In this document: piece by piece, positions 1 through 64,000 of the stretch
Numbering within the stretch: position 1 is the stretch's first letter
Layout of the letters: every line of letters begins with the position of its first letter
From: a virus
Virus record (IMG/VR): IMGVR_UViG_3300042298_003052
Span: 32,001 to 96,000 of that record
DNA: 64,000 bases
Reading direction: 5' to 3' (one strand)
The notes under the pieces: generated by a model
Database searches by the model: none
What the model was told of the DNA's origin: nothing
The model's input: the letters and a program-made list of their open reading frames with translations, nothing else
Program-made: the position numbers and the translations under genes

Positions 1-4
1 TTGT

Positions 5-2185
5 TTAACACAAGCGTTCTTTCAACCTCGTATTACGTTTATTAACATAATTGTTTCTAACGGCTTTTTTAATAGCCTCTTCCTCGCCCACTAGAACGAT
101 GAGTTTCTTCGCCCTAGTCCATCCAGTATACAACAAATTGCGTATCAACATAATGTGATGAGATGTGGTTACAGGTATGACCACGACAGGAAACTCAGAT
201 CCTTGTGAACTGTGAATAGATATCGCATAAGCTAACTGCATATCACCACGTTCGTTATCATCAATAACAACCAATCGTCCTTCTTCAGGATTGGAAATGT
301 CAGGAAATTTACAAGTCATCTCGTTTTCGGTAGTATCTATATATTCGATAGTACCGATCTCACCATTGAAAATTGATTTATCGTAATTATTAGATCGCTG
401 AATAATGCGATCGCCTGATCTAAAACCTTTAAGTTCTTTCCCATTAGGATTCCAAAGATCTTGGATACGTTTGTTTAATTCTTGTGTACCATATTCTCCT
501 TTGTGCATAGGAGACAAAACCTGTATATCATCTTTTTTCCAATTCAATTCAGGTAACTTTACATCCAATAACCATTGGATTGCGACAGGTATTGTCTCTT
601 TAGGACACTTGATAAACAACGAATCACTATATGGAACGGTGGTACTTCGTCCTATTGATTCTAACTCAGGGACTTTACCAGCGTTGATACTTAGCGCACC
701 ATCAATTATCTTACTATCAGCGGATTGTCTAAACACCTCAGTCAATCTGATAACAGGAACCGCTTTAGAGTTTATAAGATCCCGAAGAACGTTACCAGCA
801 CCAACAGAAGGTAATTGATCAACATCACCAATAAGAACGACATTGGCGTATCGTGGTACAGATTCCATTAACGAATGAAACAATTTAATATCCACCATAG
901 AAGCTTCGTCTAACAGCAAGACATCAAGTTCTAAAGGATTGTCTCTATTATGAACAAAATTACTACCGTTCCATCCTAAAAGTCTATGAATTGTAGTAGC
1001 ATCAATACCTGTTACTTCCTTAATTCGCATCGCTGCTTTAGCGGCCAAGGCACAAGCTTTAATTCGTAGTCCGCGACTGTGGAAGTATTGAATGATCGCG
1101 TTAGAGGTGTGCGTCTTACCTGATCCAGGACCACCTGTAAGGATCATAAAATTACAAGATGCTGCCGTTCTAATTGCTTGTCGTTGAGCTTTAGCAAGAG
1201 GTCTATTAGGGTCTTCAAATCTATCGATCCAAAGATCGATATCTACGGGAGGATCTCTGAATTCACCTACCATTTGTCTTATAAAATCGGCTGTTTCCGC
1301 TTCGGCTAAATACATAGGCCAACGATAAACAGCATCATCTTCAACATGTAACTGTTGACTATGACGAACGCTAGCTTTATTAAGATCTTTTATAACTTTC
1401 TGTATATCCTCTGGTTTTGGACTATAACCAGGTAGACGGATAAGATCGCATACTTTACTACAAAGCTCATCCATCATTAAAAAACAATGTCCTCCCCTTT
1501 GAGAAGCTTGTCTTAACTCTTCGTGTATACCGGCACTTAAACGAATAAAAGAATCGTTTTCTATTCCAAGTCCTCTGGCTAACTCATCAGATCGTTTGAA
1601 ACCAAAACCTCTTACAGAAGAAGAAAGGATATAAGGATTAGATTTTATTTCATGGATAGAATTATCTCCATACTGGTTATAGATGTTTTTCGCGTATCCA
1701 GCAGACACTCCAATACTATGTAGGAATTGGATAAGAATTCGCATTCCTTTTTTCTTACCATGATCTTCAAGAATTTTTTTCAAACTCTTTGGTCCAATTC
1801 CCTTAACCTCTATAAGGCGATCTGGTTCGTTGTCTAGAATATCAAATACGTCTTCACCAAAATGATCGTATAAAGCAATACCTTTACTACCACCTAGACC
1901 TTTAACACTTTGTAAGTATGCGATCGCAGCTTCTCTAGAAGTGGGTTCAGGTAGTGTATAACTAGAAAACTTAAACTGTCTACCATATTTTTTATGTTCT
2001 ATCCAATCCCCTATTAGACGAACAGGGCTATCTACTATAGGGTCTGGCATCGTACCTACAGCGATGAAATCCTCAAAATTATTTGGATCTCCGACCTTCA
2101 AGATCGCGTATCCATTTTCATCGTTATAAAATATTACGGAGTATATAACTACGTCAAAGGTGTTCACTATGCTTTCCTTTTCCAA
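5..2185 (-). CDS. recD2: ATP-dependent RecD2-like SF1B helicase
   Basis: N-terminal HKKYGRQF and HhH (VKGIGPK) region, Walker A GGPGSGKT, DEASM, GDVDQLPSVGAG, AYAISIHSSQGSEF, RNLLYTGWTRAK; TTG start. Confidence 0.93.
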   Translation of the reverse strand: MEKESIVNTFDVVIYSVIFYNDENGYAILKVGDPNNFEDFIAVGTMPDPIVDSPVRLIGDWIEHKKYGRQFKFSSYTLPEPTSREAAIAYLQSVKGLGGSKGIALYDHFGEDVFDILDNEPDRLIEVKGIGPKSLKKILEDHGKKKGMRILIQFLHSIGVSAGYAKNIYNQYGDNSIHEIKSNPYILSSSVRGFGFKRSDELARGLGIENDSFIRLSAGIHEELRQASQRGGHCFLMMDELCSKVCDLIRLPGYSPKPEDIQKVIKDLNKASVRHSQQLHVEDDAVYRWPMYLAEAETADFIRQMVGEFRDPPVDIDLWIDRFEDPNRPLAKAQRQAIRTAASCNFMILTGGPGSGKTHTSNAIIQYFHSRGLRIKACALAAKAAMRIKEVTGIDATTIHRLLGWNGSNFVHNRDNPLELDVLLLDEASMVDIKLFHSLMESVPRYANVVLIGDVDQLPSVGAGNVLRDLINSKAVPVIRLTEVFRQSADSKIIDGALSINAGKVPELESIGRSTTVPYSDSLFIKCPKETIPVAIQWLLDVKLPELNWKKDDIQVLSPMHKGEYGTQELNKRIQDLWNPNGKELKGFRSGDRIIQRSNNYDKSIFNGEIGTIEYIDTTENEMTCKFPDISNPEEGRLVVIDDNERGDMQLAYAISIHSSQGSEFPVVVIPVTTSHHIMLIRNLLYTGWTRAKKLIVLVGEEEAIKKAVRNNYVNKRNTRLKERLC

Positions 2186-2204
2186 AGTGTTATTTAAGTT
2201 TTTA

Positions 2205-2238
2205 AAGCGAGGATCACTATATTTAGCGATCCTCGCTT
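2205..2238 (-). terminator. Intergenic stem-loop, probable terminator or processing site
   Basis: AAGCGAGGATCACTA-tatt-TAGCGATCCTCGCTT inverted repeat between the SSB-like gene and recD2; weak U-tract. Confidence 0.5.
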
Positions 2239-2257
2239 GCGCGATCTATCCCGTTAT

Positions 2258-3445
2258 TTAGAATGGGATGTCGTCGTAACTTTTGGGTTCTTCATCTGCT
2301 TTAGGAGCAGCAGACTTAGTGGGTTCAATTAGACTCACCGTATCTTGAGAACCAGAGATCATGGCACCAATCTTTTGTACAGTTTGTACAAGAATAGGAC
2401 TGACGTTTTCTGGTACACCATTAACGATAAAATCTACGTCCATGAGATGCTGAACTTCTTTACTACCGATCTTCCCAGGTTGTAAGTTGGCTACGTTATT
2501 ATTCTGTAGATTCACAATAAATTCAGGGAATGTCGTGGTCACACTATTACCATTCATATCAACATATTTGACATGATGTTTTGACATTCTTAAACAAAGA
2601 GAACCGTTCTGAGCCTTCATGCGATAGAATATCAGATTTTTCTCTAAACGGGATTGTAGAGCTTTAGTTCGACTAGAAACGATTCCCAAATCTGCGATGG
2701 TAATATTCCATGAAACGAATTCTTTACCATCATAAGGAAGCTTTTTAGGATCACCGATGTCAGTTACCAAATAATCACCAACCGGTAACATTCTCATATC
2801 ATAGAATTTACCACCCCCTTTAGGGACGGTGGACATGTAGTCACAAATGTTACCATCTTCTAAAGCTGCTGCAAGTAGAGCTTCGGAGACTTTCACCTCT
2901 CTATCTAAAATGAGAGGGATATAGAGCAGTTCTTGATTTCCTTTTACCTTTGGATCACGAAGCTTAGCTGTAACGCTAAGAATCACATTATCATTATCAT
3001 CTTTAAGAACCTTCCCTTCAGAATTGGTTCGCGGAGTAACATCTACTGGGCCACGAAGGCTGCCAACGACAAGTCTACTTTCGCTTAGAGAAGCTTTATA
3101 AAGTGTTCGTCCTACACGTAAAACAAATTGGTCTTCATCAGTCTTATAAAAACACGGTCCATACAAACGATCAATAATCCCGTTTTCCATGTGATAGGAA
3201 AGCACTTCGGGATCGCTTTCGTCAGAATCACCAAGACGATCGCCTTCAATAGCATTTAGAAAAACTTCTACATTTTCTACAGAATTAAACACATCTGGCA
3301 TATCCTTTTCGGTAATGCCGTATTGATCCTTTAAGCACTTTACATGATTTTTTAGATCGGCCAAGGTAATGTTGTTCCATCCGTTCTGATGATGGTCAAC
3401 TTCCATGTCCGATACAAAACGAAACGTGGATAGATCAAAGTTCAT
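2258..3445 (-). CDS. Putative single-stranded DNA-binding / recombination protein
   Basis: Acidic C-terminal tail ending YDDIPF, typical of SSBs; next to RecD2. Start moved from 3826 to ATG 3445 (AAGGA upstream) because the longer ORF overlaps the HTH gene. Confidence 0.5.
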   Translation of the reverse strand: MNFDLSTFRFVSDMEVDHHQNGWNNITLADLKNHVKCLKDQYGITEKDMPDVFNSVENVEVFLNAIEGDRLGDSDESDPEVLSYHMENGIIDRLYGPCFYKTDEDQFVLRVGRTLYKASLSESRLVVGSLRGPVDVTPRTNSEGKVLKDDNDNVILSVTAKLRDPKVKGNQELLYIPLILDREVKVSEALLAAALEDGNICDYMSTVPKGGGKFYDMRMLPVGDYLVTDIGDPKKLPYDGKEFVSWNITIADLGIVSSRTKALQSRLEKNLIFYRMKAQNGSLCLRMSKHHVKYVDMNGNSVTTTFPEFIVNLQNNNVANLQPGKIGSKEVQHLMDVDFIVNGVPENVSPILVQTVQKIGAMISGSQDTVSLIEPTKSAAPKADEEPKSYDDIPF

Positions 3446-3572
3446 ATTTTGTTCCTTTCCCATTGAGGGAGTTTTTTGGATGATTTTTAGACTAGCGTGT
3501 ATTCCTTCAGCTTGGGCTTTAAGAACCACACCAATCAGTATAATACAGATATCCAATATTGTGTAGTATCTT

Positions 3573-4043
3573 ATGACTAGACTAACCCTTAGAATGTTGA
3601 GAAAGAGGGAACAGGATCGTTTGGCTCCTAAGAAACTACCTATAGCAGAGATAGCTCGTGTTGTGGGAGTGCATCCAAGTACCTGGTATAACTGGGAGCG
3701 ATCGCACTTTAAGGATCCTGGTTTTAAGGCTGGACAGAAGATCATAGAGATCCTTAACTGTACAGCACAGGAACTATACGAAGCGATCGACCCTACAGAA
3801 AAATACACCAAGGATTTTGAATACAACGGAGAGACTTATATTCGATGTACTCTATTAGTACAGTTGCCCGTATTTGAGCTAATAGAGGCATGGACAGCCT
3901 ATGTAGAGTACATTGGTACCTACACTAATAAAGAGATCGAACCCAGACGTAAAGGTAAAGGAGTAGAGCTTGCTGTAGCACAGGCCGCAGCTCTATCTAC
4001 AGAGTTTGGGGACTTTTACGAACACTTTGTTAAAGATCGCTGA
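3573..4043 (+). CDS. XRE-family HTH transcriptional regulator
   Basis: LPIAEIARVVGVHPSTWYNWER helix-turn-helix; divergent from the SSB-like gene and heads the replication operon. Confidence 0.8.
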   Translation: MTRLTLRMLRKREQDRLAPKKLPIAEIARVVGVHPSTWYNWERSHFKDPGFKAGQKIIEILNCTAQELYEAIDPTEKYTKDFEYNGETYIRCTLLVQLPVFELIEAWTAYVEYIGTYTNKEIEPRRKGKGVELAVAQAAALSTEFGDFYEHFVKDR

Positions 4044-4147
4044 TTAAGGTAGCGATCGTCCCTCCTTCTCTATCGATTTAAGCTATAGTTTTGATCAAGC
4101 GTTCCGTTAGGAGCGTTTTGTTTCTGTACCTATTGAAAGAGGATTCC

Positions 4148-5425
4148 ATGAATAAATTACTAATTGACGAATATCCAATGATGGTATTACCTTCTCTATC
4201 CAACAAGATTGGATTAGAAGCGGCGATCGTACTACAGCAGATCAACTACTGGTTACGACTCAACCAAGAAGCAGAACGTACTGACACGTTCAAAGACGGG
4301 CATTGGTGGATACTTAACACGATTGAGGAATGGCAAGCTAAACAGTTTACATGGTGGTCGGTATCCACTGTTAAACGGATCCTATCGAGTCTAGAAAATA
4401 TGGGTCTTGTGATCAGTGGGAGATTCAACAAGAATCCATACGACCATACGAAAGCTTACACAATCAACTACACCGCCGTTGAGAGACTATCTCTACTGGA
4501 TATCTCATGTGTAACTAAGACTAGAACAGAGATCATAGAAGCCGTAAAAAATTTTTGCTTCGGTGAATCCAATTTGACCCAATCGATTGGTTCAGATAGA
4601 GATCATCGATCAGGTCAAATTGACCCAATCGAAGAGGTCAGTCTGAAACCTTCGGAAGGACCAGTTTGGTCCGATCTTCTATATTCTAAAAAGACTAAAG
4701 AGAATATATATACTGAAGACGCCCCTGACGGGGCATTATCCACATCTGATAGCGATCCTTCTTTATCCACGAATGTTGAACGATCTTCGTCTACTGAGAT
4801 CACATCAGTGGATCTTCTGATGAAACAGATGGTGGATCTTTATAATGAAACTCCCCCTTGTTGGAGCAATGTAAGGATCCTTGACGACGATCGTAAGAAG
4901 AAATTGCGATCGTTTATAAAGAAACATGGTGATGACGCGATCAAGATATGGACAAATGCGATCTCCTTCATTAAGATAGATCCATGGTGGAGTAGTCCAG
5001 TAGACCCTAGAACTAACACTCCCAAGAAACACGCATTTGAAACCCTTTTTACAAAATCCCATCTGATTGAGTTCAATGATAAATACTTAGCTAGTAACTC
5101 CTGTACTGGCGACTCTTCTGAAGGTGGTGAGAAGATGGATCCGCGTCTGGTGAGGATGCTGGACGATATCGATTTGATGGATCCAAACGATCCAAACGAT
5201 TTTGGTTACAAGATGATCTCTTTGGTTAACAAATATGTTAGAAATTTCCATACGAATAGCAACGAAGAAAGCTGTAATACGTTTAAGCAATTGGATCAAC
5301 ATGAATTACATCCCTTTGTTCAGGACAAAACTGGTGTTACGCTATATCAGGAGTTAAGTAGTAACGATAGACCTCGTTACGCTAAATTCTTGATCAAACT
5401 ATTGTTCAAAAAGGAAATTGTCTAG
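4148..5425 (+). CDS. Phage replication initiator (replisome organizer, lambda O / DnaD-like)
   Basis: N-terminus MNKLLIDEYPMMVLPSL..IGLEAAIVLQQINYWL followed by a wHTH (WSVSTVKRILSSLE); internal DNA repeats; AGAGGA before ATG 4148. Confidence 0.8.
   Translation: MNKLLIDEYPMMVLPSLSNKIGLEAAIVLQQINYWLRLNQEAERTDTFKDGHWWILNTIEEWQAKQFTWWSVSTVKRILSSLENMGLVISGRFNKNPYDHTKAYTINYTAVERLSLLDISCVTKTRTEIIEAVKNFCFGESNLTQSIGSDRDHRSGQIDPIEEVSLKPSEGPVWSDLLYSKKTKENIYTEDAPDGALSTSDSDPSLSTNVERSSSTEITSVDLLMKQMVDLYNETPPCWSNVRILDDDRKKKLRSFIKKHGDDAIKIWTNAISFIKIDPWWSSPVDPRTNTPKKHAFETLFTKSHLIEFNDKYLASNSCTGDSSEGGEKMDPRLVRMLDDIDLMDPNDPNDFGYKMISLVNKYVRNFHTNSNEESCNTFKQLDQHELHPFVQDKTGVTLYQELSSNDRPRYAKFLIKLLFKKEIV
4571..4676. 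repeat. Iteron-like ~23-bp repeats inside the initiator gene (probable origin)
   Basis: Four to five degenerate units of TGACC-N2/3-ATCGAT-N2/3-GGTCA; TTGACCCAATCGA occurs at 4574 and 4620. Confidence 0.7.
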
Positions 5426-7692
5426 TGCAGAAGCCCTTCTTGTTTGACCATCTCAGCAAATTTTTGACTGCTATTGGATATACAGACGGTGAAGAAGTGA
5501 GGTTGCGATCGTTCTTACCGAAGACCTACGATGATACAAAACCACGCAACCTGATCTTTACGATGCCTCAATATCCGGTTATGACTTTAACCAAGTGGAT
5601 AGATGAAGGTCGTAAAATCTATGTGGTTGTTCACCCTGGTGGAGATGGAGATAAGGACATTACTGCTTGTAGAACGATCTTCTACGAACATGACTATATA
5701 GATGAGTCTACTCTTGAGAAGATGAAAATGCTTCTCCCTGAGGTAGAATTTCCCATTAAACCAATGGAGGAAAAGGAGAAAAAACAGAAGTGGATATTCC
5801 CTAAAGACGCTCAGAAATCCTTCTGGTTAGCGTTAGGACTACCTGAACCTACCGTTCAAGTAGACACGGGTTCCAAATCTATTCACAACTATTGGACTCT
5901 ATCAGAACCCTTAGAAGAATCCCAATGGAGGGCTTTACAGGAGGATTTGATCGCGTTATCAAGTGCGGATCCAGTTAATAAGAATCCATCTAGGATTATG
6001 GCCTTAGCTGGCATGTTGAATGTAACAACTGGTGAACACGCTCGAATTGTAGGAGGTACTGGAAAACCTCATGATTACAATGACTTGCGATCGCTAATTC
6101 CTGTCAGTGAGGTTCGCAAAGGTATTTCTTATGGAGAATTTTGTAAATCTTTTAAGTTTCCGATAAACGATAGTGTACCGTTAATCATTTGTCTGTCTAT
6201 AGAAAATCAGACTAAGATTAAAGAGGGTAGCGATGACTATAGAAACAATGGCGCGTTTTCGCTAGCTTGCGATCTTATAGCAGCATCATATTTTTTAGAA
6301 TCTGAAAACCAACGGTATAGTGGCGATCCTTATGATTTATTTGTGGAATACTGTGAGAAGTGTTCTGACGGTGGCGGTTGGGGGTCTTCTGAATGGGATA
6401 CTGTGTGGCGATCTGCTGAGAAGAAAGATCGCAATACTACATTAGAACCAAAGAATATTATTAATCGTATTAAAACGTGGGTGTGGGAGAACGTTCCTAA
6501 TAAGGATGTATTGAACATCGGTGGAATAGTAAGGAGTTTTGCAGAAAACCAGGTTTCTGTAAATTTAGAAGATATACCGGAGAATGCTACTGATGAACAG
6601 AAACTTATTTTAGGTATAGCCAACTATATAACTCTACGGGATTCTGGTAATACTTTTAAGTTCATCCCTTATCGTCGTAAGCTGATGGACGGGGAAATAA
6701 CAGGAACCCGTCTGTCTTTAGATGAACTGGAAGTTTTAGCAAAACACTTACAACGGGTTAAAGCTAACGATCTATTACATACCAGTGAATTTCTCGCTGA
6801 TGTATATGATGAGATCGATCGCAGAGCTAAAGAAGACAATTTTCATGGATTGATAACTGGATACCATGAAATCGATAATAATACGCAAGGTTTTCAACGT
6901 ACTGATCTTATCGCGGTAGCAGGTAGACCCGGTTTAGGTAAAACGACCTTCGTTCTTAATATTGCGAAAAATATATGCGTTAGAAATAATGTTCCTCTAG
7001 CTTTCTTCAGTTTAGAGATGTCTAGAACCCAGTTAGCTTACAAATTATTGTCTAATGAGACGCAGATCAACTTTTCATCCCTTAGATCGGGAAGGTTAGA
7101 ATCTGATCAATGGGAAAGATTGCATGAGGGTATTATTAAAGTTTCAGAAATGAAATTTTATATAGATGACACTCCTTACATAACCATAGCTGAGGTATTG
7201 GCCAAATCACGTAAACTTAATAGAGAAGTTGGCGGGTTAGGTGCGATCGTCATAGATTATCTACAATTAATGATACAAGGTGACGATCCTACGCGAGAAA
7301 TTGGTAAAATAACAACACAACTAAAAGGACTCGCCCGAGAACTAAACGTCCCTATATTTATTTTATCTCAGTTAAATCGTGGCGTAGAAAGTCGTACTAA
7401 CAAACGACCATCGAATAGTGATTTACGTCAGTCAGGACGTATTGAAGAGGATTGCGACATGATCATAATGTTATATAGGGAAGATTATTATAATTCTTCC
7501 ACTCCTGATAAAGGAAAGACGGAAGTTTTGATCACTAAACATCGTAATGGTCCTACAGGTATGTTTGAACTGATGTTTACACCAGAAACATCTTTATTTG
7601 AAAATCTCCCTGGATCTTTTGTTGTTAAACCTAAAACCAAATCAGAATCTCAAAAAACTGAAGACGACAAAATACAAGAAATAAACTTTTAA
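5425..7692 (+). CDS. dnaB: RepB-type primase fused to a DnaB replicative helicase
   Basis: N-terminal primase motifs (IFYEHD, PEPTVQVDTGSKSIHNYW, KNPSRIM); C-terminal DnaB motifs (AGRPGLGKT, FSLEMS, IDYLQL, LSQLNR, DLRQSGRIEEDCD, KHRNGPTG). Confidence 0.88.
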   Translation: MQKPFLFDHLSKFLTAIGYTDGEEVRLRSFLPKTYDDTKPRNLIFTMPQYPVMTLTKWIDEGRKIYVVVHPGGDGDKDITACRTIFYEHDYIDESTLEKMKMLLPEVEFPIKPMEEKEKKQKWIFPKDAQKSFWLALGLPEPTVQVDTGSKSIHNYWTLSEPLEESQWRALQEDLIALSSADPVNKNPSRIMALAGMLNVTTGEHARIVGGTGKPHDYNDLRSLIPVSEVRKGISYGEFCKSFKFPINDSVPLIICLSIENQTKIKEGSDDYRNNGAFSLACDLIAASYFLESENQRYSGDPYDLFVEYCEKCSDGGGWGSSEWDTVWRSAEKKDRNTTLEPKNIINRIKTWVWENVPNKDVLNIGGIVRSFAENQVSVNLEDIPENATDEQKLILGIANYITLRDSGNTFKFIPYRRKLMDGEITGTRLSLDELEVLAKHLQRVKANDLLHTSEFLADVYDEIDRRAKEDNFHGLITGYHEIDNNTQGFQRTDLIAVAGRPGLGKTTFVLNIAKNICVRNNVPLAFFSLEMSRTQLAYKLLSNETQINFSSLRSGRLESDQWERLHEGIIKVSEMKFYIDDTPYITIAEVLAKSRKLNREVGGLGAIVIDYLQLMIQGDDPTREIGKITTQLKGLARELNVPIFILSQLNRGVESRTNKRPSNSDLRQSGRIEEDCDMIIMLYREDYYNSSTPDKGKTEVLITKHRNGPTGMFELMFTPETSLFENLPGSFVVKPKTKSESQKTEDDKIQEINF

Positions 7693-7697
7693 TAACC

Positions 7698-9923
7698 ATG
7701 TTAAAACCAATACCTAACTACGGAATTAACGATCCGTATCAGAATTCTTCTAATGATCCATTACCTATTCCACCAAGGGATGATCGCTTCCCTGGTTTAC
7801 GATATGTAGAAGCTCGTGAGGGAGCTAAGAAAAAGGATCCTGATAGTAAACCTCGCATAGTATCGGATGATACGGAATTTAATATTTTTGATGTTCCTGA
7901 TACTACGTTTATCAGGGAATCTGAGGTTAAACTTTTTGATGTACAACCGTTCTCAGATTACACCAGAGGCGTAGTTCTTCTAGATCTGGAATGGGTTGGT
8001 CCAGATGGAGGATCTGCTACAGGTACAAAAGATGATATTATCGTAGCGATCGGTGTCCGATACAGAGGTAAGTCTTATCTAGCCTGTAATAAAGACAAAA
8101 CAGAAAAAGAATTACTACAATGGTTTTTTGCTAGAATAGAAAGTTTTCCACAAGTTCATACGATCGCTGGTTATGCGATCTATGGGTTCTATAAGAACTC
8201 TGAAGAGGTCATGGTTGATCTAGCCATGATATATCATCGTTGCTTGTTACATGGCCTAGAATGTCCTTGGAAGCCATCAGAGAGTAAATATAATACCTAT
8301 CGATGGCAAAATGCGATCGTCTTTGGAAAACCCTTAGAAGTACCAGCGTGGGATTGCGATCTTTATGAACTTATCGATATTTATCCGCAGATTGTTTTAT
8401 ACGATTCTTTAGTTCGTAAATTAGAAAACTATCGTCTCAAAGATAGTGTTATTGGATTTGGTTTGAGAAAAGATCGTCGTATAGAAATAGGCGATAAAAT
8501 TCATGAATATTGGAGTAAAGGAGATGTAGACACTATTAAAACTTATCTAGATTATGACTTAGAAGACACAGAGCTTCTATGGAATTTTCTAACGCCACAA
8601 AATTATTTTATGAAAGCTTACATGTCATGGACGTTACAGAGGATAACCACTACAGGTACAGGATCATGGTGGAATTCGTTCATGATCGATCGCACTAAAA
8701 TGAAACCCAAGAAAACGCAGACGTGTTCTTACCAAGGTGCTTTAACATTCTACATGAGTGGAATACATAGATCTTTGATGAAGTGTGATTTCTCAGGTCT
8801 GTATCCTAGCATTATGCTTACATGGTTAGTATGTTCTCACAAAGACAGTGATTACATAGCATTGAAGACTTTATTCTTTTTACTCAAATATAGGAAGTCA
8901 ATTAAGAAGACGCCTGAATGGATACGTTTCGATGGAGGCGATCGTTCTCCCGAATGTTTAGATGCTGATGGTCGTCAGAATACGGCAAAGAGGTCAGCTA
9001 ACTCATTGTATGGGCTATGGAATACTAAAGGATTGAATTTTAACGATCCTTACGCTGGTGCTGCTGTATGTGCTTATGGTAGGCAATTATCTCGCTATAT
9101 GATCAATTGGTTATACGAGAATAAAAATCTCGACACAAGAGGTTGCGATACTGATGCTGCTATGGCCTGTTTAATAAATCCACAAGAATATGGTATTCAT
9201 GGATTTGAAAAAGGTATAAATAACTACACAGAAGAAGAGATTTTAGATAATCTCACGAAGATGGATGTGTTTTTCAAGCAGACGGTATCGGAACTCAATA
9301 GCACCATGCCAGGGTATACTGCTGTAGATTACGAAGACTTGATACCGTTTATGTGGGTTCCACCTAATATAAAGGATAAAGATGCTGGTAAAACTTTAGC
9401 TGACAAACTTAATAGCGTAGAGTGTTACGAGCATGTTACACCGGATCAGTTAGATCCTGGATTATCCAAGAACTATATCTATGCTGTAGCCAAACGGGAT
9501 AAAGATGGCAAGTTGACAGGTAAATTTACATTAAAGTCTAAAGGTAAATTTAAGAAGAGAGATAAAAATTGGATACAAAAGGATTTTGTTATTGATCTAA
9601 TCACCAAACTGTTTTATGATGGTGAACATGCGGCTAAGGAGTTTGCCTTAGATGTTAGGGCTCAGATAGCCTCTGGTACATTACCTTTGGAAAAACTACA
9701 AAAAACTGTACTTGTTGCGTCCAACTGGAAACAGTTTGTAGAATGGGGATTTCCAGTAGGTAGTAGACCATGTATACATTACACTTGGAGAGGAGAAACA
9801 ACTGGTAAAAAGAGGATAAAAAAAGTTTTTGTTGCTACTGACAATATTAGCGAATTCTATGCTCCTGAGTATTACCTGGATCAATTCGATACGGTACTAG
9901 CTGAAACCCCGGTAAAATTATGA
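7698..9923 (+). CDS. polB: Family B DNA polymerase with 3'-5' exonuclease domain
   Basis: LDLE exonuclease motif I, YLDYDL exonuclease motif III, DFSGLYPS, KRSANSLYG, DTDA. Confidence 0.9.
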   Translation: MLKPIPNYGINDPYQNSSNDPLPIPPRDDRFPGLRYVEAREGAKKKDPDSKPRIVSDDTEFNIFDVPDTTFIRESEVKLFDVQPFSDYTRGVVLLDLEWVGPDGGSATGTKDDIIVAIGVRYRGKSYLACNKDKTEKELLQWFFARIESFPQVHTIAGYAIYGFYKNSEEVMVDLAMIYHRCLLHGLECPWKPSESKYNTYRWQNAIVFGKPLEVPAWDCDLYELIDIYPQIVLYDSLVRKLENYRLKDSVIGFGLRKDRRIEIGDKIHEYWSKGDVDTIKTYLDYDLEDTELLWNFLTPQNYFMKAYMSWTLQRITTTGTGSWWNSFMIDRTKMKPKKTQTCSYQGALTFYMSGIHRSLMKCDFSGLYPSIMLTWLVCSHKDSDYIALKTLFFLLKYRKSIKKTPEWIRFDGGDRSPECLDADGRQNTAKRSANSLYGLWNTKGLNFNDPYAGAAVCAYGRQLSRYMINWLYENKNLDTRGCDTDAAMACLINPQEYGIHGFEKGINNYTEEEILDNLTKMDVFFKQTVSELNSTMPGYTAVDYEDLIPFMWVPPNIKDKDAGKTLADKLNSVECYEHVTPDQLDPGLSKNYIYAVAKRDKDGKLTGKFTLKSKGKFKKRDKNWIQKDFVIDLITKLFYDGEHAAKEFALDVRAQIASGTLPLEKLQKTVLVASNWKQFVEWGFPVGSRPCIHYTWRGETTGKKRIKKVFVATDNISEFYAPEYYLDQFDTVLAETPVKL

Positions 9924-10270
9924 CACCACTAACAAGACGCAAGAAAATTTCAAATTATATTACCGCTGTATTACAAGAAGTGCGATTTAGAAAGTTACTG
10001 AACGATTTCAGTCCTGTTGAACAGATGGTCTCTTTATTTCTGTTCGGAGAGACGGACGTGACGCGATCTGATCTACAAAAAACTCTTGTAGATCGCAATA
10101 GGATTATTCTCGAAAATGGTGATAGAACCTTAGTCAGTTTCTATAAGATCACCACCGTGGAGAATCTTACAACAACAGGGTTGAACGATGATGAAATTGA
10201 CGCTCTTGAATTTTTCTCATGGTTAGAAGATCGTTTTCACATTGTTCGGCGTTCGGAGATGTACTTCTAG
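9920..10270 (+). CDS. Hypothetical protein
   Basis: ATGA overlap with the polB stop; operon position. Confidence 0.6.
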   Translation: MTPLTRRKKISNYITAVLQEVRFRKLLNDFSPVEQMVSLFLFGETDVTRSDLQKTLVDRNRIILENGDRTLVSFYKITTVENLTTTGLNDDEIDALEFFSWLEDRFHIVRRSEMYF

Positions 10271-10629
10271 TGGATGACCATTTTGATATTGATGTTCTAA
10301 ATAAAAGGATCGCTGATTTACAACAACATGAGAAACGCCTTCACGATTTAAGAACTAAAGCTTATACAACCCTTGCGCGTTTACACACGTTTCTAAAAAG
10401 AGGACGGCCCACATTCAGCGAAAACGAGAATAAGATATTAATATATCTTGTCAACATGGGATTGGATGGTGAATTGTCTAGGAACAATGTTTGCTGTTTT
10501 GTCGAGACGGTTTCTCTTAATATGAGAATGTTGTCGAACTCTGATATGGCAGAACAAAACGGAGAATGTGTCGTTTTTACTAATGTAAGAGCGATCGAAC
10601 GAATCTTAGATACTACTCGTGTAGGTTAA
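10270..10629 (+). CDS. Hypothetical protein
   Basis: In-frame GTG at 10270 overlaps the upstream TAG (ORF track start 10219). Confidence 0.55.
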   Translation: MDDHFDIDVLNKRIADLQQHEKRLHDLRTKAYTTLARLHTFLKRGRPTFSENENKILIYLVNMGLDGELSRNNVCCFVETVSLNMRMLSNSDMAEQNGECVVFTNVRAIERILDTTRVG

Positions 10630-10636
10630 AAGAAAC

Positions 10637-11653
10637 ATGAAAAAAAGAAAAAGTCTATTTTCTCCTGCTGTAGGAGGAAAATCTAGCGTCACTAAATATC
10701 CTGTGGACGATTATCGATATTACCGATATATCGTAGAACCGTTTGTGCATTCAGGACCAGTGACAGTCGATCGTCTTTTGAAATTCGGTAAACCTATTGG
10801 ATCTCGATTTGCTGTCGTAGCGGACGCTGATCCTACGATTGTTGCTATTTGGTGGGTATGGCAAGATCCCGTGAAACGTCAAAATTGCGATCAATTTATA
10901 AAACATTATTCTGATCGCGTAGTTGAGTTTGCTCAATCTGGCGTTACTAGAGAGACACTAAAAGATCGCATTAAACTCGTTAATTTTTTCGACGAGCTGA
11001 AATATAATTTCGAGAATCCTTATAGTGTTACTTTTGAACATTTAGCAGCCGTAAGTCTCGTACTAAGAAAGTTAGTTTTTGGTGGCGTTGTTAGATGTAA
11101 CACGTTGGGTAAATTAAATGTAGCGGTTAGTTACGATAAATTGATCGCTTTCCCCAACTGGCAACATAAATGGATTGATTTAGATCCGCTGTGTGAAGTT
11201 AAGATCGAATCTGATTACAAGAACTGTTTTACTACAGATTTTGAATTCAGTGATAGTAGTTCGATTGACTGGAGTCAGACTTTAGTCTTTATAGACCCAC
11301 CTTATTACTTACCTTACGAACCTGGTACAAAACGTAAAGGTGTAGGTGCTATGACCCCTGCTTATCCTGGTCATAATGTTTCGGGGGAATACACTTACAA
11401 CTTGGCTTTTGATAGTGTGAAGTTGGCATTAGAACGTGGTGCTAAAAGAGTCGTACACACTAATTATTGGTGTAGAGACATGCAAAAAGCCATGGAATAT
11501 CTTTCTCACAGATATAATGTATCACTCCATACCACATTGATCGGTACATTAATTGGTATGAATCATTCTAGAAAGAATGTAACCAATAGGATAGAAACAG
11601 TTTGGGAGTTTGGAGGCGATCGCATGTTTCAACCAAAAAGGATTCCTCTATGA
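10637..11653 (+). CDS. D12/Dam-class N6-adenine DNA methyltransferase (divergent)
   Basis: GGKS, EPF, ADAD and FIDPPY motifs; motif I is degenerate (EPFVHSG). Confidence 0.75.
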   Translation: MKKRKSLFSPAVGGKSSVTKYPVDDYRYYRYIVEPFVHSGPVTVDRLLKFGKPIGSRFAVVADADPTIVAIWWVWQDPVKRQNCDQFIKHYSDRVVEFAQSGVTRETLKDRIKLVNFFDELKYNFENPYSVTFEHLAAVSLVLRKLVFGGVVRCNTLGKLNVAVSYDKLIAFPNWQHKWIDLDPLCEVKIESDYKNCFTTDFEFSDSSSIDWSQTLVFIDPPYYLPYEPGTKRKGVGAMTPAYPGHNVSGEYTYNLAFDSVKLALERGAKRVVHTNYWCRDMQKAMEYLSHRYNVSLHTTLIGTLIGMNHSRKNVTNRIETVWEFGGDRMFQPKRIPL

Positions 11654-11868
11654 GTAAAGATACTGTATACGAAAAACGAGTTGGGTCAGCATTCTACAGA
11701 ATCAAACAACAGAGGATTAAAGTAGGTAGTATATCAGAACTGTTGTCGTATACCGGAGCAGAGAAACTAGCTCCTGTCCCAGAGGTCTTTTTTAGCACTA
11801 GTAATAGCCCTAGTGTTAAGGAATTGTTGTCCAAAATAAACCATTATATCAAGACTCAAAATGACTAA
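11650..11868 (+). CDS. Hypothetical protein
   Basis: ATGA coupling to the upstream gene; overlaps the RNR start. Confidence 0.5.
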   Translation: MSKDTVYEKRVGSAFYRIKQQRIKVGSISELLSYTGAEKLAPVPEVFFSTSNSPSVKELLSKINHYIKTQND

Positions 11869-13228
11869 ATTACCAGCGCATGTAGCCGTCACAGGTCGTG
11901 TAAAAGATTGGTTGAAAGATCCTGAAAGCCGACTACCCGTGTCTTGTACTGTATTCCATGTCAAAGACTCCATGGAGGGTAAAGACGGTATAGAAGATTC
12001 TTGGATCTTCACATCAAGAGCCTTAAGGAATGCCGCTGGTGTGGCGATCGATCTGAGCGATCTACGTCCTTCTGGTACATCTAACGGTAAAGGTTTAGTA
12101 GCTTCTGGACCTTGTTCTTTCGCTGCTGTTTACTCCGGACTAAACGAACTTCTTCGTAGAGGCGGAGCTTTTCGCAATGGCGCTATCACCTTATATTTAG
12201 ATTATGATCATCCAGATATTGAACAATATTTGGATCTAAGTTTAGATATTATTCCTTGGGCAAAAAGAGCTGTATATGTCGATGAGAATCTGATGCAGTC
12301 TCCTCACATCGACAAGATTGTTAAACGAGTTAGAGATGGTTCTATTTGGTTAGCCAAAAAATCATACGATCGCCAAGGTCGTCGTTTATACTCTAACGTA
12401 TGTATGGAAATTCTTCTGTTATCTAGAGGAACCTGTTTACTGTCTCATGGCAATTTAGGATCTGTTACTGTATCAGAAATTCCTCAGATGTTTGAGAAAG
12501 GTATGCAGTTTCTATGTGAACTTCATTCTAAAACAGGAGTGGGCGATTCTGGTATATATCTTACTCCTGAAGAAGATCGTCAAGTAGGATTCGGTGTTAT
12601 TGGTTTATCCAACCTACTGGCATTGGAGAATGTCAAATACGCTGACTTTGTAGACGCTCTAGAAAAAGTTTTGGGTTATGGTAAGGAAACACCTTCTGAA
12701 CCTGCTTATGCGATCGCTTGTGCGTTACTAGAAGGGTATTCTAGAGCCGCGATCGTGGCCAGGGCACATAACATGGAAAGAGCTTTTACCATCGCTCCTA
12801 CGGCCACCTGTAGCTATAAGTATCGCGATCGTGATGGTTATACTACTGCCCCAGAGATCAGTCCTGTAAACTGTCACCCCATATCGAAAACTCTTGTTAG
12901 AGAGTCAGAAACAATGCCAGATGTCACCTATGAGTATCATCCCAATTGTGAAACAACCACAGACATTTCTTGGGATGTTCAGTATAGGCTAATGAAAGCT
13001 TGGCAGATGTTGATGAACACAACTGGGTTAGCTCATGCGATCTCATTTAATATTTGGGATAAAGCTAATCTAGATAAAGAATTCATTCAAAACTGGTTAA
13101 AGTCACCCCTTCTAACCACTTACTACTCCTTGAAAACTCAACAATTCGCCCTTGATAAATCTCAAATCGCTTTAGCAGGAGAATCCTGTGGATTAACTCC
13201 TGATATGTGTACATCCTGTTCTGAATAA
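11861..13228 (+). CDS. nrdA: Ribonucleotide reductase large subunit, minimal cyanophage type
   Basis: SRLPVSC, LSDLRP, ASGP, NVCME, TIAPTA, HAISFN, TYY and C-terminal CTSCSE. Confidence 0.9.
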   Translation: MTKLPAHVAVTGRVKDWLKDPESRLPVSCTVFHVKDSMEGKDGIEDSWIFTSRALRNAAGVAIDLSDLRPSGTSNGKGLVASGPCSFAAVYSGLNELLRRGGAFRNGAITLYLDYDHPDIEQYLDLSLDIIPWAKRAVYVDENLMQSPHIDKIVKRVRDGSIWLAKKSYDRQGRRLYSNVCMEILLLSRGTCLLSHGNLGSVTVSEIPQMFEKGMQFLCELHSKTGVGDSGIYLTPEEDRQVGFGVIGLSNLLALENVKYADFVDALEKVLGYGKETPSEPAYAIACALLEGYSRAAIVARAHNMERAFTIAPTATCSYKYRDRDGYTTAPEISPVNCHPISKTLVRESETMPDVTYEYHPNCETTTDISWDVQYRLMKAWQMLMNTTGLAHAISFNIWDKANLDKEFIQNWLKSPLLTTYYSLKTQQFALDKSQIALAGESCGLTPDMCTSCSE

Positions 13229-13239
13229 TCGAGGTTATT

Positions 13240-13971
13240 ATGACCATTACCAGTTTTTACGATTCTCAACTGAATAAAAAAGTGTCTTGGAGTGTTGTCA
13301 AAGGAACTGCCGGTCCTATTCTATCGGGAGCTGAAAATGCGATCGCTAGGGCTTTGGAATTACGCATTCTAGAGTTGGAAGTAGAAGCGTTTCTAAGAGA
13401 TGGATCCATCAGGGAAGTTAATAAATTAACTGATGACATGAGATCTATCATTTTCTCTAATATGGAAGATGAACGAAAGCATGATGAAGCCCTAAATCAT
13501 GCTGCTAATGTTTATAAATTAGCATCTCCTGACGATACTAAAGATGCACAGGCGATCGCCCAAGAATGGATTAATCACCCTGATCATCCTATTCTTAAAA
13601 CTGCGGTGTTAGAACGCAGTGTATTTTTCGTTCTTTTACCAATGTTCAGATTTCTCACCTCTGGTTGTCTAAAGGCTACCAGCCAAGATATTAGTAATGA
13701 CGAAAACGTTCATGCTGCCGCTCATACTCAGATGGCGATCGACTTAGGCTTGACAGTATCACCAAGTTTGAATAAACTGAGGAAAGATACTGTAGAATGG
13801 GTTGTAGAACATTTGGACGCCGATGGTAAGTGGGGGAATCCTGATCTCTGGAGGCGATCTTCAGATATGCTGTTTAGCAGAGGAATAGCTCCCGAGCTAG
13901 CTCAAACGTCAAGCTATTCTATGCCTGCATTTTTTGAGAAAGACAACCGTAACTTACCATCTTACGGTTAA
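13240..13971 (+). CDS. nrdB: Ribonucleotide reductase small subunit (ferritin-like)
   Basis: Dimetal ligand pattern ELEVE..DERKH..LER..DENVH; directly follows the large subunit. Confidence 0.8.
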   Translation: MTITSFYDSQLNKKVSWSVVKGTAGPILSGAENAIARALELRILELEVEAFLRDGSIREVNKLTDDMRSIIFSNMEDERKHDEALNHAANVYKLASPDDTKDAQAIAQEWINHPDHPILKTAVLERSVFFVLLPMFRFLTSGCLKATSQDISNDENVHAAAHTQMAIDLGLTVSPSLNKLRKDTVEWVVEHLDADGKWGNPDLWRRSSDMLFSRGIAPELAQTSSYSMPAFFEKDNRNLPSYG

Positions 13972-14002
13972 ATAACGTTCATAAAAAAGGAGATCTTTTA
14001 TA

Positions 14003-14722
14003 ATGCCTAATCGTGAAATCGAACTAAAGTTTCCTGTATCTAACAAATTTGTTCACGATTTCGTTAAAGGACATTCGGATACAGCTCCTACAATGCAGAA
14101 AAATCATTATTTTTCTAGCGATCAACCTAAGGTTTCTTTAAGGACTCGCGCAACGCTTTACTTACATCAGGTTTCAGGACTTGATTGGAATCCAGAAGCT
14201 TGGGTAGATGTTCATACTGGAATTAGCTACTTTGAGGATTGTCTAGATATAGAATTGATCGGTAAGAAAGGTGCTGATCCTATTAACGGAACAGATCGCA
14301 TTGAATATTCTTATTTAATGCGCGATGACGTAGGATCTATTGAAGATCTAGACAAACTCGTTATAGATATTCTTGGACATTCTGTGTTTGCCAATTGGGC
14401 TAGGATTCGATATCACGTACAAAAATACTGCCATGTGTTAAAACATGAATTTCCTGTTTATCTAGATATCAATTCTGGTTATGGTCCCATTTTAGAAATT
14501 GAAGGACCATCTGAAGAAGATATTCTCGCTTTTGCTAAAGACTCGTTTGGTCTTACTTATTACTTGACTTCTGAGAATTTGAAAGATTTTACGAGTGAAT
14601 ATGTTAGGAATTGGTCTTACTACTACGAATCGTTTTTAGATGATAAACGAGAAGTACTTGAAGCTCGTCTATCCTTAGATAAAGAATTGCTAGAAAATAA
14701 TCTCAATAACTATGGTGAATAG
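14003..14722 (+). CDS. CYTH / triphosphate tunnel metalloenzyme family protein
   Basis: N-terminal EIELKF (ExExK), Q.NHYF, LRTR, RIE, YLD, LEIEG. Confidence 0.75.
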   Translation: MPNREIELKFPVSNKFVHDFVKGHSDTAPTMQKNHYFSSDQPKVSLRTRATLYLHQVSGLDWNPEAWVDVHTGISYFEDCLDIELIGKKGADPINGTDRIEYSYLMRDDVGSIEDLDKLVIDILGHSVFANWARIRYHVQKYCHVLKHEFPVYLDINSGYGPILEIEGPSEEDILAFAKDSFGLTYYLTSENLKDFTSEYVRNWSYYYESFLDDKREVLEARLSLDKELLENNLNNYGE

Positions 14723-15611
14723 CATGAATATCGAGCAACAGTACTTACAAGCTTTGCGCGATCTAAAAAACCATGGTCAGAAAAAACTTTTGTTTAATTC
14801 TGAGCTTGGTAAAGAGGATCCTAACAAGTATATTTTGTCTTTAGTAGGACGAGTTTTCCATCACCGAACCGATAATGGTTTTCCTTTGTACACTTCTAAA
14901 TTCGTTTATTGGAAAGGTGCTATTGCTGAAATGCTTTGGTTCCTTTCTGGTAATAGCGATCTAAGTGTACTAAATGAAATGAATGTACACATCTGGGACG
15001 ATTGGGGTGGTGATAAACAAGATACAAAGCTCAAATTGCACTACACCAATATTACCAATTGGAGAGGTACAGACTTAGATCAAACTGAATGGATCTTAGA
15101 GAATTTACCTAAGAAACCATATCGTAAAAGTTATATCGTCACTTATTTGGATCCCGAAACCACTTATCAAATGGCTGATATAACTGGCCAAAAATCCGTC
15201 GATATCGTAGCGTGTCATTATTCACACCATGTTTTATGTCAGAGTCCTAATCAACTCACTCTGACAGTATCTATTAGATCGCAAGATATGTTTCTAGGGA
15301 ATCCTTTTAACGTAGCCCAATATGCTGCACTACTAGAGATGTATTGTCTGTGTCTATCTAATAGAACAGGTGAAAAATGGACCTCTGACCAACTGATTGT
15401 CAATTGTACAGGTGATTATCATATCTACAGCGATCAATTTGATCAGATTGATGAACAATTGAACAATGAGACATATCTGTTTCCTACTTTATCTATTGTC
15501 AATCGAGGACAAACGTCATTAAGAGACTTTGTTCTGTCAGATTTCAACGTGTCTGATTACAACCATTCAGGTAAAATCCCTGCTAAAGTATATTTGGCTG
15601 GAGGATATTAA
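14712..15611 (+). CDS. thyA: Thymidylate synthase (ThyA family, divergent)
   Basis: GFPLYTSK, EMLWFLSG, HIWDDW, ACH, RSQDMFLGNPFNVAQY, DYHIY; start may be ATG 14724. Confidence 0.88.
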   Translation: MVNSMNIEQQYLQALRDLKNHGQKKLLFNSELGKEDPNKYILSLVGRVFHHRTDNGFPLYTSKFVYWKGAIAEMLWFLSGNSDLSVLNEMNVHIWDDWGGDKQDTKLKLHYTNITNWRGTDLDQTEWILENLPKKPYRKSYIVTYLDPETTYQMADITGQKSVDIVACHYSHHVLCQSPNQLTLTVSIRSQDMFLGNPFNVAQYAALLEMYCLCLSNRTGEKWTSDQLIVNCTGDYHIYSDQFDQIDEQLNNETYLFPTLSIVNRGQTSLRDFVLSDFNVSDYNHSGKIPAKVYLAGGY

Positions 15612-16076
15612 ATGAAGGTGTTGTTATCTGTTTCTCCCAACTGGGGAATAGGCACTGTTGACGGAAATCTGCTTTATAAGAACTCTATGGATATGCAGAT
15701 ATTCAAAGGGTTGACTCAAAAGTGCGATATTATAGCAGGTCGTAAGACCGCAGAGACCATGATCGGAGGTCTAAAAAATCGTAGATGTTTCGCTATAGCA
15801 CAAAATCATATACACGGATGGACTTCTGTGACGTATGAATACGCAAAAGATGTGTATCCAGAGGCTTGGGTTATTGGAGGGGCGTTTACCGTAGATTCGT
15901 TATTACCTTATATAACAGAGTTTTGGATCTCATTTTTTCAAGACAAACCTGATGTTCCAGATAATAAACAGATCATACATTTATCTGATAAAACAGTTGA
16001 TGTTATCAATAAATGTAGAAGATTTGTTCTTTTTGAAAACCAACAATTTGTTTTTGAACGTTTAATTGTAATTTGA
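15612..16076 (+). CDS. folA: Dihydrofolate reductase
   Basis: GIG..GNL, DMQIFKGLT, GRKT, LKNR, VIGGA; abuts thyA. Confidence 0.85.
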   Translation: MKVLLSVSPNWGIGTVDGNLLYKNSMDMQIFKGLTQKCDIIAGRKTAETMIGGLKNRRCFAIAQNHIHGWTSVTYEYAKDVYPEAWVIGGAFTVDSLLPYITEFWISFFQDKPDVPDNKQIIHLSDKTVDVINKCRRFVLFENQQFVFERLIVI

Positions 16077-16079
16077 AAT

Positions 16080-16541
16080 ATGGGCGGTTCATCTTCTAGA
16101 AACAAAGGTAGTGCAGCAGAACGATCGCTAAGAGGATTTTTCTCAGATCATTTAGGCTGGTATCTACAAAAAAATGGATCTCAGTCTAATTTAGGAGGTT
16201 ATGATTGCACATTATTAGACGTACCTAATGGCCGTTTAATGGTACCTTTTGCCTTAGAGTTTAAGCATCATAAGACTCCTAACGTACAAGCTTGGTGGAA
16301 ACAGACAGTAGATCAAGCTCAAAAGACTAAATTTATACCCGTATTGTTTCACAGAGGAGACAATCAACCATGGAAGATTGTAATACCATCATATCTTCAA
16401 ACAGGTCGTAAACGTGAGGTAGACCCTTTAGATTGGAATTGGTTAGTAACACTGGAATCTAAAGATCGCCCCTACGGATTGACTTGTTCTTTACTTTTTG
16501 TGGAGTTATGTAGAGAAAATGCCATAAACTATACAAATTGA
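16080..16541 (+). CDS. PD-(D/E)xK nuclease, probable Holliday junction resolvase
   Basis: SRNKGSAAER, GYD, LEFK, WWKQ..QA, PVLFHR..PW. Confidence 0.75.
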   Translation: MGGSSSRNKGSAAERSLRGFFSDHLGWYLQKNGSQSNLGGYDCTLLDVPNGRLMVPFALEFKHHKTPNVQAWWKQTVDQAQKTKFIPVLFHRGDNQPWKIVIPSYLQTGRKREVDPLDWNWLVTLESKDRPYGLTCSLLFVELCRENAINYTN

Positions 16542-16585
16542 TTCAATCGTGTTAAGATCATATCAGTTAGCAAGGAGAATCCTAT

Positions 16586-16948
16586 ATGACTAATGTTATC
16601 CCTCTAGAACTCGTCGATCGAACCCCATTGGTGAATGTAAACTACAGCGGTAGTCCTCTACAACTGTCATCTGAAGCCTTGAGGAACATGTACGATCTAG
16701 GTTTATTGACTGCTAGACCGTATGCTATTCTTGCGATCCTTTTTGATGGCGTAGGAAAAGATGAAGAAGAGGCATTTGACATCGAGGACTTTATCGATCG
16801 CTGGGAAGGAACAGAAAACGATAAAGGTAAATCGAAACGATTGAAAACTGATGATATTATCGTGGCACTCAATAAGTTGCAATCGCTAGGTTACGGTAAG
16901 GTGAAATTGGTGCCTCATGTGAAACTAGACATAGATTCTATTCTGTAG
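16586..16948 (+). CDS. Hypothetical protein
   Basis: AAGGAG RBS; followed by a terminator. Confidence 0.65.
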   Translation: MTNVIPLELVDRTPLVNVNYSGSPLQLSSEALRNMYDLGLLTARPYAILAILFDGVGKDEEEAFDIEDFIDRWEGTENDKGKSKRLKTDDIIVALNKLQSLGYGKVKLVPHVKLDIDSIL

Positions 16949-16993
16949 TAGAATAAGAGTCGTGGTAGGTTGAAAGGTGTTGTATTAATCCGT

Positions 16994-17027
16994 AGCTGGT
17001 CTAGACCTATCTCTAGATCAGCTTTTT
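16994..17027 (+). terminator. Rho-independent terminator
   Basis: AGCTGGTCTAGA-loop-TCTAGATCAGCT followed by a T-tract. Confidence 0.7.
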
Positions 17028-17045
17028 CTTAAAGGAGTTATATCT

Positions 17046-17747
17046 ATGCAATATATGGGAAGCAAAAATAGATTGGCTAAACATCTGTTACCTGTAATGT
17101 TACCTTATCGAAAGAATTCTGAACAATGCTGGATAGAACCGTTTGTTGGTGGTGCCAATATGATCGATAAGATAGCGGGCGATCGTCTTGGTAATGATAA
17201 TCATCCTTTTCTGATCGCACTATTACAAGCTGTATCTCAAGGATACGATCCCCCTTCTGTTGTTACTAAAGATGAATACTATCGCGTAAAAAGTAATCCT
17301 AATGATTACCCTAGTGAATATGTTGGTTTCGTTGGATTTCTTTGTAGTTTTGGTTACAAATGGTGGGGAGGTTATGCTTTTAACAAAGAAGGTCGGAACT
17401 ATGCTGAAAAAGGGCGAAATGCTTTATTAAAACAAGCTCCTAATATTAAAGGCGTTAAGTTTCAATGTCAGAATTATCTAGAGTTAATCATACCTAATAA
17501 TAGTATCGTATACTGCGATCCTCCGTATCAGAAGAGTTCTGGTTATCATACCGATTTTGATCATCAGATATTTTGGGATTGGTGCAGATCGTTAGTACAA
17601 AATAACAATATCGTGTTTGTTAGTGAGTATTCAGCACCGGATGATTTTGTTTGTACTAAAGAAATTGTGTACGAAACCAATCTAAATAAAAATGGTAAAT
17701 CACCAAGAATCGAACGACTATTCCTACATAGGTCTCAGATCGCTTGA
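17046..17747 (+). CDS. D12/Dam-class N6-adenine DNA methyltransferase
   Basis: MQYMGSK, EPFVGG, YCDPPY, VSEY; AAGGAG RBS. Confidence 0.9.
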   Translation: MQYMGSKNRLAKHLLPVMLPYRKNSEQCWIEPFVGGANMIDKIAGDRLGNDNHPFLIALLQAVSQGYDPPSVVTKDEYYRVKSNPNDYPSEYVGFVGFLCSFGYKWWGGYAFNKEGRNYAEKGRNALLKQAPNIKGVKFQCQNYLELIIPNNSIVYCDPPYQKSSGYHTDFDHQIFWDWCRSLVQNNNIVFVSEYSAPDDFVCTKEIVYETNLNKNGKSPRIERLFLHRSQIA

Positions 17748-18814
17748 GGTTTACCGTATAGCCAACCTTGACCATATATAACACCATTATCGATTAACCA
17801 TGAAGCGTCTTCTTCCTTTTCTATACCTTCTGCTATTATTTCCATATTCATAGCTTTTGCCAACGTTATCACAGTTTTAACAACTGATTGATTGGTTATA
17901 TCTTTACTAACACCATCTATAAAGGAGCGATCTATTTTTATATAGTTAGCAGAAGATGTTTTTAGTGAACTCATATTACTTTCTCCTGTGCCAAAGTCAT
18001 CTAGTAATATGTCATGTCCTAATAATCGCAATCTAGATAATTTTGGAACAATAGGTTCTTCAAGAGCATATCGTTCAGTTATTTCCAACTGTAGACGACT
18101 TCTGTTTATATTGTACTTATCTATAATATGATTGAACTGACACTCGAACATAGCCGTACATACTGTAAGAGGAGACAAATTGATGGCTATGTGTAGATGC
18201 TTTTTAAGATCATCATTAGACCATTTTTTTAGAATAATACAAGCTTCCTCTACTACCATGTTACAGAAACTTACCATCAGTCCTGTAGTTTCTAGAACAG
18301 GTATAAAATCATTTGGATACCTAATGCGATCGCCGTCTAACCATCTTACCAAAGCCTCATAACCTACTATCGTCTTATTGTTTATATTAACTATAGGTTG
18401 AAGATAAAGACTAAATTGTTTGTCTATTAAAGCCTTTTCTACATCGTTCATTAACTTTTGACTGTCAGCGTTTAACATTATTCTTTTTATAAGTTCCAAT
18501 GTTATTATAAATTCAGACGAATTTACTTGTCGTATATCGAGATTATATTCTCCCTTTTCAGTGTAATATTTTCTACTTCTATAAATATTTTTATTCTTTA
18601 TGAAATCGTTGTATATATCGTATACACTATCAGAATCTATTTCAATATTAGAGTAAACACATTTTATAATGTTTTTGTTCACTCTATATAAACCAAAAGG
18701 TTTATCTATAGTGCTTATAATCGTCTTATAGTCTTTTATGTTTTTATAGAGCGAAAATAATATGGCGATCGCAAATAATATTAAAGACCCTTCTATACTA
18801 ATCAGCAACGGCAT
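17735..18814 (-). CDS. Membrane-anchored EAL-domain c-di-GMP phosphodiesterase
   Basis: N-terminal hydrophobic helix; YLQPIV, YEALVRW, FIP, INLS, LEITE, LDDFGTG, KID, AEGIE, QG motifs all present. Confidence 0.9.
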   Translation of the reverse strand: MPLLISIEGSLILFAIAILFSLYKNIKDYKTIISTIDKPFGLYRVNKNIIKCVYSNIEIDSDSVYDIYNDFIKNKNIYRSRKYYTEKGEYNLDIRQVNSSEFIITLELIKRIMLNADSQKLMNDVEKALIDKQFSLYLQPIVNINNKTIVGYEALVRWLDGDRIRYPNDFIPVLETTGLMVSFCNMVVEEACIILKKWSNDDLKKHLHIAINLSPLTVCTAMFECQFNHIIDKYNINRSRLQLEITERYALEEPIVPKLSRLRLLGHDILLDDFGTGESNMSSLKTSSANYIKIDRSFIDGVSKDITNQSVVKTVITLAKAMNMEIIAEGIEKEEDASWLIDNGVIYGQGWLYGKPQAI

Positions 18815-19292
18815 TTGTTCTTAACCTACAATCCATTAATGGGAGTTTTAACCAACTACTCACTGATTTTGTGCCTATTGCTAACCATTGTGCAGAAGGG
18901 TCTGATTTTCCTCTAACACTATGGTGACGTATATATACTCGCCAAGTCTTTTCTGGTTTATCGTCAAGTAGTACAAAATACAACCCTGGCAATAAATACA
19001 AAGATCCAATAGTTACAGGCTGTGGTATTATACCTAGCGCGGGTCTTCTTTTATATTCTGGTAATATTTGAGACGGACACCAACCTTTATTATTCTCTGG
19101 TGGTATGATTGAATAAGATATCCAATTTTCTTCTCTACTTAGCCATCTATATCCAGTGTAAAAAGAAATCAGAAATTCACTACGTCTTTCTTTAAAACCA
19201 TAACTAAGGCGCATAGAAAGATCTCGTCTTATTAGACAAGGAGTGTATCCACTAGGAGGATTCTTTATAGATACAAACTCCATGGCTATCAT
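18798..19292 (-). CDS. Hypothetical protein
   Basis: ORF overlapping the EAL gene start; no motif recognised. Confidence 0.5.
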   Translation of the reverse strand: MIAMEFVSIKNPPSGYTPCLIRRDLSMRLSYGFKERRSEFLISFYTGYRWLSREENWISYSIIPPENNKGWCPSQILPEYKRRPALGIIPQPVTIGSLYLLPGLYFVLLDDKPEKTWRVYIRHHSVRGKSDPSAQWLAIGTKSVSSWLKLPLMDCRLRTNAVAD

Positions 19293-19355
19293 CTTAATAT
19301 ACCACCATTCTACATGGTATATAATTACATCGTATACACGCTAAGGTAATAGACA

Positions 19356-19592
19356 ATGGACCTAAAACATTTTAACGACCTTGCTGAGCCTATTATTATC
19401 GCAGCGATCGGAGCTGCTATTACTACAGGATTTCCTTTTCTGATTAAAATCAAAAACAAGATCGATAAAGTCGAAGATCTTGTCTCTACTATTCTATTGG
19501 CCCTTAAAGATGGTCAACTCAGCGATCAAGAAAAGAAAGTAGCCAAAGAGAAACTTGATTCCCTTGTCAATGATGATAATGCTGTGTTATGA
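19356..19592 (+). CDS. Small membrane protein (holin-like)
   Basis: 78 aa, one hydrophobic segment and a charged C-terminus. Confidence 0.45.
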   Translation: MDLKHFNDLAEPIIIAAIGAAITTGFPFLIKIKNKIDKVEDLVSTILLALKDGQLSDQEKKVAKEKLDSLVNDDNAVL

Positions 19593-19679
19593 TGCTATTG
19601 TTGCGGTGTATCGAGCCAAAAGATTAAGGTTTTCTCCTTTTCCCTGATCTTACGTCCTCGAAGCAACAGTATACCCTAC

Positions 19680-19722
19680 ACTGGATGGTAACGCTTCCCT
19701 TTCGTTATCATCCAGTTTTTTT
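19680..19722 (+). terminator. Terminator-like hairpin abutting the next start codon
   Basis: CTGGATGGTAACG / CGTTATCATCCAG stem followed by T7 and then ATG 19723. Confidence 0.6.
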
Positions 19723-20100
19723 ATGAAAAGATTAACAACGATCGCTCTTTTAACACTAATATTTGCGATCTTCCCACATCAATCTGTTAAGGCACAAGAA
19801 TCGTTTTTAAGATTAGATAACCACTGTGAAGGACAACTGTACTTTCACAAGACTGTTTGCAAAGAAGTTTACCAGGATTACATAATTTGGTACGTTCTCC
19901 AAGATAACACGCTAGTAGGTATTATTGTATTCGATGATGCTTATAGCCTAAATGTCATTGAATCAGGAGAAAACTCCTATGTCATATTCTCAAAGGAAAC
20001 CAGTCAAATCATTACACAATCAGAAAACGGTTTCAGTACGATCTCACCCTATCGTGAAACATTTGAATATATTTTAAGTGCGATCGCGTCAGTACAATAA
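19723..20100 (+). CDS. Hypothetical exported protein
   Basis: Sec signal peptide MKRLTTIALLTLIFAIFPHQSVKA/Q. Confidence 0.6.
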   Translation: MKRLTTIALLTLIFAIFPHQSVKAQESFLRLDNHCEGQLYFHKTVCKEVYQDYIIWYVLQDNTLVGIIVFDDAYSLNVIESGENSYVIFSKETSQIITQSENGFSTISPYRETFEYILSAIASVQ

Positions 20101-23100
20101 TCCGTTCGGTCGTTTCTGTTCAGTTAATACTTGGAATACTGCGGCTCTGACCTTCTGAGAAAGATCTCTTGCTGCCTTATTATCTTTCTCAGGATTATTA
20201 CCATCAGAGTTGATCGTGATGGGTACGGTAACAGACGTGCTACCCCCGCTAGGAGCCTTGATAGCAGGCGTACTAAACGAACCGCCTACGACACCCCCAT
20301 TCTTAAAGTTAAGCACGTTCTCGTCCACGCCATAGCGCTTAGCGATCGCTTGTTGCTGTCTGTTCAATACCCATTCTCCAGGTGATACCACAGCTAACCT
20401 AGCTTTTGGATTACCTTCGCGTTTTAATGCCTGTCCTATAGCTTCTGTAGAAGCTAACTTATCCAATGTTGACTGCGATCTTCCTATAACACCACCTTTT
20501 GCAAAGTTCTCTATACCTAAACCTGTATCAGTTTTTATAACACCACCATCTTTGAAGAACATCCCTAGTATCGTGGATAATAAAGACTGGAATACACCTC
20601 CTATACTGAATCCTCCTTTAGATACCGCTGTGCTACTAGAACCTGAAAATACACCCATCACAACAGAACCGAGTTGAGCCCCGCCGCGATCTGCTCCAGC
20701 TTCTATAGCACTTTGTATAGACTGAGCACCGTTTTCAAATGTAAGATCAAAACCACCTAAGTCAAATAAACCTTCAGAAATGGTACCTAAAGCGTTTGGT
20801 GTTTGTATGGATACAGCCGCTTGTTGTATTGCCTGAGCCCCTAATTGTAATGAAGATAAAACCATCTCACCACCTAATCTTAATGACGCTGAGGCTTGTT
20901 CTGCCCCTGTTGTTAACGTAACATCTTCTGTACTAGCACCGAATAAAGATTTTCCATATTCTGTTAGACTTGGATCTCGTATTTCACCAGTAGAAGGGAA
21001 TAAGTAAGAACTATAATCCATTGCGCCTTGTAACAGTGGATTATATCTAGGGGTCTGCATTAGTACATTAGGATCTTCTTCGGGCGATCGCGATCTGCTA
21101 GTTCCAAAAAGCATTTCTATAATACCGTTACCAGTATCACTAGATATTCCAGCAGCACCACCGAATATACCTGCAAACAGATTATTGGTTAGCATTTCTG
21201 CTGCCAAGTTCATCAGATTATCTATTAAACCGTTGACAAAATCGTTAAAGGCTTCTCCTACTGTTTTGGTACCTTTCATAAGATCGCTGAATAGTCCTTG
21301 AACTGGACCTCTTACGTTCTTTATGACATCGGGTAACATTGAGGCTTCTTGCCTTATCTGATCCATTTTGATGTCGTTTATCTTTGATAAGGATTCGCTC
21401 ATAGCTTTGAAACCCTCATCTGTGAGTTTCCCAGCATTTTTTAGTTTTTCTAATTCTAATATGGCATTTTGATAATCTAAGCGTTGCATATCCAACAAGA
21501 ATGGTAACCGCTCTTGTTTCATAGCTTCCGTTGGACTAGCACCAAATGCGCCTAGATAAGCGTCTTGTGCTCCCATTAAATCTGTTACTCCTCCAGGGCC
21601 AACAAGAGGATTTCTTGATTGTTCTATTTGATCGGCTCTAACTTGTAAAGCTTGTTCTAGCTCTAATGTTTGTAGTTTTAATTGGGCCGTTTCTTCTATT
21701 AATAAACGACTTCGTTCTCTAGTCTCCTCTGTTAGACCCTTACTACCTTCGTATAAATCGAATATTTGACTTTCTAAATCTTGTTGTATTTTAAGAGCTT
21801 CAATTTCATAAGACAGGTCTCTAGCGTTTCCTGCTTCCCCTGTTCTATTTAATAAAGGTGTAAGAGCTTCCACATTAGCAGCTCTTTGTTCTAACAAAAA
21901 TGATGAATTGTTAAGTCTTAATTGTTCAGTATTTCTATCAATATTGTAACCTAATATCTCTAACGCTAAAATTTGACGTTTAATAGATTCTGCTAATAGC
22001 TGGTCATAGCGATCTCTATCTAATCCGCTATTTAACTGTTCTTTTAAGCCAAATTGATACTCTTTCTCTTTTTGTATTATATCAGCAGCATCAGCTTGTT
22101 TTTCTAACTCTTCTGCCAGCGCCTGCTCTCCATCATTTCTTAACAATTCAGCCTGTTGTCTTAAATTTTCACCAGTTAGTTCAGTTAACTGATTAATAAA
22201 CTCCATATAGCGTCTTTCTTCTTCCATCTTGTATTCTTCTGAAATTTTTAGTAAAGCCTCTCCTTCCATAGCGGTTAGATCAGCTAAGTTCTTTCTAAGA
22301 ATATCTATAAGTGGTTGTTTCTGAGATATTATCTCTCTGAAACCCTCTTCAATTCGTCTTACATCTTCTTCTTTGGCTCCAGCCTCTATAAGTTGGTTGG
22401 GCATGGTTTCTAATAACTGTGTTACGGCATCTATGTCGTTTTGAGCATCTTCGATTTGTCGTTGTAATTCTATACGACGATCTTCTATATCTCTAGATGC
22501 CATATCGAGATCATATTCAAGTTGAATTTCTGGCGTCATCCTGAATTCTGGTATACTTTGATACTTGCGATCTCTGTCTTGTCTTTCTTGTTGTAGCTTA
22601 GCATCTTCCGTCCCTCTCTTAGCAGTTATTCCTTCTCGATTAACTTCAGAAAACATACTATCTATTTGAGCGTCGAATCTTTCATCTGCTAACGCTTTCA
22701 TTTGTTCAATCAATTTTATTTGATCGTTAGCGTTCTGTTGTAGCATGTTTACATACTTTTGATTTTCTGATAACAATTGGTTAGAACTTTGTGTATAACT
22801 ACTTACATCTAAAGTTGTAGCACTACTACTGGTTGTTGTCGGACGCGATCTGTTGATATAGCCTGTTACATTACTGATAGCTTGGGTAGTATATTTATTA
22901 TCTGGTCGTAATTCTTCTGCTCGTCTAAAATTGATCAATGCTGATTGGTAGTCCTTTTTCTCAGTCAGAGCATAACCTTCGCGCATGAATCTTTCAAATT
23001 GCTCTTTCTCTGACATGAGTTCATTCATACCGATGCCGCTATCACGAAGGAATTGTTCAGCTCGTTGACGGTGATCGCCTTGTCTGAATCTCGGCGCAGC

Positions 23101-26100
23101 GTTTCTTACGGTAGTTTGATTACTATCCTTACGATTCCAATAACTTTCTCCAGCTTGACCAGCTAATATTGCTGAATAGGCGTGTCGTATATCATGTTCA
23201 CCAGGTCTGAAACCGCGATCTAGCAAATATCTTTCTATAGCAGGCATTTGTTGAGCTATACTTTGTTGGGTATTGGTTCCATATTTACGTTGGTTATCAG
23301 GACTGAATTGGATCAAACCCTTATATAAATTATTATCACCTCCTCGTATGTTAGGGTTGAAAGATCCTGCTGATTCCCAAGACATAAGAGCGGCAAATTC
23401 TCTTGGATCTAATCCTAAACGTTGAGCTGCGGCTATCATAGCTTGTGCCCCAGCAGGGTCGCTTTGAACTCTTTCTGCGGTTCTTACCGTGCCACCCATA
23501 GGTATTCTACCCGGACCCATACTAGCCACTCTAGAGGCCACTGGGGCGTAGTTTCTAAACATCTCTACCCCAGACTGTTGAGGCGTGCTCTGAGCTGTTC
23601 TAGAGGCCGGTTGTGATATAGGATTAATATTGACATTTACGCCCTGTAAGTTACGTGCAACTCCACCACCGGCGTTCATAGCAGCTAACCACTGTTGAGC
23701 GTCTACGAACTGACCATTAACTTTCACCTTCATATCGAGATGGTGTTGTATTACTTCTCCAACGAGCTGTCCCATCGATACATTGGTGTTCTCTCCTATG
23801 CCTATACCTAAGGCTTTTTTAACAGATTCTAATTCTAAATGATTAAATTGCAAATCAATAGGTATGCCTTTAGCGTCCTGAGTCGTTATTCTCACTTGGA
23901 CAGCATTACCTCTATCACCCTTTTGTTCAGCTATGTCTATTACCCTAGCCGTACCAGAAAAAGGAGCTGCTACATCAGCACCTCTTCCTCCTCCTACTTT
24001 TGAATCCCAGTCTATACCAGCATGATATTCTTGTCGTCCATTTCGTGTTCTACCAGCCCTGAACGATTGTCCTTCAGTAGGTTTATAACTTACTAATGAC
24101 TCTATAGATTGCCCCATCAATGGAGAAGCTACGTTTCTACCATTTGTACCTTGACTACCAATAACACCTTGATCTATTTGAGGTATACTTAATGCAAATT
24201 GTTCATTTTGTCGAAGAGTATTGAATAATTGATTCATAACATCCATTTTCTGTTTTAAGAAATCAGATGTGCTTTTTAATTGTTCTCCTATGACATTGAT
24301 AAATCTTTCTAATATGTTCATCATGCCACTGAAGTGATCGGTTCTCAATTTACCCATAGTACGAGTTATCGTATTACTGGCATTAGCAACTTTGCGATCG
24401 TTTTCAAATTCCTTAAAACTGTGAGCGATTTCTTCAGTTTGTTGACCCACCTCTATCAACATATCTTCCAGTTGACGACCCATTTGCCATAATTGTTCTT
24501 CTAACTGTCTTTTAGTAGTTTCTAGTTCTGCTACTAATTGATCTGTTTCTAGTCCCGTTTGTTCAAATTTTTGTCGTACTTCTACTAAATTTGTGAGGGT
24601 CTTGCTTAAAGAAGAATCTTCTCCTATATTATCTATGGCAGCTTGTATATCAGCCGCCGTAGCATTCATTGCTAAATTAGCGTTTTCTAATGCTTTTATG
24701 TATTCAGGATCATAAGCAATAGTTTCTAGTTTTTGTAAAGAATCTCGATTTATAGCTATTTTTTCAGAGGTCATTTGTTGTTGAACAAGATTCTGTGTAC
24801 CTTCTAACAAACCTGAATTACCAGGAGCAACAGATCTCATCAAAAGAGCGTTCTTTTGTGCTGATCTCATTTCCAAATTATAATAGGCGTTTTCCATTTC
24901 TGCGTTAACAAGTCTAAATCCTCTAGCCAATAGATCAAGTCTGGTTACTGTATTTGCTATACCGGAATTTATTTTATCAATAAGCGATTTAGTAAGTTTT
25001 AAATCTGATTCAAGTGTTGCAATATTGCCCTGCAATGATTCTCTACGAATATTATCTTCTTCAGAATCTCCCAGTCTTGCTAGTTCTTCTTTTCTTAACT
25101 TAATAGCAGATTTGATATTCTCTTCTGATAACTGTAGGTTTGCTAGTTGTTTACCAACGGGGATATATAATTTTTCTCTTTCTGCTATCAGATTATTTAT
25201 CTGTTCGTTTAAGTCTCTTTGTTTTTCTACATCTTCCCTAGAGGTTCCTTGGAGTTCTTGTTGAGCACTCTGTAACCGCACATCCAGATCTATTATTTCT
25301 TGTAATTGTTGACCAGGTTTATTACCAGGATACAAAGTGGTCCTGGCCTCTTCATATATTTTACCTGAATAAGATTGCAGATCGTTTATAGCTATGTCTG
25401 CCTGTTCAGCTTTCACATCCTCCCATGTCCTGCTTAAATCTAAACCTATATTTTTCAAACCTCCTAAAGCTAAACCTATTGGGTCTGTATAATCTCGAAT
25501 GTCGTTTCCATCAGTTATGTTACCGATAAAACTTTGTGTTCCTCTTTCAAATATACGTGAAGCCTTATCCCCTATTAGACCACCAAAGAACGTATCTTCA
25601 AGTAAAGATTCTCCACTGATTAATCGTTCTAATCCTGAACTTATCCCTATACCATCTTTAAACGCTTCAAAAAACTTTTTAGCGGAATTACTTATATCGA
25701 CTATCTGTTTAATTCCTGTTACGGATTTCAATACGTTTCCGTATGATTCTCTGCTACCATCTATATTACTAACCGATTCAATAATATCTCCGACGTAACC
25801 TCCTAGTCCACCACCAGTAAATAATTCTTTGATGGCTGTTACACCTCCAGACTCCTTAAACACCTTAAAACTGGGTTGTTCATTAAACTCTTTTGTTTTT
25901 TGACGAGCATCTTCTAATGTTTTTGTATAATCTTCCCACGCTTTTTTATTTGAGTCAGCAAGATCCTTAGCACCTCCGGAAGCGTCTCCGAAACCTTTAC
26001 TGAAAATCTTAAACACGTCCGTGGCCACAGTTATGACAGCAAACCACGTTAAGAAACTCTTACCAAATGTTATTAATTCTTGCTTCATTCTAGTAAACAA

Positions 26101-29100
26101 ACCAGAAAACGATTCGCCAATCAACGCGATCGTTTGGTTCATTCCTGCAAATTTAACAAAAAATTTGGCTAGTTCTTGTACGAGGGTAGCACTTATTGTT
26201 ACCAACAAAGCGGTAAACACGACGCTAAGTGCTACAACATTTTCTCTTAGTATTTGAATACCTTTGGTTGCTATGTTAAGTCCGACAACTCGAATAGGGA
26301 TTGTGGTGTTACCATATCCTTGTTGGAATAACGTAATTTCATTATTTAATTTATTTATGGCCGTTTGGGCGCTTCGTGCGCTACCTGACACACCCATAGC
26401 GGTTTCAGCACTTAGTTGTTGTGCAAATTTAGGTAATAGATCTTCGGCCATAACTTCTCCGGCTTGCATCATTTTACCTAATTCTTGTGTAGTAACACCC
26501 ATAGCCCGCGCTGCTACAGATATAGACCCCGGTAAAGCTTCTGCTAATTGACCTCTTAGTTCTTCCGCAGAAACTACTGTCTTGTCCATCATCTGACTCA
26601 GTGCAGTGAAAGCTTGCTGTTGTTCCTCTGGAGTCATTTGATAAACTACAGCAGCTTGTGATATAGCTGAAAATATTTGACGAGTGCCTTCGCCTTCTAG
26701 TCGTGTACCTTGAGCACTAGCTCCTAATTGGGCGAAACCTTGCATACTTGATTTCAAGTCTCCTCCCAAACTTATAACTTTATTCCTTATCAAATCTATG
26801 TTTTTAGCCCCTTCGCTCGCTGATCCAGAGACAAAATTAATTGTCGTGGCCATGTTTTCGAGTTCTACAGCAGTTTGAAAAGCGGCTTCTTCAAATGAAA
26901 ACAATGTTCCTACGAGTGGTACTACAATATAATTGAAAAACAAAAACCCTTTGGTGATGCTCATCATAGCAGGAATATTTTGAGACAATCCCTCAAATAC
27001 TTCACCCAACGATCTACCTAATTTTGGTACAAACGTTGCCATGTTTTTCATAGATTCCATAGAATCCAACATGAATGCGTATGCAGGCCCTATAACAGGT
27101 ATTTCAGCTTCCGGGCGTTCTCCTGAAACACTGAATGGCATAAAAGATTCTTCTGGTGGTGTTTTTGCCCATTCTTTTATGTCATTTACGGTTTTTGTTT
27201 TAAGACTTTTTATACTTTCCCTAACATAGTTGATACCATCAGATATACCGTTAGATATACCTTCACTTATAAACCTACCTATCTTTATTGCCCATTCAGG
27301 AGGGCTTTTTATATCAAATGTGCTATGTGTTATATCTATAACAGCTTCTGCCATATTCATGGCGGCATTAGTCGCTTCTCTGCTACTATTATTTATGCCT
27401 ATTGCTATACCAGACCCTAACTCAGATCCTATATTTTTACTAGCGGGTAATATATTTTCTGTTTTCGTGTTGTTATAACGCTGATAAGATCTTATTATAT
27501 CCCGAGTATATTGATGAGAGAATCCATAGGCGTCTCTTTCTAGTTTATTGATGTAATGTGGATTTATATCAATACCTTGTTCTTTTGCAGATTTTTTTGC
27601 AAGTTCTACAGATCCTGCTATATTACGAGCATATTCGCGATCCGATTCTCTATTATATGACGGTGTTAAAAGAAGATTTCTTGAGTAAGGATCATTTATC
27701 TTTTGAAATCCAACTTGTGCGGCATGTCGTATCTCATGTACTATTGTATCCATTGCTTCAAACAAGGAAATTATATCTTCAGTTATATTAGAATATTTTT
27801 TGTTTACTGTTTCGTAAGCTAAATCTAACTCGTCGTTATAATCATTATAAATATCATCACTAGTGTTGTTATTTAAACGTTTATATACCTCTCTCACTTC
27901 ATCTTCAATAACTTTGAGACTAATAGGTATATCAAGACCTTTTATATCATGTAAGGATTCCAACGCCTCTTCGGTTTCATCATCCAAAAAGATTGTGTTG
28001 TATTCTGGTAAATAGGCTCCTCCTGCTCTAGTTCCTAATAATTGCATAGATGCATTTTTAGCTGTGGGCATCTCTTTTACTTCTACATCGGAAAGCGCTG
28101 CTATTTCTGTAACTAGTTCTTCAAACACTTTTCTTGCTTTAGGCGTAATGTCGTCTAAAGTATCTATAATTTCTCCTATATTTCTAGTTACTTCGTTAGA
28201 CATGTCTTCGTCAAATGAATCTTTTGTATTTCGATCAACGGACCATAACGGTTGTATTTTATTGTTTTTAACTTCTTCTGCTTTTACATCGATCGTGTTT
28301 GTATGTGTTTTTAACAAATAAGCTTGTTGATAAGATTGACTTTGACGTAAACGATCGAATCTCATAACAGGCCCAGAATTTCCGGGTTCTAAACCTTTTA
28401 TTGTCTCACCTAGTTCGTGTACTCGTGCGATAAGAGACGGGGTTATACCTTCTTCTAGATAACGAGTAAGTATTTCTCGTATCTCGTTAGATTCATCTAG
28501 ATAATGAGGACTGAAATGCCCTTTCACATTAGGTATAATAGCCTCTTTTTGTCCAGTAAATCTCTTTAACGGATCTCCTTCTCCAATTAAAGATATTACG
28601 TCTGATTTAATAGCTTGAAATGCTCCTAGTAAGGGAGTACCCATACTTAAAGCTTCTGAAATAATTCCTATATTTTTAAGTATTTCTTGGGCTTCTCTAA
28701 CTATAAAACCTCCAGCAGAATGTCCTACAAAACCTATTTCAACATCTGGACGTTCTTGTTTAACGGCATAGGCTTGTTTAGCAAGACGGAGAGCTTCTTC
28801 ATTAATACCCTTTCTAACAGCCTTCATGGGCATAATGATCGCATCCATTACGACCCTTGTCAAACCTACATCATTTAAGGTTCCAGAAACATCAAAGTTT
28901 TTATTCTCGAAAGGGATCGTGTGAGTCCCTTGAGGGATCATCGGTTTTAGTTTGTCTGTTATTTCGTTACTGATTCTACCTTTTGTGCCAGTAAAACCAG
29001 ATGATACAAATATAATCTTTTTAGCATCGGCAGGGATTTCATGAACGACAGGATGAATGTCAGAATCAGGAGGTTCAGTTAGAACTCGTCGAGCGTTAGA

Positions 29101-32100
29101 ACGTACATCTTCTTTGTACTTGGTGACAATAGTTTCATTGGGATAATTAACAATTCTTCCTACTGCCGTTCTTGCGCTCTGAACGGCTTCTGAAGTGTTC
29201 TCTAACTGACCGGCAAGAGTTAATGCCTCATTAATAGAATCTCTCAATATTGTCAACTCGTCTTTTATTACTGACATATCAAAGGCTTTTCTTAAATTGC
29301 CCTGATACATATCAGCCATCAAGTATAGATCTTCTGCAAGCTCTTTCAAAATTGAGCTTATGTTCAAAACTTTTTTAACTGCATCAGAATTTGATTTAAT
29401 ACCTTTAATCAAACCTGCTACAACCATTTTACCAAAATACTCAGTTACTTTGGAAGGACTTCTAGTTTGAAGACCCTTTGCCATCGGGTCAATAATTCCA
29501 GTCTCAACAAGACGGGTAGCCTCAGCTTTTAAAGCATTAAAACGATCGCTGAATCCGACAGGATATCCATCTATAGTTTCTTGACCTAAACTTCTAGTTA
29601 AATCAGGACGTTCTATTTCTCTAGTATTGATTTTCTCATTAGCTCTATTTTTGGCTTGAGTAGCCTGACCTTTAGCAGCTCGTGCTAAGTTTGTAAATGG
29701 TGTAGTAGCACGGTCCCCTAAAACTTTTTGTAAATCGTCTATAGCTTTCCAAGCTTCGTCCGCAGTTTTAATAATTTCAGCAGCAGCTATTTTTTGTTCT
29801 TCTCTAGAATATCGATTTTTTTTATTCTCCACTATACGACGAAGATCAGCAAAATCTTCACTGATCTTTTTAACCATTTTTTGGTAGTCAGGCGGCGGTT
29901 GAGCAGCAGTTAACTGACGAACTTGTTGTTGGGATAATGAAGGTAACTCAGCAAAGTTACTAAAATCTTGAATAATTTCAGCATCAATAATGTCAGCATC
30001 TTGAGATCGAATATCGTTTAGAAAACTAGCTAATTCTCTAAGTTTATTCTCTATCTTAACGATCTGAGATTTAAGATTTGCTAACTGATTAGGTGCTAAA
30101 GGTTTCATACGATCTTGTGGTGATATTGCGACGATCGCCTCATTAACCTCTGTTAATAATCTATTGACATATCCTTGATCATTACCAGTATCATCTCCGG
30201 CTAACAACTTTATTTTTTGAATGATCGATTCATCTGGTTCACTAGAAACTAGAGCCGTCTGTATACTAGTAATCATATCTTTGGCCGCACTTAATTTTTT
30301 ACGGGATCCTTCTATAAATTCATTGGCAGCAGGCTGTGCGCCAGATAGTAGTTTGCCAGCAGATTTAGTTAGTTGAGCAAGAGCTGTTGCGGCAGAGATA
30401 CTTTTTTGAGCTAATTCAGCAATTGCCGCCGCTCCATCTTCAATACCAAGTGCGGAAGCTCTAGCAATTTGTTCTGGACCAATATCAGATATCTTTTCGA
30501 TAATGGGAGCATTAGCATCAAGCGAATCAGGATCTCCAGGTACTCTACGCATTATTCTATTTACTGCCGCCACAAGACGTGTTTCTGCCGCGATGGCCAT
30601 CGCTTCACCTGTTGACTCAGCGATATTAGTAAGACCCTCGCCAACGCCTTGCAAGAAAGATATGGCCATTTCAGAACCAATTGCAACGGCTTCCTCCGTA
30701 GACACCGTTACAGATGATCTTACCTCTCTAAGATCCGGTAGAGGTGTAGGTGGAGGTGATATGAGATTAGCGACGTAAGATTGAGTACCTAGAGTTGCTT
30801 GAGATTGTCTTGTTTTACGCTGATTCCGTTCCGCGACACGCTGAGACGTTTCAGGATCTAATCTAAGATTAGGTTGTACCTGATTGTTTATAAAATCAAC
30901 TAGCGTTGATGATATCTTCGTAGGATCAGGTGCGCGATCGAATGTACGAAGACCACCCAGTTCACCACCCTCTTCATAACCTTGAGCGACTAAGGATTCT
31001 AAATCTAATCCTTCGATCAGTTCAAAACGTCCGAGTTCTTTAGCTATAACTCGTCTAATTCCTTCCCATGCTTTGCGAATACCTTCTTTACGATCTTCTT
31101 CAATCGCTTTGGCCCATTCTTCCAGAGCCTTTTCTTGTTCTTTTGCTGACAATTTTTCAAACTCAGGCATTTTATCGGGTTTGATTATACTACGTCCATA
31201 ATCGATAGGAACCACCTTTCCTTCGTCTGATACAAAAACATTACCTGGATGATAGTCTCCGTGGGTCACACCTTTTTCATGAAGTGCTCTCAACGATGCT
31301 CCAGCCTGTTTAGCATACGCTGATACGTCATCTTTTGTCATATCTTTATTAGCAAGGTAGTCTCGACCTTCTTGACCTGCTATTGCTCGTTGAATAATAA
31401 AATCATCGCCCGACGCAAGAACGTCTGGAGCGACACCTTTAGCAATTTCCATAGCCTGAGCCTCACTAGCCATGCTGACAGCATTTTTAGCTAGTTTGTA
31501 AACAGCATCTTTGTTAGCATTTATAAAAGCGATACCTTTTGCCCCCTGTCCTAATATATATGCCATATTAGGATCTATTTTAGCTGATGGCTTACCCATA
31601 TCCTCAAGGGTCTTATTCATACCGCTAAGACGTTCCATCCAAGGTTCTGTAGCAGGTTGAGTATATTTCTTGGTTTGCCACTTTGTTTTAGGTGCATCAG
31701 GATCTCTAGGTGTTGGTCCTCGCATCCCGGTGGGAGGACCAACACCCTCTTTATAAGCTTTATTAAATATATCTTGTATATTTATCCCTTCAAGCAAAGG
31801 CATTTTTCCTTCTTTTACTAGCTTTAAAAGAAGCTCCATTGTTTTTTCGGTTCCTTCAGGAACCTTTGCCAAAATTCGCATAAAAGCTTCTTCGATTCTT
31901 TCTGGTGCTCTTTCGGCATCAGCTTTTATTTGTTCTTTAGAAGCGTTTACCTTGGCAGCACCTAAATCGATAGTTTTCATGCTTCCATCTTCCATCACAA
32001 AGATGTTACCTGCATGATAATCTCCGTGAGTAACTTTTTTTTCGTGTAGAGACTTGAGAAGTTTAGCTGCACCTTCTACATATTGAATGATAACTCCTTG

Positions 32101-35100
32101 GGTAAGCTCACCTGATTTTTCAAGTTCTTTAACCATGCTCCCCATATCCTTACCTTTTAATACTTCTTGCACTAATCGGTTATTTCCTACGTCATATACT
32201 TGAGGAGCTAATTCTGGGCCTACTGCTCTAAGAGCTTCGGCCTCAGGCTGCATCATTTTCTTAGTTAAGAGATTTAATGGATAGGGAGCATCCTTAAATT
32301 GTTCATAATCAACCCATTCGGGAGCACCTATTTTATTCATCTTAAAACCCTTTTCACGGGCTTGATCAGTAAAAATGATTCCGTTTACACCTTCACCGAG
32401 TACTTGGGCCTCGGCAGGGTTTAGATAACCGGATACAGCGGTTCCTCGTTTGTGTTGTTTGTTTAATTGAGCTAAATATTCCATCTGCTCAGGTTTAAAT
32501 ATAGGTGATTTCTCAGGAAAGTCAGGAGCCACCCCAAAGACTGAGTAGAATTTTTCCACCATATCAATGAGATTATCTGGATCTATTTCGTTACCGTTCT
32601 TCAATGATTGAATTAACGTGTCATATATCGATAAAAACGCTTCTACATCTTGCTTTGCTTGACCTGTTAGATTTTTCATTGATTTTCTCAGATCAGCTTT
32701 TAATTCATCATAGTTATACTCTATGTCAGACTTTTCTTGAGAATCGCCATAAGTTTTTCTTAATCGTCCCTCGGGAGTAACAAAAGTGTATTTGCCTGCT
32801 TTTTGTTCTTCGACAGCAGTGGGATCTCCAATCAAGACTCCTAATGTTCGTCGCATTGACTCTTGTAATCCTACTTGTTCTCCAGGACCGGAGTACATCA
32901 GATTATAAGCACGAACATTAGAAATCGAACGTTGTGTAGCCTGCTTTGCCAAAATGGGATCTATAACTTCTGGAGAAACAATCCGTTGTCTTACCTCATT
33001 AGGCTTAGTACCGCCATCGTATATTTCTCTTAAGATATCAGAGTTAAGTTTATTAGCGATCGCTTTAATTGTACCAGTAGGTAAAACAAATACTTCTTCT
33101 ATACTGGCTAACTCTTTAGTGATAGTATCTTTGTATTCGTCTATACGAGCCTTTATTTCCGTTTCATCTAGACCTAGATCTTTACTTTCTTTTTTAATTT
33201 TTTGTTGTTCCTCTATTTGAGATTTATCTGAGTACCTGTCAGATAAATTAATCAGAAATTCTGCATCGGCTGTTTTAGCAAAAGTTTTAATGTTTTCTAG
33301 TGTGATTTGCGACTCCGTTTTTTCTAATCTTAAGAACTTAGCTACTTCTTCTTGAACTTTAGGATTTTGTATAAATTGTCCTAAACTGTGTCCTGCGCCA
33401 GCACCAGGGATTATGGTTGTTGCTTTACCTGGACGCATAATACCTGACAAATTTTTAATAGTCCCTTCAGGAAGACCATAATCAGTCTCCATCTTTTTCA
33501 TTTCTTTTTCAAGCATTTTTTGATGTTGTTCTGACAATTTACTCATGTCAGAATAACGTTCACCAAATGATGCCAAAAATATAGGATCCATGTCACCTAC
33601 AAAGGCTTTAAAATTTTGAAGAGATGCTGTATTGGTTAAACCGTAAGTTCCCATTGTTAACCCAACACCTTTAGTGTTTTTAGCACCTCCTCGTTCAGCT
33701 ATAGCAGTGGCTTCTTCAGCAGCAAATGTACCACCAGATGTTCCAGCAAAAACGAATTTTTTACCGGGGTATTTTTTCTCGTAAGCCCTTCGTGTAGCTT
33801 CGAGTTTGATAGCGTCAGGGTTATAACCCGCATCTACGGCCATAGAAATAAGTTTTTCAAATTGAGAAGCTTCGTCACTCATTAATTGTTTCTCTAGATC
33901 GCTTCCAGGTGTTACTTGTCCTAATGAACGTAGTAAATCTAATAAAATACTTTTAAATTGTCTAATGGTTTGACCGGATTGTTTGTCATTAGAAAACTTA
34001 TTAGGAACAGGAACGGTAGCAACCTGTTCACCTAATAACTCTTTAAGAAGTACATTCGCGAAATAGGTATTGTCCCCAGGTCTTTCGTAATCATTACCAG
34101 GGATACCACCAGCGATTAATGCAATTGTTTCTTTGTCGTTGATACCTTCAATATCTGGGACATCAATCACTTCAGCTAATTGTTTGGATAGCTCCATAGA
34201 TTGAGCCAGCATTACACGTTTTTGAATACGATACGGTTGGGCGATTGCTCTAACGCCCACACCTGCCACTCTTCTACCACCTTCTGCTACCTCTTCCCAC
34301 GGTGGACGGATGTATTCGTCAATTCTAGATTTGGCACGTTTAGGATCGTTGTAAACTCGAACATCTTCTCCTACACCTACTAACAAATCTTCAAAAGTTT
34401 TTATGTTTCTAACTAACTTTCTGGGATCAAGAAAACTATCTAGTTTGCGTCCCAAATATGCTATGTCATCGCCTACTTCCTTTAAACCTCCTCTGTACCC
34501 AAAAGCTTCGGCTGTTACCATGGCAAGTCCTTTTGTTCGATTATATCCATATCGACCAAAATTATATCCAACTGTTTCGGCATCTGATCCTGTTTTACCC
34601 TCTATATATTTTTGAGCGCCTTTTGCAAAATCGTATGAGAGTGTTTGTCCCATACCTTCCACTGCGCCAGTGATAAACGTTTCAAAAGCCCTAGCTGGTA
34701 AACCAACAATTTTATCGACTAAAGTTTCTTTACTACTTGTATGGATAATTTTTGACATCTTCATCGGCATGTCGTCTTGAGACTTAATGTTCTGTTTGAC
34801 TGACATCGACAAAGCTGATATAGAATTGGCTAAATTCTCATTTGCTATTGTTAGACCTTTATTTTGTAGATGCAATTCTTGTAAAGAATTGTCCAACCGT
34901 AATAAAGATCTGCTTGGTAAGTAAGAATCTTCGTATGAGATTTCAGACGAAGACGTTTCTGTAGTGATTTTTACTTTCTTATCTGTTATACCATCGAATT
35001 GGTTTTTGAAATTACTCAATTCTTCTACATTAGTTTTTGGTGTTAACGGATTATCACCAAAATATTTGTTAACTTCTTTAAGGTGTTCACGCTTTCTCTC

Positions 35101-35307
35101 AATATGTTTATTTAATTTGGCTAAAGGTTCATGATCTACTGTTGGTTTTAATGTTTCTAGTTTAGTTTTACTTGTTATTCCTTTAATATTTCCTTCTATA
35201 TCCTTACCAGCTCGACTCGCAAGTTTTTGAATATCGGCAAGCTGTTTTGTAAACTTGGTATCGTCAAGTCCTAACTCTAAAATTAAACTCCCAAGAGTTG
35301 TTGCCAT
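20089..35307 (-). CDS. Giant multidomain tape measure protein (5072 aa)
   Basis: MATTLGSLILELGLD N-terminus; tape measure core (FTALSQMMDK..AEELRGQLAEALPG, ~26.3-26.9 kb); FAKGGV/FKNGGVV C-terminus; lies downstream of the tail chaperones; embedded enzyme motifs are described in findings. Confidence 0.9.
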   Translation of the reverse strand: MATTLGSLILELGLDDTKFTKQLADIQKLASRAGKDIEGNIKGITSKTKLETLKPTVDHEPLAKLNKHIERKREHLKEVNKYFGDNPLTPKTNVEELSNFKNQFDGITDKKVKITTETSSSEISYEDSYLPSRSLLRLDNSLQELHLQNKGLTIANENLANSISALSMSVKQNIKSQDDMPMKMSKIIHTSSKETLVDKIVGLPARAFETFITGAVEGMGQTLSYDFAKGAQKYIEGKTGSDAETVGYNFGRYGYNRTKGLAMVTAEAFGYRGGLKEVGDDIAYLGRKLDSFLDPRKLVRNIKTFEDLLVGVGEDVRVYNDPKRAKSRIDEYIRPPWEEVAEGGRRVAGVGVRAIAQPYRIQKRVMLAQSMELSKQLAEVIDVPDIEGINDKETIALIAGGIPGNDYERPGDNTYFANVLLKELLGEQVATVPVPNKFSNDKQSGQTIRQFKSILLDLLRSLGQVTPGSDLEKQLMSDEASQFEKLISMAVDAGYNPDAIKLEATRRAYEKKYPGKKFVFAGTSGGTFAAEEATAIAERGGAKNTKGVGLTMGTYGLTNTASLQNFKAFVGDMDPIFLASFGERYSDMSKLSEQHQKMLEKEMKKMETDYGLPEGTIKNLSGIMRPGKATTIIPGAGAGHSLGQFIQNPKVQEEVAKFLRLEKTESQITLENIKTFAKTADAEFLINLSDRYSDKSQIEEQQKIKKESKDLGLDETEIKARIDEYKDTITKELASIEEVFVLPTGTIKAIANKLNSDILREIYDGGTKPNEVRQRIVSPEVIDPILAKQATQRSISNVRAYNLMYSGPGEQVGLQESMRRTLGVLIGDPTAVEEQKAGKYTFVTPEGRLRKTYGDSQEKSDIEYNYDELKADLRKSMKNLTGQAKQDVEAFLSIYDTLIQSLKNGNEIDPDNLIDMVEKFYSVFGVAPDFPEKSPIFKPEQMEYLAQLNKQHKRGTAVSGYLNPAEAQVLGEGVNGIIFTDQAREKGFKMNKIGAPEWVDYEQFKDAPYPLNLLTKKMMQPEAEALRAVGPELAPQVYDVGNNRLVQEVLKGKDMGSMVKELEKSGELTQGVIIQYVEGAAKLLKSLHEKKVTHGDYHAGNIFVMEDGSMKTIDLGAAKVNASKEQIKADAERAPERIEEAFMRILAKVPEGTEKTMELLLKLVKEGKMPLLEGINIQDIFNKAYKEGVGPPTGMRGPTPRDPDAPKTKWQTKKYTQPATEPWMERLSGMNKTLEDMGKPSAKIDPNMAYILGQGAKGIAFINANKDAVYKLAKNAVSMASEAQAMEIAKGVAPDVLASGDDFIIQRAIAGQEGRDYLANKDMTKDDVSAYAKQAGASLRALHEKGVTHGDYHPGNVFVSDEGKVVPIDYGRSIIKPDKMPEFEKLSAKEQEKALEEWAKAIEEDRKEGIRKAWEGIRRVIAKELGRFELIEGLDLESLVAQGYEEGGELGGLRTFDRAPDPTKISSTLVDFINNQVQPNLRLDPETSQRVAERNQRKTRQSQATLGTQSYVANLISPPPTPLPDLREVRSSVTVSTEEAVAIGSEMAISFLQGVGEGLTNIAESTGEAMAIAAETRLVAAVNRIMRRVPGDPDSLDANAPIIEKISDIGPEQIARASALGIEDGAAAIAELAQKSISAATALAQLTKSAGKLLSGAQPAANEFIEGSRKKLSAAKDMITSIQTALVSSEPDESIIQKIKLLAGDDTGNDQGYVNRLLTEVNEAIVAISPQDRMKPLAPNQLANLKSQIVKIENKLRELASFLNDIRSQDADIIDAEIIQDFSNFAELPSLSQQQVRQLTAAQPPPDYQKMVKKISEDFADLRRIVENKKNRYSREEQKIAAAEIIKTADEAWKAIDDLQKVLGDRATTPFTNLARAAKGQATQAKNRANEKINTREIERPDLTRSLGQETIDGYPVGFSDRFNALKAEATRLVETGIIDPMAKGLQTRSPSKVTEYFGKMVVAGLIKGIKSNSDAVKKVLNISSILKELAEDLYLMADMYQGNLRKAFDMSVIKDELTILRDSINEALTLAGQLENTSEAVQSARTAVGRIVNYPNETIVTKYKEDVRSNARRVLTEPPDSDIHPVVHEIPADAKKIIFVSSGFTGTKGRISNEITDKLKPMIPQGTHTIPFENKNFDVSGTLNDVGLTRVVMDAIIMPMKAVRKGINEEALRLAKQAYAVKQERPDVEIGFVGHSAGGFIVREAQEILKNIGIISEALSMGTPLLGAFQAIKSDVISLIGEGDPLKRFTGQKEAIIPNVKGHFSPHYLDESNEIREILTRYLEEGITPSLIARVHELGETIKGLEPGNSGPVMRFDRLRQSQSYQQAYLLKTHTNTIDVKAEEVKNNKIQPLWSVDRNTKDSFDEDMSNEVTRNIGEIIDTLDDITPKARKVFEELVTEIAALSDVEVKEMPTAKNASMQLLGTRAGGAYLPEYNTIFLDDETEEALESLHDIKGLDIPISLKVIEDEVREVYKRLNNNTSDDIYNDYNDELDLAYETVNKKYSNITEDIISLFEAMDTIVHEIRHAAQVGFQKINDPYSRNLLLTPSYNRESDREYARNIAGSVELAKKSAKEQGIDINPHYINKLERDAYGFSHQYTRDIIRSYQRYNNTKTENILPASKNIGSELGSGIAIGINNSSREATNAAMNMAEAVIDITHSTFDIKSPPEWAIKIGRFISEGISNGISDGINYVRESIKSLKTKTVNDIKEWAKTPPEESFMPFSVSGERPEAEIPVIGPAYAFMLDSMESMKNMATFVPKLGRSLGEVFEGLSQNIPAMMSITKGFLFFNYIVVPLVGTLFSFEEAAFQTAVELENMATTINFVSGSASEGAKNIDLIRNKVISLGGDLKSSMQGFAQLGASAQGTRLEGEGTRQIFSAISQAAVVYQMTPEEQQQAFTALSQMMDKTVVSAEELRGQLAEALPGSISVAARAMGVTTQELGKMMQAGEVMAEDLLPKFAQQLSAETAMGVSGSARSAQTAINKLNNEITLFQQGYGNTTIPIRVVGLNIATKGIQILRENVVALSVVFTALLVTISATLVQELAKFFVKFAGMNQTIALIGESFSGLFTRMKQELITFGKSFLTWFAVITVATDVFKIFSKGFGDASGGAKDLADSNKKAWEDYTKTLEDARQKTKEFNEQPSFKVFKESGGVTAIKELFTGGGLGGYVGDIIESVSNIDGSRESYGNVLKSVTGIKQIVDISNSAKKFFEAFKDGIGISSGLERLISGESLLEDTFFGGLIGDKASRIFERGTQSFIGNITDGNDIRDYTDPIGLALGGLKNIGLDLSRTWEDVKAEQADIAINDLQSYSGKIYEEARTTLYPGNKPGQQLQEIIDLDVRLQSAQQELQGTSREDVEKQRDLNEQINNLIAEREKLYIPVGKQLANLQLSEENIKSAIKLRKEELARLGDSEEDNIRRESLQGNIATLESDLKLTKSLIDKINSGIANTVTRLDLLARGFRLVNAEMENAYYNLEMRSAQKNALLMRSVAPGNSGLLEGTQNLVQQQMTSEKIAINRDSLQKLETIAYDPEYIKALENANLAMNATAADIQAAIDNIGEDSSLSKTLTNLVEVRQKFEQTGLETDQLVAELETTKRQLEEQLWQMGRQLEDMLIEVGQQTEEIAHSFKEFENDRKVANASNTITRTMGKLRTDHFSGMMNILERFINVIGEQLKSTSDFLKQKMDVMNQLFNTLRQNEQFALSIPQIDQGVIGSQGTNGRNVASPLMGQSIESLVSYKPTEGQSFRAGRTRNGRQEYHAGIDWDSKVGGGRGADVAAPFSGTARVIDIAEQKGDRGNAVQVRITTQDAKGIPIDLQFNHLELESVKKALGIGIGENTNVSMGQLVGEVIQHHLDMKVKVNGQFVDAQQWLAAMNAGGGVARNLQGVNVNINPISQPASRTAQSTPQQSGVEMFRNYAPVASRVASMGPGRIPMGGTVRTAERVQSDPAGAQAMIAAAQRLGLDPREFAALMSWESAGSFNPNIRGGDNNLYKGLIQFSPDNQRKYGTNTQQSIAQQMPAIERYLLDRGFRPGEHDIRHAYSAILAGQAGESYWNRKDSNQTTVRNAAPRFRQGDHRQRAEQFLRDSGIGMNELMSEKEQFERFMREGYALTEKKDYQSALINFRRAEELRPDNKYTTQAISNVTGYINRSRPTTTSSSATTLDVSSYTQSSNQLLSENQKYVNMLQQNANDQIKLIEQMKALADERFDAQIDSMFSEVNREGITAKRGTEDAKLQQERQDRDRKYQSIPEFRMTPEIQLEYDLDMASRDIEDRRIELQRQIEDAQNDIDAVTQLLETMPNQLIEAGAKEEDVRRIEEGFREIISQKQPLIDILRKNLADLTAMEGEALLKISEEYKMEEERRYMEFINQLTELTGENLRQQAELLRNDGEQALAEELEKQADAADIIQKEKEYQFGLKEQLNSGLDRDRYDQLLAESIKRQILALEILGYNIDRNTEQLRLNNSSFLLEQRAANVEALTPLLNRTGEAGNARDLSYEIEALKIQQDLESQIFDLYEGSKGLTEETRERSRLLIEETAQLKLQTLELEQALQVRADQIEQSRNPLVGPGGVTDLMGAQDAYLGAFGASPTEAMKQERLPFLLDMQRLDYQNAILELEKLKNAGKLTDEGFKAMSESLSKINDIKMDQIRQEASMLPDVIKNVRGPVQGLFSDLMKGTKTVGEAFNDFVNGLIDNLMNLAAEMLTNNLFAGIFGGAAGISSDTGNGIIEMLFGTSRSRSPEEDPNVLMQTPRYNPLLQGAMDYSSYLFPSTGEIRDPSLTEYGKSLFGASTEDVTLTTGAEQASASLRLGGEMVLSSLQLGAQAIQQAAVSIQTPNALGTISEGLFDLGGFDLTFENGAQSIQSAIEAGADRGGAQLGSVVMGVFSGSSSTAVSKGGFSIGGVFQSLLSTILGMFFKDGGVIKTDTGLGIENFAKGGVIGRSQSTLDKLASTEAIGQALKREGNPKARLAVVSPGEWVLNRQQQAIAKRYGVDENVLNFKNGGVVGGSFSTPAIKAPSGGSTSVTVPITINSDGNNPEKDNKAARDLSQKVRAAVFQVLTEQKRPNGLLY

Positions 35308-35330
35308 TATAAAAAATGATATGTGTAACG

Positions 35331-35374
35331 ATAAAGTGTTTGGTTCAATTAATCACACGAACCAAACACTTTAT
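35331..35374. promoter_or_regulatory. Perfect 16-bp stem hairpin just upstream of the tape measure gene
   Basis: ATAAAGTGTTTGGTTC-N12-GAACCAAACACTTTAT. Confidence 0.6.
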
Positions 35375-35413
35375 TAGCTCTAAAGATCCGTGGTGAATCT
35401 ATCGTATGCTGTC

Positions 35414-35806
35414 TTATTGAGGTTTGACTTCAGGAACGACTTTAGGTTGTGGTTTTTTGACTTCTTTTCTCTTAAGGATAGAAGTAAAGTCTTCTCCAGC
35501 TAAAGCAGCTTTCACCGTTACAACGCACTTACCGCCTTCTATTGATGTCGTAACAGATTCGACACCCTCCAAGGTTACACCAGCGTGTTTAACGATGTCG
35601 CCTTCTTCATCATGAGAAAGAACAAAACGGCTATAAGGATTATAAACTTCTGATCCCAGTTCCGCTTTGAAAACGACATAAGGAACGCCGTCAACGTCTT
35701 CTTTTTCAACACTTGTTACATTATCAAGTACAGATTCTCCGTGACGAATCTGTTTACCGTCATCAGTATGGACAAGTTCAAATTTGCTTTGTAACAGATC
35801 AGCCAT
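35414..35806 (-). CDS. Hypothetical protein with internal duplication
   Basis: Start at MADLLQSKF (35806), overlapping the upstream stop; two related ~45-aa units. Confidence 0.65.
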   Translation of the reverse strand: MADLLQSKFELVHTDDGKQIRHGESVLDNVTSVEKEDVDGVPYVVFKAELGSEVYNPYSRFVLSHDEEGDIVKHAGVTLEGVESVTTSIEGGKCVVTVKAALAGEDFTSILKRKEVKKPQPKVVPEVKPQ

Positions 35807-36215
35807 CTTTGATATACCTCTCGCGTATCTCAGGAATAGTTTGTAGGAAAGCGGCAACAGCAGGAGGTATTCGCTTATCCTTAAGCAACCGATAGACAAT
35901 AGATCTCGTCTTACTACTAAATACAGTCTTCTCCGTGCCTTGTTTCATAAGATCAGGAAAAGGCACGATGTCTTCTGGCTTTATTTGTTTAGAGTCCTTA
36001 CCTGCAAAACCATTAAACAGACCAGACCAACCGATCGCATGAGTTATGGATTTTACATTGATGTCTTGTCTATACGCCTCCTCATAGAATTTAAGCGTCT
36101 CAAATATCAACGCTGGATTCTCATCACCAAAATGTTCGTAATCTAGACGGGGGTCGGTACAACCGAGATATTGGAGTCTGAGATATATGTCTCCCCACTC
36201 AATAATAGCGATTCC
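35799..36215 (-). CDS. Tail assembly chaperone C-terminal (T) segment, reached by -1 frameshift
   Basis: The -1 frame is open from the slippery GGGGGAA (36212-36218) and reads GIAIIEWGDIYLRLQYLG...; it has no ATG near its 5' end. Confidence 0.75.
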   Translation of the reverse strand, partial: GIAIIEWGDIYLRLQYLGCTDPRLDYEHFGDENPALIFETLKFYEEAYRQDINVKSITHAIGWSGLFNGFAGKDSKQIKPEDIVPFPDLMKQGTEKTVFSSKTRSIVYRLLKDKRIPPAVAAFLQTIPEIRERYIKDG

Positions 36216-37003
36216 CCCATTTCTTCTACAATCTCCTCATTTCCTTCAGGAAGAGCATTTTCATTAACCGCTTCCCCTGCCTCTACTTGATAGAACTGAT
36301 AAAGTTGAGCGATAAGCTCTTCTCCAATAAGTTCAGAAGTGTCATCAGTAGTCCAATCAGAAAAACCTACCTTGATCTGAGAAGTATCGCGATCGCACAG
36401 ATAACCCACGCTCTTTACAGTCAATGGAATAGGCAGATCCTCAACCATCAACGTTTCAGAACCATAATTAGCATAGTCTCGTACTTTGACAATATAATCG
36501 TCGAATCGTACTAGATCTCCTGATCCAATAGGATTTGTCAAAGGTTCTACAGACAGCTTACGTGATCCTGCTTCAGCGTTCTTAGTCAAGATGACAGGAA
36601 TAGCCGCTCTATATTTCAACATATAGGTAGCGGCCCTGATAGATAGGGTACGAGTGTCTTCTTGAAGTCGGAACATTACCTCTAGAGTTTCATCGTCCAG
36701 AGCGTCCATAAAGGTTTCACCTGTATCGATCTGAACGTCGCCTTGTTCACCACCTTGTAGGCTTTCTAGATATTTACGAGTCTCTGCGATCGACTCATTA
36801 CGTTCTTTTGCTAGTTCTTTGACTCTCGCATTATAGGCCACAAAAAACTTGCGGCGATTTCGTTCAAGTGTTTGGTAATCAACAGGGCTCTCCGACGGAG
36901 AAATATAACCTCGCTTTAATAGAAACACGGTACCTGTTAGTTCATTGCCGACAGGAACCATAACAATTTTTGGTTTCTTTGCAAGAAACGGAATTACTTT
37001 CAT
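36143..37003 (-). CDS. Tail assembly chaperone (G segment)
   Basis: Between the tail tube and tape measure genes; acidic C-terminus containing ATG GGG GAA. Confidence 0.7.
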   Translation of the reverse strand: MKVIPFLAKKPKIVMVPVGNELTGTVFLLKRGYISPSESPVDYQTLERNRRKFFVAYNARVKELAKERNESIAETRKYLESLQGGEQGDVQIDTGETFMDALDDETLEVMFRLQEDTRTLSIRAATYMLKYRAAIPVILTKNAEAGSRKLSVEPLTNPIGSGDLVRFDDYIVKVRDYANYGSETLMVEDLPIPLTVKSVGYLCDRDTSQIKVGFSDWTTDDTSELIGEELIAQLYQFYQVEAGEAVNENALPEGNEEIVEEMGESLLLSGETYISDSNISVVPTPV

Positions 37004-37079
37004 TGGGAAAAATTAGAAACTTTATAGACAATAATATATTGCTCTTTTACTGTAAATAATAAAAATAGCGAAACACAGG

Positions 37080-37334
37080 TTAAACAACTTGGATGATCGC
37101 ACGTTTAGCAAAGTTTAATCCGTCATGATCTCCCATAGCGATCATAATAGACTCGTTAACCGCTTCTTGCGGAACCTCTATAGTGATAACTTCTTTTCCT
37201 TCTCCAGTTCTTAGTGGTACTATTGGTGGTGTATTCGCCGCATAGTAACCAAAGCCGTAATAAACACCTTCATCTGCTATACGACAATTAATAAGACATA
37301 TCGCAGTTCCCGAATATAAAATATCGTATTCCAT
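37080..37334 (-). CDS. Hypothetical protein
   Basis: ORF in the tail operon. Confidence 0.55.
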   Translation of the reverse strand: MEYDILYSGTAICLINCRIADEGVYYGFGYYAANTPPIVPLRTGEGKEVITIEVPQEAVNESIMIAMGDHDGLNFAKRAIIQVV

Positions 37335-37345
37335 CTCAGCGCATT

Positions 37346-37384
37346 AAAAACGTCCTCCACCAGTATAAACCAGTGAAGGACGTT
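37346..37384 (-). terminator. Rho-independent terminator after the tail tube gene
   Basis: AACGTCCTTCAC / GTGGAGGACGTT stem plus a T-tract on the minus strand. Confidence 0.65.
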
Positions 37385-37402
37385 CTGTATATAACCTAAC
37401 GC

Positions 37403-38359
37403 TTACGCGCCCAGAGGAGGCGTATAGACGTTAGACAGAGGATCGAACGCGCCAGTAGGTGCAGTATACTTGAAGGAGGAACCTTGGAACTGAAGGTCAG
37501 CCTGCACTGTAATAAGGTCTTGTACAGGTGAACTTTGATTACCAGAGGTCAAAATGGCAGCTCCAGCAAATTCTTCACCAAAGGGGCGTCTGAGGGTAGC
37601 GTAAATTTCAGAACCAAAGAAGCGATCGTCGTAAAGAATCTTCATGAGAAGATCAGCACCGGGATCGCCAATAATTCTTTGGAAAGTGAATGACATGGTT
37701 CTGTTACTACCTGTAGTAACCATTTCCATACCACTACCACTGAGGAAGTTGGCTGCGTCAACAGTCTTGGGCTGAGAAGACGGAGAAGCGTCAGTGGCAC
37801 CAGCGATGTAAACGGTAGCTGTAGTTTTAGCTGTATGGTTTTCAACAGCTAAAACAGTAGTAGGTTGAACTTGTAGACGTGTAGCGCCAGCAGGAGCAAA
37901 ATCGCTTACCGTTACACTATACGCACCATTGTTAAATGTCAGTTTCTCACCAGGATAGATATTGGTGGGAAGGGTCGTAACAGGTAACACTTCACTACCG
38001 ACAGTCAGCACAGAGGCGTCTACAGTACCAGCAGTGGAAGCAGGAATAGCTGCTGACAACGGGTACAAAAGAGTTACCGCTGTAGCACCAGTCACCGCTG
38101 TGCTAGTACGAGCTTCAACACCGTTTGCAAAACGAATCTTGGAAAAAGCAGGAATAGTGGCAGTAGCAGCAAGTGTCAACGAAGTGGCACCTTTAGCTGT
38201 AGGAGCTGCCGAAGTGGTAACGTTGATCGCAGCAGTAGCCGCTCCTACAGTAACAGTATATTCCGTAGGTACCCGAGTACCTTTAGGAAGAAGCACAAAC
38301 CGAAGTTCTGTAAATACGCTAGTGCCTCGTTCGCTAGCGTAGTTGATAATTTGTCCCAT
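37403..38359 (-). CDS. Major tail tube protein
   Basis: Ala/Thr-rich insertion, beta-rich core, strong AGGAGG RBS, terminator downstream, canonical position. Confidence 0.7.
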   Translation of the reverse strand: MGQIINYASERGTSVFTELRFVLLPKGTRVPTEYTVTVGAATAAINVTTSAAPTAKGATSLTLAATATIPAFSKIRFANGVEARTSTAVTGATAVTLLYPLSAAIPASTAGTVDASVLTVGSEVLPVTTLPTNIYPGEKLTFNNGAYSVTVSDFAPAGATRLQVQPTTVLAVENHTAKTTATVYIAGATDASPSSQPKTVDAANFLSGSGMEMVTTGSNRTMSFTFQRIIGDPGADLLMKILYDDRFFGSEIYATLRRPFGEEFAGAAILTSGNQSSPVQDLITVQADLQFQGSSFKYTAPTGAFDPLSNVYTPPLGA

Positions 38360-38372
38360 GTAGAGTTTCCTC

Positions 38373-38798
38373 CTAAACAGTGATTAAGTTAACGACTTTG
38401 ACAGCTTCCAACAGAAAAGTCCGTTGTGGAAATTGATCCTCAGTTACTTCCACGGCTCTTTCCCGATGAAGGGGGAAACGCCTACGGATTTTGTCGATCG
38501 CACTATCCCATTTGGCTAATCCTGAAGAGGAATAGTCATTATTGATAAGTGTTACTCGCCAATACATGCGCTGGATAGCCTGAGGTACACCAACGCAAGG
38601 TTTTTGTGGTTGTAGAACATCTTGATTACGCGCAACCACAATCTTTACACCGGAAAAAGTGCGTTTGGAAGGAATGAAGGGAGGTTCCACCCAAAACGCT
38701 TTTGTTCCGTCATCAAATGTTCCAAGTTCGTTATTCAACAAAGATCTTAGATCTGTTACTAACGCTGATATATCGTTAGGAGTTTTTATCGCGTTCAT
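38373..38798 (-). CDS. Tail completion/terminator-like protein
   Basis: Size and position immediately before the tail tube gene; GGAGG RBS. Confidence 0.5.
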   Translation of the reverse strand: MNAIKTPNDISALVTDLRSLLNNELGTFDDGTKAFWVEPPFIPSKRTFSGVKIVVARNQDVLQPQKPCVGVPQAIQRMYWRVTLINNDYSSSGLAKWDSAIDKIRRRFPLHRERAVEVTEDQFPQRTFLLEAVKVVNLITV

Positions 38799-39181
38799 AA
38801 CGTTTCCTCCAGTTTTACAGATTGAGAATCATAAAGATTACCCAAATCGTAAATATTCCGAGGTGACGTTACAACGTCTCCTGATCTACGTTTGGTCACT
38901 CTAGGCCAATCGTAAACAGGATTTTCTAATTCATAAAGACTTTGTTCACTAACCATGTCGGTTAGATGTAAAAATGCTTTATTCAGATCTTCGCCTTCTC
39001 TATATCCATCAGAAAACTCTTGTTCAAGATCTAATTGAGCGATCGCGTTGTCTACCCAAGGTCTTGCTGGGTAATTGTCGCCAGCACCTTCATGAACCTG
39101 AGCGGCGTACTCTGTATCCCAAGTAAAAATAGCTTTACGATATTCTAGTGTTGGAGGATTCCAATTCTCTAATCGAACCAT
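38795..39181 (-). CDS. HK97 gp10-like neck/tail completion protein
   Basis: EYAAQVHEG...ARPW motif; AGGAGG RBS before ATG 39181. Confidence 0.6.
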   Translation of the reverse strand: MVRLENWNPPTLEYRKAIFTWDTEYAAQVHEGAGDNYPARPWVDNAIAQLDLEQEFSDGYREGEDLNKAFLHLTDMVSEQSLYELENPVYDWPRVTKRRSGDVVTSPRNIYDLGNLYDSQSVKLEETL

Positions 39182-39182
39182 G

Positions 39183-39596
39183 TTAACCTCCTCCTGTAGT
39201 CTGAAAATAAGCATCGAAGGGAATACCAACAGAAGGTACAATGTTATAAGACATCGCCGTTAATCTTTCAGTGAAAAACAATGTACCTTCCTCGGGCCTA
39301 CCACTACTACTCACTATAACTTTGACGCGATCGCTGCTTCTAAGATCCTCAGGTAGAGATTTAACAAGGATATATCCTCTAACTCTACGTTCCATATTGT
39401 CTAGACCGGGACTCTCATTCTGGAAGGTTTCATAACCTAATTCAACGATCGCGGCTTTAAGCTGAATCTCTTCAAAGATCTGTACTTCATTAAGCGTCAC
39501 AGGATCAATTTGATGTTGACCTGTAGGCACTTGAAAGAATAACGTTGCGTTAGGAACGAGAGGAATTACTGGAGGTGTAATAGGAAGTATAGTCAT
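39183..39596 (-). CDS. Head closure-like protein
   Basis: Size and synteny only. Confidence 0.45.
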   Translation of the reverse strand: MTILPITPPVIPLVPNATLFFQVPTGQHQIDPVTLNEVQIFEEIQLKAAIVELGYETFQNESPGLDNMERRVRGYILVKSLPEDLRSSDRVKVIVSSSGRPEEGTLFFTERLTAMSYNIVPSVGIPFDAYFQTTGGG

Positions 39597-40333
39597 GACA
39601 CAAACTCCCTAGGACGATAACGTTTTAGTACCATCAAAACGTCTTGTAGTAACGTACTATCAGTACTACTGGTATTTACATTGGTAGCTTCACTACCATA
39701 AATAACGGAATAAAAATTGTTAAGTGTATATTGTTTCATACCAGAAGCCATGGGACTTCTTTGTAGTTTAAGTATGGATATAAGAGCGATCTTTATCTCT
39801 TGCGCCCTTGGATCTATGGGAACAGCTTTGAAATCAAACCCTGTGGTATATTCGACCTTCATTTCAGACTTTTCGTGAGCTTGTGTGGGGCGTCTAAATG
39901 GTCTACCACTATATCGAGCCCTAGCTGCACTACCTAATCCCCAAGACTCAGTAGTAAGACCCGCAAGATTAGCACTTAAGATTCTTACTTCTCCTAGTTG
40001 ATAATCAAATTCATAATCAGTAGAAGGATTAAGTGTTATCCATTGATTGTCAGATAGAGGTAATCCAAAAGAGGCTAATAAGCGTCTACCTCGAATGGAT
40101 ACAACAGGAGCCTTTTGAACAGTATTATTAATAGGCAATCTAGATAGTTTAATAATACCTTTGCCGTTTAATATAGGTGTTTCAACAAATCGTTGCTCTT
40201 CTAAAGGACGATTAGCGCCCATAGGTGATTCAGCGATCATTTGCGCTGTCAATATGGCACTGTTAATAGCGCCTGAGTCTATTTCCAACTCAGGCGCTAA
40301 CTTAACAAGGTCAGTAGGCGTTAATATTGCCAA
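39593..40333 (-). CDS. Head-tail adaptor-like protein
   Basis: VEYTTGF and C-terminal LKRYR pattern typical of adaptors; synteny; TTG start after GAAGG. Confidence 0.55.
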   Translation of the reverse strand: MAILTPTDLVKLAPELEIDSGAINSAILTAQMIAESPMGANRPLEEQRFVETPILNGKGIIKLSRLPINNTVQKAPVVSIRGRRLLASFGLPLSDNQWITLNPSTDYEFDYQLGEVRILSANLAGLTTESWGLGSAARARYSGRPFRRPTQAHEKSEMKVEYTTGFDFKAVPIDPRAQEIKIALISILKLQRSPMASGMKQYTLNNFYSVIYGSEATNVNTSSTDSTLLQDVLMVLKRYRPREFVS

Positions 40334-40336
40334 CTG

Positions 40337-40819
40337 TTAACCTTCCATGCTGTAGGTTACAGGTCTTACGCCATCAAAGGGACCGACATAGAACAGAACG
40401 ATCGCTAGTTTACCAGCGGTAAGAGCTGCTCCACTGATGGTCACTTTCAATTGGCGATCAGCGGTAAGTACCAAAGGACGGTTGTTAGAAACACCTGAGT
40501 TATGACCATCACCACTGATATTAGCAGTAGTAGAAGGAATCAAGTTCAGTACAGCGTCATCAGTAAAAGAGGCTACACCAGTTGCAGCAAGAAGATCAGT
40601 GTTGGTGTTAAGGCCGACAGCAATAGAGGCCCCAGAACCCACACAAGGGGTGTCAACATAGACGAAACCGCTAGTGATGATAGACTTGGATTCAAGTTCT
40701 AGAGGTAGTGTGATAGTTGCTTGAGCACCACCATGGACGGCGAAATCGTAGAAGTCTACAGCCTTACCACTAAGGTTGTCACGTACAACACGATTATGAA
40801 CGTATGATCTTTTAGGCAT
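40337..40819 (-). CDS. Probable virion (head decoration-like) protein
   Basis: Beta-rich, AALTAGKL..Y C-terminus; follows the capsid gene; start MPKRSY coupled to the upstream stop. Confidence 0.5.
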   Translation of the reverse strand: MPKRSYVHNRVVRDNLSGKAVDFYDFAVHGGAQATITLPLELESKSIITSGFVYVDTPCVGSGASIAVGLNTNTDLLAATGVASFTDDAVLNLIPSTTANISGDGHNSGVSNNRPLVLTADRQLKVTISGAALTAGKLAIVLFYVGPFDGVRPVTYSMEG

Positions 40820-41190
40820 TAGGAAACTCCGAGACGAGGACAATTAGGAACAGATGTAGGACAGATGGGATCTGAACTTTCCAAAGCTGTACGCATAGGA
40901 TAGTTACAAACGGGACAAATTCTTATCCCATCCACCTTAATGTAATCGAAGTTGACTTCAGCAGCTTCTTCAGAAACAATAGCGATCGCTTCAGTTTGTA
41001 CCGACTGTTCGATCTGAACATCTTCCACTTGGGGAGGATATTTCAGTTCCACAATCTCATCGATGACTTCAATCCATTTCTGGTCGTCAGCCTTATCAAA
41101 ATTGACAGTTTCTGCTTCAGATTGGATAATTCGCCATCCTTGTGTAATTAACCAAGCTTTGTAATCGTCTTTAGAAAGCTGCTGAGTCAT
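40819..41190 (-). CDS. Hypothetical protein with C-terminal zinc ribbon
   Basis: CPVC...CP.....C. Confidence 0.55.
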   Translation of the reverse strand: MTQQLSKDDYKAWLITQGWRIIQSEAETVNFDKADDQKWIEVIDEIVELKYPPQVEDVQIEQSVQTEAIAIVSEEAAEVNFDYIKVDGIRICPVCNYPMRTALESSDPICPTSVPNCPRLGVS

Positions 41191-41202
41191 TTAGTTCACC
41201 AA

Positions 41203-43044
41203 TCAGGTAAGTGCTACATCAAACGTGTTGACCTTGAACACCCGTGTTTCCTGAGGAATGTCAGATGTATCATTGTAACCAGTAGCGTCAACGTCTAGTG
41301 GTCCGTGGGCTTCGTAGGATTGCCAAATGGCGCGATCCATCCGACCAAAGTCAGTCTTCTCATCAAAGAGAATCTGAACACCAGAGCCGCCGATACCACG
41401 ACCAGAAGCCATACCACCAAAGGCGTAAGAAGTACGAACCACAGAAGAGGTGCTGTCACCATTGGTTTCAGTAGCTACACCTTCTGCCCCAGTAGCATTA
41501 GCAAAGGCGTTAGTTTGCCAAATGTGGAAGCCCTCAAACAACCCTTGATAACCTTCAACCTTGATGTTTTCACCAGCAGGGTAATCACCAAGCATCATGT
41601 TGGTCATTTCCCGGATCTGTTCAACACTAGGAGCTTCAAAGTATTGGTTGACTAGAGAACTCTTCAGTTGAGACATAGCGGTAGGATTGGTAACAAGACC
41701 GTAGTTACCATCAGGTAGAGGCACAACGCGATCGTTCGATAGCCTCGTGTATACCTGATTAAGGAACTGCCGTGTCATAGTACCACCCACAGTCACAGAA
41801 GCCGCTGCTGTAACAATGTTATCGCCATTGTTATAGTAGTTCTTAGTGGTAGGTCTCCACTGTTCACGGATGACCAGATCTTCCCAGTTGTAATAGTCGT
41901 AGAAAAGATCTCTTTCCAAGATCCTCATCAGAGGCAACATGGCGTACTCTTCTACGAATCGAGGGATAGAAATAGGAGGCGCTTCCGAACGACCCCGACC
42001 GTACTCATTAAGAATCATCTTAACAAGGCCGGTACGAACCCGTTGATTACCAGCATCAATGGGAACGTAGGTATTAGATCCGGAGAGCAAACGTTGTTGC
42101 GAATTGGTCGCTACCTCAGGATAAGCAGCCCGAGGGATATCAACAACTTCGCCGTTACCGCGATCGTACCGGTGAACAGTTTGAGGGAATTGCCAGAATA
42201 CCAGTCCGGGACGGGAGCTAACCCGCATGATGGAAGATAGAACTTCCAAGAAACCACCAGGGACATCAGAGGAAGTGGTAGCAGCTCTCCGCTCAGACTC
42301 AGTGATCATCTTAGAACCACGGAATAAACCATGCTTCTTACCCATATCAGTCATCTCTTTGAGAAGAGATTTGTAGCTGCTATCATTGTACCGTTGTTCT
42401 GCCATCCACTGATCGATTTCGTGGGTGGGGTACACAGGCATCAAAGAACCGCCACTGGTAGTCCTATAGGTGACACCTAAACCGTCACGGATAGACATAA
42501 ACTCAGCTAGTCGTCCATCCAAACGATCGCCGTTAGGAGATGTACGAATATTAACATTAGGCATAGAGATTTCTTTCGCACCTTCTGGACGACCAATCAA
42601 CTTAGATAGACCTTCGAGAACCTTGTCAGATTCCTTAGCCTTATTCAATTCATCAGCCAATGTTCGATTTTGAACCTTAGCTTTCTCTAGCTCTTCCTGC
42701 AAAGGAGCGATCGCATTTTCGACGGCTGTTCTGACAAACTGTTGTAGAATTTCGGCAGTGATAGCAGGCTCAGATTTTTCTACAACGGCTGTTTCCTGCT
42801 CAATTTCTAGTTCAGGTTCAACAGCTTTTTCGACTGTTTCTTCGTCTTGATCGCTAACTTCTTCAACTTCTCGTTCATCAACAGAATCGTTGACAACCAT
42901 GCTGGAGGAAAGGCCCAGGGCCTTCGCAAAGCCGTTATTATGAGCTTGAACTCCAGATTTTTGAAGGTTGATAGATAGTTTCATCTGTTCTTCTTCGCTG
43001 AGGTTACCCAGCTTGATAATTTCACGTAAGGAGTTTTTGCCCAT
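41203..43044 (-). CDS. Major capsid protein with N-terminal acidic/coiled-coil scaffold
   Basis: 613 aa; GGAGGTG RBS before ATG 43044; acidic coiled-coil N-terminus; capsid-like core (G.FEGF.I..TN, DFGR); synteny. Confidence 0.75.
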   Translation of the reverse strand: MGKNSLREIIKLGNLSEEEQMKLSINLQKSGVQAHNNGFAKALGLSSSMVVNDSVDEREVEEVSDQDEETVEKAVEPELEIEQETAVVEKSEPAITAEILQQFVRTAVENAIAPLQEELEKAKVQNRTLADELNKAKESDKVLEGLSKLIGRPEGAKEISMPNVNIRTSPNGDRLDGRLAEFMSIRDGLGVTYRTTSGGSLMPVYPTHEIDQWMAEQRYNDSSYKSLLKEMTDMGKKHGLFRGSKMITESERRAATTSSDVPGGFLEVLSSIMRVSSRPGLVFWQFPQTVHRYDRGNGEVVDIPRAAYPEVATNSQQRLLSGSNTYVPIDAGNQRVRTGLVKMILNEYGRGRSEAPPISIPRFVEEYAMLPLMRILERDLFYDYYNWEDLVIREQWRPTTKNYYNNGDNIVTAAASVTVGGTMTRQFLNQVYTRLSNDRVVPLPDGNYGLVTNPTAMSQLKSSLVNQYFEAPSVEQIREMTNMMLGDYPAGENIKVEGYQGLFEGFHIWQTNAFANATGAEGVATETNGDSTSSVVRTSYAFGGMASGRGIGGSGVQILFDEKTDFGRMDRAIWQSYEAHGPLDVDATGYNDTSDIPQETRVFKVNTFDVALT

Positions 43045-43187
43045 GCGGCTCACCTCCATCTCCATAAAAGGGGTCACAAACTAGCTTATTTATACAAAAA
43101 GAAATATATTCGCATGATAGCGATTAAGATATACTTTATTAGCTATCTTGTTGTACTATGAATAGTTGTTCCTAATAGATATTCGTC

Positions 43188-43868
43188 GTGATTTCAAAAA
43201 GCAAATCTTCACCAAAGTCTCGGAGTAAGAGTAATAGAATATACGGTATGGGTTTGAAATCTCTAAGATATCAATATGGTATATTCAAGCAAGAAGATTT
43301 AGCTAACGCACTTAAATGGGAAAAACATCAAGTGCGCGATAGAGAATGTGGTTACGCTTCGATTCGATTAGTAGATGTATACGCCTTTAGTAAAGCTTTT
43401 AATACAACACCTAGAAATGTCTTAAAAGTCATAACAGAAAAAAAAGAAGAATTGACTTCGGTTAAGGATTTTGAATATTTCTTAACCACCTATAAGATGC
43501 ACATAAACGACAGTAAAGATGATTTCAAATATGACATGGAAGAGGGTAAAAGGATCGTACATGAATTGACTCCATTTCCTCTTAATGAAACCACTATAAA
43601 AGAGACATTAACTAGACAAGGGCGTTGGTTAATGGCAACACGAATAAAGCAAGGTATGAGTTCACAATGGGTGTTCGCTATGAACCTTGGTTATAACCCT
43701 TCTTTCGTTCAACATCGTGAGAGTGGAGAGACTCCTATAAAGTTAGAAGAACTCATGGAAATCTCTAATATATGGAATATGAACTATTTGGATCTAGGAG
43801 AGATTTTATTATCCGAAGATGTTATAACTACGCAAGATATTCAACGCCTGAGAAACGAGTACTGTTAG
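43188..43868 (+). CDS. Tandem XRE-type HTH regulator
   Basis: Two HTH units (LRYQYGIFKQEDLANAL..REC; TRIKQGMSSQWVFAMNLG..RESG); divergent from the capsid gene. Confidence 0.75.
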   Translation: MISKSKSSPKSRSKSNRIYGMGLKSLRYQYGIFKQEDLANALKWEKHQVRDRECGYASIRLVDVYAFSKAFNTTPRNVLKVITEKKEELTSVKDFEYFLTTYKMHINDSKDDFKYDMEEGKRIVHELTPFPLNETTIKETLTRQGRWLMATRIKQGMSSQWVFAMNLGYNPSFVQHRESGETPIKLEELMEISNIWNMNYLDLGEILLSEDVITTQDIQRLRNEYC

Positions 43869-44761
43869 GATCTTAAACAGCTTGCGGCGGGTAGTGCGCC
43901 TCTATTACAAATAGAGTGTTCTAACAATTCGTGTCTTTCTCCACCTAACGTGCAATATCTACTAAAGTTAAATGCCGTTACATCTACACCTTCAGCGTTG
44001 CACATATCCAACATCCAAGGCGAAGGTATCAAATGATCGCACGTGTAGATTGTCTTACCTTTAGAATCTTTAGTATTCTCATAGAATGACACGTCCCTAT
44101 TGTATTTAGCACTACAATCAGGACAAATAAAAATAGGTTTGTCTAGCTTGCTACCTGTGGAACAATCATTGTGGATGCGATCGTTCAAAGTTTTAGCTGT
44201 GTCAGAACCCGTAGGGATAGCTACATTCAAAAATAACCAAATGTATCCTTCATTCTGAATTATTTCTTGGTTATATCCTCTATGACCACCACCATCGATG
44301 ATGCGATCTTCTACTGTACGTTCTCTGACGACTTTAGCATCAACAATAAAGCCTTTGGCAGCGTAACTATTAGCCATGTCATGATCTACTAGAAGAGGTC
44401 TTCCTACGGCTGTAGATGCTAGCTGTAACATTGAGCTAGGATGCCACCGACGAAGACCATAGTCCACTAGATTGTTACTGGCCATAAAAGGAACCATTGT
44501 CCAATCAGTAGACGTATATACATTACCCGTAAGTATTGAAATAAGATCTAATTCATATTTATTGGGAAAACCAATTTGATTACGAATACCGTTTTCGTAT
44601 TCTTCATCGTCTTCATCATTATCGGTTTCTTCTTCTTCCACTTCTATAGTAACCACGGTGCTACGTTGTAATTCTAAAAGATCTTCAATAGATTTTTGAA
44701 CAGAATTGATAGTGGCCATCAACTCTTCGTTGCTAATAGTAGAAGAAGATTCAGTCGTCAT
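43865..44761 (-). CDS. Probable prohead maturation protease
   Basis: GRPLLVDH, CSTG, ICPDC, LEHS..GALPAA pattern typical of phage head proteases with a Zn-ribbon insert; lies upstream of the capsid gene. Confidence 0.6.
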   Translation of the reverse strand: MTTESSSTISNEELMATINSVQKSIEDLLELQRSTVVTIEVEEEETDNDEDDEEYENGIRNQIGFPNKYELDLISILTGNVYTSTDWTMVPFMASNNLVDYGLRRWHPSSMLQLASTAVGRPLLVDHDMANSYAAKGFIVDAKVVRERTVEDRIIDGGGHRGYNQEIIQNEGYIWLFLNVAIPTGSDTAKTLNDRIHNDCSTGSKLDKPIFICPDCSAKYNRDVSFYENTKDSKGKTIYTCDHLIPSPWMLDMCNAEGVDVTAFNFSRYCTLGGERHELLEHSICNRGALPAASCLRS

Positions 44762-44835
44762 GATCGTACAGAATTACACTATTTTTTACAATAGTAAATT
44801 CTCATACAATTTATACACGTGGATAGCCATTTACC

Positions 44836-45156
44836 TTAATCTATGGAAATGTTTCCAATCTTCTCACTGTCAGAAGCCCATGGAGCTGTAGAAACTTTTG
44901 AATGTTTCGCTTTGATAACTATAGTGAAACGATGATCCTCAACGAACCAGATTGACCAACTATTATTAGCGGCGACACTACGAAAACGATAAAAGTATTT
45001 CTTTTGATCGCTGTCCCAACGTCTATCCATCTCTAATATCTCAGCCTGCAATGGACAGAATATGGACATGCTCCCATCTGGAGTTCGTAACTGTCCGTTC
45101 AAAAACTGTATACAATCGCCTATAGTTAATTCGCTAATAATCCGTTTGTTAAGCAT
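44836..45156 (-). CDS. Hypothetical protein
   Basis: ORF only. Confidence 0.5.
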   Translation of the reverse strand: MLNKRIISELTIGDCIQFLNGQLRTPDGSMSIFCPLQAEILEMDRRWDSDQKKYFYRFRSVAANNSWSIWFVEDHRFTIVIKAKHSKVSTAPWASDSEKIGNISID

Positions 45157-45206
45157 TTCGGTTTGTGATATACTTCCTTAAGTATAGCCTATCGGAGTGT
45201 TAATAT

Positions 45207-45371
45207 ATGGTTTTAACCGATGCTATTTTAGAAGAAATCCAATCTTGTAAAGACACGTTAAACAATTTGTCACCAAATGATAACAGATCGTTTTGGGTAT
45301 CACGTCATTTAGCCAGACTTGTATTGGAATTGGAACTTACCAAAAACCATGTTAGAACTTTTGATTATTGA
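45207..45371 (+). CDS. Small hypothetical protein (54 aa, not in the ORF track)
   Basis: GGAG upstream of ATG 45207; MVLTDAILEEIQSCKD... Confidence 0.45.
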   Translation: MVLTDAILEEIQSCKDTLNNLSPNDNRSFWVSRHLARLVLELELTKNHVRTFDY

Positions 45372-45561
45372 TCTAAACACGATCGCTATTGTGTTTGTTG
45401 TTAAAGAAGACCAGCGATCGCTAGATAGTTCTATAGAGGAAGAACTACAAATAGCGATCGCTGATTTTAAGGCGTCATCGGATTGTGTACGGGTCGAAAC
45501 ACATATTGTTCGGCCCTCTTTCTTAATCTTTCACGACGTTTGCCAACCTCCTGATAATTAG
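45349..45561 (+). CDS. Hypothetical protein
   Basis: ATG 45349 overlapping the upstream ORF. Confidence 0.4.
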   Translation: MLELLIIDLNTIAIVFVVKEDQRSLDSSIEEELQIAIADFKASSDCVRVETHIVRPSFLIFHDVCQPPDN

Positions 45562-45721
45562 ACATCATCAACAAAAATTCTCTATTGTGCATTTTAGTGA
45601 ACCTCTTACGATCGTTTACACGATCTTAACATGGGGAGGAGATCTAATAGACAAGAAAATTGTTTTATGTTTTTCAAAAATATCAACAGCCATCTGATCT
45701 AAGATAGAACGCTACAACGGT

Positions 45722-46033
45722 TTAGCGATTCTCAGTTTCTAAAGAATCAGAGCCAAATTTATCAGCGAGAAGATATAAACCGCCCATACTTAACCAATCC
45801 CAGGCGTCTACCATGTAAAGAGAAAGATAAGGAGGTCCACCACGACTTTGCATCTTGGCGTAACCATATATGGTTTCTCCATTTTTCATTACGATACGAT
45901 ATAGAAACTTGCCTGTGTGAGGCACATAAGCAGGTTCCACATATAACACGTCAGGGTGAATAGCCCGTAGATGTGCGGGTTTATGACTGGCTTGGACGAC
46001 AGATTTTAGGATGCTTATCTTTCGCTGATCCAT
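45722..46033 (-). CDS. Hypothetical protein
   Basis: ORF only. Confidence 0.5.
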   Translation of the reverse strand: MDQRKISILKSVVQASHKPAHLRAIHPDVLYVEPAYVPHTGKFLYRIVMKNGETIYGYAKMQSRGGPPYLSLYMVDAWDWLSMGGLYLLADKFGSDSLETENR

Positions 46034-46120
46034 GACTCTACCTAAACCATAGTTAGATTATCTGATCTAAGACGCGATCTACAAATAGCAACAAACCGAA
46101 TTAACAAGTACAGAATACCG

Positions 46121-46867
46121 TTAACCGCCAGGATAAATCCATCTGGCATCACCAGATCTATCATCAACGTGTAGAAACTGCATACTGTTACTATATGCTA
46201 AACCACCTCGCCATTCATCATTAAGAAGTCTATAAAGTTCTAAAGGCGATCGTCCAGGAATGGCTATATCTAACGCTTTGCCTTGAACGTGCATACTAAA
46301 AGGGGCACCTCCAACACGGGCATTAGTCTCAGGATCTCTGTAACCACTACGGATGATAATGGATTTTCCAAAATGATCGCATATCTTTTGAGCTTTTATA
46401 GAAATACTTATTAAATTCGCCACTACAGACACATTAGCAGGACGACGATAATTACCAGAAGGTGTAAAATGTAATACTTCACCCCATGTAATATTAGGTG
46501 CCTTGCGATCGTGTATAGGTTGTCCTGACCAAGTTCTAACGCTGTTACCAGGTAAAAGAAATGATACACCGAGATCCTTAGGCTTACTTACAGAAGAATC
46601 TATAGGTTTATTGTCCATACTAAAACCGCTTTGATCTTCTATAGCACCTTTCCAGACATACCAAGTGTTTTTGCCACTTTTGTGAATAGTTTTAGGATCA
46701 ATTTTTTCAATATCTAACGTGAAGACAATGTGACTCCCTTCTTCCCTATATGCTGCAATAGGAAAAGTCTTACCACGTTTGGCAATAGCGAGTTCTTCTT
46801 TACCAATAGTGCTGCTATCTGCGGCACTAGGTTTTAGATACGTATCTGAAGTTGTGATAAGTTCCAT
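46121..46867 (-). CDS. Endolysin, peptidase M15 family
   Basis: SGYR..TNARVGGA..SMHVQGKALD and FLHVD zinc motifs; SH3-like N-terminus (DTYLKPS). Confidence 0.85.
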   Translation of the reverse strand: MELITTSDTYLKPSAADSSTIGKEELAIAKRGKTFPIAAYREEGSHIVFTLDIEKIDPKTIHKSGKNTWYVWKGAIEDQSGFSMDNKPIDSSVSKPKDLGVSFLLPGNSVRTWSGQPIHDRKAPNITWGEVLHFTPSGNYRRPANVSVVANLISISIKAQKICDHFGKSIIIRSGYRDPETNARVGGAPFSMHVQGKALDIAIPGRSPLELYRLLNDEWRGGLAYSNSMQFLHVDDRSGDARWIYPGG

Positions 46868-46950
46868 GGCTATACAACGCTATTTACAGTTATCATTTTA
46901 GCGTTTTAGCCTTTTATTTATTTATAATTAAAGATAATAAGTTATCTGGT

Positions 46951-48279
46951 TTATGCTACCAAAAGATCGCCATTATAAAAACAGTGTCCATCAATGAAAG
47001 GTATTTGTGTAACTGTAGAATCAAAAGTCTGCCAGTCATCTCTTGAAAAATGAGTGATAATAGTTACACCTTGTTGGTAATTACGTTCTACGCCATAACC
47101 AGGTAGTGTAGGGTCTTGTTTACCGATCATACCTGGACAAACACCCCACATTCTCTTGTATCTTATACCAGAATCCGTAGGTACAGGAATCATCTGTGAG
47201 ACAGTAGACTGCCTGTGAATATGTCCCATAACAACATTTGAATAGTAGGATTTCATGGTATCAGCGATCGCATCTTTACCGCATTTTTCACCATGAGTAT
47301 AAATCCAATCACGATGTTTCCATACGTTAGCTCCGCTAGTATAACCATCGAAGCCTTCTTCAGTAAAACCACCATGATAAATTATGTTCTTACCAGTAAA
47401 ATCTAACATGTCAGATATGCTAGGGATGGTAAACGTAAATCCAGGAACGTCCACGACTGTTTTGATCGCCTCTCTTACATAGTCGCCAACTCTTTTATCG
47501 TGATTTCCTTCTATAACTCTAAATTCACAATCTGTAAGTTCTCTGATATCGTGGAAGAAAGTCGCTGCCGTCTGTAATGATTTTTGAGTATGACCTTTAA
47601 GATCTACTCCATGGGGGTGACGACCAAATTCAGGAAAGTCTAATGTGTCACCTAACGCCACAATAAGATGTGGATTCAATAGTTCTACTAACTTTAGAAC
47701 CAAAATTAAAGCTTTTTCGTCATGGGTGGATACTAGATTCCCATTGACAGAACGATATCCAAAATGAATATCAGGTAATACTAATATGTTCTCTACGTTT
47801 TTTGGTCTACTATCGAATTTATACTTTGATTCAGGTCTAGTCCATGTTACTTGTTGTAAACCAAATTCAATAGGATTAATTGTCTTAGGTACGATGTTAG
47901 CAGTAACACCAAAGTTTTCAATCTGAGTAAGAGTGTCTTGACCTCCTTTGTCTCTAAGTTTCATAGAGGTCGTCCAACTCTTTACACGCCCATTAGTCAT
48001 TGTGTAATAGTCGGTATCTATACCCTTAGATTTTAGATACTCAATAGGATCTGCTGGAGATCCAATCGTTGTTATATTGGCCGTTATGATACCAGTTGCG
48101 TCATCTTTTTGTATATCAACTGTTACTTCGGTCTTAGAAATTCCTTGTTTACGACGATCGCTTTTTGCTTTGTAACGACAAGATTTACAATCCTTTCTAT
48201 ATGTTCCACGATCAGAACGAAGTTCAAACTTATCTATGGACAAAATTTCTTTACAAGTGTCACACTCTTTTGTTTCCAT
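46951..48279 (-). CDS. Calcineurin-like metallophosphoesterase with N-terminal zinc finger
   Basis: DIHFG, GDTLD, GNHD, THG, GHIH; N-terminal CDTC...CKSC. Confidence 0.85.
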   Translation of the reverse strand: METKECDTCKEILSIDKFELRSDRGTYRKDCKSCRYKAKSDRRKQGISKTEVTVDIQKDDATGIITANITTIGSPADPIEYLKSKGIDTDYYTMTNGRVKSWTTSMKLRDKGGQDTLTQIENFGVTANIVPKTINPIEFGLQQVTWTRPESKYKFDSRPKNVENILVLPDIHFGYRSVNGNLVSTHDEKALILVLKLVELLNPHLIVALGDTLDFPEFGRHPHGVDLKGHTQKSLQTAATFFHDIRELTDCEFRVIEGNHDKRVGDYVREAIKTVVDVPGFTFTIPSISDMLDFTGKNIIYHGGFTEEGFDGYTSGANVWKHRDWIYTHGEKCGKDAIADTMKSYYSNVVMGHIHRQSTVSQMIPVPTDSGIRYKRMWGVCPGMIGKQDPTLPGYGVERNYQQGVTIITHFSRDDWQTFDSTVTQIPFIDGHCFYNGDLLVA

Positions 48280-48335
48280 AAGGATCCATAGAAAATAGTT
48301 GGAAAGTTATATTCTATTACAGGATACAGAAAAAA

Positions 48336-48947
48336 TCAAACTTCTTCTAGATCTTCGTCGTCGTTAATGCTGTAAAGAATAGGATTACCTTCTTGGTTAA
48401 TTAATTGAATACCTCCTTGCATAGCCCATTGATATTCATCAACCAAACGAAGTCCATTAGAATCTTTTACGCCATGGGCGATCGTTTTGATGGTATCACC
48501 ATCTGGTTCAATAATACGCAACAAGTGATAGTTCTCTTCCGGTCCCTCTATGATATAGTTCTCCACGGGCACTGATGACAATACACCATCAACACAACTC
48601 ATCATGACTTGTATAGCCCATTCCTCAAACGATATTTCTTTTACGAAATTACGTTTAGATATACCATGAGCAATGGGTATCAGTCTCTTAGTTGTTACCA
48701 CTTCAGGTAGATCAAGATTATCTTCGTTAATCTCTTCCTCCATACGTTCTTCAAACAATCGAATAAGAAATATATTGTCTTCTCTCTGATAACAATATCC
48801 ATCAAAGCCAGATGGTATATCTCCTATTACAACGTTGAGTAGGTTGGCTTTAATAAGTTGTTCAGCTTTATTCTTCTTATTTAGAAAAGCTCCATAAGCA
48901 AGAATAGCTGCACTTCCTGAAATAAAACCGAGAATATATTGGATCAT
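48336..48947 (-). CDS. Hypothetical membrane-anchored protein
   Basis: N-terminal hydrophobic helix, repeated IAHG unit, GAGGAG RBS. Confidence 0.6.
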   Translation of the reverse strand: MIQYILGFISGSAAILAYGAFLNKKNKAEQLIKANLLNVVIGDIPSGFDGYCYQREDNIFLIRLFEERMEEEINEDNLDLPEVVTTKRLIPIAHGISKRNFVKEISFEEWAIQVMMSCVDGVLSSVPVENYIIEGPEENYHLLRIIEPDGDTIKTIAHGVKDSNGLRLVDEYQWAMQGGIQLINQEGNPILYSINDDEDLEEV

Positions 48948-48959
48948 AGATACTCCTCG

Positions 48960-49340
48960 TTATATACGTTTTAACATCCAACCGTTCTCGTAACTTATAG
49001 CAGGATTATCATGTATGTAACGATGACATACATTATTTACAGCCATTAAGTTACCAGAATATATGAGAAGTGGAATGCTATCGATAAAATGTTCTTGAAT
49101 AATTTCCACTAATTGTGGACTATATAACAAGAGTTCTTCCTTTATAGAATCCCTATCTAGACGTATAACACCTTGTCTCCCTCTTTTATGGTGTACTGTG
49201 TCACTGTATAACTTATCACAATGTTGACACCTTGTAAAAGATTGAAGGACACGAATTTTAGTCTCAGTATTGTAAAAATCCAGTAAAGTCTTTTTTAGAT
49301 GTTCTCTATTTTTATGACGATCGCTTTGTCTAGACTTCAT
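48960..49340 (-). CDS. HNH-like endonuclease
   Basis: CQHC..DTVHHK...NLMAVNNVCHRYIH. Confidence 0.6.
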   Translation of the reverse strand: MKSRQSDRHKNREHLKKTLLDFYNTETKIRVLQSFTRCQHCDKLYSDTVHHKRGRQGVIRLDRDSIKEELLLYSPQLVEIIQEHFIDSIPLLIYSGNLMAVNNVCHRYIHDNPAISYENGWMLKRI

Positions 49341-49596
49341 TATTCAGATTCTTGATTTTATATATTACATAGGGCCATCCAAACAACGATAGCACAAACC
49401 ATTTTATCCAAAAATGAGAAGAGAATATCTTTTCAGCACTATTACCAAACTCCAAGCCTAATATAACAAATAATCCTTCATCGTTGATAATCAACGCCGT
49501 TAAGACCAATAATAGTAGGAGTGTTGTTAAAACCACACCTACCAGTAGGTATGACACACAAAGCTCAAAGATCACACTAAGAATTTCGCTATACAT
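49330..49596 (-). CDS. Small two-TM membrane protein
   Basis: Two hydrophobic stretches, WP motif. Confidence 0.5.
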   Translation of the reverse strand: MYSEILSVIFELCVSYLLVGVVLTTLLLLLVLTALIINDEGLFVILGLEFGNSAEKIFSSHFWIKWFVLSLFGWPYVIYKIKNLNNEV

Positions 49597-49796
49597 GGTA
49601 ATACTGTAACACTCTTGTTAGATAGATGTTTCTCAGCTCTGTGAATAGCCGACAACTCATTTCGCGCCCATATAGCGATGATGGTGCGATCTAAGAATCG
49701 ATTGTGTTTTCTACTGTAGCGATCGCACTGAACCCAATACAACTGCTGGCGTAACAACCTACGCCACAATCTTTGGATTTTAGTGATTAACCACAT
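49572..49796 (-). CDS. Hypothetical protein
   Basis: ORF only. Confidence 0.45.
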   Translation of the reverse strand: MWLITKIQRLWRRLLRQQLYWVQCDRYSRKHNRFLDRTIIAIWARNELSAIHRAEKHLSNKSVTVLPCIAKFLV

Positions 49797-49888
49797 GCGC
49801 CACTAGGATATGTTTTAAGAATCATAACACAGCAAGAGAAACGTGTGTTAGCATAATAGCTATGTTGTTGGAACTTTAATACTATATT

Positions 49889-50197
49889 ATGCTACCGGAA
49901 CTGATACTCATTTCTGATATACACAGAAGTTTGTTAGAAGCTGCGTTCATCTCGTACATAGACGAAGATCTAAACGAACTAGATGAACTGTGGTACGAAC
50001 AGTGCGATAACGAACAACAAAAACAAATAGACAAAAAAGGTAAATACAAATTCTACATTAAACCTATGTTGGATCTAGGTTTGATAGAATTGAATACTAA
50101 GAAAAGACTATATTATTGTACAGAGGAAGGAAAAACAGTACTCCTTAGATTGAGCGAAGATTTTCCTATGTATAGAGAAGGATTAATCGATTACTAA
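49889..50197 (+). CDS. Putative winged-helix protein
   Basis: LDLGLIE.....YYCTEEGK wing motif. Confidence 0.55.
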   Translation: MLPELILISDIHRSLLEAAFISYIDEDLNELDELWYEQCDNEQQKQIDKKGKYKFYIKPMLDLGLIELNTKKRLYYCTEEGKTVLLRLSEDFPMYREGLIDY

Positions 50198-51451
50198 ATC
50201 AACACTATCCACATCTTGTGAATCAAGAATAACATAGTCGTTGAAATGAAATGCGTCACCCACAATGTCCTGTATAGGAGTAGACGCTGCTAAGTGTGGA
50301 CAAGAAAACGTTCTATTGTTGTGTTCGTCTTCATAATAAGTATCCACACGTACTTGATCGCCTGATTTTAGCATTTCGCAATTAGGACAGCGGAGATGAG
50401 GTTTATATAGAAAAATAGTAAATGATACACTCTTATAAACCTTATCTTCAATGTTCTTAAACAATGTAGAACTACGAGAAACAGCGATCGCTAATACCAA
50501 CGAAGCTAATCCTTCTTTCTCTATAATCTCTTTGTTATGATCGCTAAAGCCTTCAAAATTTTCGTCGATAACAACTGAACTGGATAAGATAAAATTGTCA
50601 TCGTCTACGACAAGATTCTCTCCTACGAGATTAGCTCCAATCTTAGTTAACAACTTCACATCTAACTTGCGATCGTTCTGATTGACAAGATTATTAGCGA
50701 TATTTAGTTTTACGATAACCCAATCATCAGCGATCGTACTTTCCTCTGTTAGTTCACATATCTGGGTGAGTTCTTTCTCAGTTACATCTGTAGCGTTTGA
50801 GAAAGCTTTATAAAACTCATCTTCTGAAACATCTAACACAAACCGTCTTGAATTGTCTGAGGACGTAACACTCTTATTAGAGGATTTATTAGGATCATAA
50901 GCCCAATTCTTTAACGATATGTCACGTTTACTAGGACACTCTTTAGAGACAGGTTCCCCATTAGGCATATTTTTCATACGACTTACAAAACTAATGGTTC
51001 TGTTAGCCCATCTAATATGCTTATTAGTCCACTCTGCTTTCTCAGTTTTTAGAAGTTCTAAATTTCTTTTGATTGGAAGGCGAGAAATAGAGGCTTTCCT
51101 GCTACATTCGGTTTCTGACCATCTTTGTAGTTCAGAAGCCGACATATTTACAGCATCTCTATATTTTCCATATACTTCGTCCAGTCTGTCACTATCAACA
51201 GCTCTTTTAGATTCAATAGGCTGAATTTTTGTCAAAGCAGAACCTTTATGACCTACCAATGTGTCAGTAGGTTCAGAATCTCTATAGACTCTAATTTGAT
51301 AAGCAGGATCTTCTGGAGTTCCTTCGACCTTCACATCGATGTCTGGCACAAGACCATCAGTGACTTTTTTAGTTATTTTACCTCTAGCTCTACCACCACT
51401 AGAGTTCCAACTTACAAACTCACCTACTTTGAAATCTTTTGGATTAGCCAT
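50183..51451 (-). CDS. Multidomain head-associated protein (Tudor/DUF2945-like, DUF3140-like, degenerate protease paralog)
   Basis: FKVGEFVSWNSSGG..GHK; VNMSASELQRW..ISLKNWAYDP; C-terminal half aligns by eye with 43865..44761. Confidence 0.6.
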   Translation of the reverse strand: MANPKDFKVGEFVSWNSSGGRARGKITKKVTDGLVPDIDVKVEGTPEDPAYQIRVYRDSEPTDTLVGHKGSALTKIQPIESKRAVDSDRLDEVYGKYRDAVNMSASELQRWSETECSRKASISRLPIKRNLELLKTEKAEWTNKHIRWANRTISFVSRMKNMPNGEPVSKECPSKRDISLKNWAYDPNKSSNKSVTSSDNSRRFVLDVSEDEFYKAFSNATDVTEKELTQICELTEESTIADDWVIVKLNIANNLVNQNDRKLDVKLLTKIGANLVGENLVVDDDNFILSSSVVIDENFEGFSDHNKEIIEKEGLASLVLAIAVSRSSTLFKNIEDKVYKSVSFTIFLYKPHLRCPNCEMLKSGDQVRVDTYYEDEHNNRTFSCPHLAASTPIQDIVGDAFHFNDYVILDSQDVDSVDLVID

Positions 51452-51517
51452 GATACTCTAAATGTTATATAGATAGATTAGAGAAGATTGGATCATTCAT
51501 CGTACAAAGATAGCAAT

Positions 51518-52885
51518 TCATCCAAAACGGGTTCTTAGAAAATCCCCATTGAGTTGAACGAATTTTTCTTTTGCTTCTTCTTCCTGAACTTCTATAGGTT
51601 TACTAGGTTGACTAACTGGGTTTAATCCAGGGATACCATCAAAGTTTACCCAACTAGGCCATGCTATTTCAACAAAGGGACGTTCTTCACACCATTCTTC
51701 ATATCCATAGTTCAATGTATATTCAAGTCCTATGGCGTATATAATCTGTTCAGCAATGATAGATCGCGCATGTGCGATCGTTCTACCATAGGATATAGCA
51801 GGTAAATTACCTAGTTCTTTACTTGCACCTTGAACAATACCTAGTCCTGCAATAAGAGGTACAGGAACCGTAGGTAGCATACAAGAATACCGTGTCTGCA
51901 TATAGTAATCCATAAGTCCTTTCAAAGAAGGATTGGCTTCACTACTGCGTCTAATGTCACTACCATGAGGTAGATAGACGTGACTTATGTAACCTTGACC
52001 ACTTGCTAAGTTGGCCTCGAATTCGCTTCTGTAATTTTGTAAATAAGTATTATCGTGTTGTTCACCACAGGTGTGTATCCAAAAGGCCAGTGATTCTCCT
52101 GCCGATCGCTCTAAAAGAATACTGGCATCTTTCATTTTACGCCAACTTTCTATTTGTGCGAAACACGCTGGGAATCCATAACGTTGTCGCATACCATAAG
52201 AGAACTGTAATATACGAGCTGTATCATAACCTCCCCAAATGCGATCGCTTTCAGAAGATTGTGTTCTTACTTGTTGTCGATAACTAATTAATTTCCCTGT
52301 TTCATCCTCTTCTACAAACATCGACCATGCTGGTAGATAATTAGATCGCTCAATGTACCATCGTCCTGCACCATCGTTTTGGATGCTTAATTCCATAAAA
52401 GCATCACCTCTACCATACGCCCCGTATACAGCTTGTTCGAGGCGTTGAGCACCAAGTACAGGATCTCTACCAGAATATCTATTGGATAAATCCCTTGCGA
52501 TTCCTATTACTCTATCGTTAGGAGAGCGTTCTAACAGTAAACCATCATCCCTTTTTGTTTTAACACGCCACGATTCAACACTACCATCAGATGACTGGAA
52601 ACAATTCTGACTGATAAGACGTAAACATGTTGTCATCTCAGGACTCCATGTTATCATCTCCTCACACTCTATGGCTAATGCTACATCACCGTAAAGTAAT
52701 CCTCGTATGGGTAACTCTACAATGTCCCATACTCTCGTTCTGTAAGTGTTGTGACCGACAGGACGAAGTTGATCTTGGCTTCCTATAAGATCAGCACCTT
52801 GAGAAGGTCTTCCACGCTTGCGAGAACGCGATCTGCCGTTGACTAAGTATAATAGATCGCTAACATTCTTGAAAAAAGAAGCCAT
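51518..52885 (-). CDS. Probable portal protein
   Basis: 455 aa; GDAFME, RYGFP and P.PLI.G patterns; first gene of the head module. Confidence 0.6.
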   Translation of the reverse strand: MASFFKNVSDLLYLVNGRSRSRKRGRPSQGADLIGSQDQLRPVGHNTYRTRVWDIVELPIRGLLYGDVALAIECEEMITWSPEMTTCLRLISQNCFQSSDGSVESWRVKTKRDDGLLLERSPNDRVIGIARDLSNRYSGRDPVLGAQRLEQAVYGAYGRGDAFMELSIQNDGAGRWYIERSNYLPAWSMFVEEDETGKLISYRQQVRTQSSESDRIWGGYDTARILQFSYGMRQRYGFPACFAQIESWRKMKDASILLERSAGESLAFWIHTCGEQHDNTYLQNYRSEFEANLASGQGYISHVYLPHGSDIRRSSEANPSLKGLMDYYMQTRYSCMLPTVPVPLIAGLGIVQGASKELGNLPAISYGRTIAHARSIIAEQIIYAIGLEYTLNYGYEEWCEERPFVEIAWPSWVNFDGIPGLNPVSQPSKPIEVQEEEAKEKFVQLNGDFLRTRFG

Positions 52886-52925
52886 TTATGTTAAACTCTC
52901 AATCGGAGTAATAAGATCAACCATT

Positions 52926-53075
52926 ATGGACATAAATAACTTAGTACAAACAGAGCCGATAAGTCTTGCCTTATTTTCTTTTTTATTGGGCACCATGTTA
53001 ACATTATCGCTAACCGTAAGTTTCACGTTCGTTTTTCTTTTACTTTTTAGAGATGATGAAACCCCTGACGAATGA
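52926..53075 (+). CDS. Small membrane protein
   Basis: Hydrophobic ORF from MDINNL; divergent from the portal gene. Confidence 0.35.
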   Translation: MDINNLVQTEPISLALFSFLLGTMLTLSLTVSFTFVFLLLFRDDETPDE

Positions 53076-53241
53076 TACTCTTGAATTGTTAGCAAGGAGT
53101 ATTGTATCACAATTATCCTTTCAACAATCTGTGCAAGTAGCTGTGTTGATTATTGCATATTGTTGGGGTTGTGGACGAAACGAAACAGAGTCCGTACTTG
53201 TTAAAGGAGTAAAGGAGTACTTCGATGGAAACTCAGACTGA
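53053..53241 (+). CDS. Hypothetical protein
   Basis: Part of an overlapping small-ORF operon. Confidence 0.45.
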   Translation: MMKPLTNDTLELLARSIVSQLSFQQSVQVAVLIIAYCWGCGRNETESVLVKGVKEYFDGNSD

Positions 53242-53482
53242 TATTTACGAAAGGTTAAGTAAAGTAGAATTAGAATTGACAGCATTAAAGAAAGTGATTT
53301 CTAAGAACATCAACGATAATAATTCTTTGCATAGAGACATATATGAAATAGCTACCGAAACCAACATAGCCCAATATGGATGTAGTATAGCTATTAGAAC
53401 ATTATTGGCGCGATTAGCTAAAGAATACGAGAACGATCGCGTCATATATCAATTTATACAAACTTTGTACGAATCTCTATGA
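53225..53482 (+). CDS. Hypothetical protein
   Basis: AAGGAG RBS, coiled coil. Confidence 0.55.
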   Translation: METQTDIYERLSKVELELTALKKVISKNINDNNSLHRDIYEIATETNIAQYGCSIAIRTLLARLAKEYENDRVIYQFIQTLYESL

Positions 53483-53844
53483 CAAAGATCGCAACTATTG
53501 AACAAAATAATCCCAAAAAAAATAACTTGATGCCGTGTTTTGCGATCGTCCTGCAACGTATAAACGGTATGGATCGTTATACGGAAATAGGGAAAGCTAT
53601 AGCTGAGCGATCAGAATATCTCTATAACAAAAACGGTTTGTATATACAGCCTCAAAACGGTAAATCTCCGTATATTGACGGGTTTCAAAATTGTTTAGAT
53701 CTGCTATGTTACCTTGTTCAAGCTGTAACAGAAGCCCTTATAGCTAATGAAGATCAAGGAAAAATAGATGTACTCGAACGTTGCTTTCGTGCTACTCTAG
53801 AAATGGCTCTGATACTCTATGACAACGAGCAAAACAAATGTTGA
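53479..53844 (+). CDS. Hypothetical all-alpha phage protein
   Basis: ATGA coupling; NG...IDGFQ..LD...Y pattern weakly reminiscent of MazG-like phage proteins. Confidence 0.5.
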   Translation: MTKIATIEQNNPKKNNLMPCFAIVLQRINGMDRYTEIGKAIAERSEYLYNKNGLYIQPQNGKSPYIDGFQNCLDLLCYLVQAVTEALIANEDQGKIDVLERCFRATLEMALILYDNEQNKC

Positions 53845-54050
53845 ACTACTTGGATCATTTAATTAAAACTACCACGTTGGAAAAAATCTCGTATTTGGTA
53901 AAAACATTTGGTAGAAAAGAATTGGAAGTTCTCTATCAAAAATTGAAAACTGTCACAAACTCGGACGACGAAGTGATAAATAAAAGTCGTGGAGAAATAG
54001 AAACAAAGGTGATAGAACTTTTCAAAAAGACAAAAAATGAAAAGTCCTAG
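53838..54050 (+). CDS. Hypothetical protein
   Basis: Overlapping operon ORF. Confidence 0.5.
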   Translation: MLNYLDHLIKTTTLEKISYLVKTFGRKELEVLYQKLKTVTNSDDEVINKSRGEIETKVIELFKKTKNEKS

Positions 54051-54267
54051 AAAAGCCTGGTGTATACATTACATTGGAAAGATTAAAGGTAAACACACGG
54101 CGTATAGAAAAGCTATAGCCATACAATACAAGGATGGTGCGATGTTACCTTACGGTATTGTCTTTTTTGCCAAACACGGGAAAAGAGATGGATACTACAT
54201 AACAAAATCGCTAAACGTTAATCCAATGTATGTAGATAGTAAAGAACTGTTTCTGACACCGCTATGA
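54037..54267 (+). CDS. Hypothetical protein
   Basis: Overlapping operon ORF. Confidence 0.5.
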   Translation: MKSPRKAWCIHYIGKIKGKHTAYRKAIAIQYKDGAMLPYGIVFFAKHGKRDGYYITKSLNVNPMYVDSKELFLTPL

Positions 54268-54884
54268 ACATAGTGAATCTGCCGCCTCTCCCAGTTCTTA
54301 TAAGATCTGAGTATTTAGAGAATGGTGACTCTAAAAGACTTATAAAAGCACGATTAGCCACTGTAAAAAGTGTGCCAGGAGAGGCGTTTAGATTTGAGGT
54401 GTATATACCAGAATACGGAGCGTTATATGACAAACTTCCAATAGAATGTATTCTGCACAAAGAAGGAAATAATTACTTACAAACAAACGAATTACAGTTA
54501 TGGGATTGTTTTGATAATTACATTAATGTGATTAAAAAAAGCGTTATAAACAATATAGATTGTATAGCCTATATAAGAAGCAAAAAGATGAGAGGTTATT
54601 ATGTTCTTACTATAGATAGTTATACCCCATCAGATAGACTATCTTTAAGTTATACAGAAGATCCAGAAGAACATAAAAGTTTTAATATGATCGCATTAAA
54701 TAACGGTCAATTTGCGCTTTTACCTAACAATAGAGTTCAGTTTGTAGACGCAAGTTTAAGTGGTAGCGATAATCCTCCCTTACCTAAATTCAAAGTGGCC
54801 TCCAAACGGTACTACTGTGAAGGAGGATCTATCGCTACCGATGATTGGTCATACAGACTAACTTCAGAGGAGTCTAGCAGCTAA
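54264..54884 (+). CDS. Conserved phage hypothetical protein
   Basis: GALYDKLPI, LQLWDCF, EHKSFN, NGQFALLPNNR motifs recalled from uncharacterised aquatic phage proteins. Confidence 0.65.
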   Translation: MNIVNLPPLPVLIRSEYLENGDSKRLIKARLATVKSVPGEAFRFEVYIPEYGALYDKLPIECILHKEGNNYLQTNELQLWDCFDNYINVIKKSVINNIDCIAYIRSKKMRGYYVLTIDSYTPSDRLSLSYTEDPEEHKSFNMIALNNGQFALLPNNRVQFVDASLSGSDNPPLPKFKVASKRYYCEGGSIATDDWSYRLTSEESSS

Positions 54885-56183
54885 TTCACTCAAAGGCGAT
54901 CGCTCTGTCTTACTCAATGTTATATGAGCAGAAAGATCGCTTTCTTTGAACCGTTCTACGACAAGACTTAACCCATTGCTACCACTATCTAAATAACTAC
55001 TATCTATTTGAGTAGGATCTCCAGATAGTATACATTTAGAACCTTCACCGATTCTAGTTAAAACGGTCTTCACTTCTGATGGACTCATATTCTGAGCTTC
55101 GTCTACCCATATATATTGTTCTGGTAGCGATCGTCCTCGTATGTGAGCAAGTGATTCAGCCTGTATAAGACCTTGTTCCTCTAGATCGTCATAAGCACTA
55201 CGTTTGGTCTTTTTGTCGTGCTTATAGTTACAAATCACATCAAGGTTGTCTTTGATCGGAGCTAACCAAGGTGTTAGTTTCTCACTTAATGATCCTGGTA
55301 AAAACCCTAAATCGTTCTTAGAGCCTCCCATAGGCATTGTAGGCTTGGAAACCAACATACGAGTATAAACACCCGCCTGTACCTTTGATAAGCCCACAGC
55401 TAAGGCCATAAGACTCTTACCTGTACCAGCAGCACCACTTATCGTTACAAGGGGTACAGAGTCATCTAAGAGTAAATGCAGGGCAAATGTTTGTTCTCTA
55501 TTTTTAGGAGTGATTCTACTAATTTGATCCAGCTTTGGTAACGCTCTGATCACTCCCTGTTTATAGATCGCTAGAACAGTATGAGAAGGATTCGCTACAT
55601 CTCGTACAGTTATACACTCGTTAGGGAAGTAAGGATCGTTTGTAACAATACCGCGATCAAATAACTGACTCATTTGATCTGCTGTCATAACGGTTTCTGA
55701 GTGACCATCATATAAATGTGTGTGGTCAATTTTCTCAGATCTGTAATCTTCTGTCTTTACACGAAGTCCACCCGCTTTTACACGGAGATTTATATCTTTA
55801 GTTACAAGAACAACTTGTTCATCACTCTTTTCTCGTAACTCAGTTAGATATTTGGCTGTGGCGAGTAGACAATTATCAACTTTATCTCTAGACAATTCAG
55901 CCGGTATCTTAGATATAATTTCTTGACTGATGACAGATATAATTAGTTTGCCACCGTTAGGTAAAGATACACCTTGAATTAAATCGCCTTGTTGACGTAA
56001 TTTATCAAGCTCCCTAGAAACGTGTCTTGCATTACGATTTAATACGCCATCTCCTGTTTTGAAAGAATCCAATTCTTCTAAAACACTTATACAAAGAACT
56101 ACAACATTATCATCAAACTTGTATATGGATAGGCTGTCATGCAATAGAACATTGGTATCTAGAACGTAATACTTTACCATCAT
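54864..56183 (-). CDS. phoH: PIN-domain PhoH-family protein (PhoH2/YlaK type)
   Basis: VLDTNVLLHD PIN motif, DN..L, VTKDINLR; GAAGTGKS, GFLPG, RGRSL, DEAQN, GDPTQID, ERS. Confidence 0.92.
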   Translation of the reverse strand: MMVKYYVLDTNVLLHDSLSIYKFDDNVVVLCISVLEELDSFKTGDGVLNRNARHVSRELDKLRQQGDLIQGVSLPNGGKLIISVISQEIISKIPAELSRDKVDNCLLATAKYLTELREKSDEQVVLVTKDINLRVKAGGLRVKTEDYRSEKIDHTHLYDGHSETVMTADQMSQLFDRGIVTNDPYFPNECITVRDVANPSHTVLAIYKQGVIRALPKLDQISRITPKNREQTFALHLLLDDSVPLVTISGAAGTGKSLMALAVGLSKVQAGVYTRMLVSKPTMPMGGSKNDLGFLPGSLSEKLTPWLAPIKDNLDVICNYKHDKKTKRSAYDDLEEQGLIQAESLAHIRGRSLPEQYIWVDEAQNMSPSEVKTVLTRIGEGSKCILSGDPTQIDSSYLDSGSNGLSLVVERFKESDLSAHITLSKTERSPLSELAARLL

Positions 56184-56232
56184 TCACACAGATCGCATCG
56201 ATCTATATAATAATTGATTCAAACTCGTGCGA

Positions 56233-56406
56233 TCAAAAGGACGGATTTAGACAAAAAAAAAGACCCTTTTCAGGGTCACAATTGATACCTTTCTTAAGGC
56301 GTTCTACCAGTAATCGATGTGCTGCTAACCATGCTTGATGTTTGCGCGGCGTTTTCTTGCTCTTCCTTTGAGGTTCGCCACTTGCTTGCCAGTTAGGTTG
56401 TATCAT
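56233..56406 (-). CDS. Small basic protein (57 aa) with a terminator inside the ORF
   Basis: AGGAGG RBS before ATG 56406; MIQPNWQASGEPQRKSKKTPRKHQAW... Confidence 0.55.
   Translation of the reverse strand: MIQPNWQASGEPQRKSKKTPRKHQAWLAAHRLLVERLKKGINCDPEKGLFFCLNPSF
56253..56277 (-). terminator. Rho-independent terminator inside the small basic ORF
   Basis: GACCCT-GAAA-AGGGTC followed by T9. Confidence 0.75.
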
Positions 56407-56424
56407 GGTATGTCCTCCTGTAGA

Positions 56425-56497
56425 AGCCGCCACCGAGACTCGAACTCGGAACCTTCGGTTTACAAAACCACTGCTCCACCGATTGAGCTATGGCGGC
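56425..56497 (-). tRNA. tRNA-Thr(TGT)
   Basis: GCCGCCA/TGGCGGC acceptor stem, TAGCTCAATCGG D arm, loop TT-TGT-AA, GTTCGAGTC T arm. Confidence 0.9.
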
Positions 56498-56560
56498 ATG
56501 ACCTGTGCAATACTATAGCACCTATGATATGATATCGACAACCAATTAGCTTAGGAACCA

Positions 56561-56761
56561 ATGGAAGAACTTACCTTAGAACAAGAACTTGAATTGGTCG
56601 TATTCGATAAAAAAGTCGATATGATGAGCGGCGATCAGGCCAGGGATTTATTAAAGAAAGTTCACAGAACCATGATAATCAGAGAAACAATGTATAAGAC
56701 TATACTGAAAAAAAGTCTGGGTGTAAAGGATTATCAACAAAACATTAATCGTCAACTATGA
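56561..56761 (+). CDS. nblA: Phycobilisome degradation protein NblA
   Basis: LTLEQEL.L..F...V..MS.DQARDLL......MIIRETMYK.ILK matches the NblA consensus. Confidence 0.85.
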   Translation: MEELTLEQELELVVFDKKVDMMSGDQARDLLKKVHRTMIIRETMYKTILKKSLGVKDYQQNINRQL

Positions 56762-56991
56762 AAATTCAAATCTGTCCTGTTTGTGAAACTCGGGTTTTAG
56801 AAGGTAGATTTTATGTTAGTAGACCTGTTAAGAACGGTGAAACGTTCGAGCGGATCTATGATGTAGAGTTTCCACCAGATGTACAACACACACGTATTTG
56901 TCAGTACGCTAAGAAACAAGGATGTCTGAACACCTGTAAAGTTATTAATGAAAAGGAACTTTTTGAAAATCGAAATCTCGGAATTAATTAA
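56758..56991 (+). CDS. Hypothetical Cys-rich protein
   Basis: CPVC...RICQYAK..GCLN; ATGA coupling to nblA. Confidence 0.6.
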   Translation: MKIQICPVCETRVLEGRFYVSRPVKNGETFERIYDVEFPPDVQHTRICQYAKKQGCLNTCKVINEKELFENRNLGIN

Positions 56992-56993
56992 AA

Positions 56994-57406
56994 TGTATCT
57001 GATCGCTAAGAATAAATATAGGTTTGATATACCTATTAGTCTTCAAAGAAACCATCTCCTAGATATATGGCATCTAGACAAAGCTCATTGGTTTACTTTG
57101 TGCGGTGTAAAAGTAAAAGAAGTTTTTTCAAAATCTTCTGAGTTAGTACGATTTAATCTAGAACGTTTTGGTCACACACAAGAAGTGACTATAGAACAAG
57201 ATCGCAACGTCACGAAAGTTAACGTGAATAACTGCATGTTAATCTTTACCATTGAGGAAGAGAAGGAAAATCATCACTTTCTGAATGTAGAAATGCGATC
57301 TGACTATAGAGTGCTGCGTATACTGTGGCCGATTATCCAGTTGGTGTTTCTATTGACGGTCATAGAAGACATCGTGTATTATAAAAAAAGTGAGACATTA
57401 GCTTAA
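56994..57406 (+). CDS. Hypothetical protein (SRPBCC-like character)
   Basis: ATG 56994 follows the upstream stop; 3' end overlaps tRNA-Lys. Confidence 0.45.
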
Positions 57407-57462
57407 CGGTAAAGCACGGGGCTTTTAACCTCTTGATGGAAGTTCGATTCTTCCATGTCTCA
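57392..57462 (+). tRNA. tRNA-Lys(TTT)
   Basis: GAGACAT/ATGTCTC acceptor stem, loop CT-TTT-AA, GGAAG-TTCGATT-CTTCC T arm. Confidence 0.85.
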
Positions 57463-57497
57463 TTCTCATTGAACAGTTAACAAAGGAGGACATAGAA

Positions 57498-57974
57498 ATG
57501 GTATCAATTAACAGAGATGTTTTGGAAGAACGTATTCTTGACTTTGAAGATGCGGTGACCGCCGCAGGTACAGAGTTTTACGGTATCGGACCACTGTTTG
57601 GGGATATTGTCCGCCACTGGCTGCAAAAACAAACTGGAGAAAGTGTAGAGCTGTTGGCTATTGCCCTCGCGATTGAAACGTGGCTACGCGATGACTTTGC
57701 TAAGCTCGTAGAGCAATACGCTAGTAGAGAGAAGTATGCAGGTTCCTTGGAGGGTAAAATCGACACTATTGTACGTGTAGCCAAAAATCGGCTCATTACA
57801 GCCAAAGAAGCCTGGTCTGAGGGTAGAGAGTTTTATTCCACTATCTATGGCCAACATCATGAGCTCAAGCGCAAGCTCATGAAGGAATCCTCCGACGAAG
57901 AGATAATGGATAGTATTCATGAAACGGCTGCTGAAAATAGAGATAACCGTAGGCTGATACGGGGACAAGGCTAA
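57498..57974 (+). CDS. Hypothetical protein
   Basis: AAGGAGGA RBS; lies between tRNA genes. Confidence 0.65.
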   Translation: MVSINRDVLEERILDFEDAVTAAGTEFYGIGPLFGDIVRHWLQKQTGESVELLAIALAIETWLRDDFAKLVEQYASREKYAGSLEGKIDTIVRVAKNRLITAKEAWSEGREFYSTIYGQHHELKRKLMKESSDEEIMDSIHETAAENRDNRRLIRGQG

Positions 57975-58024
57975 AGGCGCACTTTGAATAACGGAACAGA
58001 AATAAGGAAATAAAAAGCGGTTGT

Positions 58025-58053
58025 TTGAAAAGCGTCTCTATTTGTTCTATAAT
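58025..58053 (+). promoter_or_regulatory. Sigma70-type promoter for the tRNA pair
   Basis: TTGAAA-17 bp-TATAAT, 14 nt before tRNA(CAT). Confidence 0.7.
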
Positions 58054-58067
58054 ACTTAAAAAAATAC

Positions 58068-58140
58068 CCAGGGTTGGCCGAGCGGATTAGGCAACGAACT
58101 CATAATTCGTCTTAGGTAGGTTCAACTCCTACACTCTGGA
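58068..58140 (+). tRNA. tRNA with CAT anticodon (probably Ile2, lysidine type; Met not excluded)
   Basis: CCAGGGT/ACTCTGG acceptor stem, ACGAA-CTCATAA-TTCGT anticodon arm; resembles cyanobacterial trnI-CAU and lacks the initiator GGG/CCC stem. Confidence 0.85.
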
Positions 58141-58144
58141 CTTC

Positions 58145-58220
58145 CCTCTGCTGGGCTAATTGGACAAGCCACCACCCTTCTAAGGTGTTCATCATCCTGG
58201 TTCAAGTCCAGGGCAGAGGA
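58145..58220 (+). tRNA. tRNA-Arg(TCT)
   Basis: CCTCTGC/GCAGAGG acceptor stem, GGCT/AGCC D stem, loop CT-TCT-AA, CCTGG-TTCAAGT-CCAGG T arm. Confidence 0.85.
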
Positions 58221-58242
58221 TCAATCTATTAATCGCATAAAC

Positions 58243-58280
58243 AAAAAAAAAGATCGCAATTGGGTGACTCAATTGCGATC
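58243..58280 (-). terminator. Rho-independent terminator
   Basis: GATCGCAATTG / CAATTGCGATC stem with a T-tract on the minus strand; separates convergent units. Confidence 0.75.
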
Positions 58281-58315
58281 CGGAAACCATGTTCTAAACC
58301 TAAAACTATTATAGA

Positions 58316-58489
58316 CTAACTTTCTTCAAACGATCGCACTTTGTTACAATATCGTGCGAATTGGCCATAGGTCCAACCATTACGTTGGCACATCCAATTG
58401 CGATGAGCTTGTGCCCACATCTCGTCATTCGGATAATTCTCCCTTAGAGGAGCTGGATTTGTCAGGTCGAACAGAGTTTTTAGTACCAT
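58316..58489 (-). CDS. Small hypothetical protein (57 aa, not in the ORF track)
   Basis: MVLKTLFDLTNPAPLRENYPNDEMWAQAHRNWMCQRNGWTYGQF...; fills the gap before the terminator but overlaps the upstream gene by 65 nt. Confidence 0.35.
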   Translation of the reverse strand: MVLKTLFDLTNPAPLRENYPNDEMWAQAHRNWMCQRNGWTYGQFARYCNKVRSFEES

Positions 58490-59069
58490 AGATGATTTTT
58501 AACTCACTCAATACAAATATATTACCATCTCTCTTAGCTTTACCGACTACATGACGACCGAATTTTAATCCTTTTGGTAACTTGAAATCTTCTGGTATGA
58601 CAACATTATAAAAATTAAAATCTTTGTTGCTGTGTCCTCTACGTCCTACATACAAAGCTAAAGATGTATCACTTGTGCTCTTACCGACACTAGCTTCAAA
58701 TTCTAGCCAGTCAACAGGACGATCGCGACCATCACCACAAGCAAACGGTACGATACCCTGAAATTTGTTCAATGCTTGAGGATAAACTGACCAGAGATGA
58801 TCCTCTTTGAAATACTTTTCTATATCCGCTAGAACTCTAGTAATAAAAGTAGAATCAGATCGCGCCAGATCCAAAACTCTAAATACTGATCCATCAGTGC
58901 ATCTAAACATCAAAGTGCGATCGCCCTTATCGTTAGGCAAAGATCGTACTAGCCTACCATTGAGCCATGCAACACATTTGAAGTCAATTTTGTTACCTTT
59001 TTTATAAGATGGCTTTTTAGAGCGATCTGCTTTTTGTTCAGGTGTTAGAATGACAGGTTTAGAGATCAT
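58425..59069 (-). CDS. Hypothetical protein
   Basis: AAGGA RBS; basic and beta-rich. Confidence 0.6.
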   Translation of the reverse strand: MISKPVILTPEQKADRSKKPSYKKGNKIDFKCVAWLNGRLVRSLPNDKGDRTLMFRCTDGSVFRVLDLARSDSTFITRVLADIEKYFKEDHLWSVYPQALNKFQGIVPFACGDGRDRPVDWLEFEASVGKSTSDTSLALYVGRRGHSNKDFNFYNVVIPEDFKLPKGLKFGRHVVGKAKRDGNIFVLSELKIIYGTKNSVRPDKSSSSKGELSE

Positions 59070-59102
59070 AAACGTCCTTTAATGTGCGATGGATAGAGTA
59101 TA

Positions 59103-61709
59103 TCACAGTTCGTTTGATTCGCTGTTGTCTCCAAAGTATACAATCTCAACGTCGGTTTCTTTATAGGAAGGAATAGGATATCCACTGTAAAGATAAACCG
59201 TACAATCGTTTCTAAGAATACGAGATCGTCCGATCGCTTGAATAAGATTAGATTCGATTAATGCACATTGAATAGCTTGAAGGTTTGGATCTTCAAATGT
59301 GTTTAATTTGAATCTATATCCGTTTCGATTGATCACAAGAGTCGTGGTATTAACATGGTCCGCCGTCAAATAGTCTAAACCCATTGCAGCAGCAATAATG
59401 AAAACCTGATTGGGAGAAGGATAGGGAGTGCCTACCACGTTGATACTATTTCCATTCAAAGAATCATATCCTGCACAATTACCGAAATAGGAGTCAGCAG
59501 GATTCTTAAATTTATGTCTAAAATCTTTGAATGTGATAGTAGGTAAATCTCCGGCTTTATCAACCACTTTGTTTATGGTATTGGGAACATTTAGACTAGA
59601 TTTGCTACAGGAGTTAGACATATCCTGGACCAAGTTGCCTACAGGCACGACATTGGAAATATCGATAAATTCTAAGCGATCGCCAAATAGTTCGCGATAA
59701 ATATGTTCATCAGCGGTAGCGGAAAGAATAATAATTTTGCGATCTGTAGGAATATCTTTCTTATGGGCATAGTGCATCTTACCTTCAAACTTGTCATCAT
59801 TAACGTAGAAGCCCTTCATACGGAACAGATCTAAAATGTTGCCTGAGAAGTGTCCAGAAGGGGCAGCAGCAACTAAACTAATCAACTCGCTTAGTGTATC
59901 ACTCAGATTGACTCTGATGGTCTCAACGGTCTTCAGGCGCTTGTTAATGTACGTTTGATATTCCTTGATTACAGGGAGAAAATCTCTTTTAAGTTGTTGA
60001 GAACCTTCAGTGTCCACCAAGTTCTCAAGTCGATAAAGATCTTCACGGGTTACATAATGAGAAGGAATAATGACATTTAAAATATCTTCATCACAGATAA
60101 TAGTTTTACAATGACCAAAAGGATATTTACCGTCTTTTTGATTCTTCGTGAACATCTTAGCGTGGGTAGTCCACACAGATTTGTGATTTTGTCCATAGGT
60201 CAGACTATTGGCCTGAAAATACAAATCCAAAGCGTTTAAGACTTCAGGACTGTTAGAGGTATCCTTTCTAAGCGCTGCGATCTTATTTTGAGCAACTTGG
60301 TAAAGACCGACAGAATAATAATACTCAAGCTCTGAGGCAAGATCTTCAGGGATACAATCAGGTAGTTTAGGAGTAACGTATACAGGTAAATTGAACAAAA
60401 TACTGTTCCGTTTGATTGGTTCGATCGCTAAAAGATCATCAAACGAAGGAATACCAATCTTTTTACCTAATTCATCTTTAAGAGCATGAGTAGGAAAAGC
60501 ATAAGCTACAGGTTCATGAGTATCGTTGAAAGAATCTATTAACAATGTGCTCTTGCCTAATCCAGTAGCACAATTGAAAACATAAACTTTAGTGTCATTA
60601 GATTCACAAGCCTTCAAAAATTCATGTTTCATTTTTCTTTCTGCATCCTTTAATTGAAACGCCTTTCTTACATAGTTTGCCACAGGAACAGGTTCGGAGT
60701 ACTGATTTGAGTAGGTAGCCTGAAGAATATTCTTATATTCCCAATCTTCCTCAAAAGGACTAAAATTCTCTAAGCGAGAAGGATTATAATCACGACCCTT
60801 GATAGAAGAGAGAACTGCATAATGTTTACTCTCATAGGTACCAGTGGCATCCATCACCTGTCTCATCCACACTATACCACCTTCAATACACTGAAGATTG
60901 GTAGCAATACCAAATAGTTCGGGATAGGTTAGACGCGCTCCAGCATTATACTCCTCCGTCGAACGAATGAATCCGCCCATCTTAAAACTCTTTAATATTG
61001 TGAGCTTATCAGATAATTCTCCAAAGTCAACGCCTCTAATAAGTTCGATATCGGCTTCAGTATGTTGAAATTGTAAAAGTTCTGCGATCGTATCTTTAGA
61101 GACTCTGTTCTTAGCCTTCGTTGAATGTCCACTGATAGCAACTTGATGATTACGCGCAGCAGCTTCAAGTTCAGTATATGTTAAGGAACGAGAATCAAAA
61201 TTGGGATATAGTATCTCTTTACCACCATAATACCAACGATTACAGTTTGAACACTGCTTATCAGATTCAGGAAACAAGAATTTAGCCAGTAAAAATTGGA
61301 TAGAATCAGCCACTTCCATAGATGTAGCGGCATCACCTAAATCGAAAATGATCCTAAATCTTGGATCGCTACCAGTATGAGAGAACGTACTATAAAAGAA
61401 TTTCCAAGGAAGATGATAAAAGTCAAGTCTCTCTTTGAATATATCAGCAGGTAACTTACACTCGAAATCGACTTCAAAAATTCGTTGATACAACCAGTTG
61501 TCTTTCTCACATCCTTTGCCGTCAGTGATCATAGGTAAAACACTATGTCCCTCAACGATGAGATCAGCTAATTCTTCCCAACTCTTTTCAACCTCATAAT
61601 TGAATATTCTTTTTGCGATCGCAGGTGCAGGAGATCCTTTTCCCTTCCCTTTAGGAGGACGATCGCTGAATTTCTGAGGGTCTACACAAAATCTAACTCT
61701 GTCTTTCAT
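59103..61709 (-). CDS. AEP-like primase fused to an SF2-like helicase (plasmid/phage Rep type)
   Basis: N-terminal VDFE, YSTFSH, PRFRIIF, D..C....R.YYG; C-terminal ATGLGKS, AFPTH, TTHA, ICDED, LSATA, QAIGRSR. Confidence 0.75.
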   Translation of the reverse strand: MKDRVRFCVDPQKFSDRPPKGKGKGSPAPAIAKRIFNYEVEKSWEELADLIVEGHSVLPMITDGKGCEKDNWLYQRIFEVDFECKLPADIFKERLDFYHLPWKFFYSTFSHTGSDPRFRIIFDLGDAATSMEVADSIQFLLAKFLFPESDKQCSNCNRWYYGGKEILYPNFDSRSLTYTELEAAARNHQVAISGHSTKAKNRVSKDTIAELLQFQHTEADIELIRGVDFGELSDKLTILKSFKMGGFIRSTEEYNAGARLTYPELFGIATNLQCIEGGIVWMRQVMDATGTYESKHYAVLSSIKGRDYNPSRLENFSPFEEDWEYKNILQATYSNQYSEPVPVANYVRKAFQLKDAERKMKHEFLKACESNDTKVYVFNCATGLGKSTLLIDSFNDTHEPVAYAFPTHALKDELGKKIGIPSFDDLLAIEPIKRNSILFNLPVYVTPKLPDCIPEDLASELEYYYSVGLYQVAQNKIAALRKDTSNSPEVLNALDLYFQANSLTYGQNHKSVWTTHAKMFTKNQKDGKYPFGHCKTIICDEDILNVIIPSHYVTREDLYRLENLVDTEGSQQLKRDFLPVIKEYQTYINKRLKTVETIRVNLSDTLSELISLVAAAPSGHFSGNILDLFRMKGFYVNDDKFEGKMHYAHKKDIPTDRKIIILSATADEHIYRELFGDRLEFIDISNVVPVGNLVQDMSNSCSKSSLNVPNTINKVVDKAGDLPTITFKDFRHKFKNPADSYFGNCAGYDSLNGNSINVVGTPYPSPNQVFIIAAAMGLDYLTADHVNTTTLVINRNGYRFKLNTFEDPNLQAIQCALIESNLIQAIGRSRILRNDCTVYLYSGYPIPSYKETDVEIVYFGDNSESNEL

Positions 61710-61741
61710 AATTATATGGATCCAATGTGTTCTATTGATAA

Positions 61742-61951
61742 TTAACTATTTGCTTCTCTCTCTTTAACCAAATCCAATCCCATACGAATAACGTTAGCCA
61801 TTGTGCAACCCATCTTTACTGACAGATCATATAGTTCTTGTTTTTCGGCTTCAGTCATCAAAAGCGGATAGGTGACTTTAGGTGTTTTCTCTGAAAAAGT
61901 ACGATACGCACCTCTTTTCATCTCTCTCATGACTTGTTTCATCTGAATCAC
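61742..61951 (-). CDS. Ribbon-helix-helix (CopG-like) regulator
   Basis: YPLLMTEAEKQELYDLSVKMGCTMANVIRMGL. Confidence 0.6.
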   Translation of the reverse strand: MIQMKQVMREMKRGAYRTFSEKTPKVTYPLLMTEAEKQELYDLSVKMGCTMANVIRMGLDLVKEREANS

Positions 61952-62051
61952 CTTGAATTAAGTGTATTAGTAACTCATTATAAACGATTATTCACTTTTG
62001 AGTACATAAAATACATGGTGTATTAACCGATCAGTATATTATCAAAAGATC

Positions 62052-62244
62052 CCCCCAATCATCCAAGATGCCAGAAGCGCACCTGATCTCTAGTTTTGAA
62101 AGAACATACAAGTGCGATCGCGTTATTAAGATCGAAAATGGACAAAAAAACGCAGTTACTATATATACTATAGCGATCGCGTTTTTTTGTCCAAATCGAG
62201 AGTAAAAGGCGAGGGCTCTCTCTGGCATCTTGGATGATTGGGGG
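62052..62244. repeat. Nested perfect inverted repeats (24 bp outer, 15 bp inner)
   Basis: CCCCCAATCATCCAAGATGCCAGA at 62052-62075 and 62221-62244; TGGACAAAAAAACGC at 62139-62153 and 62179-62193. Confidence 0.9.
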
Positions 62245-62619
62245 TATTAAGTATATATACCTACACATATATCAACATTTACAGGTTAAAAACGCACTGT
62301 TTTTACGATTTCACACGATTTTATAGGTACCCACGATTTTCTTCAATTTTGAAAAGGATAAGGCTCAAACCCATGTACATCAATAGTTATAGCGATCAGA
62401 GAATGCGAGAAAGAATCAAGGGATACTTATAATGGGGGACGTTGAAACCATTGATATATATGGATCATAGTGATTTAACAGAAAAGAGTGAAAAACGATA
62501 GAAAATTAATACTCAACTCGCTGAGACCCGCATTCTCTCGTTAAAGAAAAACCACATTTTGATAAAAATTAATGTCTATAAGAATCACAGGTAAAAAAGA
62601 GTTATCGTTCATCCTTTTC

Positions 62620-62670
62620 CATTTTGACTAATCGATTGGACCAAATTGACCTGATCGATTGGTCAAAATG
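62620..62670. repeat. Iteron-like palindromic repeats matching those in the initiator gene
   Basis: TTGACTAATCGATTGGACCA-AATTGACCTGATCGATTGGTCAA; 17-bp inverted repeat with one mismatch. Confidence 0.75.
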
Positions 62671-62798
62671 AAATTCACTCAAATTAGACGATCTGAGTAC
62701 ATATACTCATATCTGATCAAAACGATCGCGATCGTTCCTTCTCTATACACCTCACCATTTTCGTGCTATGATGAGATCGTCTATGCAAACAACCTAAG

Positions 62799-63155
62799 AT
62801 GGATATATCTAAAGTACTTCGACTACCATGTGTGGCTCAACATGAGCTATACGATGTTCCTGAAGATTTTGATCATCTAACTGAAATACTAGAAGATGTA
62901 TTTGACTTTGTAGAAACAGAAGATGACTATGAATGTTTCTTCCCTGTAGGTGCTCCTATTCTCTCATCTAATGATGTCATTGGAGCAGAAGAGAATGAGT
63001 TAGTAGATGGAGAAACCCTCCTAGCCCAGACATACGGCCTTGTAACGTGCCTCAGCGAAGATCCCGTACTGTTTATGGTAGAATGCGATCAATGTACCGA
63101 TTACGGCCTTGTGGATGGGCTGGTGCTCAATGTGTATAGAGAGTTTCGTTCTTAA
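62799..63155 (+). CDS. Acidic hypothetical protein
   Basis: ORF with strongly acidic composition. Confidence 0.55.
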   Translation: MDISKVLRLPCVAQHELYDVPEDFDHLTEILEDVFDFVETEDDYECFFPVGAPILSSNDVIGAEENELVDGETLLAQTYGLVTCLSEDPVLFMVECDQCTDYGLVDGLVLNVYREFRS

Positions 63156-63218
63156 CGATCCTCGACAACTATCCATCGACGACATATAATGACCACATAC
63201 AACCAAAAGGAGACCACC

Positions 63219-63650
63219 ATGAGTCCACTAGCAGAGCAATTAAACGAGTTACAAGAACTCTTGTTTAAGTTCCCACTGGATTATATACGCCTTACCCAAG
63301 ACGCGGATCAACAGAAACTTATTAACGAGGAACAGAGACTTGTTAGCGATCATACCGAACTCTTACTGAGATTCCTGTCCTGTCTATCGCAAACTGAGAT
63401 CAGAACACACGAAGCCATCTTAAATAATTCCAAGTTCAAGGAAGGTGATCTAGTTAAAGTATATTCACCACCTGTACAAGGATATGGGTCAATTGTGGAG
63501 GTGTGTTTGCAACATCGAGAACCAGATCTTTCTAGTGTGGGCGTATATTATGAAGTGGTCTTAACACGCGATCTTTGTAATGAACCATTAATCGATGAAC
63601 TCTTCTATGTCGAAGAGAAGTATATTTCCCTAGTTAAAGAACACGTCTAA
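63219..63650 (+). CDS. Hypothetical protein with C-terminal SH3/KOW-like motif
   Basis: AAGGAG RBS before ATG 63219; KFKEGDLVKV...G.IVEV...YYEV. Confidence 0.6.
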   Translation: MSPLAEQLNELQELLFKFPLDYIRLTQDADQQKLINEEQRLVSDHTELLLRFLSCLSQTEIRTHEAILNNSKFKEGDLVKVYSPPVQGYGSIVEVCLQHREPDLSSVGVYYEVVLTRDLCNEPLIDELFYVEEKYISLVKEHV

Positions 63651-63690
63651 TTCTTTAATAACGTAAATATCTAAAAAAGGAGAATTCACC

Positions 63691-64000
63691 ATGGATTTTG
63701 AACAGTACAAGACTTTAACCGATACGCTTTTAGACGAATACACAATGCCATTGGTAAGAGAATTGTCGTATCTTCGTGAGAGAAAGATCGCACTTAAGAA
63801 TCATCTGTACGATATCGAAGCTGCGATCGTTGAAAACAAAACCGCTTATTATAACGCTAAAGACAAAGCCCACGCTGAAGTACACATAAAATTCAAGTTT
63901 GATGTTTTCAGAGAGCTACCAAAGATCGCAGATCATCCAGAACGAGAAGAATTGTTTTCTCTAGCCTGGGATGAATGTGATGGCAATAGAGAAAAGGTTT
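63691..64000 (+). CDS. Hypothetical protein, truncated by the window end
   Basis: AAGGAG RBS; MDFEQYKTLTDTLLDEY... stays open to position 64000. Confidence 0.6.
   Translation, partial: MDFEQYKTLTDTLLDEYTMPLVRELSYLRERKIALKNHLYDIEAAIVENKTAYYNAKDKAHAEVHIKFKFDVFRELPKIADHPEREELFSLAWDECDGNREKV

Follow-up and report, generated by a model that had tools for sequence, protein, structure and literature searches.

A giant mosaic tape measure protein with predicted hydrolase and kinase domains ahead of its core

Results

A cysteine-free protein of 5,072 residues is encoded by one open frame

The window analysed here comprises 64,000 nucleotides (positions 32,001 to 96,000 of the IMG/VR record IMGVR_UViG_3300042298_003052). 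The contig bears terminal repeats and is complete; its source is a complete 139-kb long-tailed phage, probably with a cyanobacterial host. The minus strand, to which all coordinates below refer, holds a single open frame at 20089..35307 encoding a tape measure protein of 5,072 aa. This frame, already reported in a first-pass annotation of the sequence, proved to be real, and every motif listed there was found in its place when motif positions were recomputed on the protein. Directly upstream, two overlapping small ORFs (35414..36110) occupy the position of tail assembly chaperones and gave no family match. A candidate major tail or tube protein is encoded further upstream at 37403..38359 (phrog_820, E 2.8e-5; Phage_tail_2, E 0.0016, below cut-off).

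The tape measure protein avoids cysteine. None occurs among its 5,072 residues, and 10 homologs possess zero or one. The 31 other ORFs contain 146 cysteines in 11,292 residues (1.29%), and the neighbouring structural ORFs 3 in 1,931. The enzyme domains preceding the core are as free of cysteine as virion proteins are.

The back half is that of an ordinary large tape measure

From aa ~2620 to 5072 the protein resembles an ordinary large tape measure. Its core, previously placed at about aa 2810-3000, coincides with a match to Pfam TMP_3 at aa 2808-2994 (26326..26886; 83.4 bits, cut-off 41), and solved tape measures align to the same stretch (9cuy_W, E 1.7e-19). The core starts ~2,800 aa from the N-terminus, compared to about residue 270-470 in four solved tape measures. 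Hydrophobic segments flank it immediately before (aa 2787-2806; 26890..26949) and after (aa 3017-3047; 26167..26259). This half also contains the second copy of a tape-measure-type SPSK module (aa 2624-2702; 27202..27438) and, by composition, coiled-coil-like stretches.

The M23 domain proposed for aa ~3730-3870 was recovered as an M23-like metallopeptidase domain with a variant motif (aa 3740-3880; 23668..24090). The usual M23 motif is HLH; here HxxxD is kept (HAGIDWD at 3762) and HLD replaces HLH (HHLDM at 3855). The sole match of this region is phrog_7767 (E 2.6e-4), and the stretch aligned to it in homolog P0002 passes Pfam M23. The lysozyme-like region stands as a putative SLT/lysozyme-like domain (aa 3957-4020; 23248..23439; WESAG at 3977, GLIQF) by its match to PDB 9udh (E 5e-4), but its Pfam SLT score of 20.0 bits stays under the cut-off of 21.3. 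Similarly, the TPR-like region amounts to a single repeat (aa 4107-4137; 22897..22989) whose match (E 0.0023) lies below the Pfam cut-off. The conserved C-terminal end (aa 4909-5072; 20092..20583; phrog_24) is common to the tape measures of the phages CrV-01T and Cr-LKS4.

The front half combines predicted enzymes with tape-measure-type linkers

An extension forms the front half (aa 1-2620), with enzyme domains set between tape-measure-type linkers. Its N-terminal segment (aa 1-120; 34948..35307) is the most widely shared piece of the protein and also occurs in the CrV-01T and Cr-LKS4 tape measures. The cargo consists of two paralogous lipase-like hydrolases, a pair of minimal kinases of the RIO/ABC1-like type and an HEXXH insert specific to the lineage. 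The first-pass annotation had counted about 2800 aa of enzyme cargo. Enzyme-fold domains with conserved catalytic residues do precede the core, but enzyme-like domains account for only ~1,200 of the 2,807 residues before it, and the remainder includes tape-measure-type SPSK and helical modules. The SPS motif, listed among the enzymes, is present at 1950 but is not enzymatic: it belongs to the invariant SPSK (1950-1953) of the first module copy (aa 1905-2000; 29308..29595).

Alpha/beta-hydrolase module 1 (aa 385-660; 33328..34155) carries the predicted triad Ser524 in GTSGG (522), Asp574 and His640, and the lipase-like module 2 (aa 2085-2323; 28339..29055) carries Ser2197 in GHSAGG (2195), Asp2245 and His2264. 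Both triads are unchanged in all 9 aligned sequences, whose identity is 39-49%. In an alignment that includes 13 remoter members, the Ser of module 1, its adjoining Gly, an Asp and a His are at least 90% kept. The AF2 model of module 1, of moderate confidence only (pLDDT 63), matches esterases, lipases and cutinases (VIA Z 8.6-10.9). Among the structural matches listed, 36 of 50 titles name esterases, lipases, cutinases, thioesterases or alpha/beta hydrolases; against BFVD, tape-measure fragments came out on top, followed by alpha/beta hydrolases. A Foldseek search of this model against the PDB gave no match at E <= 0.001, and no Pfam family reached its cut-off for either module. The sub-threshold Pfam matches of module 2 (DUF676, T6SS Tle1-like, PGAP1, LCAT, Lipase_3 and Tle3) are all of lipase or phospholipase types. 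The modules are paralogs (hhalign 96.1%, E 3e-9). Model and triad for module 1, and triad and paralogy for module 2, thus support the hydrolase assignments originally made from the GTSGG and GHSAGG motifs.

Both kinase-like regions, first noted around aa 1095 and 1350, were confirmed at the level of sequence as RIO/ABC1-like mini-kinases with intact catalytic motifs. Mini-kinase 1 (aa ~960-1180; 31768..32430; G-loop 970, HGDYHAGN 1094, DLG 1113) scores above the cut-offs of Pkinase (34.8 bits, cut-off 31.7), ABC1 (27.7, 22.9) and RIO1 (24.5, 22), and mini-kinase 2 (aa ~1240-1440; 30988..31590; G-loop 1252, HGDYHPGN 1349, DYG 1368) above that of ABC1 (26.7, 22.9). G-loop, Lys, HGDxHxxN and DxG are preserved in 10 kinase modules from 9 proteins; the kinase region is common to 3 of 10 close homologs.

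The orphan insert at aa 2326-2604 (27496..28332) bears HEIRH at 2524, a motif of the HEXXH type of which 0.023 per protein would be expected by chance. The motif behind the earlier call of an HEXXH peptidase (~aa 2525) is therefore present, but peptidase identity stays at the level of the motif, and the insert is a possible zincin. None of 10 family homologs has it. Protein P0012 is 97% identical in the insert and 61% identical at the N-terminus.

Modules are exchanged within a family of long metagenomic tape measures

The protein belongs to a large metagenomic family of tape measures of 2,400-5,000 aa that is apparently undescribed. In a survey of 94 long proteins, the tape measure core was present in 91 and one or two hydrolase modules in 78; the hydrolase modules lay N-terminal of the core in all 76 proteins having both. 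The cargo variation envisaged by the first-pass annotation was readily apparent, with kinase, zincin and muralytic modules swapped between members. P0003, for example, has a T4-type lysozyme at the SLT place, and the 94% identity of P0010 to the 5,072-aa protein is confined to aa 4156-5072. Muralytic domains are common: of 13 diverse members, 5 have M23 and 2 have Phage_lysozyme2. Within a 50,697-record collection, no cultured phage had a fused hydrolase module. In our literature search, neither an alpha/beta hydrolase nor a kinase was reported for any tape measure, and we found no description of this cargo set and this family.

Discussion

A giant mosaic tape measure whose N-terminal enzymes are delivered at infection is the best explanation of the locus, and the one towards which we lean. 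As the front half holds two hydrolases and two kinases, the tail is probably an enzyme carrier, which by analogy would bring ready-made enzymes to the host. Based on the analogy with gp96 of the Thermus phage P23-45 and on general tape measure biology, we propose that the whole 5,072-aa chain would be assembled into the tail and, during infection, be expelled with the C-terminus leading. The wall-cutting domains and hydrophobic segments would open the envelope, and the N-terminal half would follow just before the DNA. Because they require ATP, the kinases would work on host targets at or in the cytoplasm while no phage gene is yet expressed; the hydrolases may do likewise on ester or lipid substrates. 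The injected effector package postulated by the first-pass annotation is in line with the real enzyme folds ahead of the core and with the gp96 precedent, from which we infer presence of the N-terminal half in virions and its entry into the host. Calling it an undescribed system was an overstatement, because tape-measure-fused injected enzymes were published in 2024 (PMC10770324). Against our explanation, folded domains of this size, three-fold, should not fit into a tail tube of ~4 nm inner diameter (PMC9022992), and lipase-like hydrolases might just as well attack the lipids of the envelope from outside. Moreover, as phage CL131 encodes the module in stand-alone proteins, its function does not require fusion to the tape measure.

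Accordingly, all enzymes might be extracytoplasmic tools for breaching the envelope during penetration, with no cytoplasmic effector. The hydrolases would then act on lipids of the outer or cytoplasmic membrane or on ester-linked envelope polymers, and M23 and SLT on peptidoglycan. Muralytic domains embedded in tape measures are established for T5 Pb2 and mycobacteriophage TM4, the sub-threshold matches of module 2 point to lipases and phospholipases, and the structural matches of module 1 include the envelope esterase LysB of mycobacteriophage (3hc7, Z 9.0). In addition, a paper on the staphylococcal phage 80alpha baseplate (PMC7048315) emerged among the literature matches listed for tape measure protein and lipase. 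We nevertheless regard this scenario as unlikely, as both kinases have intact ATP-binding and phosphotransfer motifs and the periplasm offers no ATP supply. In lambda and T5, the N-terminus of the tape measure is head-proximal and leaves the tail last; the hydrolases would occupy this end, whereas wall-cutting domains are expected at the tip. Another scenario, which we consider unlikely, is cleavage of the N-terminal half during assembly, so that it acts in the producer cell or aids assembly and only the back half enters the virion. The HEXXH insert is located exactly between the front half and the tape measure proper, and phage CL131 has its hydrolase modules in proteins of their own. Tail length scales with 0.15 nm per tape measure residue. 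At this ratio, the 361-nm tail of CL131 (PMC6293099) fits its 2,131-aa tape measure alone, and metallopeptidase domains were proposed as auto-processors of polyvalent proteins (PMC5512222). However, none of 10 close homologs that share the overall layout has the insert, which is therefore not the device for processing in general. Like the back half and virion proteins, the front half is also cysteine-free, which the unfused CL131 proteins gp047 and gp048 are not, and gp96 is found at full size in P23-45 virions (PMC10770324).

It is quite improbable that the chain is only a ruler setting a tail of ~760-800 nm, with the enzyme-like stretches being inactive, decayed relics. The 5,002-aa tape measure of P23-45 and P74-26 goes with tails of >800 nm (PMC9022992), so chain length alone can be a selected trait, and the tape measures of CrV-01T and Cr-LKS4 do without hydrolase or kinase modules. 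Relics would have lost their catalytic motifs, yet these are intact in 10 of 10 kinase modules, the hydrolase Ser, Asp and His are invariant in the 9 sequences despite 39-49% overall identity, and those of module 1 are near-invariant in more distant members. Finally, several genes falsely joined into one frame by assembly or gene calling are hardly credible. The related IMG/VR locus L007 does show three overlapping ORFs (1,977, 623 and 690 aa), but the present contig is complete with terminal repeats, the 90% cluster of the protein comprises 11 member sequences on 2 contigs, and dozens of independent relatives are single-chain, such as the one 3,625-aa ORF of L006.

An enzyme-carrying tape measure, as we favour, shares features with several known systems. 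The tape measures of T5 (Pb2), TM4 and other phages likewise contain muralytic domains, which are here M23-like and SLT/lysozyme-like and C-terminal of the core, but are not known to carry anything other than wall-cutting domains. Polyvalent proteins of phages and conjugative elements (Iyer et al. 2017, PMC5512222) are giant, multi-domain and proposed to be co-delivered with DNA. They also combine kinases, peptidases, lysozymes and other effectors, including minimal kinases without a C-terminal subdomain and frequent zincin metallopeptidases. In contrast, an insert separates the catalytic His from the Asp in their kinase clade, while HGD is contiguous here. Tape measures have 0 occurrences in that study, and no polyvalent-type Pfam domain was matched in the 5,072-aa protein.

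Closer relatives are the tape measures of the Cylindrospermopsis phages CrV-01T (gp064, 4,416 aa) and Cr-LKS4 (g67, 2,987 aa), with homologous N-terminal ~110 aa and C-terminal ~170 aa, SPSK modules, a TMP_3 core at a long distance from the N-terminus (at aa 1977 and 1002, respectively) and 0 cysteines; searches of both for hydrolase, kinase, HEXXH and M23 modules were negative. In Aphanizomenon phage vB_AphaS-CL131 (MG209611), gp047 and gp048, annotated as hypothetical proteins of 330 and 1,811 aa, together gave four matches to this family of hydrolase modules, of which three have GHSAG; their genes lie immediately upstream of that for the tape measure gp049. Unlike in our protein, these modules are unfused, have a normal cysteine content (4 and 19 in the two proteins) and come without kinases. 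The CL131 tape measure also has 0 cysteines; its core gave no BLASTP match to the 5,072-aa protein at E <= 1e-3.

The nearest precedent is gp96 of P23-45 (Chaban et al. 2024, PMC10770324), a tape measure of 5,002 aa that carries a virion RNA polymerase in its N-terminal part. The polymerase is present in virions within the full-size tape measure and transcribes pre-early genes; counterparts exist in P74-26, G20c and TSP4. Both proteins are giant single chains of ~5,000 aa with 0 cysteines, and both have enzymes in the N-terminal part, before membrane and metallopeptidase regions. As CrV-01T and Cr-LKS4 lack the hydrolases, so the gp96 relatives G18 and phiFa lack the enzyme part. We detected no sequence similarity between gp96 and the 5,072-aa protein, and the analogy is therefore architectural only. 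The host phylum differs, and delivery, demonstrated for gp96, would apply here by analogy. The idea of an enzyme-bearing injected tape measure is thus not new in kind, gp96 being already published; the cargo is a single RNA polymerase there, and two predicted hydrolases, two predicted kinases and an HEXXH insert here.

The tape measure gene is a single giant frame within the tail module

The tape measure gene (20089..35307, minus strand) forms one open frame of 5,072 codons and takes up about 11% of the source genome, a 139,448-bp record with direct terminal repeats that is rated complete and of which the window covers bases 32001-96000. All motif positions assigned in the first-pass annotation were borne out by a motif search of the protein, which placed GTSGG at 522, HGDYH at 1094 and 1349, SPS at 1950, GHSAGG at 2195, HEIRH at 2524, HAGIDWD at 3762, HHLDM at 3855 and WESAG at 3977. 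The identity of the tape measure core, likewise claimed there, is unambiguous: Pfam TMP_3 (PF20155) matched aa 2808-2994 with 83.4 bits against a cut-off of 41 (89.2 bits on the genome-level scan), and many tape-measure PHROGs as well as four solved tape measures align to the same stretch. The core has a hydrophobic segment on either side (aa 2787-2806 and 3017-3047) and is preceded by 2,807 residues, whereas it starts at about residue 270-470 in the four solved tape measures.

The gene sits in a tail module, after a candidate major tail protein and ORFs in the chaperone position. The former (37403-38359) is encoded upstream on the same (minus) strand and matched phrog_820 with E 2.8e-5 and, below the cut-off, Phage_tail_2 with E 0.0016. 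Directly upstream of the tape measure gene, two overlapping small ORFs on the minus strand (35414-36110), neither with a family match, occupy the chaperone position, and further cysteine-poor, presumably structural ORFs also lie upstream on this strand. The two small ORFs encode 103 and 161 aa and overlap by 101 nt; by frame arithmetic, the shift from the first to the second is +1/-2 and not the usual -1.

Downstream, just a 164-aa ORF and an EAL-domain gene precede the strand switch. The 164-aa ORF shows no conservation with the ORF of similar size that follows the tape measure gene of a related locus (L006). The EAL-domain gene, second downstream on the same strand (17735-18814, minus strand), encodes 359 aa that include a complete EAL domain (Pfam EAL, E 4.8e-59, 200 bits) and is thus a candidate phage-encoded c-di-GMP phosphodiesterase. 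The module that comes next on the opposite strand comprises replication and nucleotide metabolism genes (helicase loader, DnaB-like helicase, DNA polymerase, RNR, ThyA and methyltransferases). As no distal-tail, baseplate or fibre genes were recognisable after the tape measure gene (window positions 17046-20088), tail-tip genes must be located elsewhere in the genome. The window further contains a tRNA cluster (56425-58220; Thr-TGT, Lys-TTT, Met-CAT and Arg-TCT) near a PhoH-like gene (54864-56183), and a minus-strand ORF (50183-51451) of 422 aa that matches Hva1_TUDOR (E 8.7e-8) and, weakly, DUF3140.

Two paralogous modules with a predicted alpha/beta-hydrolase fold lie ahead of the core

Two alpha/beta-hydrolase modules had been proposed in the first-pass annotation, and their putative catalytic residues, S524/D574/H640 in module 1 (aa 385-660) and S2197/D2245/H2264 in module 2 (aa 2085-2323), proved invariant in all nine aligned sequences, which share 39-49% identity. 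Both modules keep the order of nucleophile elbow (G-x-S-x-G), acid and histidine; by our own estimate, the G-x-S-x-G motif by itself is expected to occur by chance. When 13 more distant members are aligned as well, the Ser, Asp and His of module 1 remain at least 90% conserved.

An AF2 model of aa 380-700, built from eight sequences (pLDDT 63, pTM 0.60), displays a strand-elbow-helix layout. Foldseek against the PDB returned weak matches for this model (best E 1.4e-3), many of which are esterases, and the exhaustive VIA search gave Z scores of 10.9-8.6 over 146-179 aligned residues. Among the 50 titles listed by VIA, 36 name esterases, lipases, cutinases, thioesterases, PETases, dienelactone hydrolases or alpha/beta hydrolases, while the other 14 name no fold. 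Because best Z scores of 7-8 are common for models without a true match, the uniformity of this list weighs more than the score. In BFVD, tape-measure fragments ranked on top (E 2.9e-8), followed by two entries that, from their fitting lengths, appear to be gp048 and gp047 of Aphanizomenon phage vB_AphaS-CL131 (CL131), and then by viral alpha/beta hydrolases, DUF676 and LysB. Together with the model, these searches point to an alpha/beta-hydrolase fold for module 1. The family profiles of modules 1 and 2 aligned by hhalign with 96.1% probability (E 3e-9) and with their nucleophile motifs in register, so that the two are paralogs; through this profile alignment, and not through a model of its own, the predicted fold extends to module 2.

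Pfam recognises little of this. Module 1 matched no family even at E <= 10, and module 2 matched none above the cut-off. The best sub-threshold match of module 2 was DUF676 (17.0 bits against 20.3, E 0.0045), followed by Tle1-like, PGAP1, LCAT, Lipase_3 and Tle3, all of them lipase or phospholipase families. None of 13 diverse homologs matched any alpha/beta-hydrolase family at E <= 0.001, and the family profile searched against PDB sequences retrieved tape measures only and no hydrolase. The two modules would thus represent an alpha/beta-hydrolase family outside every Pfam model.

The kinase-like modules resemble minimal RIO/Bud32-style kinases

The two kinase-like regions of the first-pass annotation were both recovered by profile searches. 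Kinase 1 (aa ~960-1180) exceeded the cut-offs of Pkinase (34.8 vs 31.7), ABC1 (27.7 vs 22.9) and RIO1 (24.5 vs 22) in a segment scan, and kinase 2 (aa ~1240-1440) exceeded that of ABC1 (26.7 vs 22.9), with a Pkinase score of 24.9 below the cut-off of 31.7. Both retain a Gly-rich loop, the beta-3 Lys, the HGDxHxxN motif and DxG. The beta-3 Lys, catalytic loop and DxG are also kept in all eight modules taken from eight relatives, in five of which the Gly-rich loop falls partly outside the extracted stretch, and HGD is contiguous in 10/10 kinase modules. The profiles align at positions 74-154 of 263 (Pkinase) and 50-179 of 187 (RIO1), and a full eukaryotic-type C-lobe with activation segment and substrate-binding helices is absent from the profile coverage of both kinases. 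As the profiles cover just the N-lobe through the DxG strand, the modules are probably minimal kinases of the RIO/Bud32 style.

A putative peptidase insert, tape-measure fabric and muralytic-like stretches

The HEXXH peptidase suggested in the first-pass annotation is present at the level of its motif, HEIRH at aa 2524, for which the chance expectation is 0.023 occurrences in this protein. The surrounding stretch (aa 2326-2604) is absent from 10/10 close homologs, whose alignments skip across it. Its sole relative in a word-index search over shorter proteins was the fragment P0012 (97% identical), and tblastn against phages at E <= 1 returned nothing. A single-sequence AF2 model was unusable (pLDDT 41.6), and Pfam at E <= 10 yielded just DUF6782, a putative metallopeptidase, with E 0.0073 over 13 residues. 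Among the language-model neighbours in the Atlas (score 0.92) were SprT-like, DUF3920 and Zn_peptidase_2 clusters, in which these labels apply to a minority of members. Judged by its letters, HEIRH and a later ERDAYGF could possibly form a gluzincin pair. Since homolog, fold and Pfam look-ups add just a fragment, a pLDDT of 41.6 and 13 residues, the peptidase assignment stays at motif level.

The 'SPS motif', listed in the first-pass annotation, does occur at residue 1950; it is no cargo, and belongs to the invariant SPSK of a module present in two copies (aa 1905-2000 and aa 2624-2702). This module resembles the C-terminal regions of other tape measure PHROGs and, by family profile against the PDB, the C-terminal part of the 80alpha tape measure at residues 955-1113 (6v8i, E 5.9e-12), and it is part of the tape-measure fabric. 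The M23-like stretch behind the core has HxxxD in the form of HAGID, and HLD in six of nine aligned sequences, including the homolog P0002. At the position of HLD, the canonical M23 motif is HLH. Pfam M23 did not match the window protein even at E <= 10, while the aligned stretch of P0002, with the same HLD, reached 31.5 bits against a cut-off of 28.7; the window stretch also matched phrog_7767, a metallo-endopeptidase, with E 2.6e-4. The SLT-like stretch contains WESAG and GLIQF, scores just under the cut-off of Pfam SLT (20.0 bits against 21.3) and matches the lytic transglycosidase 9udh (PDB, E 5e-4) as well as phrog_196 (E 1.1e-7). Among the minor parts, the TPR-like repeat is single and sub-threshold, the coiled coil was assigned on composition alone, and the Atlas look-up of aa 690-960 was uninformative (best score 0.82).

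Related tape measures exchange modules within a conserved frame

A word-index search with aa 1-2800 retrieved ten homologs of 3,435-4,653 aa, one of which comes from a cyanobacterial MAG and is labelled a tape measure protein by its source. Exhaustive HMMER with aa 1-700 matched 192 representative clusters at E <= 0.001, a number that falls to 84 at E <= 1e-10 and to 31 at E <= 1e-30; the majority are proteins of 2,400-5,045 aa. Of the retrieved proteins, 94 reach a length of 2,400 aa or more. The core is present in 91 of these, and wherever core and hydrolase both matched, the hydrolases were N-terminal of the core (76/76). Hydrolase modules number zero in 16 of these 94 proteins, one in 54 and two in 24, a count in which the share carrying hydrolase 1 is inflated by construction, as all 158 surveyed proteins were retrieved with parts of the window protein as queries (aa 1-2800, 2330-2610 and 1-700). 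The kinase catalytic-loop motif was found in nine of the 158, with two copies in the window protein alone.

In 13 diverse members, Pfam identified TMP_3 (12), M23 (5), Phage_lysozyme2 (2), and Beta-lactamase2, Hydrolase_2 and SHOCT (one each). The homolog P0003 bears a T4-type lysozyme at the position of the SLT-like stretch. In another, P0010, identity is 94% across the final 917 aa (aa 4156-5072) and 25-55% elsewhere, and P0012 shares 97% identity in the HEXXH insert versus 61% in the first 681 aa; such sharp breaks in identity point to recent recombination between tape measure genes. The differences among P0003, P0010 and other members mark the gene as a mosaic of exchangeable modules set in a conserved frame, which consists of the first ~120 aa, the SPSK modules, the core and, at the C-terminus, the last ~170 aa. 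The survey of cargo variation that the first-pass annotation had called for thus reveals module exchange among homologs, with the HEXXH insert in 0/10. At the related IMG/VR locus L007 (9266-18986), the tape measure region reads as three overlapping ORFs of 1,977, 623 and 690 aa in different frames, a pattern that may reflect frameshifts, errors in the sequence or a gene that is really split.

Fused modules lack the cysteines of their unfused counterparts

Tape measures of the Cylindrospermopsis phages CrV-01T (4,416 aa) and Cr-LKS4 (2,987 aa) share the same frame, but have neither hydrolase nor kinase. A tail length of CrV-01T, with which to ask whether it is proportionate to 4,416 aa, was not found in the available text of the literature on this phage. 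In CL131, the hydrolase module instead occurs in two separate proteins, gp047 (330 aa) and gp048 (1,811 aa), encoded directly upstream of the tape measure gp049. Both are annotated as hypothetical (MG209611, 11761-18185) and together give four hydrolase-module matches, three of them with GHSAG. We rejected CL131 as a split ortholog of the window protein, with gp049 giving no BLASTP match at E <= 1e-3; the hydrolase modules alone are common to the two. At 0.15 nm per residue, a tail of 361 nm fits the 2,131-aa tape measure of CL131 alone. This tail length is given in Table 1 of PMC6293099, the available text of which also reports 23 virion proteins identified by mass spectrometry.

The window tape measure contains no cysteine in 5,072 residues, and each of the ten close homologs contains 0 or 1. 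By comparison, 31 other window ORFs have 146 in 11,292 residues (1.29%) and the neighbouring structural ORFs 3 in 1,931. The tape measures of CrV, Cr-LKS4, CL131 and P23-45 are also free of cysteine, while the unfused gp047 and gp048 have 4 and 19, a normal content. In this single comparison, it is therefore the fusion to a tape measure that goes along with cysteine-free enzyme modules; as free proteins they do contain cysteine.

The tape measure as a possible carrier of enzymes

The residues ahead of the core had been read in the first-pass annotation as a possible injected effector package. The observation itself, domains of enzyme type ahead of a tape measure core, holds up, and its interpretation has partial support. 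We lean slightly towards the view that the tape measure doubles as a carrier, through which two serine hydrolases and two kinases would reach the host as the DNA enters. As the kinases need ATP, a cytoplasmic destination can be argued for them, and this speaks against a role of the front half (aa 1-2620) in the envelope; the lipase-like character of the hydrolases keeps the envelope option for these modules, though we deem it unlikely. The cysteine pattern, from one comparison, fits fused cargo that shares the tape measure's fate of being extracellular, threaded and refolded. A front half that is cleaved off before assembly appears improbable to us.

At 0.15-0.16 nm of tail per residue, the usual scaling of tape measures, the predicted tail would measure ~370 nm if aa 2620-5072 alone set its length and ~760-800 nm if the whole chain does. 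This scaling is consistent with PMC9022992, which gives tails of > 800 nm for Thermus phage P23-45. Putative catalytic residues are retained in both hydrolases and both kinases, and we give little credence to a pure ruler with relic domains. That an artefact underlies an open frame of this length with ten close homologs is scarcely conceivable.

Beyond delivery by this one protein, we tentatively propose, as a possibility we rather doubt, that cyanobacterial siphoviruses generally use their tape measures to inject enzymes, in cassettes that can be exchanged: lipase-like hydrolases would be standard, and RIO-like kinases, zincin-like inserts, beta-lactamase-fold and various muralytic domains optional. 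Such tape measures would play, in the tail lumen, the part of polyvalent proteins and polymorphic toxins. Their cargo would pass the tube unfolded and cysteine-free and refold in the host, which it would rewire within seconds through phosphorylation and the hydrolysis of esters or lipids, ahead of any phage transcript. Delivery of the front half, if true, would bear on the first biochemical events of cyanophage infection and on the way in which a tube of ~4 nm can store large enzyme domains and let them thread through, with cysteine avoidance as one visible signature. The annotation of giant ORFs in cyanophages and metagenomic viruses would be affected as well, as these are labelled merely 'tape measure' or 'hypothetical'.

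Comparison with known systems

In the literature searched, including the available text of PMC5512222, PMC7824862, PMC10286775, PMC6293099 and PMC10770324, no tape measure turned up for which an alpha/beta hydrolase or a kinase is described. As far as its available text goes, the literature on CrV, CL131 and PA-SR01 treats the gene simply as a tape measure.

Polyvalent proteins are described in the available text of Iyer et al. 2017 (PMC5512222), which never mentions tape measures, as giant injected multi-enzyme chains with minimal kinases and zincin peptidases. Like these, the window protein is a giant phage chain that strings together several unrelated effector-type enzyme domains. In the polyvalent kinase clade, according to the same text, an insert separates the catalytic His from the Asp (PMC5512222); the window kinases lack such an insert.

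The P23-45 tape measure gp96, as the available text of PMC10770324 reports, is a 5,002-aa protein with an N-terminal RNA polymerase, which is present in virions within the full-size protein and transcribes the pre-early genes. Its authors call this association previously unsuspected and propose that the enzyme works at a pore formed by the tape measure (PMC10770324, available text). Between gp96 and the window protein, BLASTP gave no match at E <= 0.01, and none of seven module profiles matched at E <= 10; the likeness is one of architecture, without detectable sequence similarity. For both proteins, a tube of ~4 nm inner diameter is hard to reconcile with the storage of folded domains. If the front half of the window protein is delivered, the case of P23-45 would not be an oddity, and the tape measure would be a carrier of pre-made enzymes widely used by long-tailed phages, with kinases and serine hydrolases as new classes of cargo.

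Follow-up and report, generated by a model that had tools for sequence, protein, structure and literature searches.

What purpose could two kinase-like domains serve inside a protein that is itself built into the phage particle? The question is raised by a window of 64,000 nucleotides from the complete metagenomic genome (139,448 bp, about 139 kb) of an uncultured phage, in which an earlier note had described tandem protein-kinase-like domains within a virion structural protein. The presence of two apparently intact kinase domains in a tape measure protein suggests that the ruler of the tail may double as a deliverer of enzymes into the host.

Tandem kinase domains in a giant tape measure protein

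The following features of the window form the basis of the analysis.

20089..35307, minus strand: giant tape measure protein containing enzyme domains (P0001), a single ORF of 5,072 amino acids (ORF list and translation)
31717..32445, minus strand: kinase domain K1, residues 955-1197 (motifs, K1-K2 alignment, Pfam, alignments A1 and A4, AlphaFold model)
31600..31716, minus strand: Pro-rich linker between K1 and K2, residues 1198-1236 (sequence; pLDDT below 50 at tandem-model residues 237-261)
30943..31599, minus strand: kinase domain K2, residues 1237-1455 (motifs, K1-K2 alignment, Pfam, tandem model)
26326..26886, minus strand: tape measure core domain of P0001, residues about 2808-2994 (TMP_3, TIGR02675, PHROGs, tblastn)
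35414..36110, minus strand: two small overlapping ORFs directly upstream of P0001, occupying the place of tail assembly chaperones (position and overlap only)
37403..38359, minus strand: candidate major tail (tube) protein (phrog_820, E 2.8e-5; Phage_tail_2)

All the kinase motifs that had been named were found on the minus strand within the one ORF. The two domains extend slightly past the span given for them, 31000..32410, to the limits listed above. K1 has the Gly loop LGEGVNG (residues 970-976, window 32400-32380), the beta3 Lys K989, the helix-C Glu E1022 (EAEAL at 1022), the catalytic loop HGDYHAGN at 1094 (window 32028-32005; H1094-G-D1096, N1101) and IDLG at 1113, in which D1114 is the Asp of DLG. 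The corresponding elements of K2 are LGQGAKG (residues 1252-1258, window 31554-31534), K1271, E1282 (EAQAM at 1282), HGDYHPGN at 1349 (H1349-G-D1351, N1356) and IDYG at 1368 (window 31206-31195), with D1369 as the Asp of DYG. In alignments A1 and A4, both Lys residues fall in the conserved column, and the canonical catalytic residues are complete in both domains.

The two copies align with 27% identity over 226 columns (E 6e-23), and the motifs together with this resemblance are far beyond chance. Pkinase was the Pfam kinase model scoring highest on P0001 (60.3 bits, E 2.6e-16, cut-off 31.7), with matches that end near profile position 154 of 263; ABC1 (53.9 bits), RIO1 (44.2 bits), APH (38.8 bits) and Kdo/WaaP (32.7 bits) matched as well. 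The PHROGs kinase families assigned were phrog_3297 and phrog_2361, and the top NCBIfam model was Bud32, at 61 bits far under its cut-off of 125. A profile of the K1/K2 subfamily matched 2,398 distinct kinase sequences of the PDB at E<=1e-3 (best 8e-18), the top ranks being taken by the protein kinases twitchin, greatwall, TP53RK and PknE (E 8e-18 to 4e-15).

AlphaFold modelled K1 alone with a pLDDT of 84.4 and a pTM of 0.82, and in the tandem model block means of pLDDT for K2 (model residues 271-490) were 77-96. The top folds were RIO2 (Z 15.9, rmsd 3.3, 175 aligned), RIO1 (15.4) and Bud32 (14.7) for K1, and PRPK/Bud32 (Z 15.2, rmsd 3.5, 181 aligned), RIO2 (14.7) and RIO1 (14.6) for K2; WaaP was also among the top folds (Z 13.9) and ordinary protein kinases ranked behind RIO/Bud32 (Z about 13.5), in a ranking where Z gaps under about 1-2 are small. 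As judged from these models, both domains would adopt a RIO/Bud32-like fold devoid of the substrate-binding C-lobe of ordinary protein kinases. The RIO/Bud32/APH-like signature proposed earlier is thus borne out by the leading folds (RIO2, RIO1 and Bud32/PRPK, Z 14.5-15.9), by the sub-cut-off Bud32 model of NCBIfam and by the Pfam matches to RIO1, ABC1, APH and Kdo. K1 and K2 are genuine minimal kinase domains of the protein-kinase-like superfamily and are probably competent in catalysis.

The top partner of K2 is K1 (93 bits; runner-up 65 bits), and the top partners of K1 are kinases of two related proteins, P0002 and P0003 (107 and 102 bits). That K2 may have originated within the P0001 lineage, as a duplicate of K1, is part of the explanation favored below, to which as a whole we assign roughly even chances.

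P0001, which carries the two kinases, is a tape measure protein. The claim of a virion structural protein was made more specific by matches of P0001 to Pfam TMP_3 (PF20155; 83.8 bits, cut-off 41), to TIGR02675 tape_meas_nterm (49 bits, cut-off 21.35) and to more than 15 PHROG tape-measure families (best E 5e-37). The core sequence had tblastn matches in 1,186 phage records, and among the rows listed these fall under features annotated as tape measure. The 5,072-aa protein recurs on two further contigs, in versions that differ from P0001 by 1 and 6 substitutions. The upstream pair consists of ORF 35414..35899, which had no matches in the family scan, and ORF 35799..36110, the second frame being shifted by +1 against the first; no slippery site was detected in the pair. 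Pfam Phage_tail_2 matched the candidate tube protein below its cut-off (E 0.0016), and no member of the sheath family PF04984 was found in the complete 139,448-bp genome.

A small family and its other modules

The search for kinase-bearing tape measure proteins that the earlier note had advised led to a small family. Among the best 150 of 1,259 kinase matches, five further clusters had the tape measure core, and the metagenomic proteins P0002, P0003, P0004, P0012 and P0103 (3,613-5,767 aa) combine a homologous core with one or two related kinases; P0002 and P0003 are collinear with P0001 over their full length. The kinase lies N-terminal of the core in all six proteins. In four of the six, which are all those where any was found, M23 or SLT matches or an M23-like motif follow the core on its C-terminal side. 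Alignment A1 includes eight tape-measure-embedded kinase domains from the six proteins; they are about 25-35% identical, and all eight have the beta3 Lys. The standalone relatives of these kinases that were found lie on cellular or unclassified contigs. No kinase-bearing tape measure protein was found among 50,697 GenBank phage records; 22 phage records matched the kinase at E<=1, none with the match under a tape measure feature, and a full-text literature search returned no paper describing such a protein. The family is very rare, which makes its generality low.

Further modules of P0001 were assigned as follows.

28624..28812, minus strand: weak lipase/esterase-like region, GHSAG at residue 2195 (DUF676, fungal lipases, motif)
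27724..27738, minus strand: HEIRH (HExxH) motif at residue 2524 (motif; DUF6782)
26167..26244, minus strand: membrane-helix-like, strongly hydrophobic segment, residues 3022-3047 (Kyte-Doolittle, 19-residue window, mean above 1.8)
23677..24045, minus strand: M23-like metallopeptidase region, residues about 3755-3877, HAGID at 3762 (phrog_7767 metallo-endopeptidase, E 1.3e-4; motif)
23260..23439, minus strand: lytic-transglycosylase-like region, residues about 3957-4016 (SLT, PDB 9udh, phrog_196, phrog_4928)

The hydrophobic segment is the sole one in P0001 above a Kyte-Doolittle mean of 1.8. At the position equivalent to the M23-like region, Pfam Peptidase_M23 is above its cut-off in P0012 and P0003. 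The SLT model reached 18.1 bits on P0001 (cut-off 21.3) and 104.9 bits at the equivalent position of P0012, and the lytic transglycosidase of PDB 9udh matched the P0001 region with an E of 1.4e-4. Matches to the lipase-like region were DUF676 (E 0.004-0.007, below the cut-off) and fungal lipases of the PDB (E 0.03), and GHSAG is retained in P0002 and P0003. The HEIRH site, where the putative metallopeptidase family DUF6782 matched below the cut-off (E 0.023), is possibly a zincin-like peptidase, the evidence being weak. It lies in a segment (around residues 2341-2609) that has no counterpart in P0002 or P0003, and a motif scan detected no HExxH in P0002, P0003 or P0012, all of which bear a kinase; P0004 has two such motifs and P0103 three. 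From their sequences, the lipase-like and HExxH modules might, weakly, be said to resemble effectors more than assembly aids.

Possible roles of the embedded kinases

One plausible explanation, which we hold to be about as probable as all others taken together, is that P0001 represents a polyvalent effector on a tape measure scaffold, whose kinases would exit the tail last, beside the DNA, and work in the host cytoplasm. The C-terminal 2,300 residues would then constitute a normal long tape measure, with the core, the membrane-type helix, coiled coils and the M23-/SLT-like hydrolases, and the N-terminal 2,700 residues a changeable string of enzymes composed of a conserved N-terminal region, K1, K2 and the lipase-like and HExxH modules. 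Upon infection, P0001 would leave the tail with its C-terminus leading, the wall hydrolases would work on the cell envelope, and the hydrophobic segment could aid formation of a passage through the membrane. The N-terminal modules, adjoining the DNA end, would travel last, mostly unfolded, and refold in the cytoplasm, where the kinases might phosphorylate host proteins, or P0001 itself, ahead of phage gene expression. Activity is placed in the cytoplasm because kinases need ATP, and neither the virion nor the periplasm contains any. We infer delivery from this need, from the constant N-terminal position of the kinase, from the polarity of the tape measure protein of phage 80alpha and from the polyvalent-protein concept. 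In 80alpha, as described in PMC11661146, three N-termini of the tape measure protein are located at the neck, adjacent to the DNA end and the tail completion protein, and the C-termini are bound to Tal at the tail tip; ejection of the protein as a pilot is presumed there. Phage polyvalent proteins, which have a reduced Ser/Thr/Tyr-type kinase and zincin peptidases among their effectors, are predicted in the account of PMC5512222 to be co-injected with DNA.

Several points count against the effector reading. K1 and K2 lack the substrate-binding lobe, as the end of the Pkinase matches indicates, and all matches at the presumed HExxH and lipase-like modules were below threshold. RIO and Bud32 proteins are mostly ATPases or members of fixed complexes rather than broad protein kinases, and some tape measure proteins are cleaved in assembly. 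The lumen of a siphovirus tail tube, about 4 nm wide, excludes three folded kinases abreast, so the effector model needs unfolded storage and passage.

It is also conceivable, though on balance unlikely, that P0001 is produced along with the rest of the tail proteins and its kinases work only in the producer cell, late in infection, on host or phage proteins, or that the N-terminal half is removed before assembly, perhaps by the HExxH module, so that no enzyme is delivered to the next host. The too-large size of folded kinase trimers for the tail tube would fit this proposal, as would the place of the gene in the late tail module and the location of the HExxH motif between the kinases and the core. 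Cleavage of polyvalent proteins before packaging, e.g. of P1 DdrB, is discussed in PMC5512222, and fragmentation of the 80alpha tape measure protein is noted in PMC11661146. However, the kinase occurs without HExxH in P0002, P0003 and P0012, hence self-cleavage by such a motif cannot be general. That the kinases are fused at a constant site in six proteins speaks against a free enzyme of the late phase and in favor of a function linked to the tape measure, and the cellular or unclassified origin of the standalone relatives found does not favor such a free enzyme either.

Rather doubtful is the proposal that K1 and K2 are ATP-driven switches or ATPases acting on the tape measure itself, in chain solubility, assembly register or the timing by autophosphorylation, with no host target. 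The nearest folds, RIO1, RIO2 and Bud32/PRPK, are chiefly ATPases or conformational switches, the C-lobe that binds substrates is missing, and the number of kinases per protein varies from one to two. Yet most tape measure proteins, even very long ones, do without a kinase domain, only five of the best 150 kinase matches (of 1,259) had the core, none of the 22 phage records placed its match under a tape measure feature, and the adjoining modules look, weakly, effector-type.

A function as small-molecule or envelope kinases (of lipids, sugars or the LPS core, of the Kdo/WaaP, APH or ABC1/UbiB types), which would modify a precursor of the membrane or envelope and so aid passage or block superinfection, seems to us quite improbable. 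The Pfam scores of ABC1, APH and Kdo/WaaP, the WaaP fold, the nearby lipase-like module and the HGDxHxGN loop, with the +2 His that typifies enzymes of the APH/ABC1/SrkA type, agree with it, but protein kinases lead the subfamily profile ranking, Pkinase has the highest Pfam score, and RIO and Bud32 stand above WaaP in fold, if by Z gaps that are small. Least credible, with hardly any weight in our estimate, is that K1 and K2 are inactive relics or pseudokinase scaffolds that only space out the very long tape measure or bind other molecules, as decayed motifs in P0103 (SGDFNFGN, DFQ) and P0004 copy A (HTDMQNQN, DLE) could imply. K1 and K2 retain every canonical catalytic residue, and all 10 domains of alignment A1, at an identity of only about 25-35%, have an unchanged helix-C Glu, catalytic Asp, Asn and DFG Asp, a pattern that indicates selection on catalysis or nucleotide binding.

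Relation to known systems

Seen as a polyvalent effector, P0001 has one of its closest parallels in other enzyme-bearing tape measure proteins, such as those of mycobacteriophage TM4 and T5 (Pb2), which contain peptidoglycan hydrolase motifs. There too the ruler doubles as an ejected enzyme carrier, and P0001 has its M23-/SLT-like parts C-terminal of the core. Their cargo acts on the cell wall without ATP, whereas the extra cargo of P0001, ATP-dependent kinase domains, would be workable only in the cytoplasm. With its 5,072 aa, P0001 has several times the length of the tape measure proteins known to us.

With RIO1/RIO2 and Bud32/PRPK, K1 and K2 share a minimal bilobal fold, about 200-240 residues long, in which the C-lobe is short and helical and an activation segment is missing. 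They differ in scores far under the family cut-offs, in an identity of 14-23% in fold alignments, in the lack of a Kae1 or ribosome context, and in the HGD[YF]HxGN loop followed by a DFG-like D[LYF]G.

T7 gp0.7, a phage Ser/Thr kinase that phosphorylates host proteins early, is a functional analogy only, being a free early product expressed from the entering genome and not part of the virion. It is cited as a precedent in PMC5512222. The type III secretion effector OspG of Shigella resembles K1 and K2 as a very small kinase with most of the C-lobe missing, and its passage through a narrow conduit to work in a target cell is like the route proposed for P0001. The fold comparison also returned OspG (Z 12.3, rmsd 3.3, 153 aligned of 169), below many ordinary kinases in the list. 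Unlike P0001, OspG is a free bacterial effector of eukaryotic cells, and it needs ubiquitin/E2 binding, as stated in PMC3585378.

The polyvalent-protein kinases (Iyer, Burroughs, Anand, de Souza and Aravind 2017, PMC5512222) are distinguished by their carriers, mostly MuF- or portal-linked head proteins; a tape measure protein is nowhere mentioned in that paper. In the polyvalent kinase clade as described there, which is reported from (pro)phages of Verrucomicrobia-Chlamydia and Bacteroidetes, the conserved His and Asp are separated by an insert, in contrast to the contiguous HGD of P0001. The general plan is shared: a reduced kinase of the Ser/Thr/Tyr superfamily inside a huge multi-enzyme phage protein, encoded among virion genes, with zincin-type HExxH peptidases and wall-degrading domains in one polypeptide, for which the same account predicts co-injection with DNA and modification of host proteins.

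Kinase-like domains of the giant open reading frame

The virus record is 139,448 bp long, carries direct terminal repeats and is estimated to be complete; the phage is known from its metagenomic genome alone. Two kinase-like units were found in one very long reading frame.

20089..35307, minus strand: giant open reading frame, 5,072 codons, a single ORF
Residues 955-1197 of its product, minus strand: kinase-like unit K1
Residues 1237-1455 of its product, minus strand: kinase-like unit K2

A chance ORF or an assembly artefact was ruled out by the recurrence of the 5,072-aa protein on two more contigs (three in all), where it differs by 1 and 6 substitutions that lie outside the kinases, and by the existence of collinear homologues.

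K1 and K2 are 27% identical (E 6e-23 in a pairwise alignment) and are joined by a Pro-rich linker modelled with pLDDT below 50. In K1, the motifs LGEGVNG (residue 970), EAEAL (1022), HGDYHAGN (1094) and IDLG (1113) provide a complete catalytic set: the Gly loop (970-976), the beta3 lysine K989, the helix-C glutamate E1022, D1096, N1101 and the DFG-type D1114. The set is equally complete in K2, where LGQGAKG (1252), EAQAM (1282), HGDYHPGN (1349) and IDYG (1368) supply the Gly loop (1252-1258), K1271, E1282, D1351, N1356 and D1369. Every kinase motif listed for the two copies in the earlier note was found where it had been placed, and the RIO/Bud32/APH-like signature recognized there was borne out by the family and fold comparisons: RIO2, RIO1 and Bud32 are the best folds, Bud32 is the top NCBIfam model, and RIO1 and APH appear in Pfam.

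When a 600-aa segment with both copies was compared with Pfam, the highest score was that of Pkinase (PF00069; 60.3 bits, cut-off 31.7, two matched stretches), followed by ABC1 (53.9), RIO1 (44.2), APH (38.8) and Kdo (32.7 bits). The RIO1 (PF01163) score, for which the cut-off is 22, is a sum over the two copies, and over these residues both Pkinase and ABC1 score higher. Two PHROG kinase families were assigned to the domains. The top NCBIfam model was Bud32 (TIGR03724), and since its 61.2 bits do not reach the equivalog cut-off of 125, K1 and K2 belong to no named NCBIfam equivalog; other Bud32 models gave 30-47 bits against cut-offs of 174-372. A single sequence produced weak matches in the PDB (E about 4e-4). 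A subfamily profile from an alignment including eight tape-measure-embedded kinase domains matched 2,398 distinct kinase chains, the top ones being twitchin, greatwall, TP53RK (the human Bud32) and PknE (E 8e-18 to 4e-15), and these matches span only the N-lobe through the DFG motif.

AlphaFold2 modelled the tandem with a mean pLDDT of 73.8 (block means of 77-96 in K2, a poor N-lobe in K1), and K1 alone with a pLDDT of 84.4 and a pTM of 0.82. Comparison of the K1 model with 48,161 PDB representatives gave 308 structures at Z of at least 8, and all of the matches listed were kinases. With VIA-align, K1 was closest to RIO2 (Z 15.9), RIO1 (15.4), Bud32 (14.7), a lanthipeptide-synthetase kinase (14.1) and WaaP (13.9), with ordinary kinases at 13.7 or less and OspG at 12.3; K2 was closest to PRPK (Z 15.2, rmsd 3.5, 181 aligned), Bud32 (15.0), RIO2 (14.7) and RIO1 (14.6), followed by Pim1 and PknB at about 13.5. 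Downstream of the DxG motif the model contains three helices only, in about 70 residues, and the Pkinase matches stop near position 154 of the 263 in the profile. No equivalent of the APE motif was found in an alignment with canonical standalone kinases; the Hanks-type activation segment with APE and the substrate-binding helical C-lobe (subdomains VIII-XI) are absent. K1 and K2 are members of the protein kinase-like superfamily by their catalytic motifs, profile score and bilobal fold. Their predicted fold may be described as minimal and RIO/Bud32-like, by which we do not claim membership of either family, because the lead of these families is 1-2 Z units only.

The tape measure carrier and its relatives

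Tape measure proteins are tail rulers and may also carry wall-degrading motifs. The earlier note had assigned the kinases to a virion structural protein, and this carrier proved to be a tape measure protein: its core (residues about 2808-2994; 26326..26886) exceeds the curated cut-offs of both Pfam TMP_3 (PF20155; 83.8 bits, cut-off 41) and TIGR02675 (49 bits, cut-off 21.35). Numerous PHROG tape-measure families matched the core too (best E 5e-37), as did, by tblastn, 1,186 phage records, in which the features under the matches listed are annotated as tape measure. Its other parts are as follows.

GHSAG at residue 2195, N-terminal of the core: lipase-like region, weak evidence
Residue 2524, N-terminal of the core: HEIRH motif, weak evidence
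Residues 3022-3047, C-terminal of the core: the sole strongly hydrophobic segment of the protein
HAGID at residue 3762, C-terminal of the core: M23-like part
C-terminal of the core: SLT-like part, with a Pfam match below its cut-off and a PDB match

Outside the kinases and the core, a permissive Pfam scan returned sub-threshold hints only (DUF676, Tle1-like and DUF6782), and ESM Atlas gave no usable match for residues 1-700 and 2050-2700. In a near-identical variant, P0156, all 6 differences fall in a 56-residue stretch (residues 3715-3770; window 24000-24165, minus strand) surrounding the M23-like HAGID motif, one of them adjoining its His; this cluster could be a local variation hot spot or a recombination patch.

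Relatives were sought by exhaustive phmmer with the tandem kinase region against 1.84 billion representatives, which yielded 1,259 proteins at E<=1e-3 and 3 at E<=1e-10, all three of them giant proteins. Among the best 150 of the 1,259 matches, 11 exceed 2,000 aa, and 5 of those have the tape measure core in common. The search for kinase-bearing tape measure proteins that the earlier note had proposed was thus successful, with five further metagenomic examples: P0002 (4,389 aa), P0003 (3,887 aa), P0004 (5,767 aa), P0012 (3,613 aa) and P0103 (5,269 aa). Pfam independently finds TMP_3 together with Pkinase, ABC1 or Kdo in P0002, P0003 and P0012, and P0004 is called a tape measure domain-containing protein in one source. 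Two unrelated giant proteins, P0006 and P0022, are arrays of several canonical kinase domains with no TMP domain and were rejected.

P0002 and P0003 are collinear with the giant ORF nearly end to end and have a single kinase each. K2 is most simply regarded as a lineage-specific duplicate, because its best partner is K1 (93 bits; next 65), while the best partners of K1 are the kinases of P0002 and P0003 (107 and 102 bits). The eight embedded domains share 25-35% identity. The kinases lie N-terminal of the core in all six proteins, and the M23 and SLT parts, where detected, lie C-terminal of it.

The best-conserved part of the N-terminal half of the protein is residues 1-660 (window 33208-35307, minus strand), with 45-48% identity to P0002 and P0003, compared with 32-34% for the kinase. 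This region matched no family in Pfam, PHROGs, NCBIfam or ESM Atlas; a GTSGG/GTSAG motif within it is kept in all three proteins. The segment bearing HEIRH (residues about 2341-2609; window 27480-28290, minus strand) has no counterpart in the collinear P0002 and P0003, and HExxH motifs occur in three of the six proteins, with two or three in the more distant P0004 and P0103. Such a distribution resembles the gain and loss of cassettes within the tape measure gene, and suggests that the N-terminal half of the giant ORF behaves as a set of cassettes.

No match to the kinase region at E<=1e-5 was found by tblastn in 50,697 GenBank phage records; relaxing the threshold to E<=1 brought in 22 records, all of them free cyanophage kinases or unannotated contigs, and in none did the match fall under a tape measure feature. 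Window 36000-48000, compared with these records by megablast, had no match either, and scans of IMG/VR with the kinase region and with P0002 revealed no relatives. A word-index search found the query alone among proteins of 2,789-8,876 aa, and nothing among shorter ones at E<=0.001. In a metagenome scan with A4, another kinase-domain alignment, 2 of 267 pattern matches were confirmed, both in small rather than giant ORFs (L002, 9803-10429, plus strand, 208 aa; L003, 139-810, plus strand, 223 aa). These ORFs overlap kinase-like matches that are 33-34% identical to K1 in the surroundings of the catalytic loop. Two small related kinases, P0009 (221 aa; RIO1-family, from a filamentous cyanobacterium, according to one source) and P0135 (201 aa), have the short C-terminal helices in common, with an aromatic-Tyr/Gly motif at the end. 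All four look like a free form of the embedded domain. The occurrence of the kinase-bearing tape measure is solid and unusual, and the family is small.

Gene neighbourhood

The gene order is a tail tube candidate (weak matches, E 2.8e-5 and 0.0016), two small ORFs in the chaperone position, and the tape measure gene; the small upstream ORF that was scanned matched no family. The two small ORFs overlap by about 100 nt (window 35799-35899, minus strand), the second lying in the +1 frame of the first and having an ATG that overlaps the stop codon of the first; neither a slippery heptamer nor a frameshift site was seen between them. In the 106-nt gap before the tape measure start codon there is a hairpin with a perfect 17-bp stem (window 35331-35374, minus strand). 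The 113-nt stretch bearing it folds with -28.2 kcal/mol (z -5.05; none of 200 shuffles folds as well), and it may be a terminator or attenuator that keeps the tape measure at a lower expression level than the tube protein.

The stretch of about 800 nt immediately after the giant ORF (window 19293-20088) contains no minus-strand ORF of at least 60 aa; only two more minus-strand genes (164 and 359 aa) and then a strand switch follow. The usual distal tail or tail tip genes were not seen adjoining the tape measure gene. No match to the PF04984 sheath was found in the genome, and a contractile tail was set aside on this ground, which is not proof. Elsewhere in the window there are four tRNA genes (56425-58220; Thr-TGT, Lys-TTT, Met-CAT and Arg-TCT) beside a PhoH-like gene (54864-56183), and a 422-aa ORF (50183-51451, minus strand) with an N-terminal Hva1_TUDOR match (32.6 bits, above the cut-off of 24.1) and a weak match to DUF3140.

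Possible roles of the embedded kinases and known systems

The explanation that we favour over the others would be that the kinases reach the host cytoplasm by means of the tape measure protein. The chain would exit the tail C-terminus first; the M23- and SLT-like hydrolases would meet the wall and the hydrophobic part the membrane, and the kinases, which require ATP and are last out, would arrive in the cytoplasm and act there. This model, built on domain order and on analogy, may equally well be right or wrong. Against it speaks the width of the siphovirus tail tube, about 4 nm, for which folded kinase trimers are too big; storage in an unfolded state would therefore be required. That the kinases act in the producer cell only, or are removed before assembly, seems rather unlikely. 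Delivery of a kinase is also disfavored by the fact that RIO and Bud32 kinases act mainly as ATPases; that the domains are an ATP switch in the service of the tape measure itself is an explanation that we find unlikely. A small-molecule or envelope kinase is improbable. An inactive scaffold can be given very little credence: all eight embedded domains keep, without exception, the helix-C Glu, the catalytic Asp, the Asn, the DFG Asp and the beta3 Lys. Partly degraded motifs are seen in two relatives (P0103 and copy A of P0004).

Delivery of the kinases could be one case of a wider function, in which the tape measure is a general vehicle for cytoplasmic effectors; taken with all its features, this proposal is tentative and rather doubtful. 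The N-terminal 2,700 residues would then consist of exchangeable enzymes (two kinases, lipase-like modules and a zincin), kept unfolded in the tail lumen immediately ahead of the DNA end. They would thread a channel built by the C-terminal half and refold in the cytoplasm, perhaps being cut apart by their own HExxH module, and host defence, transcription or translation proteins would be phosphorylated within seconds, ahead of phage gene expression. If this is true, the domain order would mirror the order of the compartments crossed, with wall hydrolases first, then a membrane helix and, last, ATP-dependent enzymes. Phage heads are known to deliver protein-modifying enzymes with the virion, as T4 Alt and N4 RNA polymerase, and the same is predicted for polyvalent proteins; a tape measure carrying ATP-dependent kinases would link this idea with that of the tail ruler. 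Cytoplasmic effectors would then have a second cargo hold in the lumen of the tail, and the tape measure, once ejected, would arrive in the cytoplasm in a refoldable form. The six proteins offer a small set for asking how a 4-nm tube can store globular enzymes and let them through, whether phages use pre-made kinases against host defences ahead of gene expression, and how tail length relates to a tape measure of which half consists of enzymes. At 0.15 nm per residue, a fully helical chain of 5,072 aa would span about 760 nm. If the kinase domains prove to be removed or inactive, the finding shrinks to an unusual mosaic protein.

In phage 80alpha, the tape measure protein has its three N-termini at the neck, adjoining the tail completion protein and the end of the DNA; its C-termini are bound to Tal at the tip, and it is proposed to exit together with the DNA (PMC11661146). 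Full-text literature searches brought up no account of a tape measure protein with a kinase in it; in the relevant passages on MinS1 (PMC8876498), jumbo phages (PMC7824862, a review) and Blastoid (PMC3853047), kinase and tape measure are separate genes or topics. Phage polyvalent proteins in which a reduced kinase occurs beside zincin peptidases and wall-degrading domains were described by Iyer et al., who predicted their injection and made no mention of tape measure proteins (PMC5512222). K1 has a Gly-loop Glu (LGEG), and K2 a Gln at that place. Both copies contain a Gln (Q1047 in K1, Q1306 in K2), and HGD is contiguous in both, without an insert, if HxD is the motif meant in PMC5512222. A kinase inside a tape measure protein is apparently undescribed in the literature searched, and the nearest known concept is the polyvalent-protein kinase of PMC5512222, with which K1 and K2 have in common a large multi-enzyme phage protein whose gene lies among the virion genes.

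Follow-up and report, generated by a model that had tools for sequence, protein, structure and literature searches.

Does a small reading frame with a transcription terminator lodged ahead of its own stop codon encode a viral factor that rescues stalled ribosomes? This question is raised by a locus in a stretch of viral DNA of 64,000 nucleotides (hereafter the window), which spans bases 32001-96000 of a virus record that is 139,448 bp long and has direct terminal repeats. The preliminary description of the window had placed an AGGAGG ribosome-binding site, a basic open reading frame (ORF) of 57 codons, and a hairpin with nine T residues directly behind a tRNA-Thr gene, and had proposed that the ORF specifies a rescue factor made from mRNA lacking a stop codon. 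Rescue factors that depend on a release factor (RF), namely ArfA, BrfA, and ArfT, are small and unrelated in sequence, and homology searches therefore tend to miss such factors; further RF-dependent rescue factors are predicted in a review (PMC8012679). A conserved small ORF with a terminator before its stop codon is a signature that would open a route to such factors from sequence alone. We know of no alternative RF-dependent factor in cyanobacteria, and a literature search by titles and abstracts returned neither an alternative RF-dependent cyanobacterial factor nor a cyanophage rescue factor.

The virus was taken as a cyanophage because GCGATCGC, a palindrome which we take to be typical of cyanobacteria, is over-represented in the record, with 62 copies versus 0.74 expected. 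No close cultured phage was found, either by tblastn of the ORF, which gave only chance matches with E values of at least 1, or by blastn of 2 kb, in which the tRNA alone was matched.

Layout of the tRNA-Thr unit

The elements named in the preliminary description were all recovered at their places on the minus strand. The unit begins with tRNA-Thr(tgt), anticodon UGU (56497..56425), which was identified using ARAGORN and scored 63.4 bits against the Rfam tRNA model. It is followed by the Shine-Dalgarno site AGGAGG (56419..56414), located 7 nt ahead of the ATG, and by the 57-codon ORF, which starts at 56406, encodes a peptide that includes QRKSKKTPRKHQ, and ends with a TGA stop codon (56235..56233). 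Codons 1-43 (56406..56278) constitute the conserved core, as supported by alignments A1 and A2, codon comparison, and the AF2 model. The intrinsic terminator (56277..56253) occupies codons 44-51, which read DPEKGLFF, and consists of the hairpin GACCCT-GAAA-AGGGTC, whose 6-bp stem contains four G-C pairs (56277..56262), and the T9 run (56261..56253); beyond it lies a non-conserved tail, CLNPSF, with the TGA (56252..56233). The distance between the end of the T-run and the TGA, earlier put at about 17 nt, is exactly 17 nt (56252..56236). With the terminator ahead of the stop, terminated transcripts would lack a stop codon, as had been claimed. A 66-aa version of the ORF with a GTG start inside the tRNA also exists, and most homologs start at the position of the ATG instead.

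The unit is compact and comprises a promoter-like site, tRNA-Thr, AGGAGG, the ORF, and the hairpin with T9. The promoter-like site (TTGTCG, 18 nt, and a TG-extended TATAGT; 56541..56512, minus strand) is no more than a consensus match (9 of 12 positions); it would start transcription a few bases ahead of tRNA-Thr, and is kept with one spacer change in six related loci (L002-L007). Because a promoter scan of the locus region gave no more sites than shuffles (18 promoter-like sites versus 18.0 expected), this site is weak evidence taken alone. Processing of the tRNA-Thr 3' end would leave an 18-nt leader bearing the Shine-Dalgarno site. In the loci inspected (L002, L007, and the distant locus L008), the homologous ORF likewise comes directly after a tRNA-Thr(tgt). 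The Shine-Dalgarno site reads AGGAGA in L007, and its spacer is 2 nt shorter in L002-L006.

The small ORF is neighbored by a cluster of four tRNAs and by a PIN-PhoH gene of the PhoH2 type (56183..54864, minus strand; Pfam PIN_4, 2.6e-27, and PhoH, 7.3e-45), which is the next gene downstream and starts 69 nt past the T-run on the same strand. A weak promoter-like site, again with 9 of 12 matches, lies between the terminator and this gene (56236..56207). The divergent neighbor encodes the NblA phycobilisome-degradation protein (56561..56761; Pfam, 2e-16). Metatranscriptome contigs from four runs cover parts of NblA, PIN-PhoH, and tRNA-like pieces, and are silent on the small ORF.

Terminators of this form are scarce in the virus. 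A scan of the whole 139,448-bp record detected just seven sites composed of a hairpin and at least six T residues. On both strands of the record, runs of at least eight T residues number 15 and T9 runs number four; three of the runs of at least eight abut a perfect hairpin of at least 6 bp, the terminator of the small ORF among them. A looser terminator scan of positions 54000-60000 gave seven terminator-like sites versus 3.4 +/- 2.0 in shuffles. The stem is short (6 bp) and begins 130 nt into the ORF, and terminators located more than 100 bp into a coding region of Escherichia coli, or just past it, are repressed by the translating ribosome (PMC4824070).

The hairpin is present in the minimum-energy fold of the RNA extending from the tRNA to the stop codon. 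Apart from the hairpin, the folding of this RNA is no stronger than that of shuffled sequences (z = -0.56), and a structured non-coding RNA is for that reason unlikely; this candidate was rejected on the z value and on the Rfam results, which comprised the tRNA only and a sub-threshold hairpin match on the opposite strand.

Conservation of the core and divergence of the tails

The small ORF can be regarded with high confidence as a real, conserved protein-coding gene, judging from its codon changes and its relatives. The close relatives are six loci, which represent five distinct contigs (one contig was entered twice, as L004 and as L006) and three haplotypes. When these were compared with the window over 51 codons, all six variable codons were synonymous, with changes in the third position, and none was nonsynonymous. 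Of the 30 codons aligned with the distant locus L008, 10 are identical, 12 differ synonymously, and 8 differ nonsynonymously; one of the synonymous changes is a switch between the serine codons AGC and TCA. Only about the first 33 residues are present in L008, after which the G+C content rises from 0.41 to 0.54 and unrelated genes follow; since homology ends near residue 33, this locus is uninformative on the terminator.

Protein searches widened the family. A word-based search returned six clusters of relatives, and a whole-library HMMER search gave 11 matches, nine of which are small proteins of 42-78 aa; the remaining two are long repeat proteins and were dropped as false positives. About 14 metagenomic relatives have a common core of 43 residues, in which an NWQASG motif is followed by a basic stretch, PQRKSKKTPRKHQ, an amphipathic helix, AWLAAHRLLVERLKKG, and then INC. 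The consensus of the 15-row alignment A2 reads NWQASG, PQ.KSKKTPRK.Q, the helix.WL.AH..L..RL..G, and IN, with conservation extending to ...GIN. In the AF2 model of the ORF (mean pLDDT 74), helices span residues 5-9 and 21-39, and residues 48-57 have pLDDT values below 50. Matches to named families were not obtained: PHROGs gave one weak match, for the member P0006 only, to an entry of unknown function (E = 0.0044), and a protein atlas gave only unnamed viral clusters with a score of 0.78, under its own reliability mark. A metagenome DNA scan using alignment A1 recovered the one close lineage and L008 only. No match was found in scans of genome collections with A1 and with A3, or in scans of viral contigs with P0008, P0007, P0011, A3, and A4, which are single proteins or small alignments.

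The hairpin is identical in all six related loci, and the codon just ahead of it varies synonymously (TGT/TGC). These loci carry T8 where the window has T9, and their frame consequently gives V and then TAA, a stop 3 nt past the run, where the frame of the window gives CLNPSF and then TGA. Although the difference between T8 and T9 could be a homopolymer sequencing error, the shift changes the tail, and it follows, even in the case of such an error, that nothing keeps the tail in frame. With the T8 stop only 3 nt past the run, a transcript that ended slightly late would include the stop.

A comparable shift was found in a second lineage, in which adding a single T to the T-run of P0002 (FLIANQ...) would yield exactly the tail of P0003 (FFNS and a stop); 4 of 576 back-translations give this fit, where a shift of this kind could produce 144 different 5-mers. 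The tails of P0015 and P0023 part ways straight after FFL. All tails begin with a short stretch that is acidic or rich in Ser/Gly/Pro, after which come Phe and T-rich codons. Phe stands directly after the Gly/Ala/Pro-rich stretch in each of the 14 tailed sequences (13 of the 15 rows of A2, and P0023), and the core is without Phe in 12 of 16 sequences. This pattern has the look of a translated hairpin and U-tract. The hairpin DNA itself is seen in one closely related lineage, and in the distant homologs we infer a hairpin from their tails. Back-translation of the tails into hairpins is a powerless test, given that degenerate third positions allow stems of 6-8 bp for most peptides. In frame and in length, the tails are unconserved, as would be expected if they were rarely or never translated.

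The expectation that homologs keep the terminator before the stop was borne out in part. It agrees with the shared hairpin of the six related loci and with the 13 of 15 family members that have no earlier stop; it fails for two members, P0013 (42 aa, found on contigs up to 358 kb) and P0014 (44 aa), which have an ordinary stop at or before the position of the hairpin. Since these two stop normally, the product can consist of the core and nothing more, and not every member of the family has the non-stop layout. What the sequences show is a coding gene, a terminator ahead of its stop codon, and tails free of constraint.

Comparison with known rescue factors and the modeled contact with RF2

Pfam, a profile search of PDB, and hhalign against E. 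coli ArfA gave no sign of homology to ArfA, BrfA, or ArfT. At E<=10, none of the 15 members matched a relevant Pfam family, the ORF of the window had no Pfam match at E<=1, and PF03889 (ArfA) had no match in the virus record, with one of 14 control genomes exceeding the cut-off. When the family profile was compared with all PDB chain sequences at E<=10, only Noggin and Csx28 were matched, at the chance level (E ~0.3); to our knowledge, BrfA chains are included in PDB. The hhalign comparison with ArfA of E. coli K-12 covered nine columns with a probability of 7%. The sole feature held in common with ArfA is the motif NW(E/Q)ASG (NWEASGKK versus NWQASG..), which is located at the C-terminal end of ArfA and at the N-terminus of the cyanophage protein.

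ArfA (YhdL of E. coli, PF03889) is described as a product of stop-less mRNA that is repressed by trans-translation and recruits RF2 via domain 2 (PMC5378476; PMC10107115). The same three properties are proposed for the cyanophage protein, which also resembles ArfA in the short motif given above. RNase III cleaves the arfA mRNA at a hairpin, whereas that of the cyanophage ORF would be ended by a terminator. The gene gp30 of pelagiphage HTVC027P encodes an ArfA domain, its annotation is that of an alternative rescue factor, and it is expressed in infection (PMC12753301). Because gp30 has PF03889, it is a true ArfA homologue, and the cyanophage family is without this domain. A phage-borne ArfA homologue (PMC12753301) and the internal terminator of BrfA (PMC6881298) are accordingly precedents that are already known.

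A close parallel is BrfA, which is YqkK of Bacillus subtilis. It is RF2-dependent, contains an intrinsic terminator within its reading frame, and is held at a low level by trans-translation (PMC6881298). An intrinsic terminator within the coding region is likewise present in the small ORF, and both proteins are small and basic. The BrfA mRNA lacks the last nine codons and the stop, and a terminated mRNA of the cyanophage ORF would lack six codons and the stop. BrfA binds domain 2 of RF2 (PMC6881298), where the partner surface of the cyanophage protein is modeled as well. Low compatibility between species is described for BrfA and ArfA systems (PMC6881298). A Lys-His pair is found in the basic stretch of each protein, being termed the 'KH motif' in BrfA (PMC8012679) and formed by K22-H23 in the cyanophage protein. 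In contrast, the two have no detectable sequence similarity, no rescue factor having been matched when the family profile was compared with the PDB chains. BrfA has N-terminal helices and a beta-strand that extends the RF2 sheet, whereas the contact modeled for the cyanophage protein is of a helix on a domain, and BrfA is encoded by a cell and the cyanophage protein by a phage.

A further difference concerns the order of parts. ArfA has a positively charged C-terminal region that occupies the empty mRNA tunnel; such a region was not found in the cyanophage protein, the basic stretch of which lies at residues 12-23 of about 50 and the C-terminal end of which reads DPEKGLFF. The order is therefore reversed, with the basic stretch preceding the helix in the cyanophage protein and the basic tail coming last in ArfA and BrfA. 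C-terminal tails are used as sensors of the mRNA channel by ArfB and SmpB. The basic C-terminal tails of ArfA and BrfA also lie in the mRNA channel (PMC5378476; PMC6881298).

ArfT of Francisella tularensis is described as a protein of about 40 aa with a charged helix that recruits release factors (PMC6514570; PMC8012679). Either RF1 or RF2 can serve as its partner, and the helix is often found repeated. The cyanophage family was set apart from ArfT by the Pfam matches of its 15 members only, none of which was to a family of the charged-helix repeat kind.

RF2 was chosen as the test partner because ArfA and BrfA both act through it. Complexes were modeled using Synechocystis RF2, as a stand-in for that of the actual host, and residues 1-51 of the peptide with the family alignment. 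The scores of three runs were 0.65, 0.65, and 0.69, these being the confidence of the model itself rather than a measurement, and the best of three controls scored 0.00. In two controls the peptide was replaced by an unrelated small protein, and in the third RF2 was replaced by an unrelated protein of 348 residues. In calibration, 58 of 80 solved complexes and 2 of 110 mismatched pairs had scored at or above the mark; with an alignment of our own as input, these counts apply only roughly. At least 76% of contacts are common to the runs, and the pLDDT of the partner is 56 or higher.

The peptide interface falls within residues 22-43 (residues 22-23, 26-27, 30, 33-34, 36-38, and 40-43) and coincides with the conserved face of the helix and GIN. 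The RF2 interface comprises residues 144-182 and 207 of the Synechocystis protein, which would belong to the codon-recognition domain 2 by their position, as distinct from an alignment of RF2 sequences. Domain 2 is also bound by ArfA and BrfA (PMC5378476; PMC6881298). Since the peptide is unlike ArfA and BrfA in sequence and binds as a helix rather than a strand, recall of solved complexes by the model is a less likely source of the pass. That the small protein binds RF2 is thus supported by the model only, and binding is best described as predicted.

Proposed mechanism and alternative explanations

The proposal of a rescue factor survives in some of its parts. The non-stop premise, the conserved coding gene, the unconserved tails, and the RF2 model are in its favor; the missing homology to ArfA, BrfA, and ArfT, the N-terminal basic stretch, and the two of 15 members with ordinary stops speak against it. 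The reading preferred here, to which we would give slightly less than an even chance, is that the small protein is a BrfA-like, convergently evolved partner of RF2, made from non-stop mRNA and encoded next to a PIN-PhoH RNase gene. A fuller version is put forward more tentatively, as one that may well fail: the proteins would form a family of RF2-recruiting rescue factors, the third independent one and the first borne by cyanophages, gated by the trans-translation capacity of the host through a terminator before the stop. Its architecture would be the reverse of that of ArfA and BrfA, the basic sensor lying at the N-terminus and the RF2-binding helix at the C-terminus, and it would be deployed with phage tRNAs and the PIN-PhoH RNase, so that the phage would both make and clear stop-less complexes.

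According to the preferred reading, the small ORF would be transcribed together with tRNA-Thr from a promoter of its own, and processing of the tRNA would leave the 18-nt leader with its strong Shine-Dalgarno site. Termination in the U-tract would leave most transcripts devoid of a stop codon, and ribosomes reaching the 3' end would stall after about 50-51 codons (...DPEKGLF(F)), giving a truncated product of about 50-51 residues. As long as the host tmRNA-SmpB had spare capacity, the product would be tagged for degradation; once trans-translation was saturated by cut mRNAs during infection, for which the PIN-PhoH RNase is a plausible source, untagged peptide would build up. The helix and GIN (residues 22-43) would then bind domain 2 of RF2, and the N-terminal NWQASG and basic stretch would contact the empty decoding site or the mRNA channel. 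RF2 could thereby free the peptides on stop-less ribosomes, which would return to phage translation. The logic would be that of BrfA and ArfA, arrived at from an unrelated sequence. We infer the efficiency of termination, the control by tmRNA, the binding to the ribosome, the release of peptides, and the connection with PIN-PhoH.

Should this reading hold, the protein would represent a sequence-unrelated and so far undescribed type of RF-dependent rescue factor. It would provide a phage-borne example for cyanobacterial hosts, in which viruses would manage ribosome stalling during takeover, and a compact, testable RF2-binding peptide. Phage functions in ribosome repair, such as Pth2 and PIN-PhoH, are discussed for jumbo phages (PMC7824862). 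What speaks most strongly against the reading is its reversed order of parts, the ordinary stops of two members, the shortness of the stem, RNA contigs that do not extend over the ORF, and hairpin DNA seen in one lineage only.

Several of these points would be accommodated if the ORF encoded an ordinary small phage protein with another role, for instance in binding nucleic acid or another host target. The hairpin and T9 would then be the terminator of the tRNA-Thr unit overlapping a dispensable tail, read-through or a released non-stop product would suffice, and control by tmRNA would be incidental. The two members with stops before the hairpin position are consistent with this, as their core alone can be a functional product, and so are the absence of homology to any rescue factor, the possibility that the short 6-bp stem leaks, and the protein atlas result (unnamed viral clusters only, 0.78, under the reliability mark). 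However, such a protein would leave unexplained the passed RF2 model, with all controls at 0.00, and the recurrence of the terminator-before-stop layout across lineages, as far as the tails indicate; moreover, a stop before the hairpin is a single mutation away, yet 13 of the 15 members are without one. An ordinary protein is considered unlikely, while being the most serious of the competing explanations.

The position of the PIN-PhoH gene suggests another possibility, patterned on the pyrBI attenuator of E. coli, in which a short ORF runs through an intrinsic terminator upstream of a gene and the act of translation matters rather than the peptide. A ribosome moving through the hairpin would block termination and allow read-through into PIN-PhoH, slow or absent translation would let the terminator form, and the ORF would act as a sensor of translation capacity. 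As in pyrBI, the ORF spans a terminator (the hairpin and T9). The PIN-PhoH gene lies in the same orientation 69 nt beyond the T-run, and the only promoter-like site between the two is the weak one (9/12). Repression of terminators late in a coding region or just past it by E. coli ribosomes (PMC4824070) is also in line with such an arrangement. Unlike the pyrBI peptide, the cyanophage peptide does not appear dispensable, having a 43-residue core under purifying selection and a modeled partner. Leader peptides of attenuators are usually constrained at a few codons only, whereas here 43 residues are under purifying selection; two members have no tail altogether, and the RF2 model suggests a role for the peptide itself. 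Attenuation is for these reasons improbable as the sole explanation, and it can coexist with the reading of the protein as an RF2 partner.

The RF2 model would equally accommodate a modulator or inhibitor that binds RF2 and alters host termination at UGA/UAA, or the frameshift autoregulation of RF2, instead of performing rescue: the conserved helix is placed on RF2, and the computed evidence does not tell activation from blockage. TGA is not avoided by the phage, however, and is the stop codon of 35 of 138 crude phage ORFs; the phage therefore needs a working RF2, a block of which would harm it, and this need fits a recruiter better than an inhibitor. An inhibitor would also have no obvious use for the non-stop layout, and it is rated as quite improbable. 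Least credible is a decoy, in which abundant stop-less mRNA from a strong tRNA unit would occupy tmRNA-SmpB and blunt host trans-translation, the peptide being secondary: the strong Shine-Dalgarno site, the compact unit with its tRNA, and the terminator before the stop are compatible with it, but a decoy could do without a conserved peptide, whereas purifying selection acts on the core, and two members have normal stops.

Host signals in the virus record

The octamer GCGATCGC, which we take to be the HIP1 palindrome of cyanobacteria, is present in 62 copies in the 139-kb record, as against 0.74 expected from base composition, and 31 of these sites fall in the window (1-64000), for example at 54896 and 58917. 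An NblA-family phycobilisome-degradation gene was located on the plus strand at 56561-56761 (Pfam, 2e-16), in divergent orientation to the tRNA-Thr unit. Taken together, these two sequence features, the octamer excess and the NblA gene, point to a cyanobacterium as the host of the virus. The NblA gene was also matched by a metatranscriptome contig (56564-56791), coverage of a kind that is no proof of transcription.

tRNA genes and a second terminator

The phage has four tRNAs (Thr, Lys, Met, and Arg), all of them located in a 1.8-kb stretch around the small ORF. The record's second T9 terminator, which has a stem of 11-12 bp, lies on the minus strand at 58251-58281, opposite the tRNA-Met/tRNA-Arg pair of the plus-strand region 57391-58220. 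At the same place in L007, a closely related metagenome locus, tRNA-Met is replaced by tRNA-Ile(tat). Elsewhere in the window, one open reading frame spans 20089-35307 on the minus strand; at 5072 codons it is very large for a phage of 139 kb.

The NWQASG motif and range of the family

The motif NWQASG, encoded by codons 5-10 of the small ORF (56391-56374, minus strand), is the N-terminal motif of the family and resembles NWEASGKK of E. coli ArfA, which is encoded by codons 50-57 of arfA (L009) and is located at the C-terminal end. The similar motifs stand at opposite ends of the two proteins, hhalign gave a probability of only 7% around them, and the likeness was treated as a coincidence, though an unexplained one.

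Metagenome contig L008 (3001-3800, in the orientation of the ORF) carries a distant copy of the small ORF, with tRNA-Leu and tRNA-Thr ahead of it. Only about 33 residues of this copy are left before the frame continues into unrelated DNA of higher G+C (0.54, up from 0.41). Encoded there are the C-terminal portion of a larger protein and two ORFs, one ImmA/IrrE-like and one PIN-like, all named by eye from their translations. The switch may mark a site of recombination or integration, or else reflect a chimeric assembly.

Contigs as long as 358,742 bp carry a family member of 42 residues that ends in an ordinary stop (P0013 / P0022). A contig of that length comes from a cellular genome or from a very large phage; were it cellular, the family would extend beyond phages.
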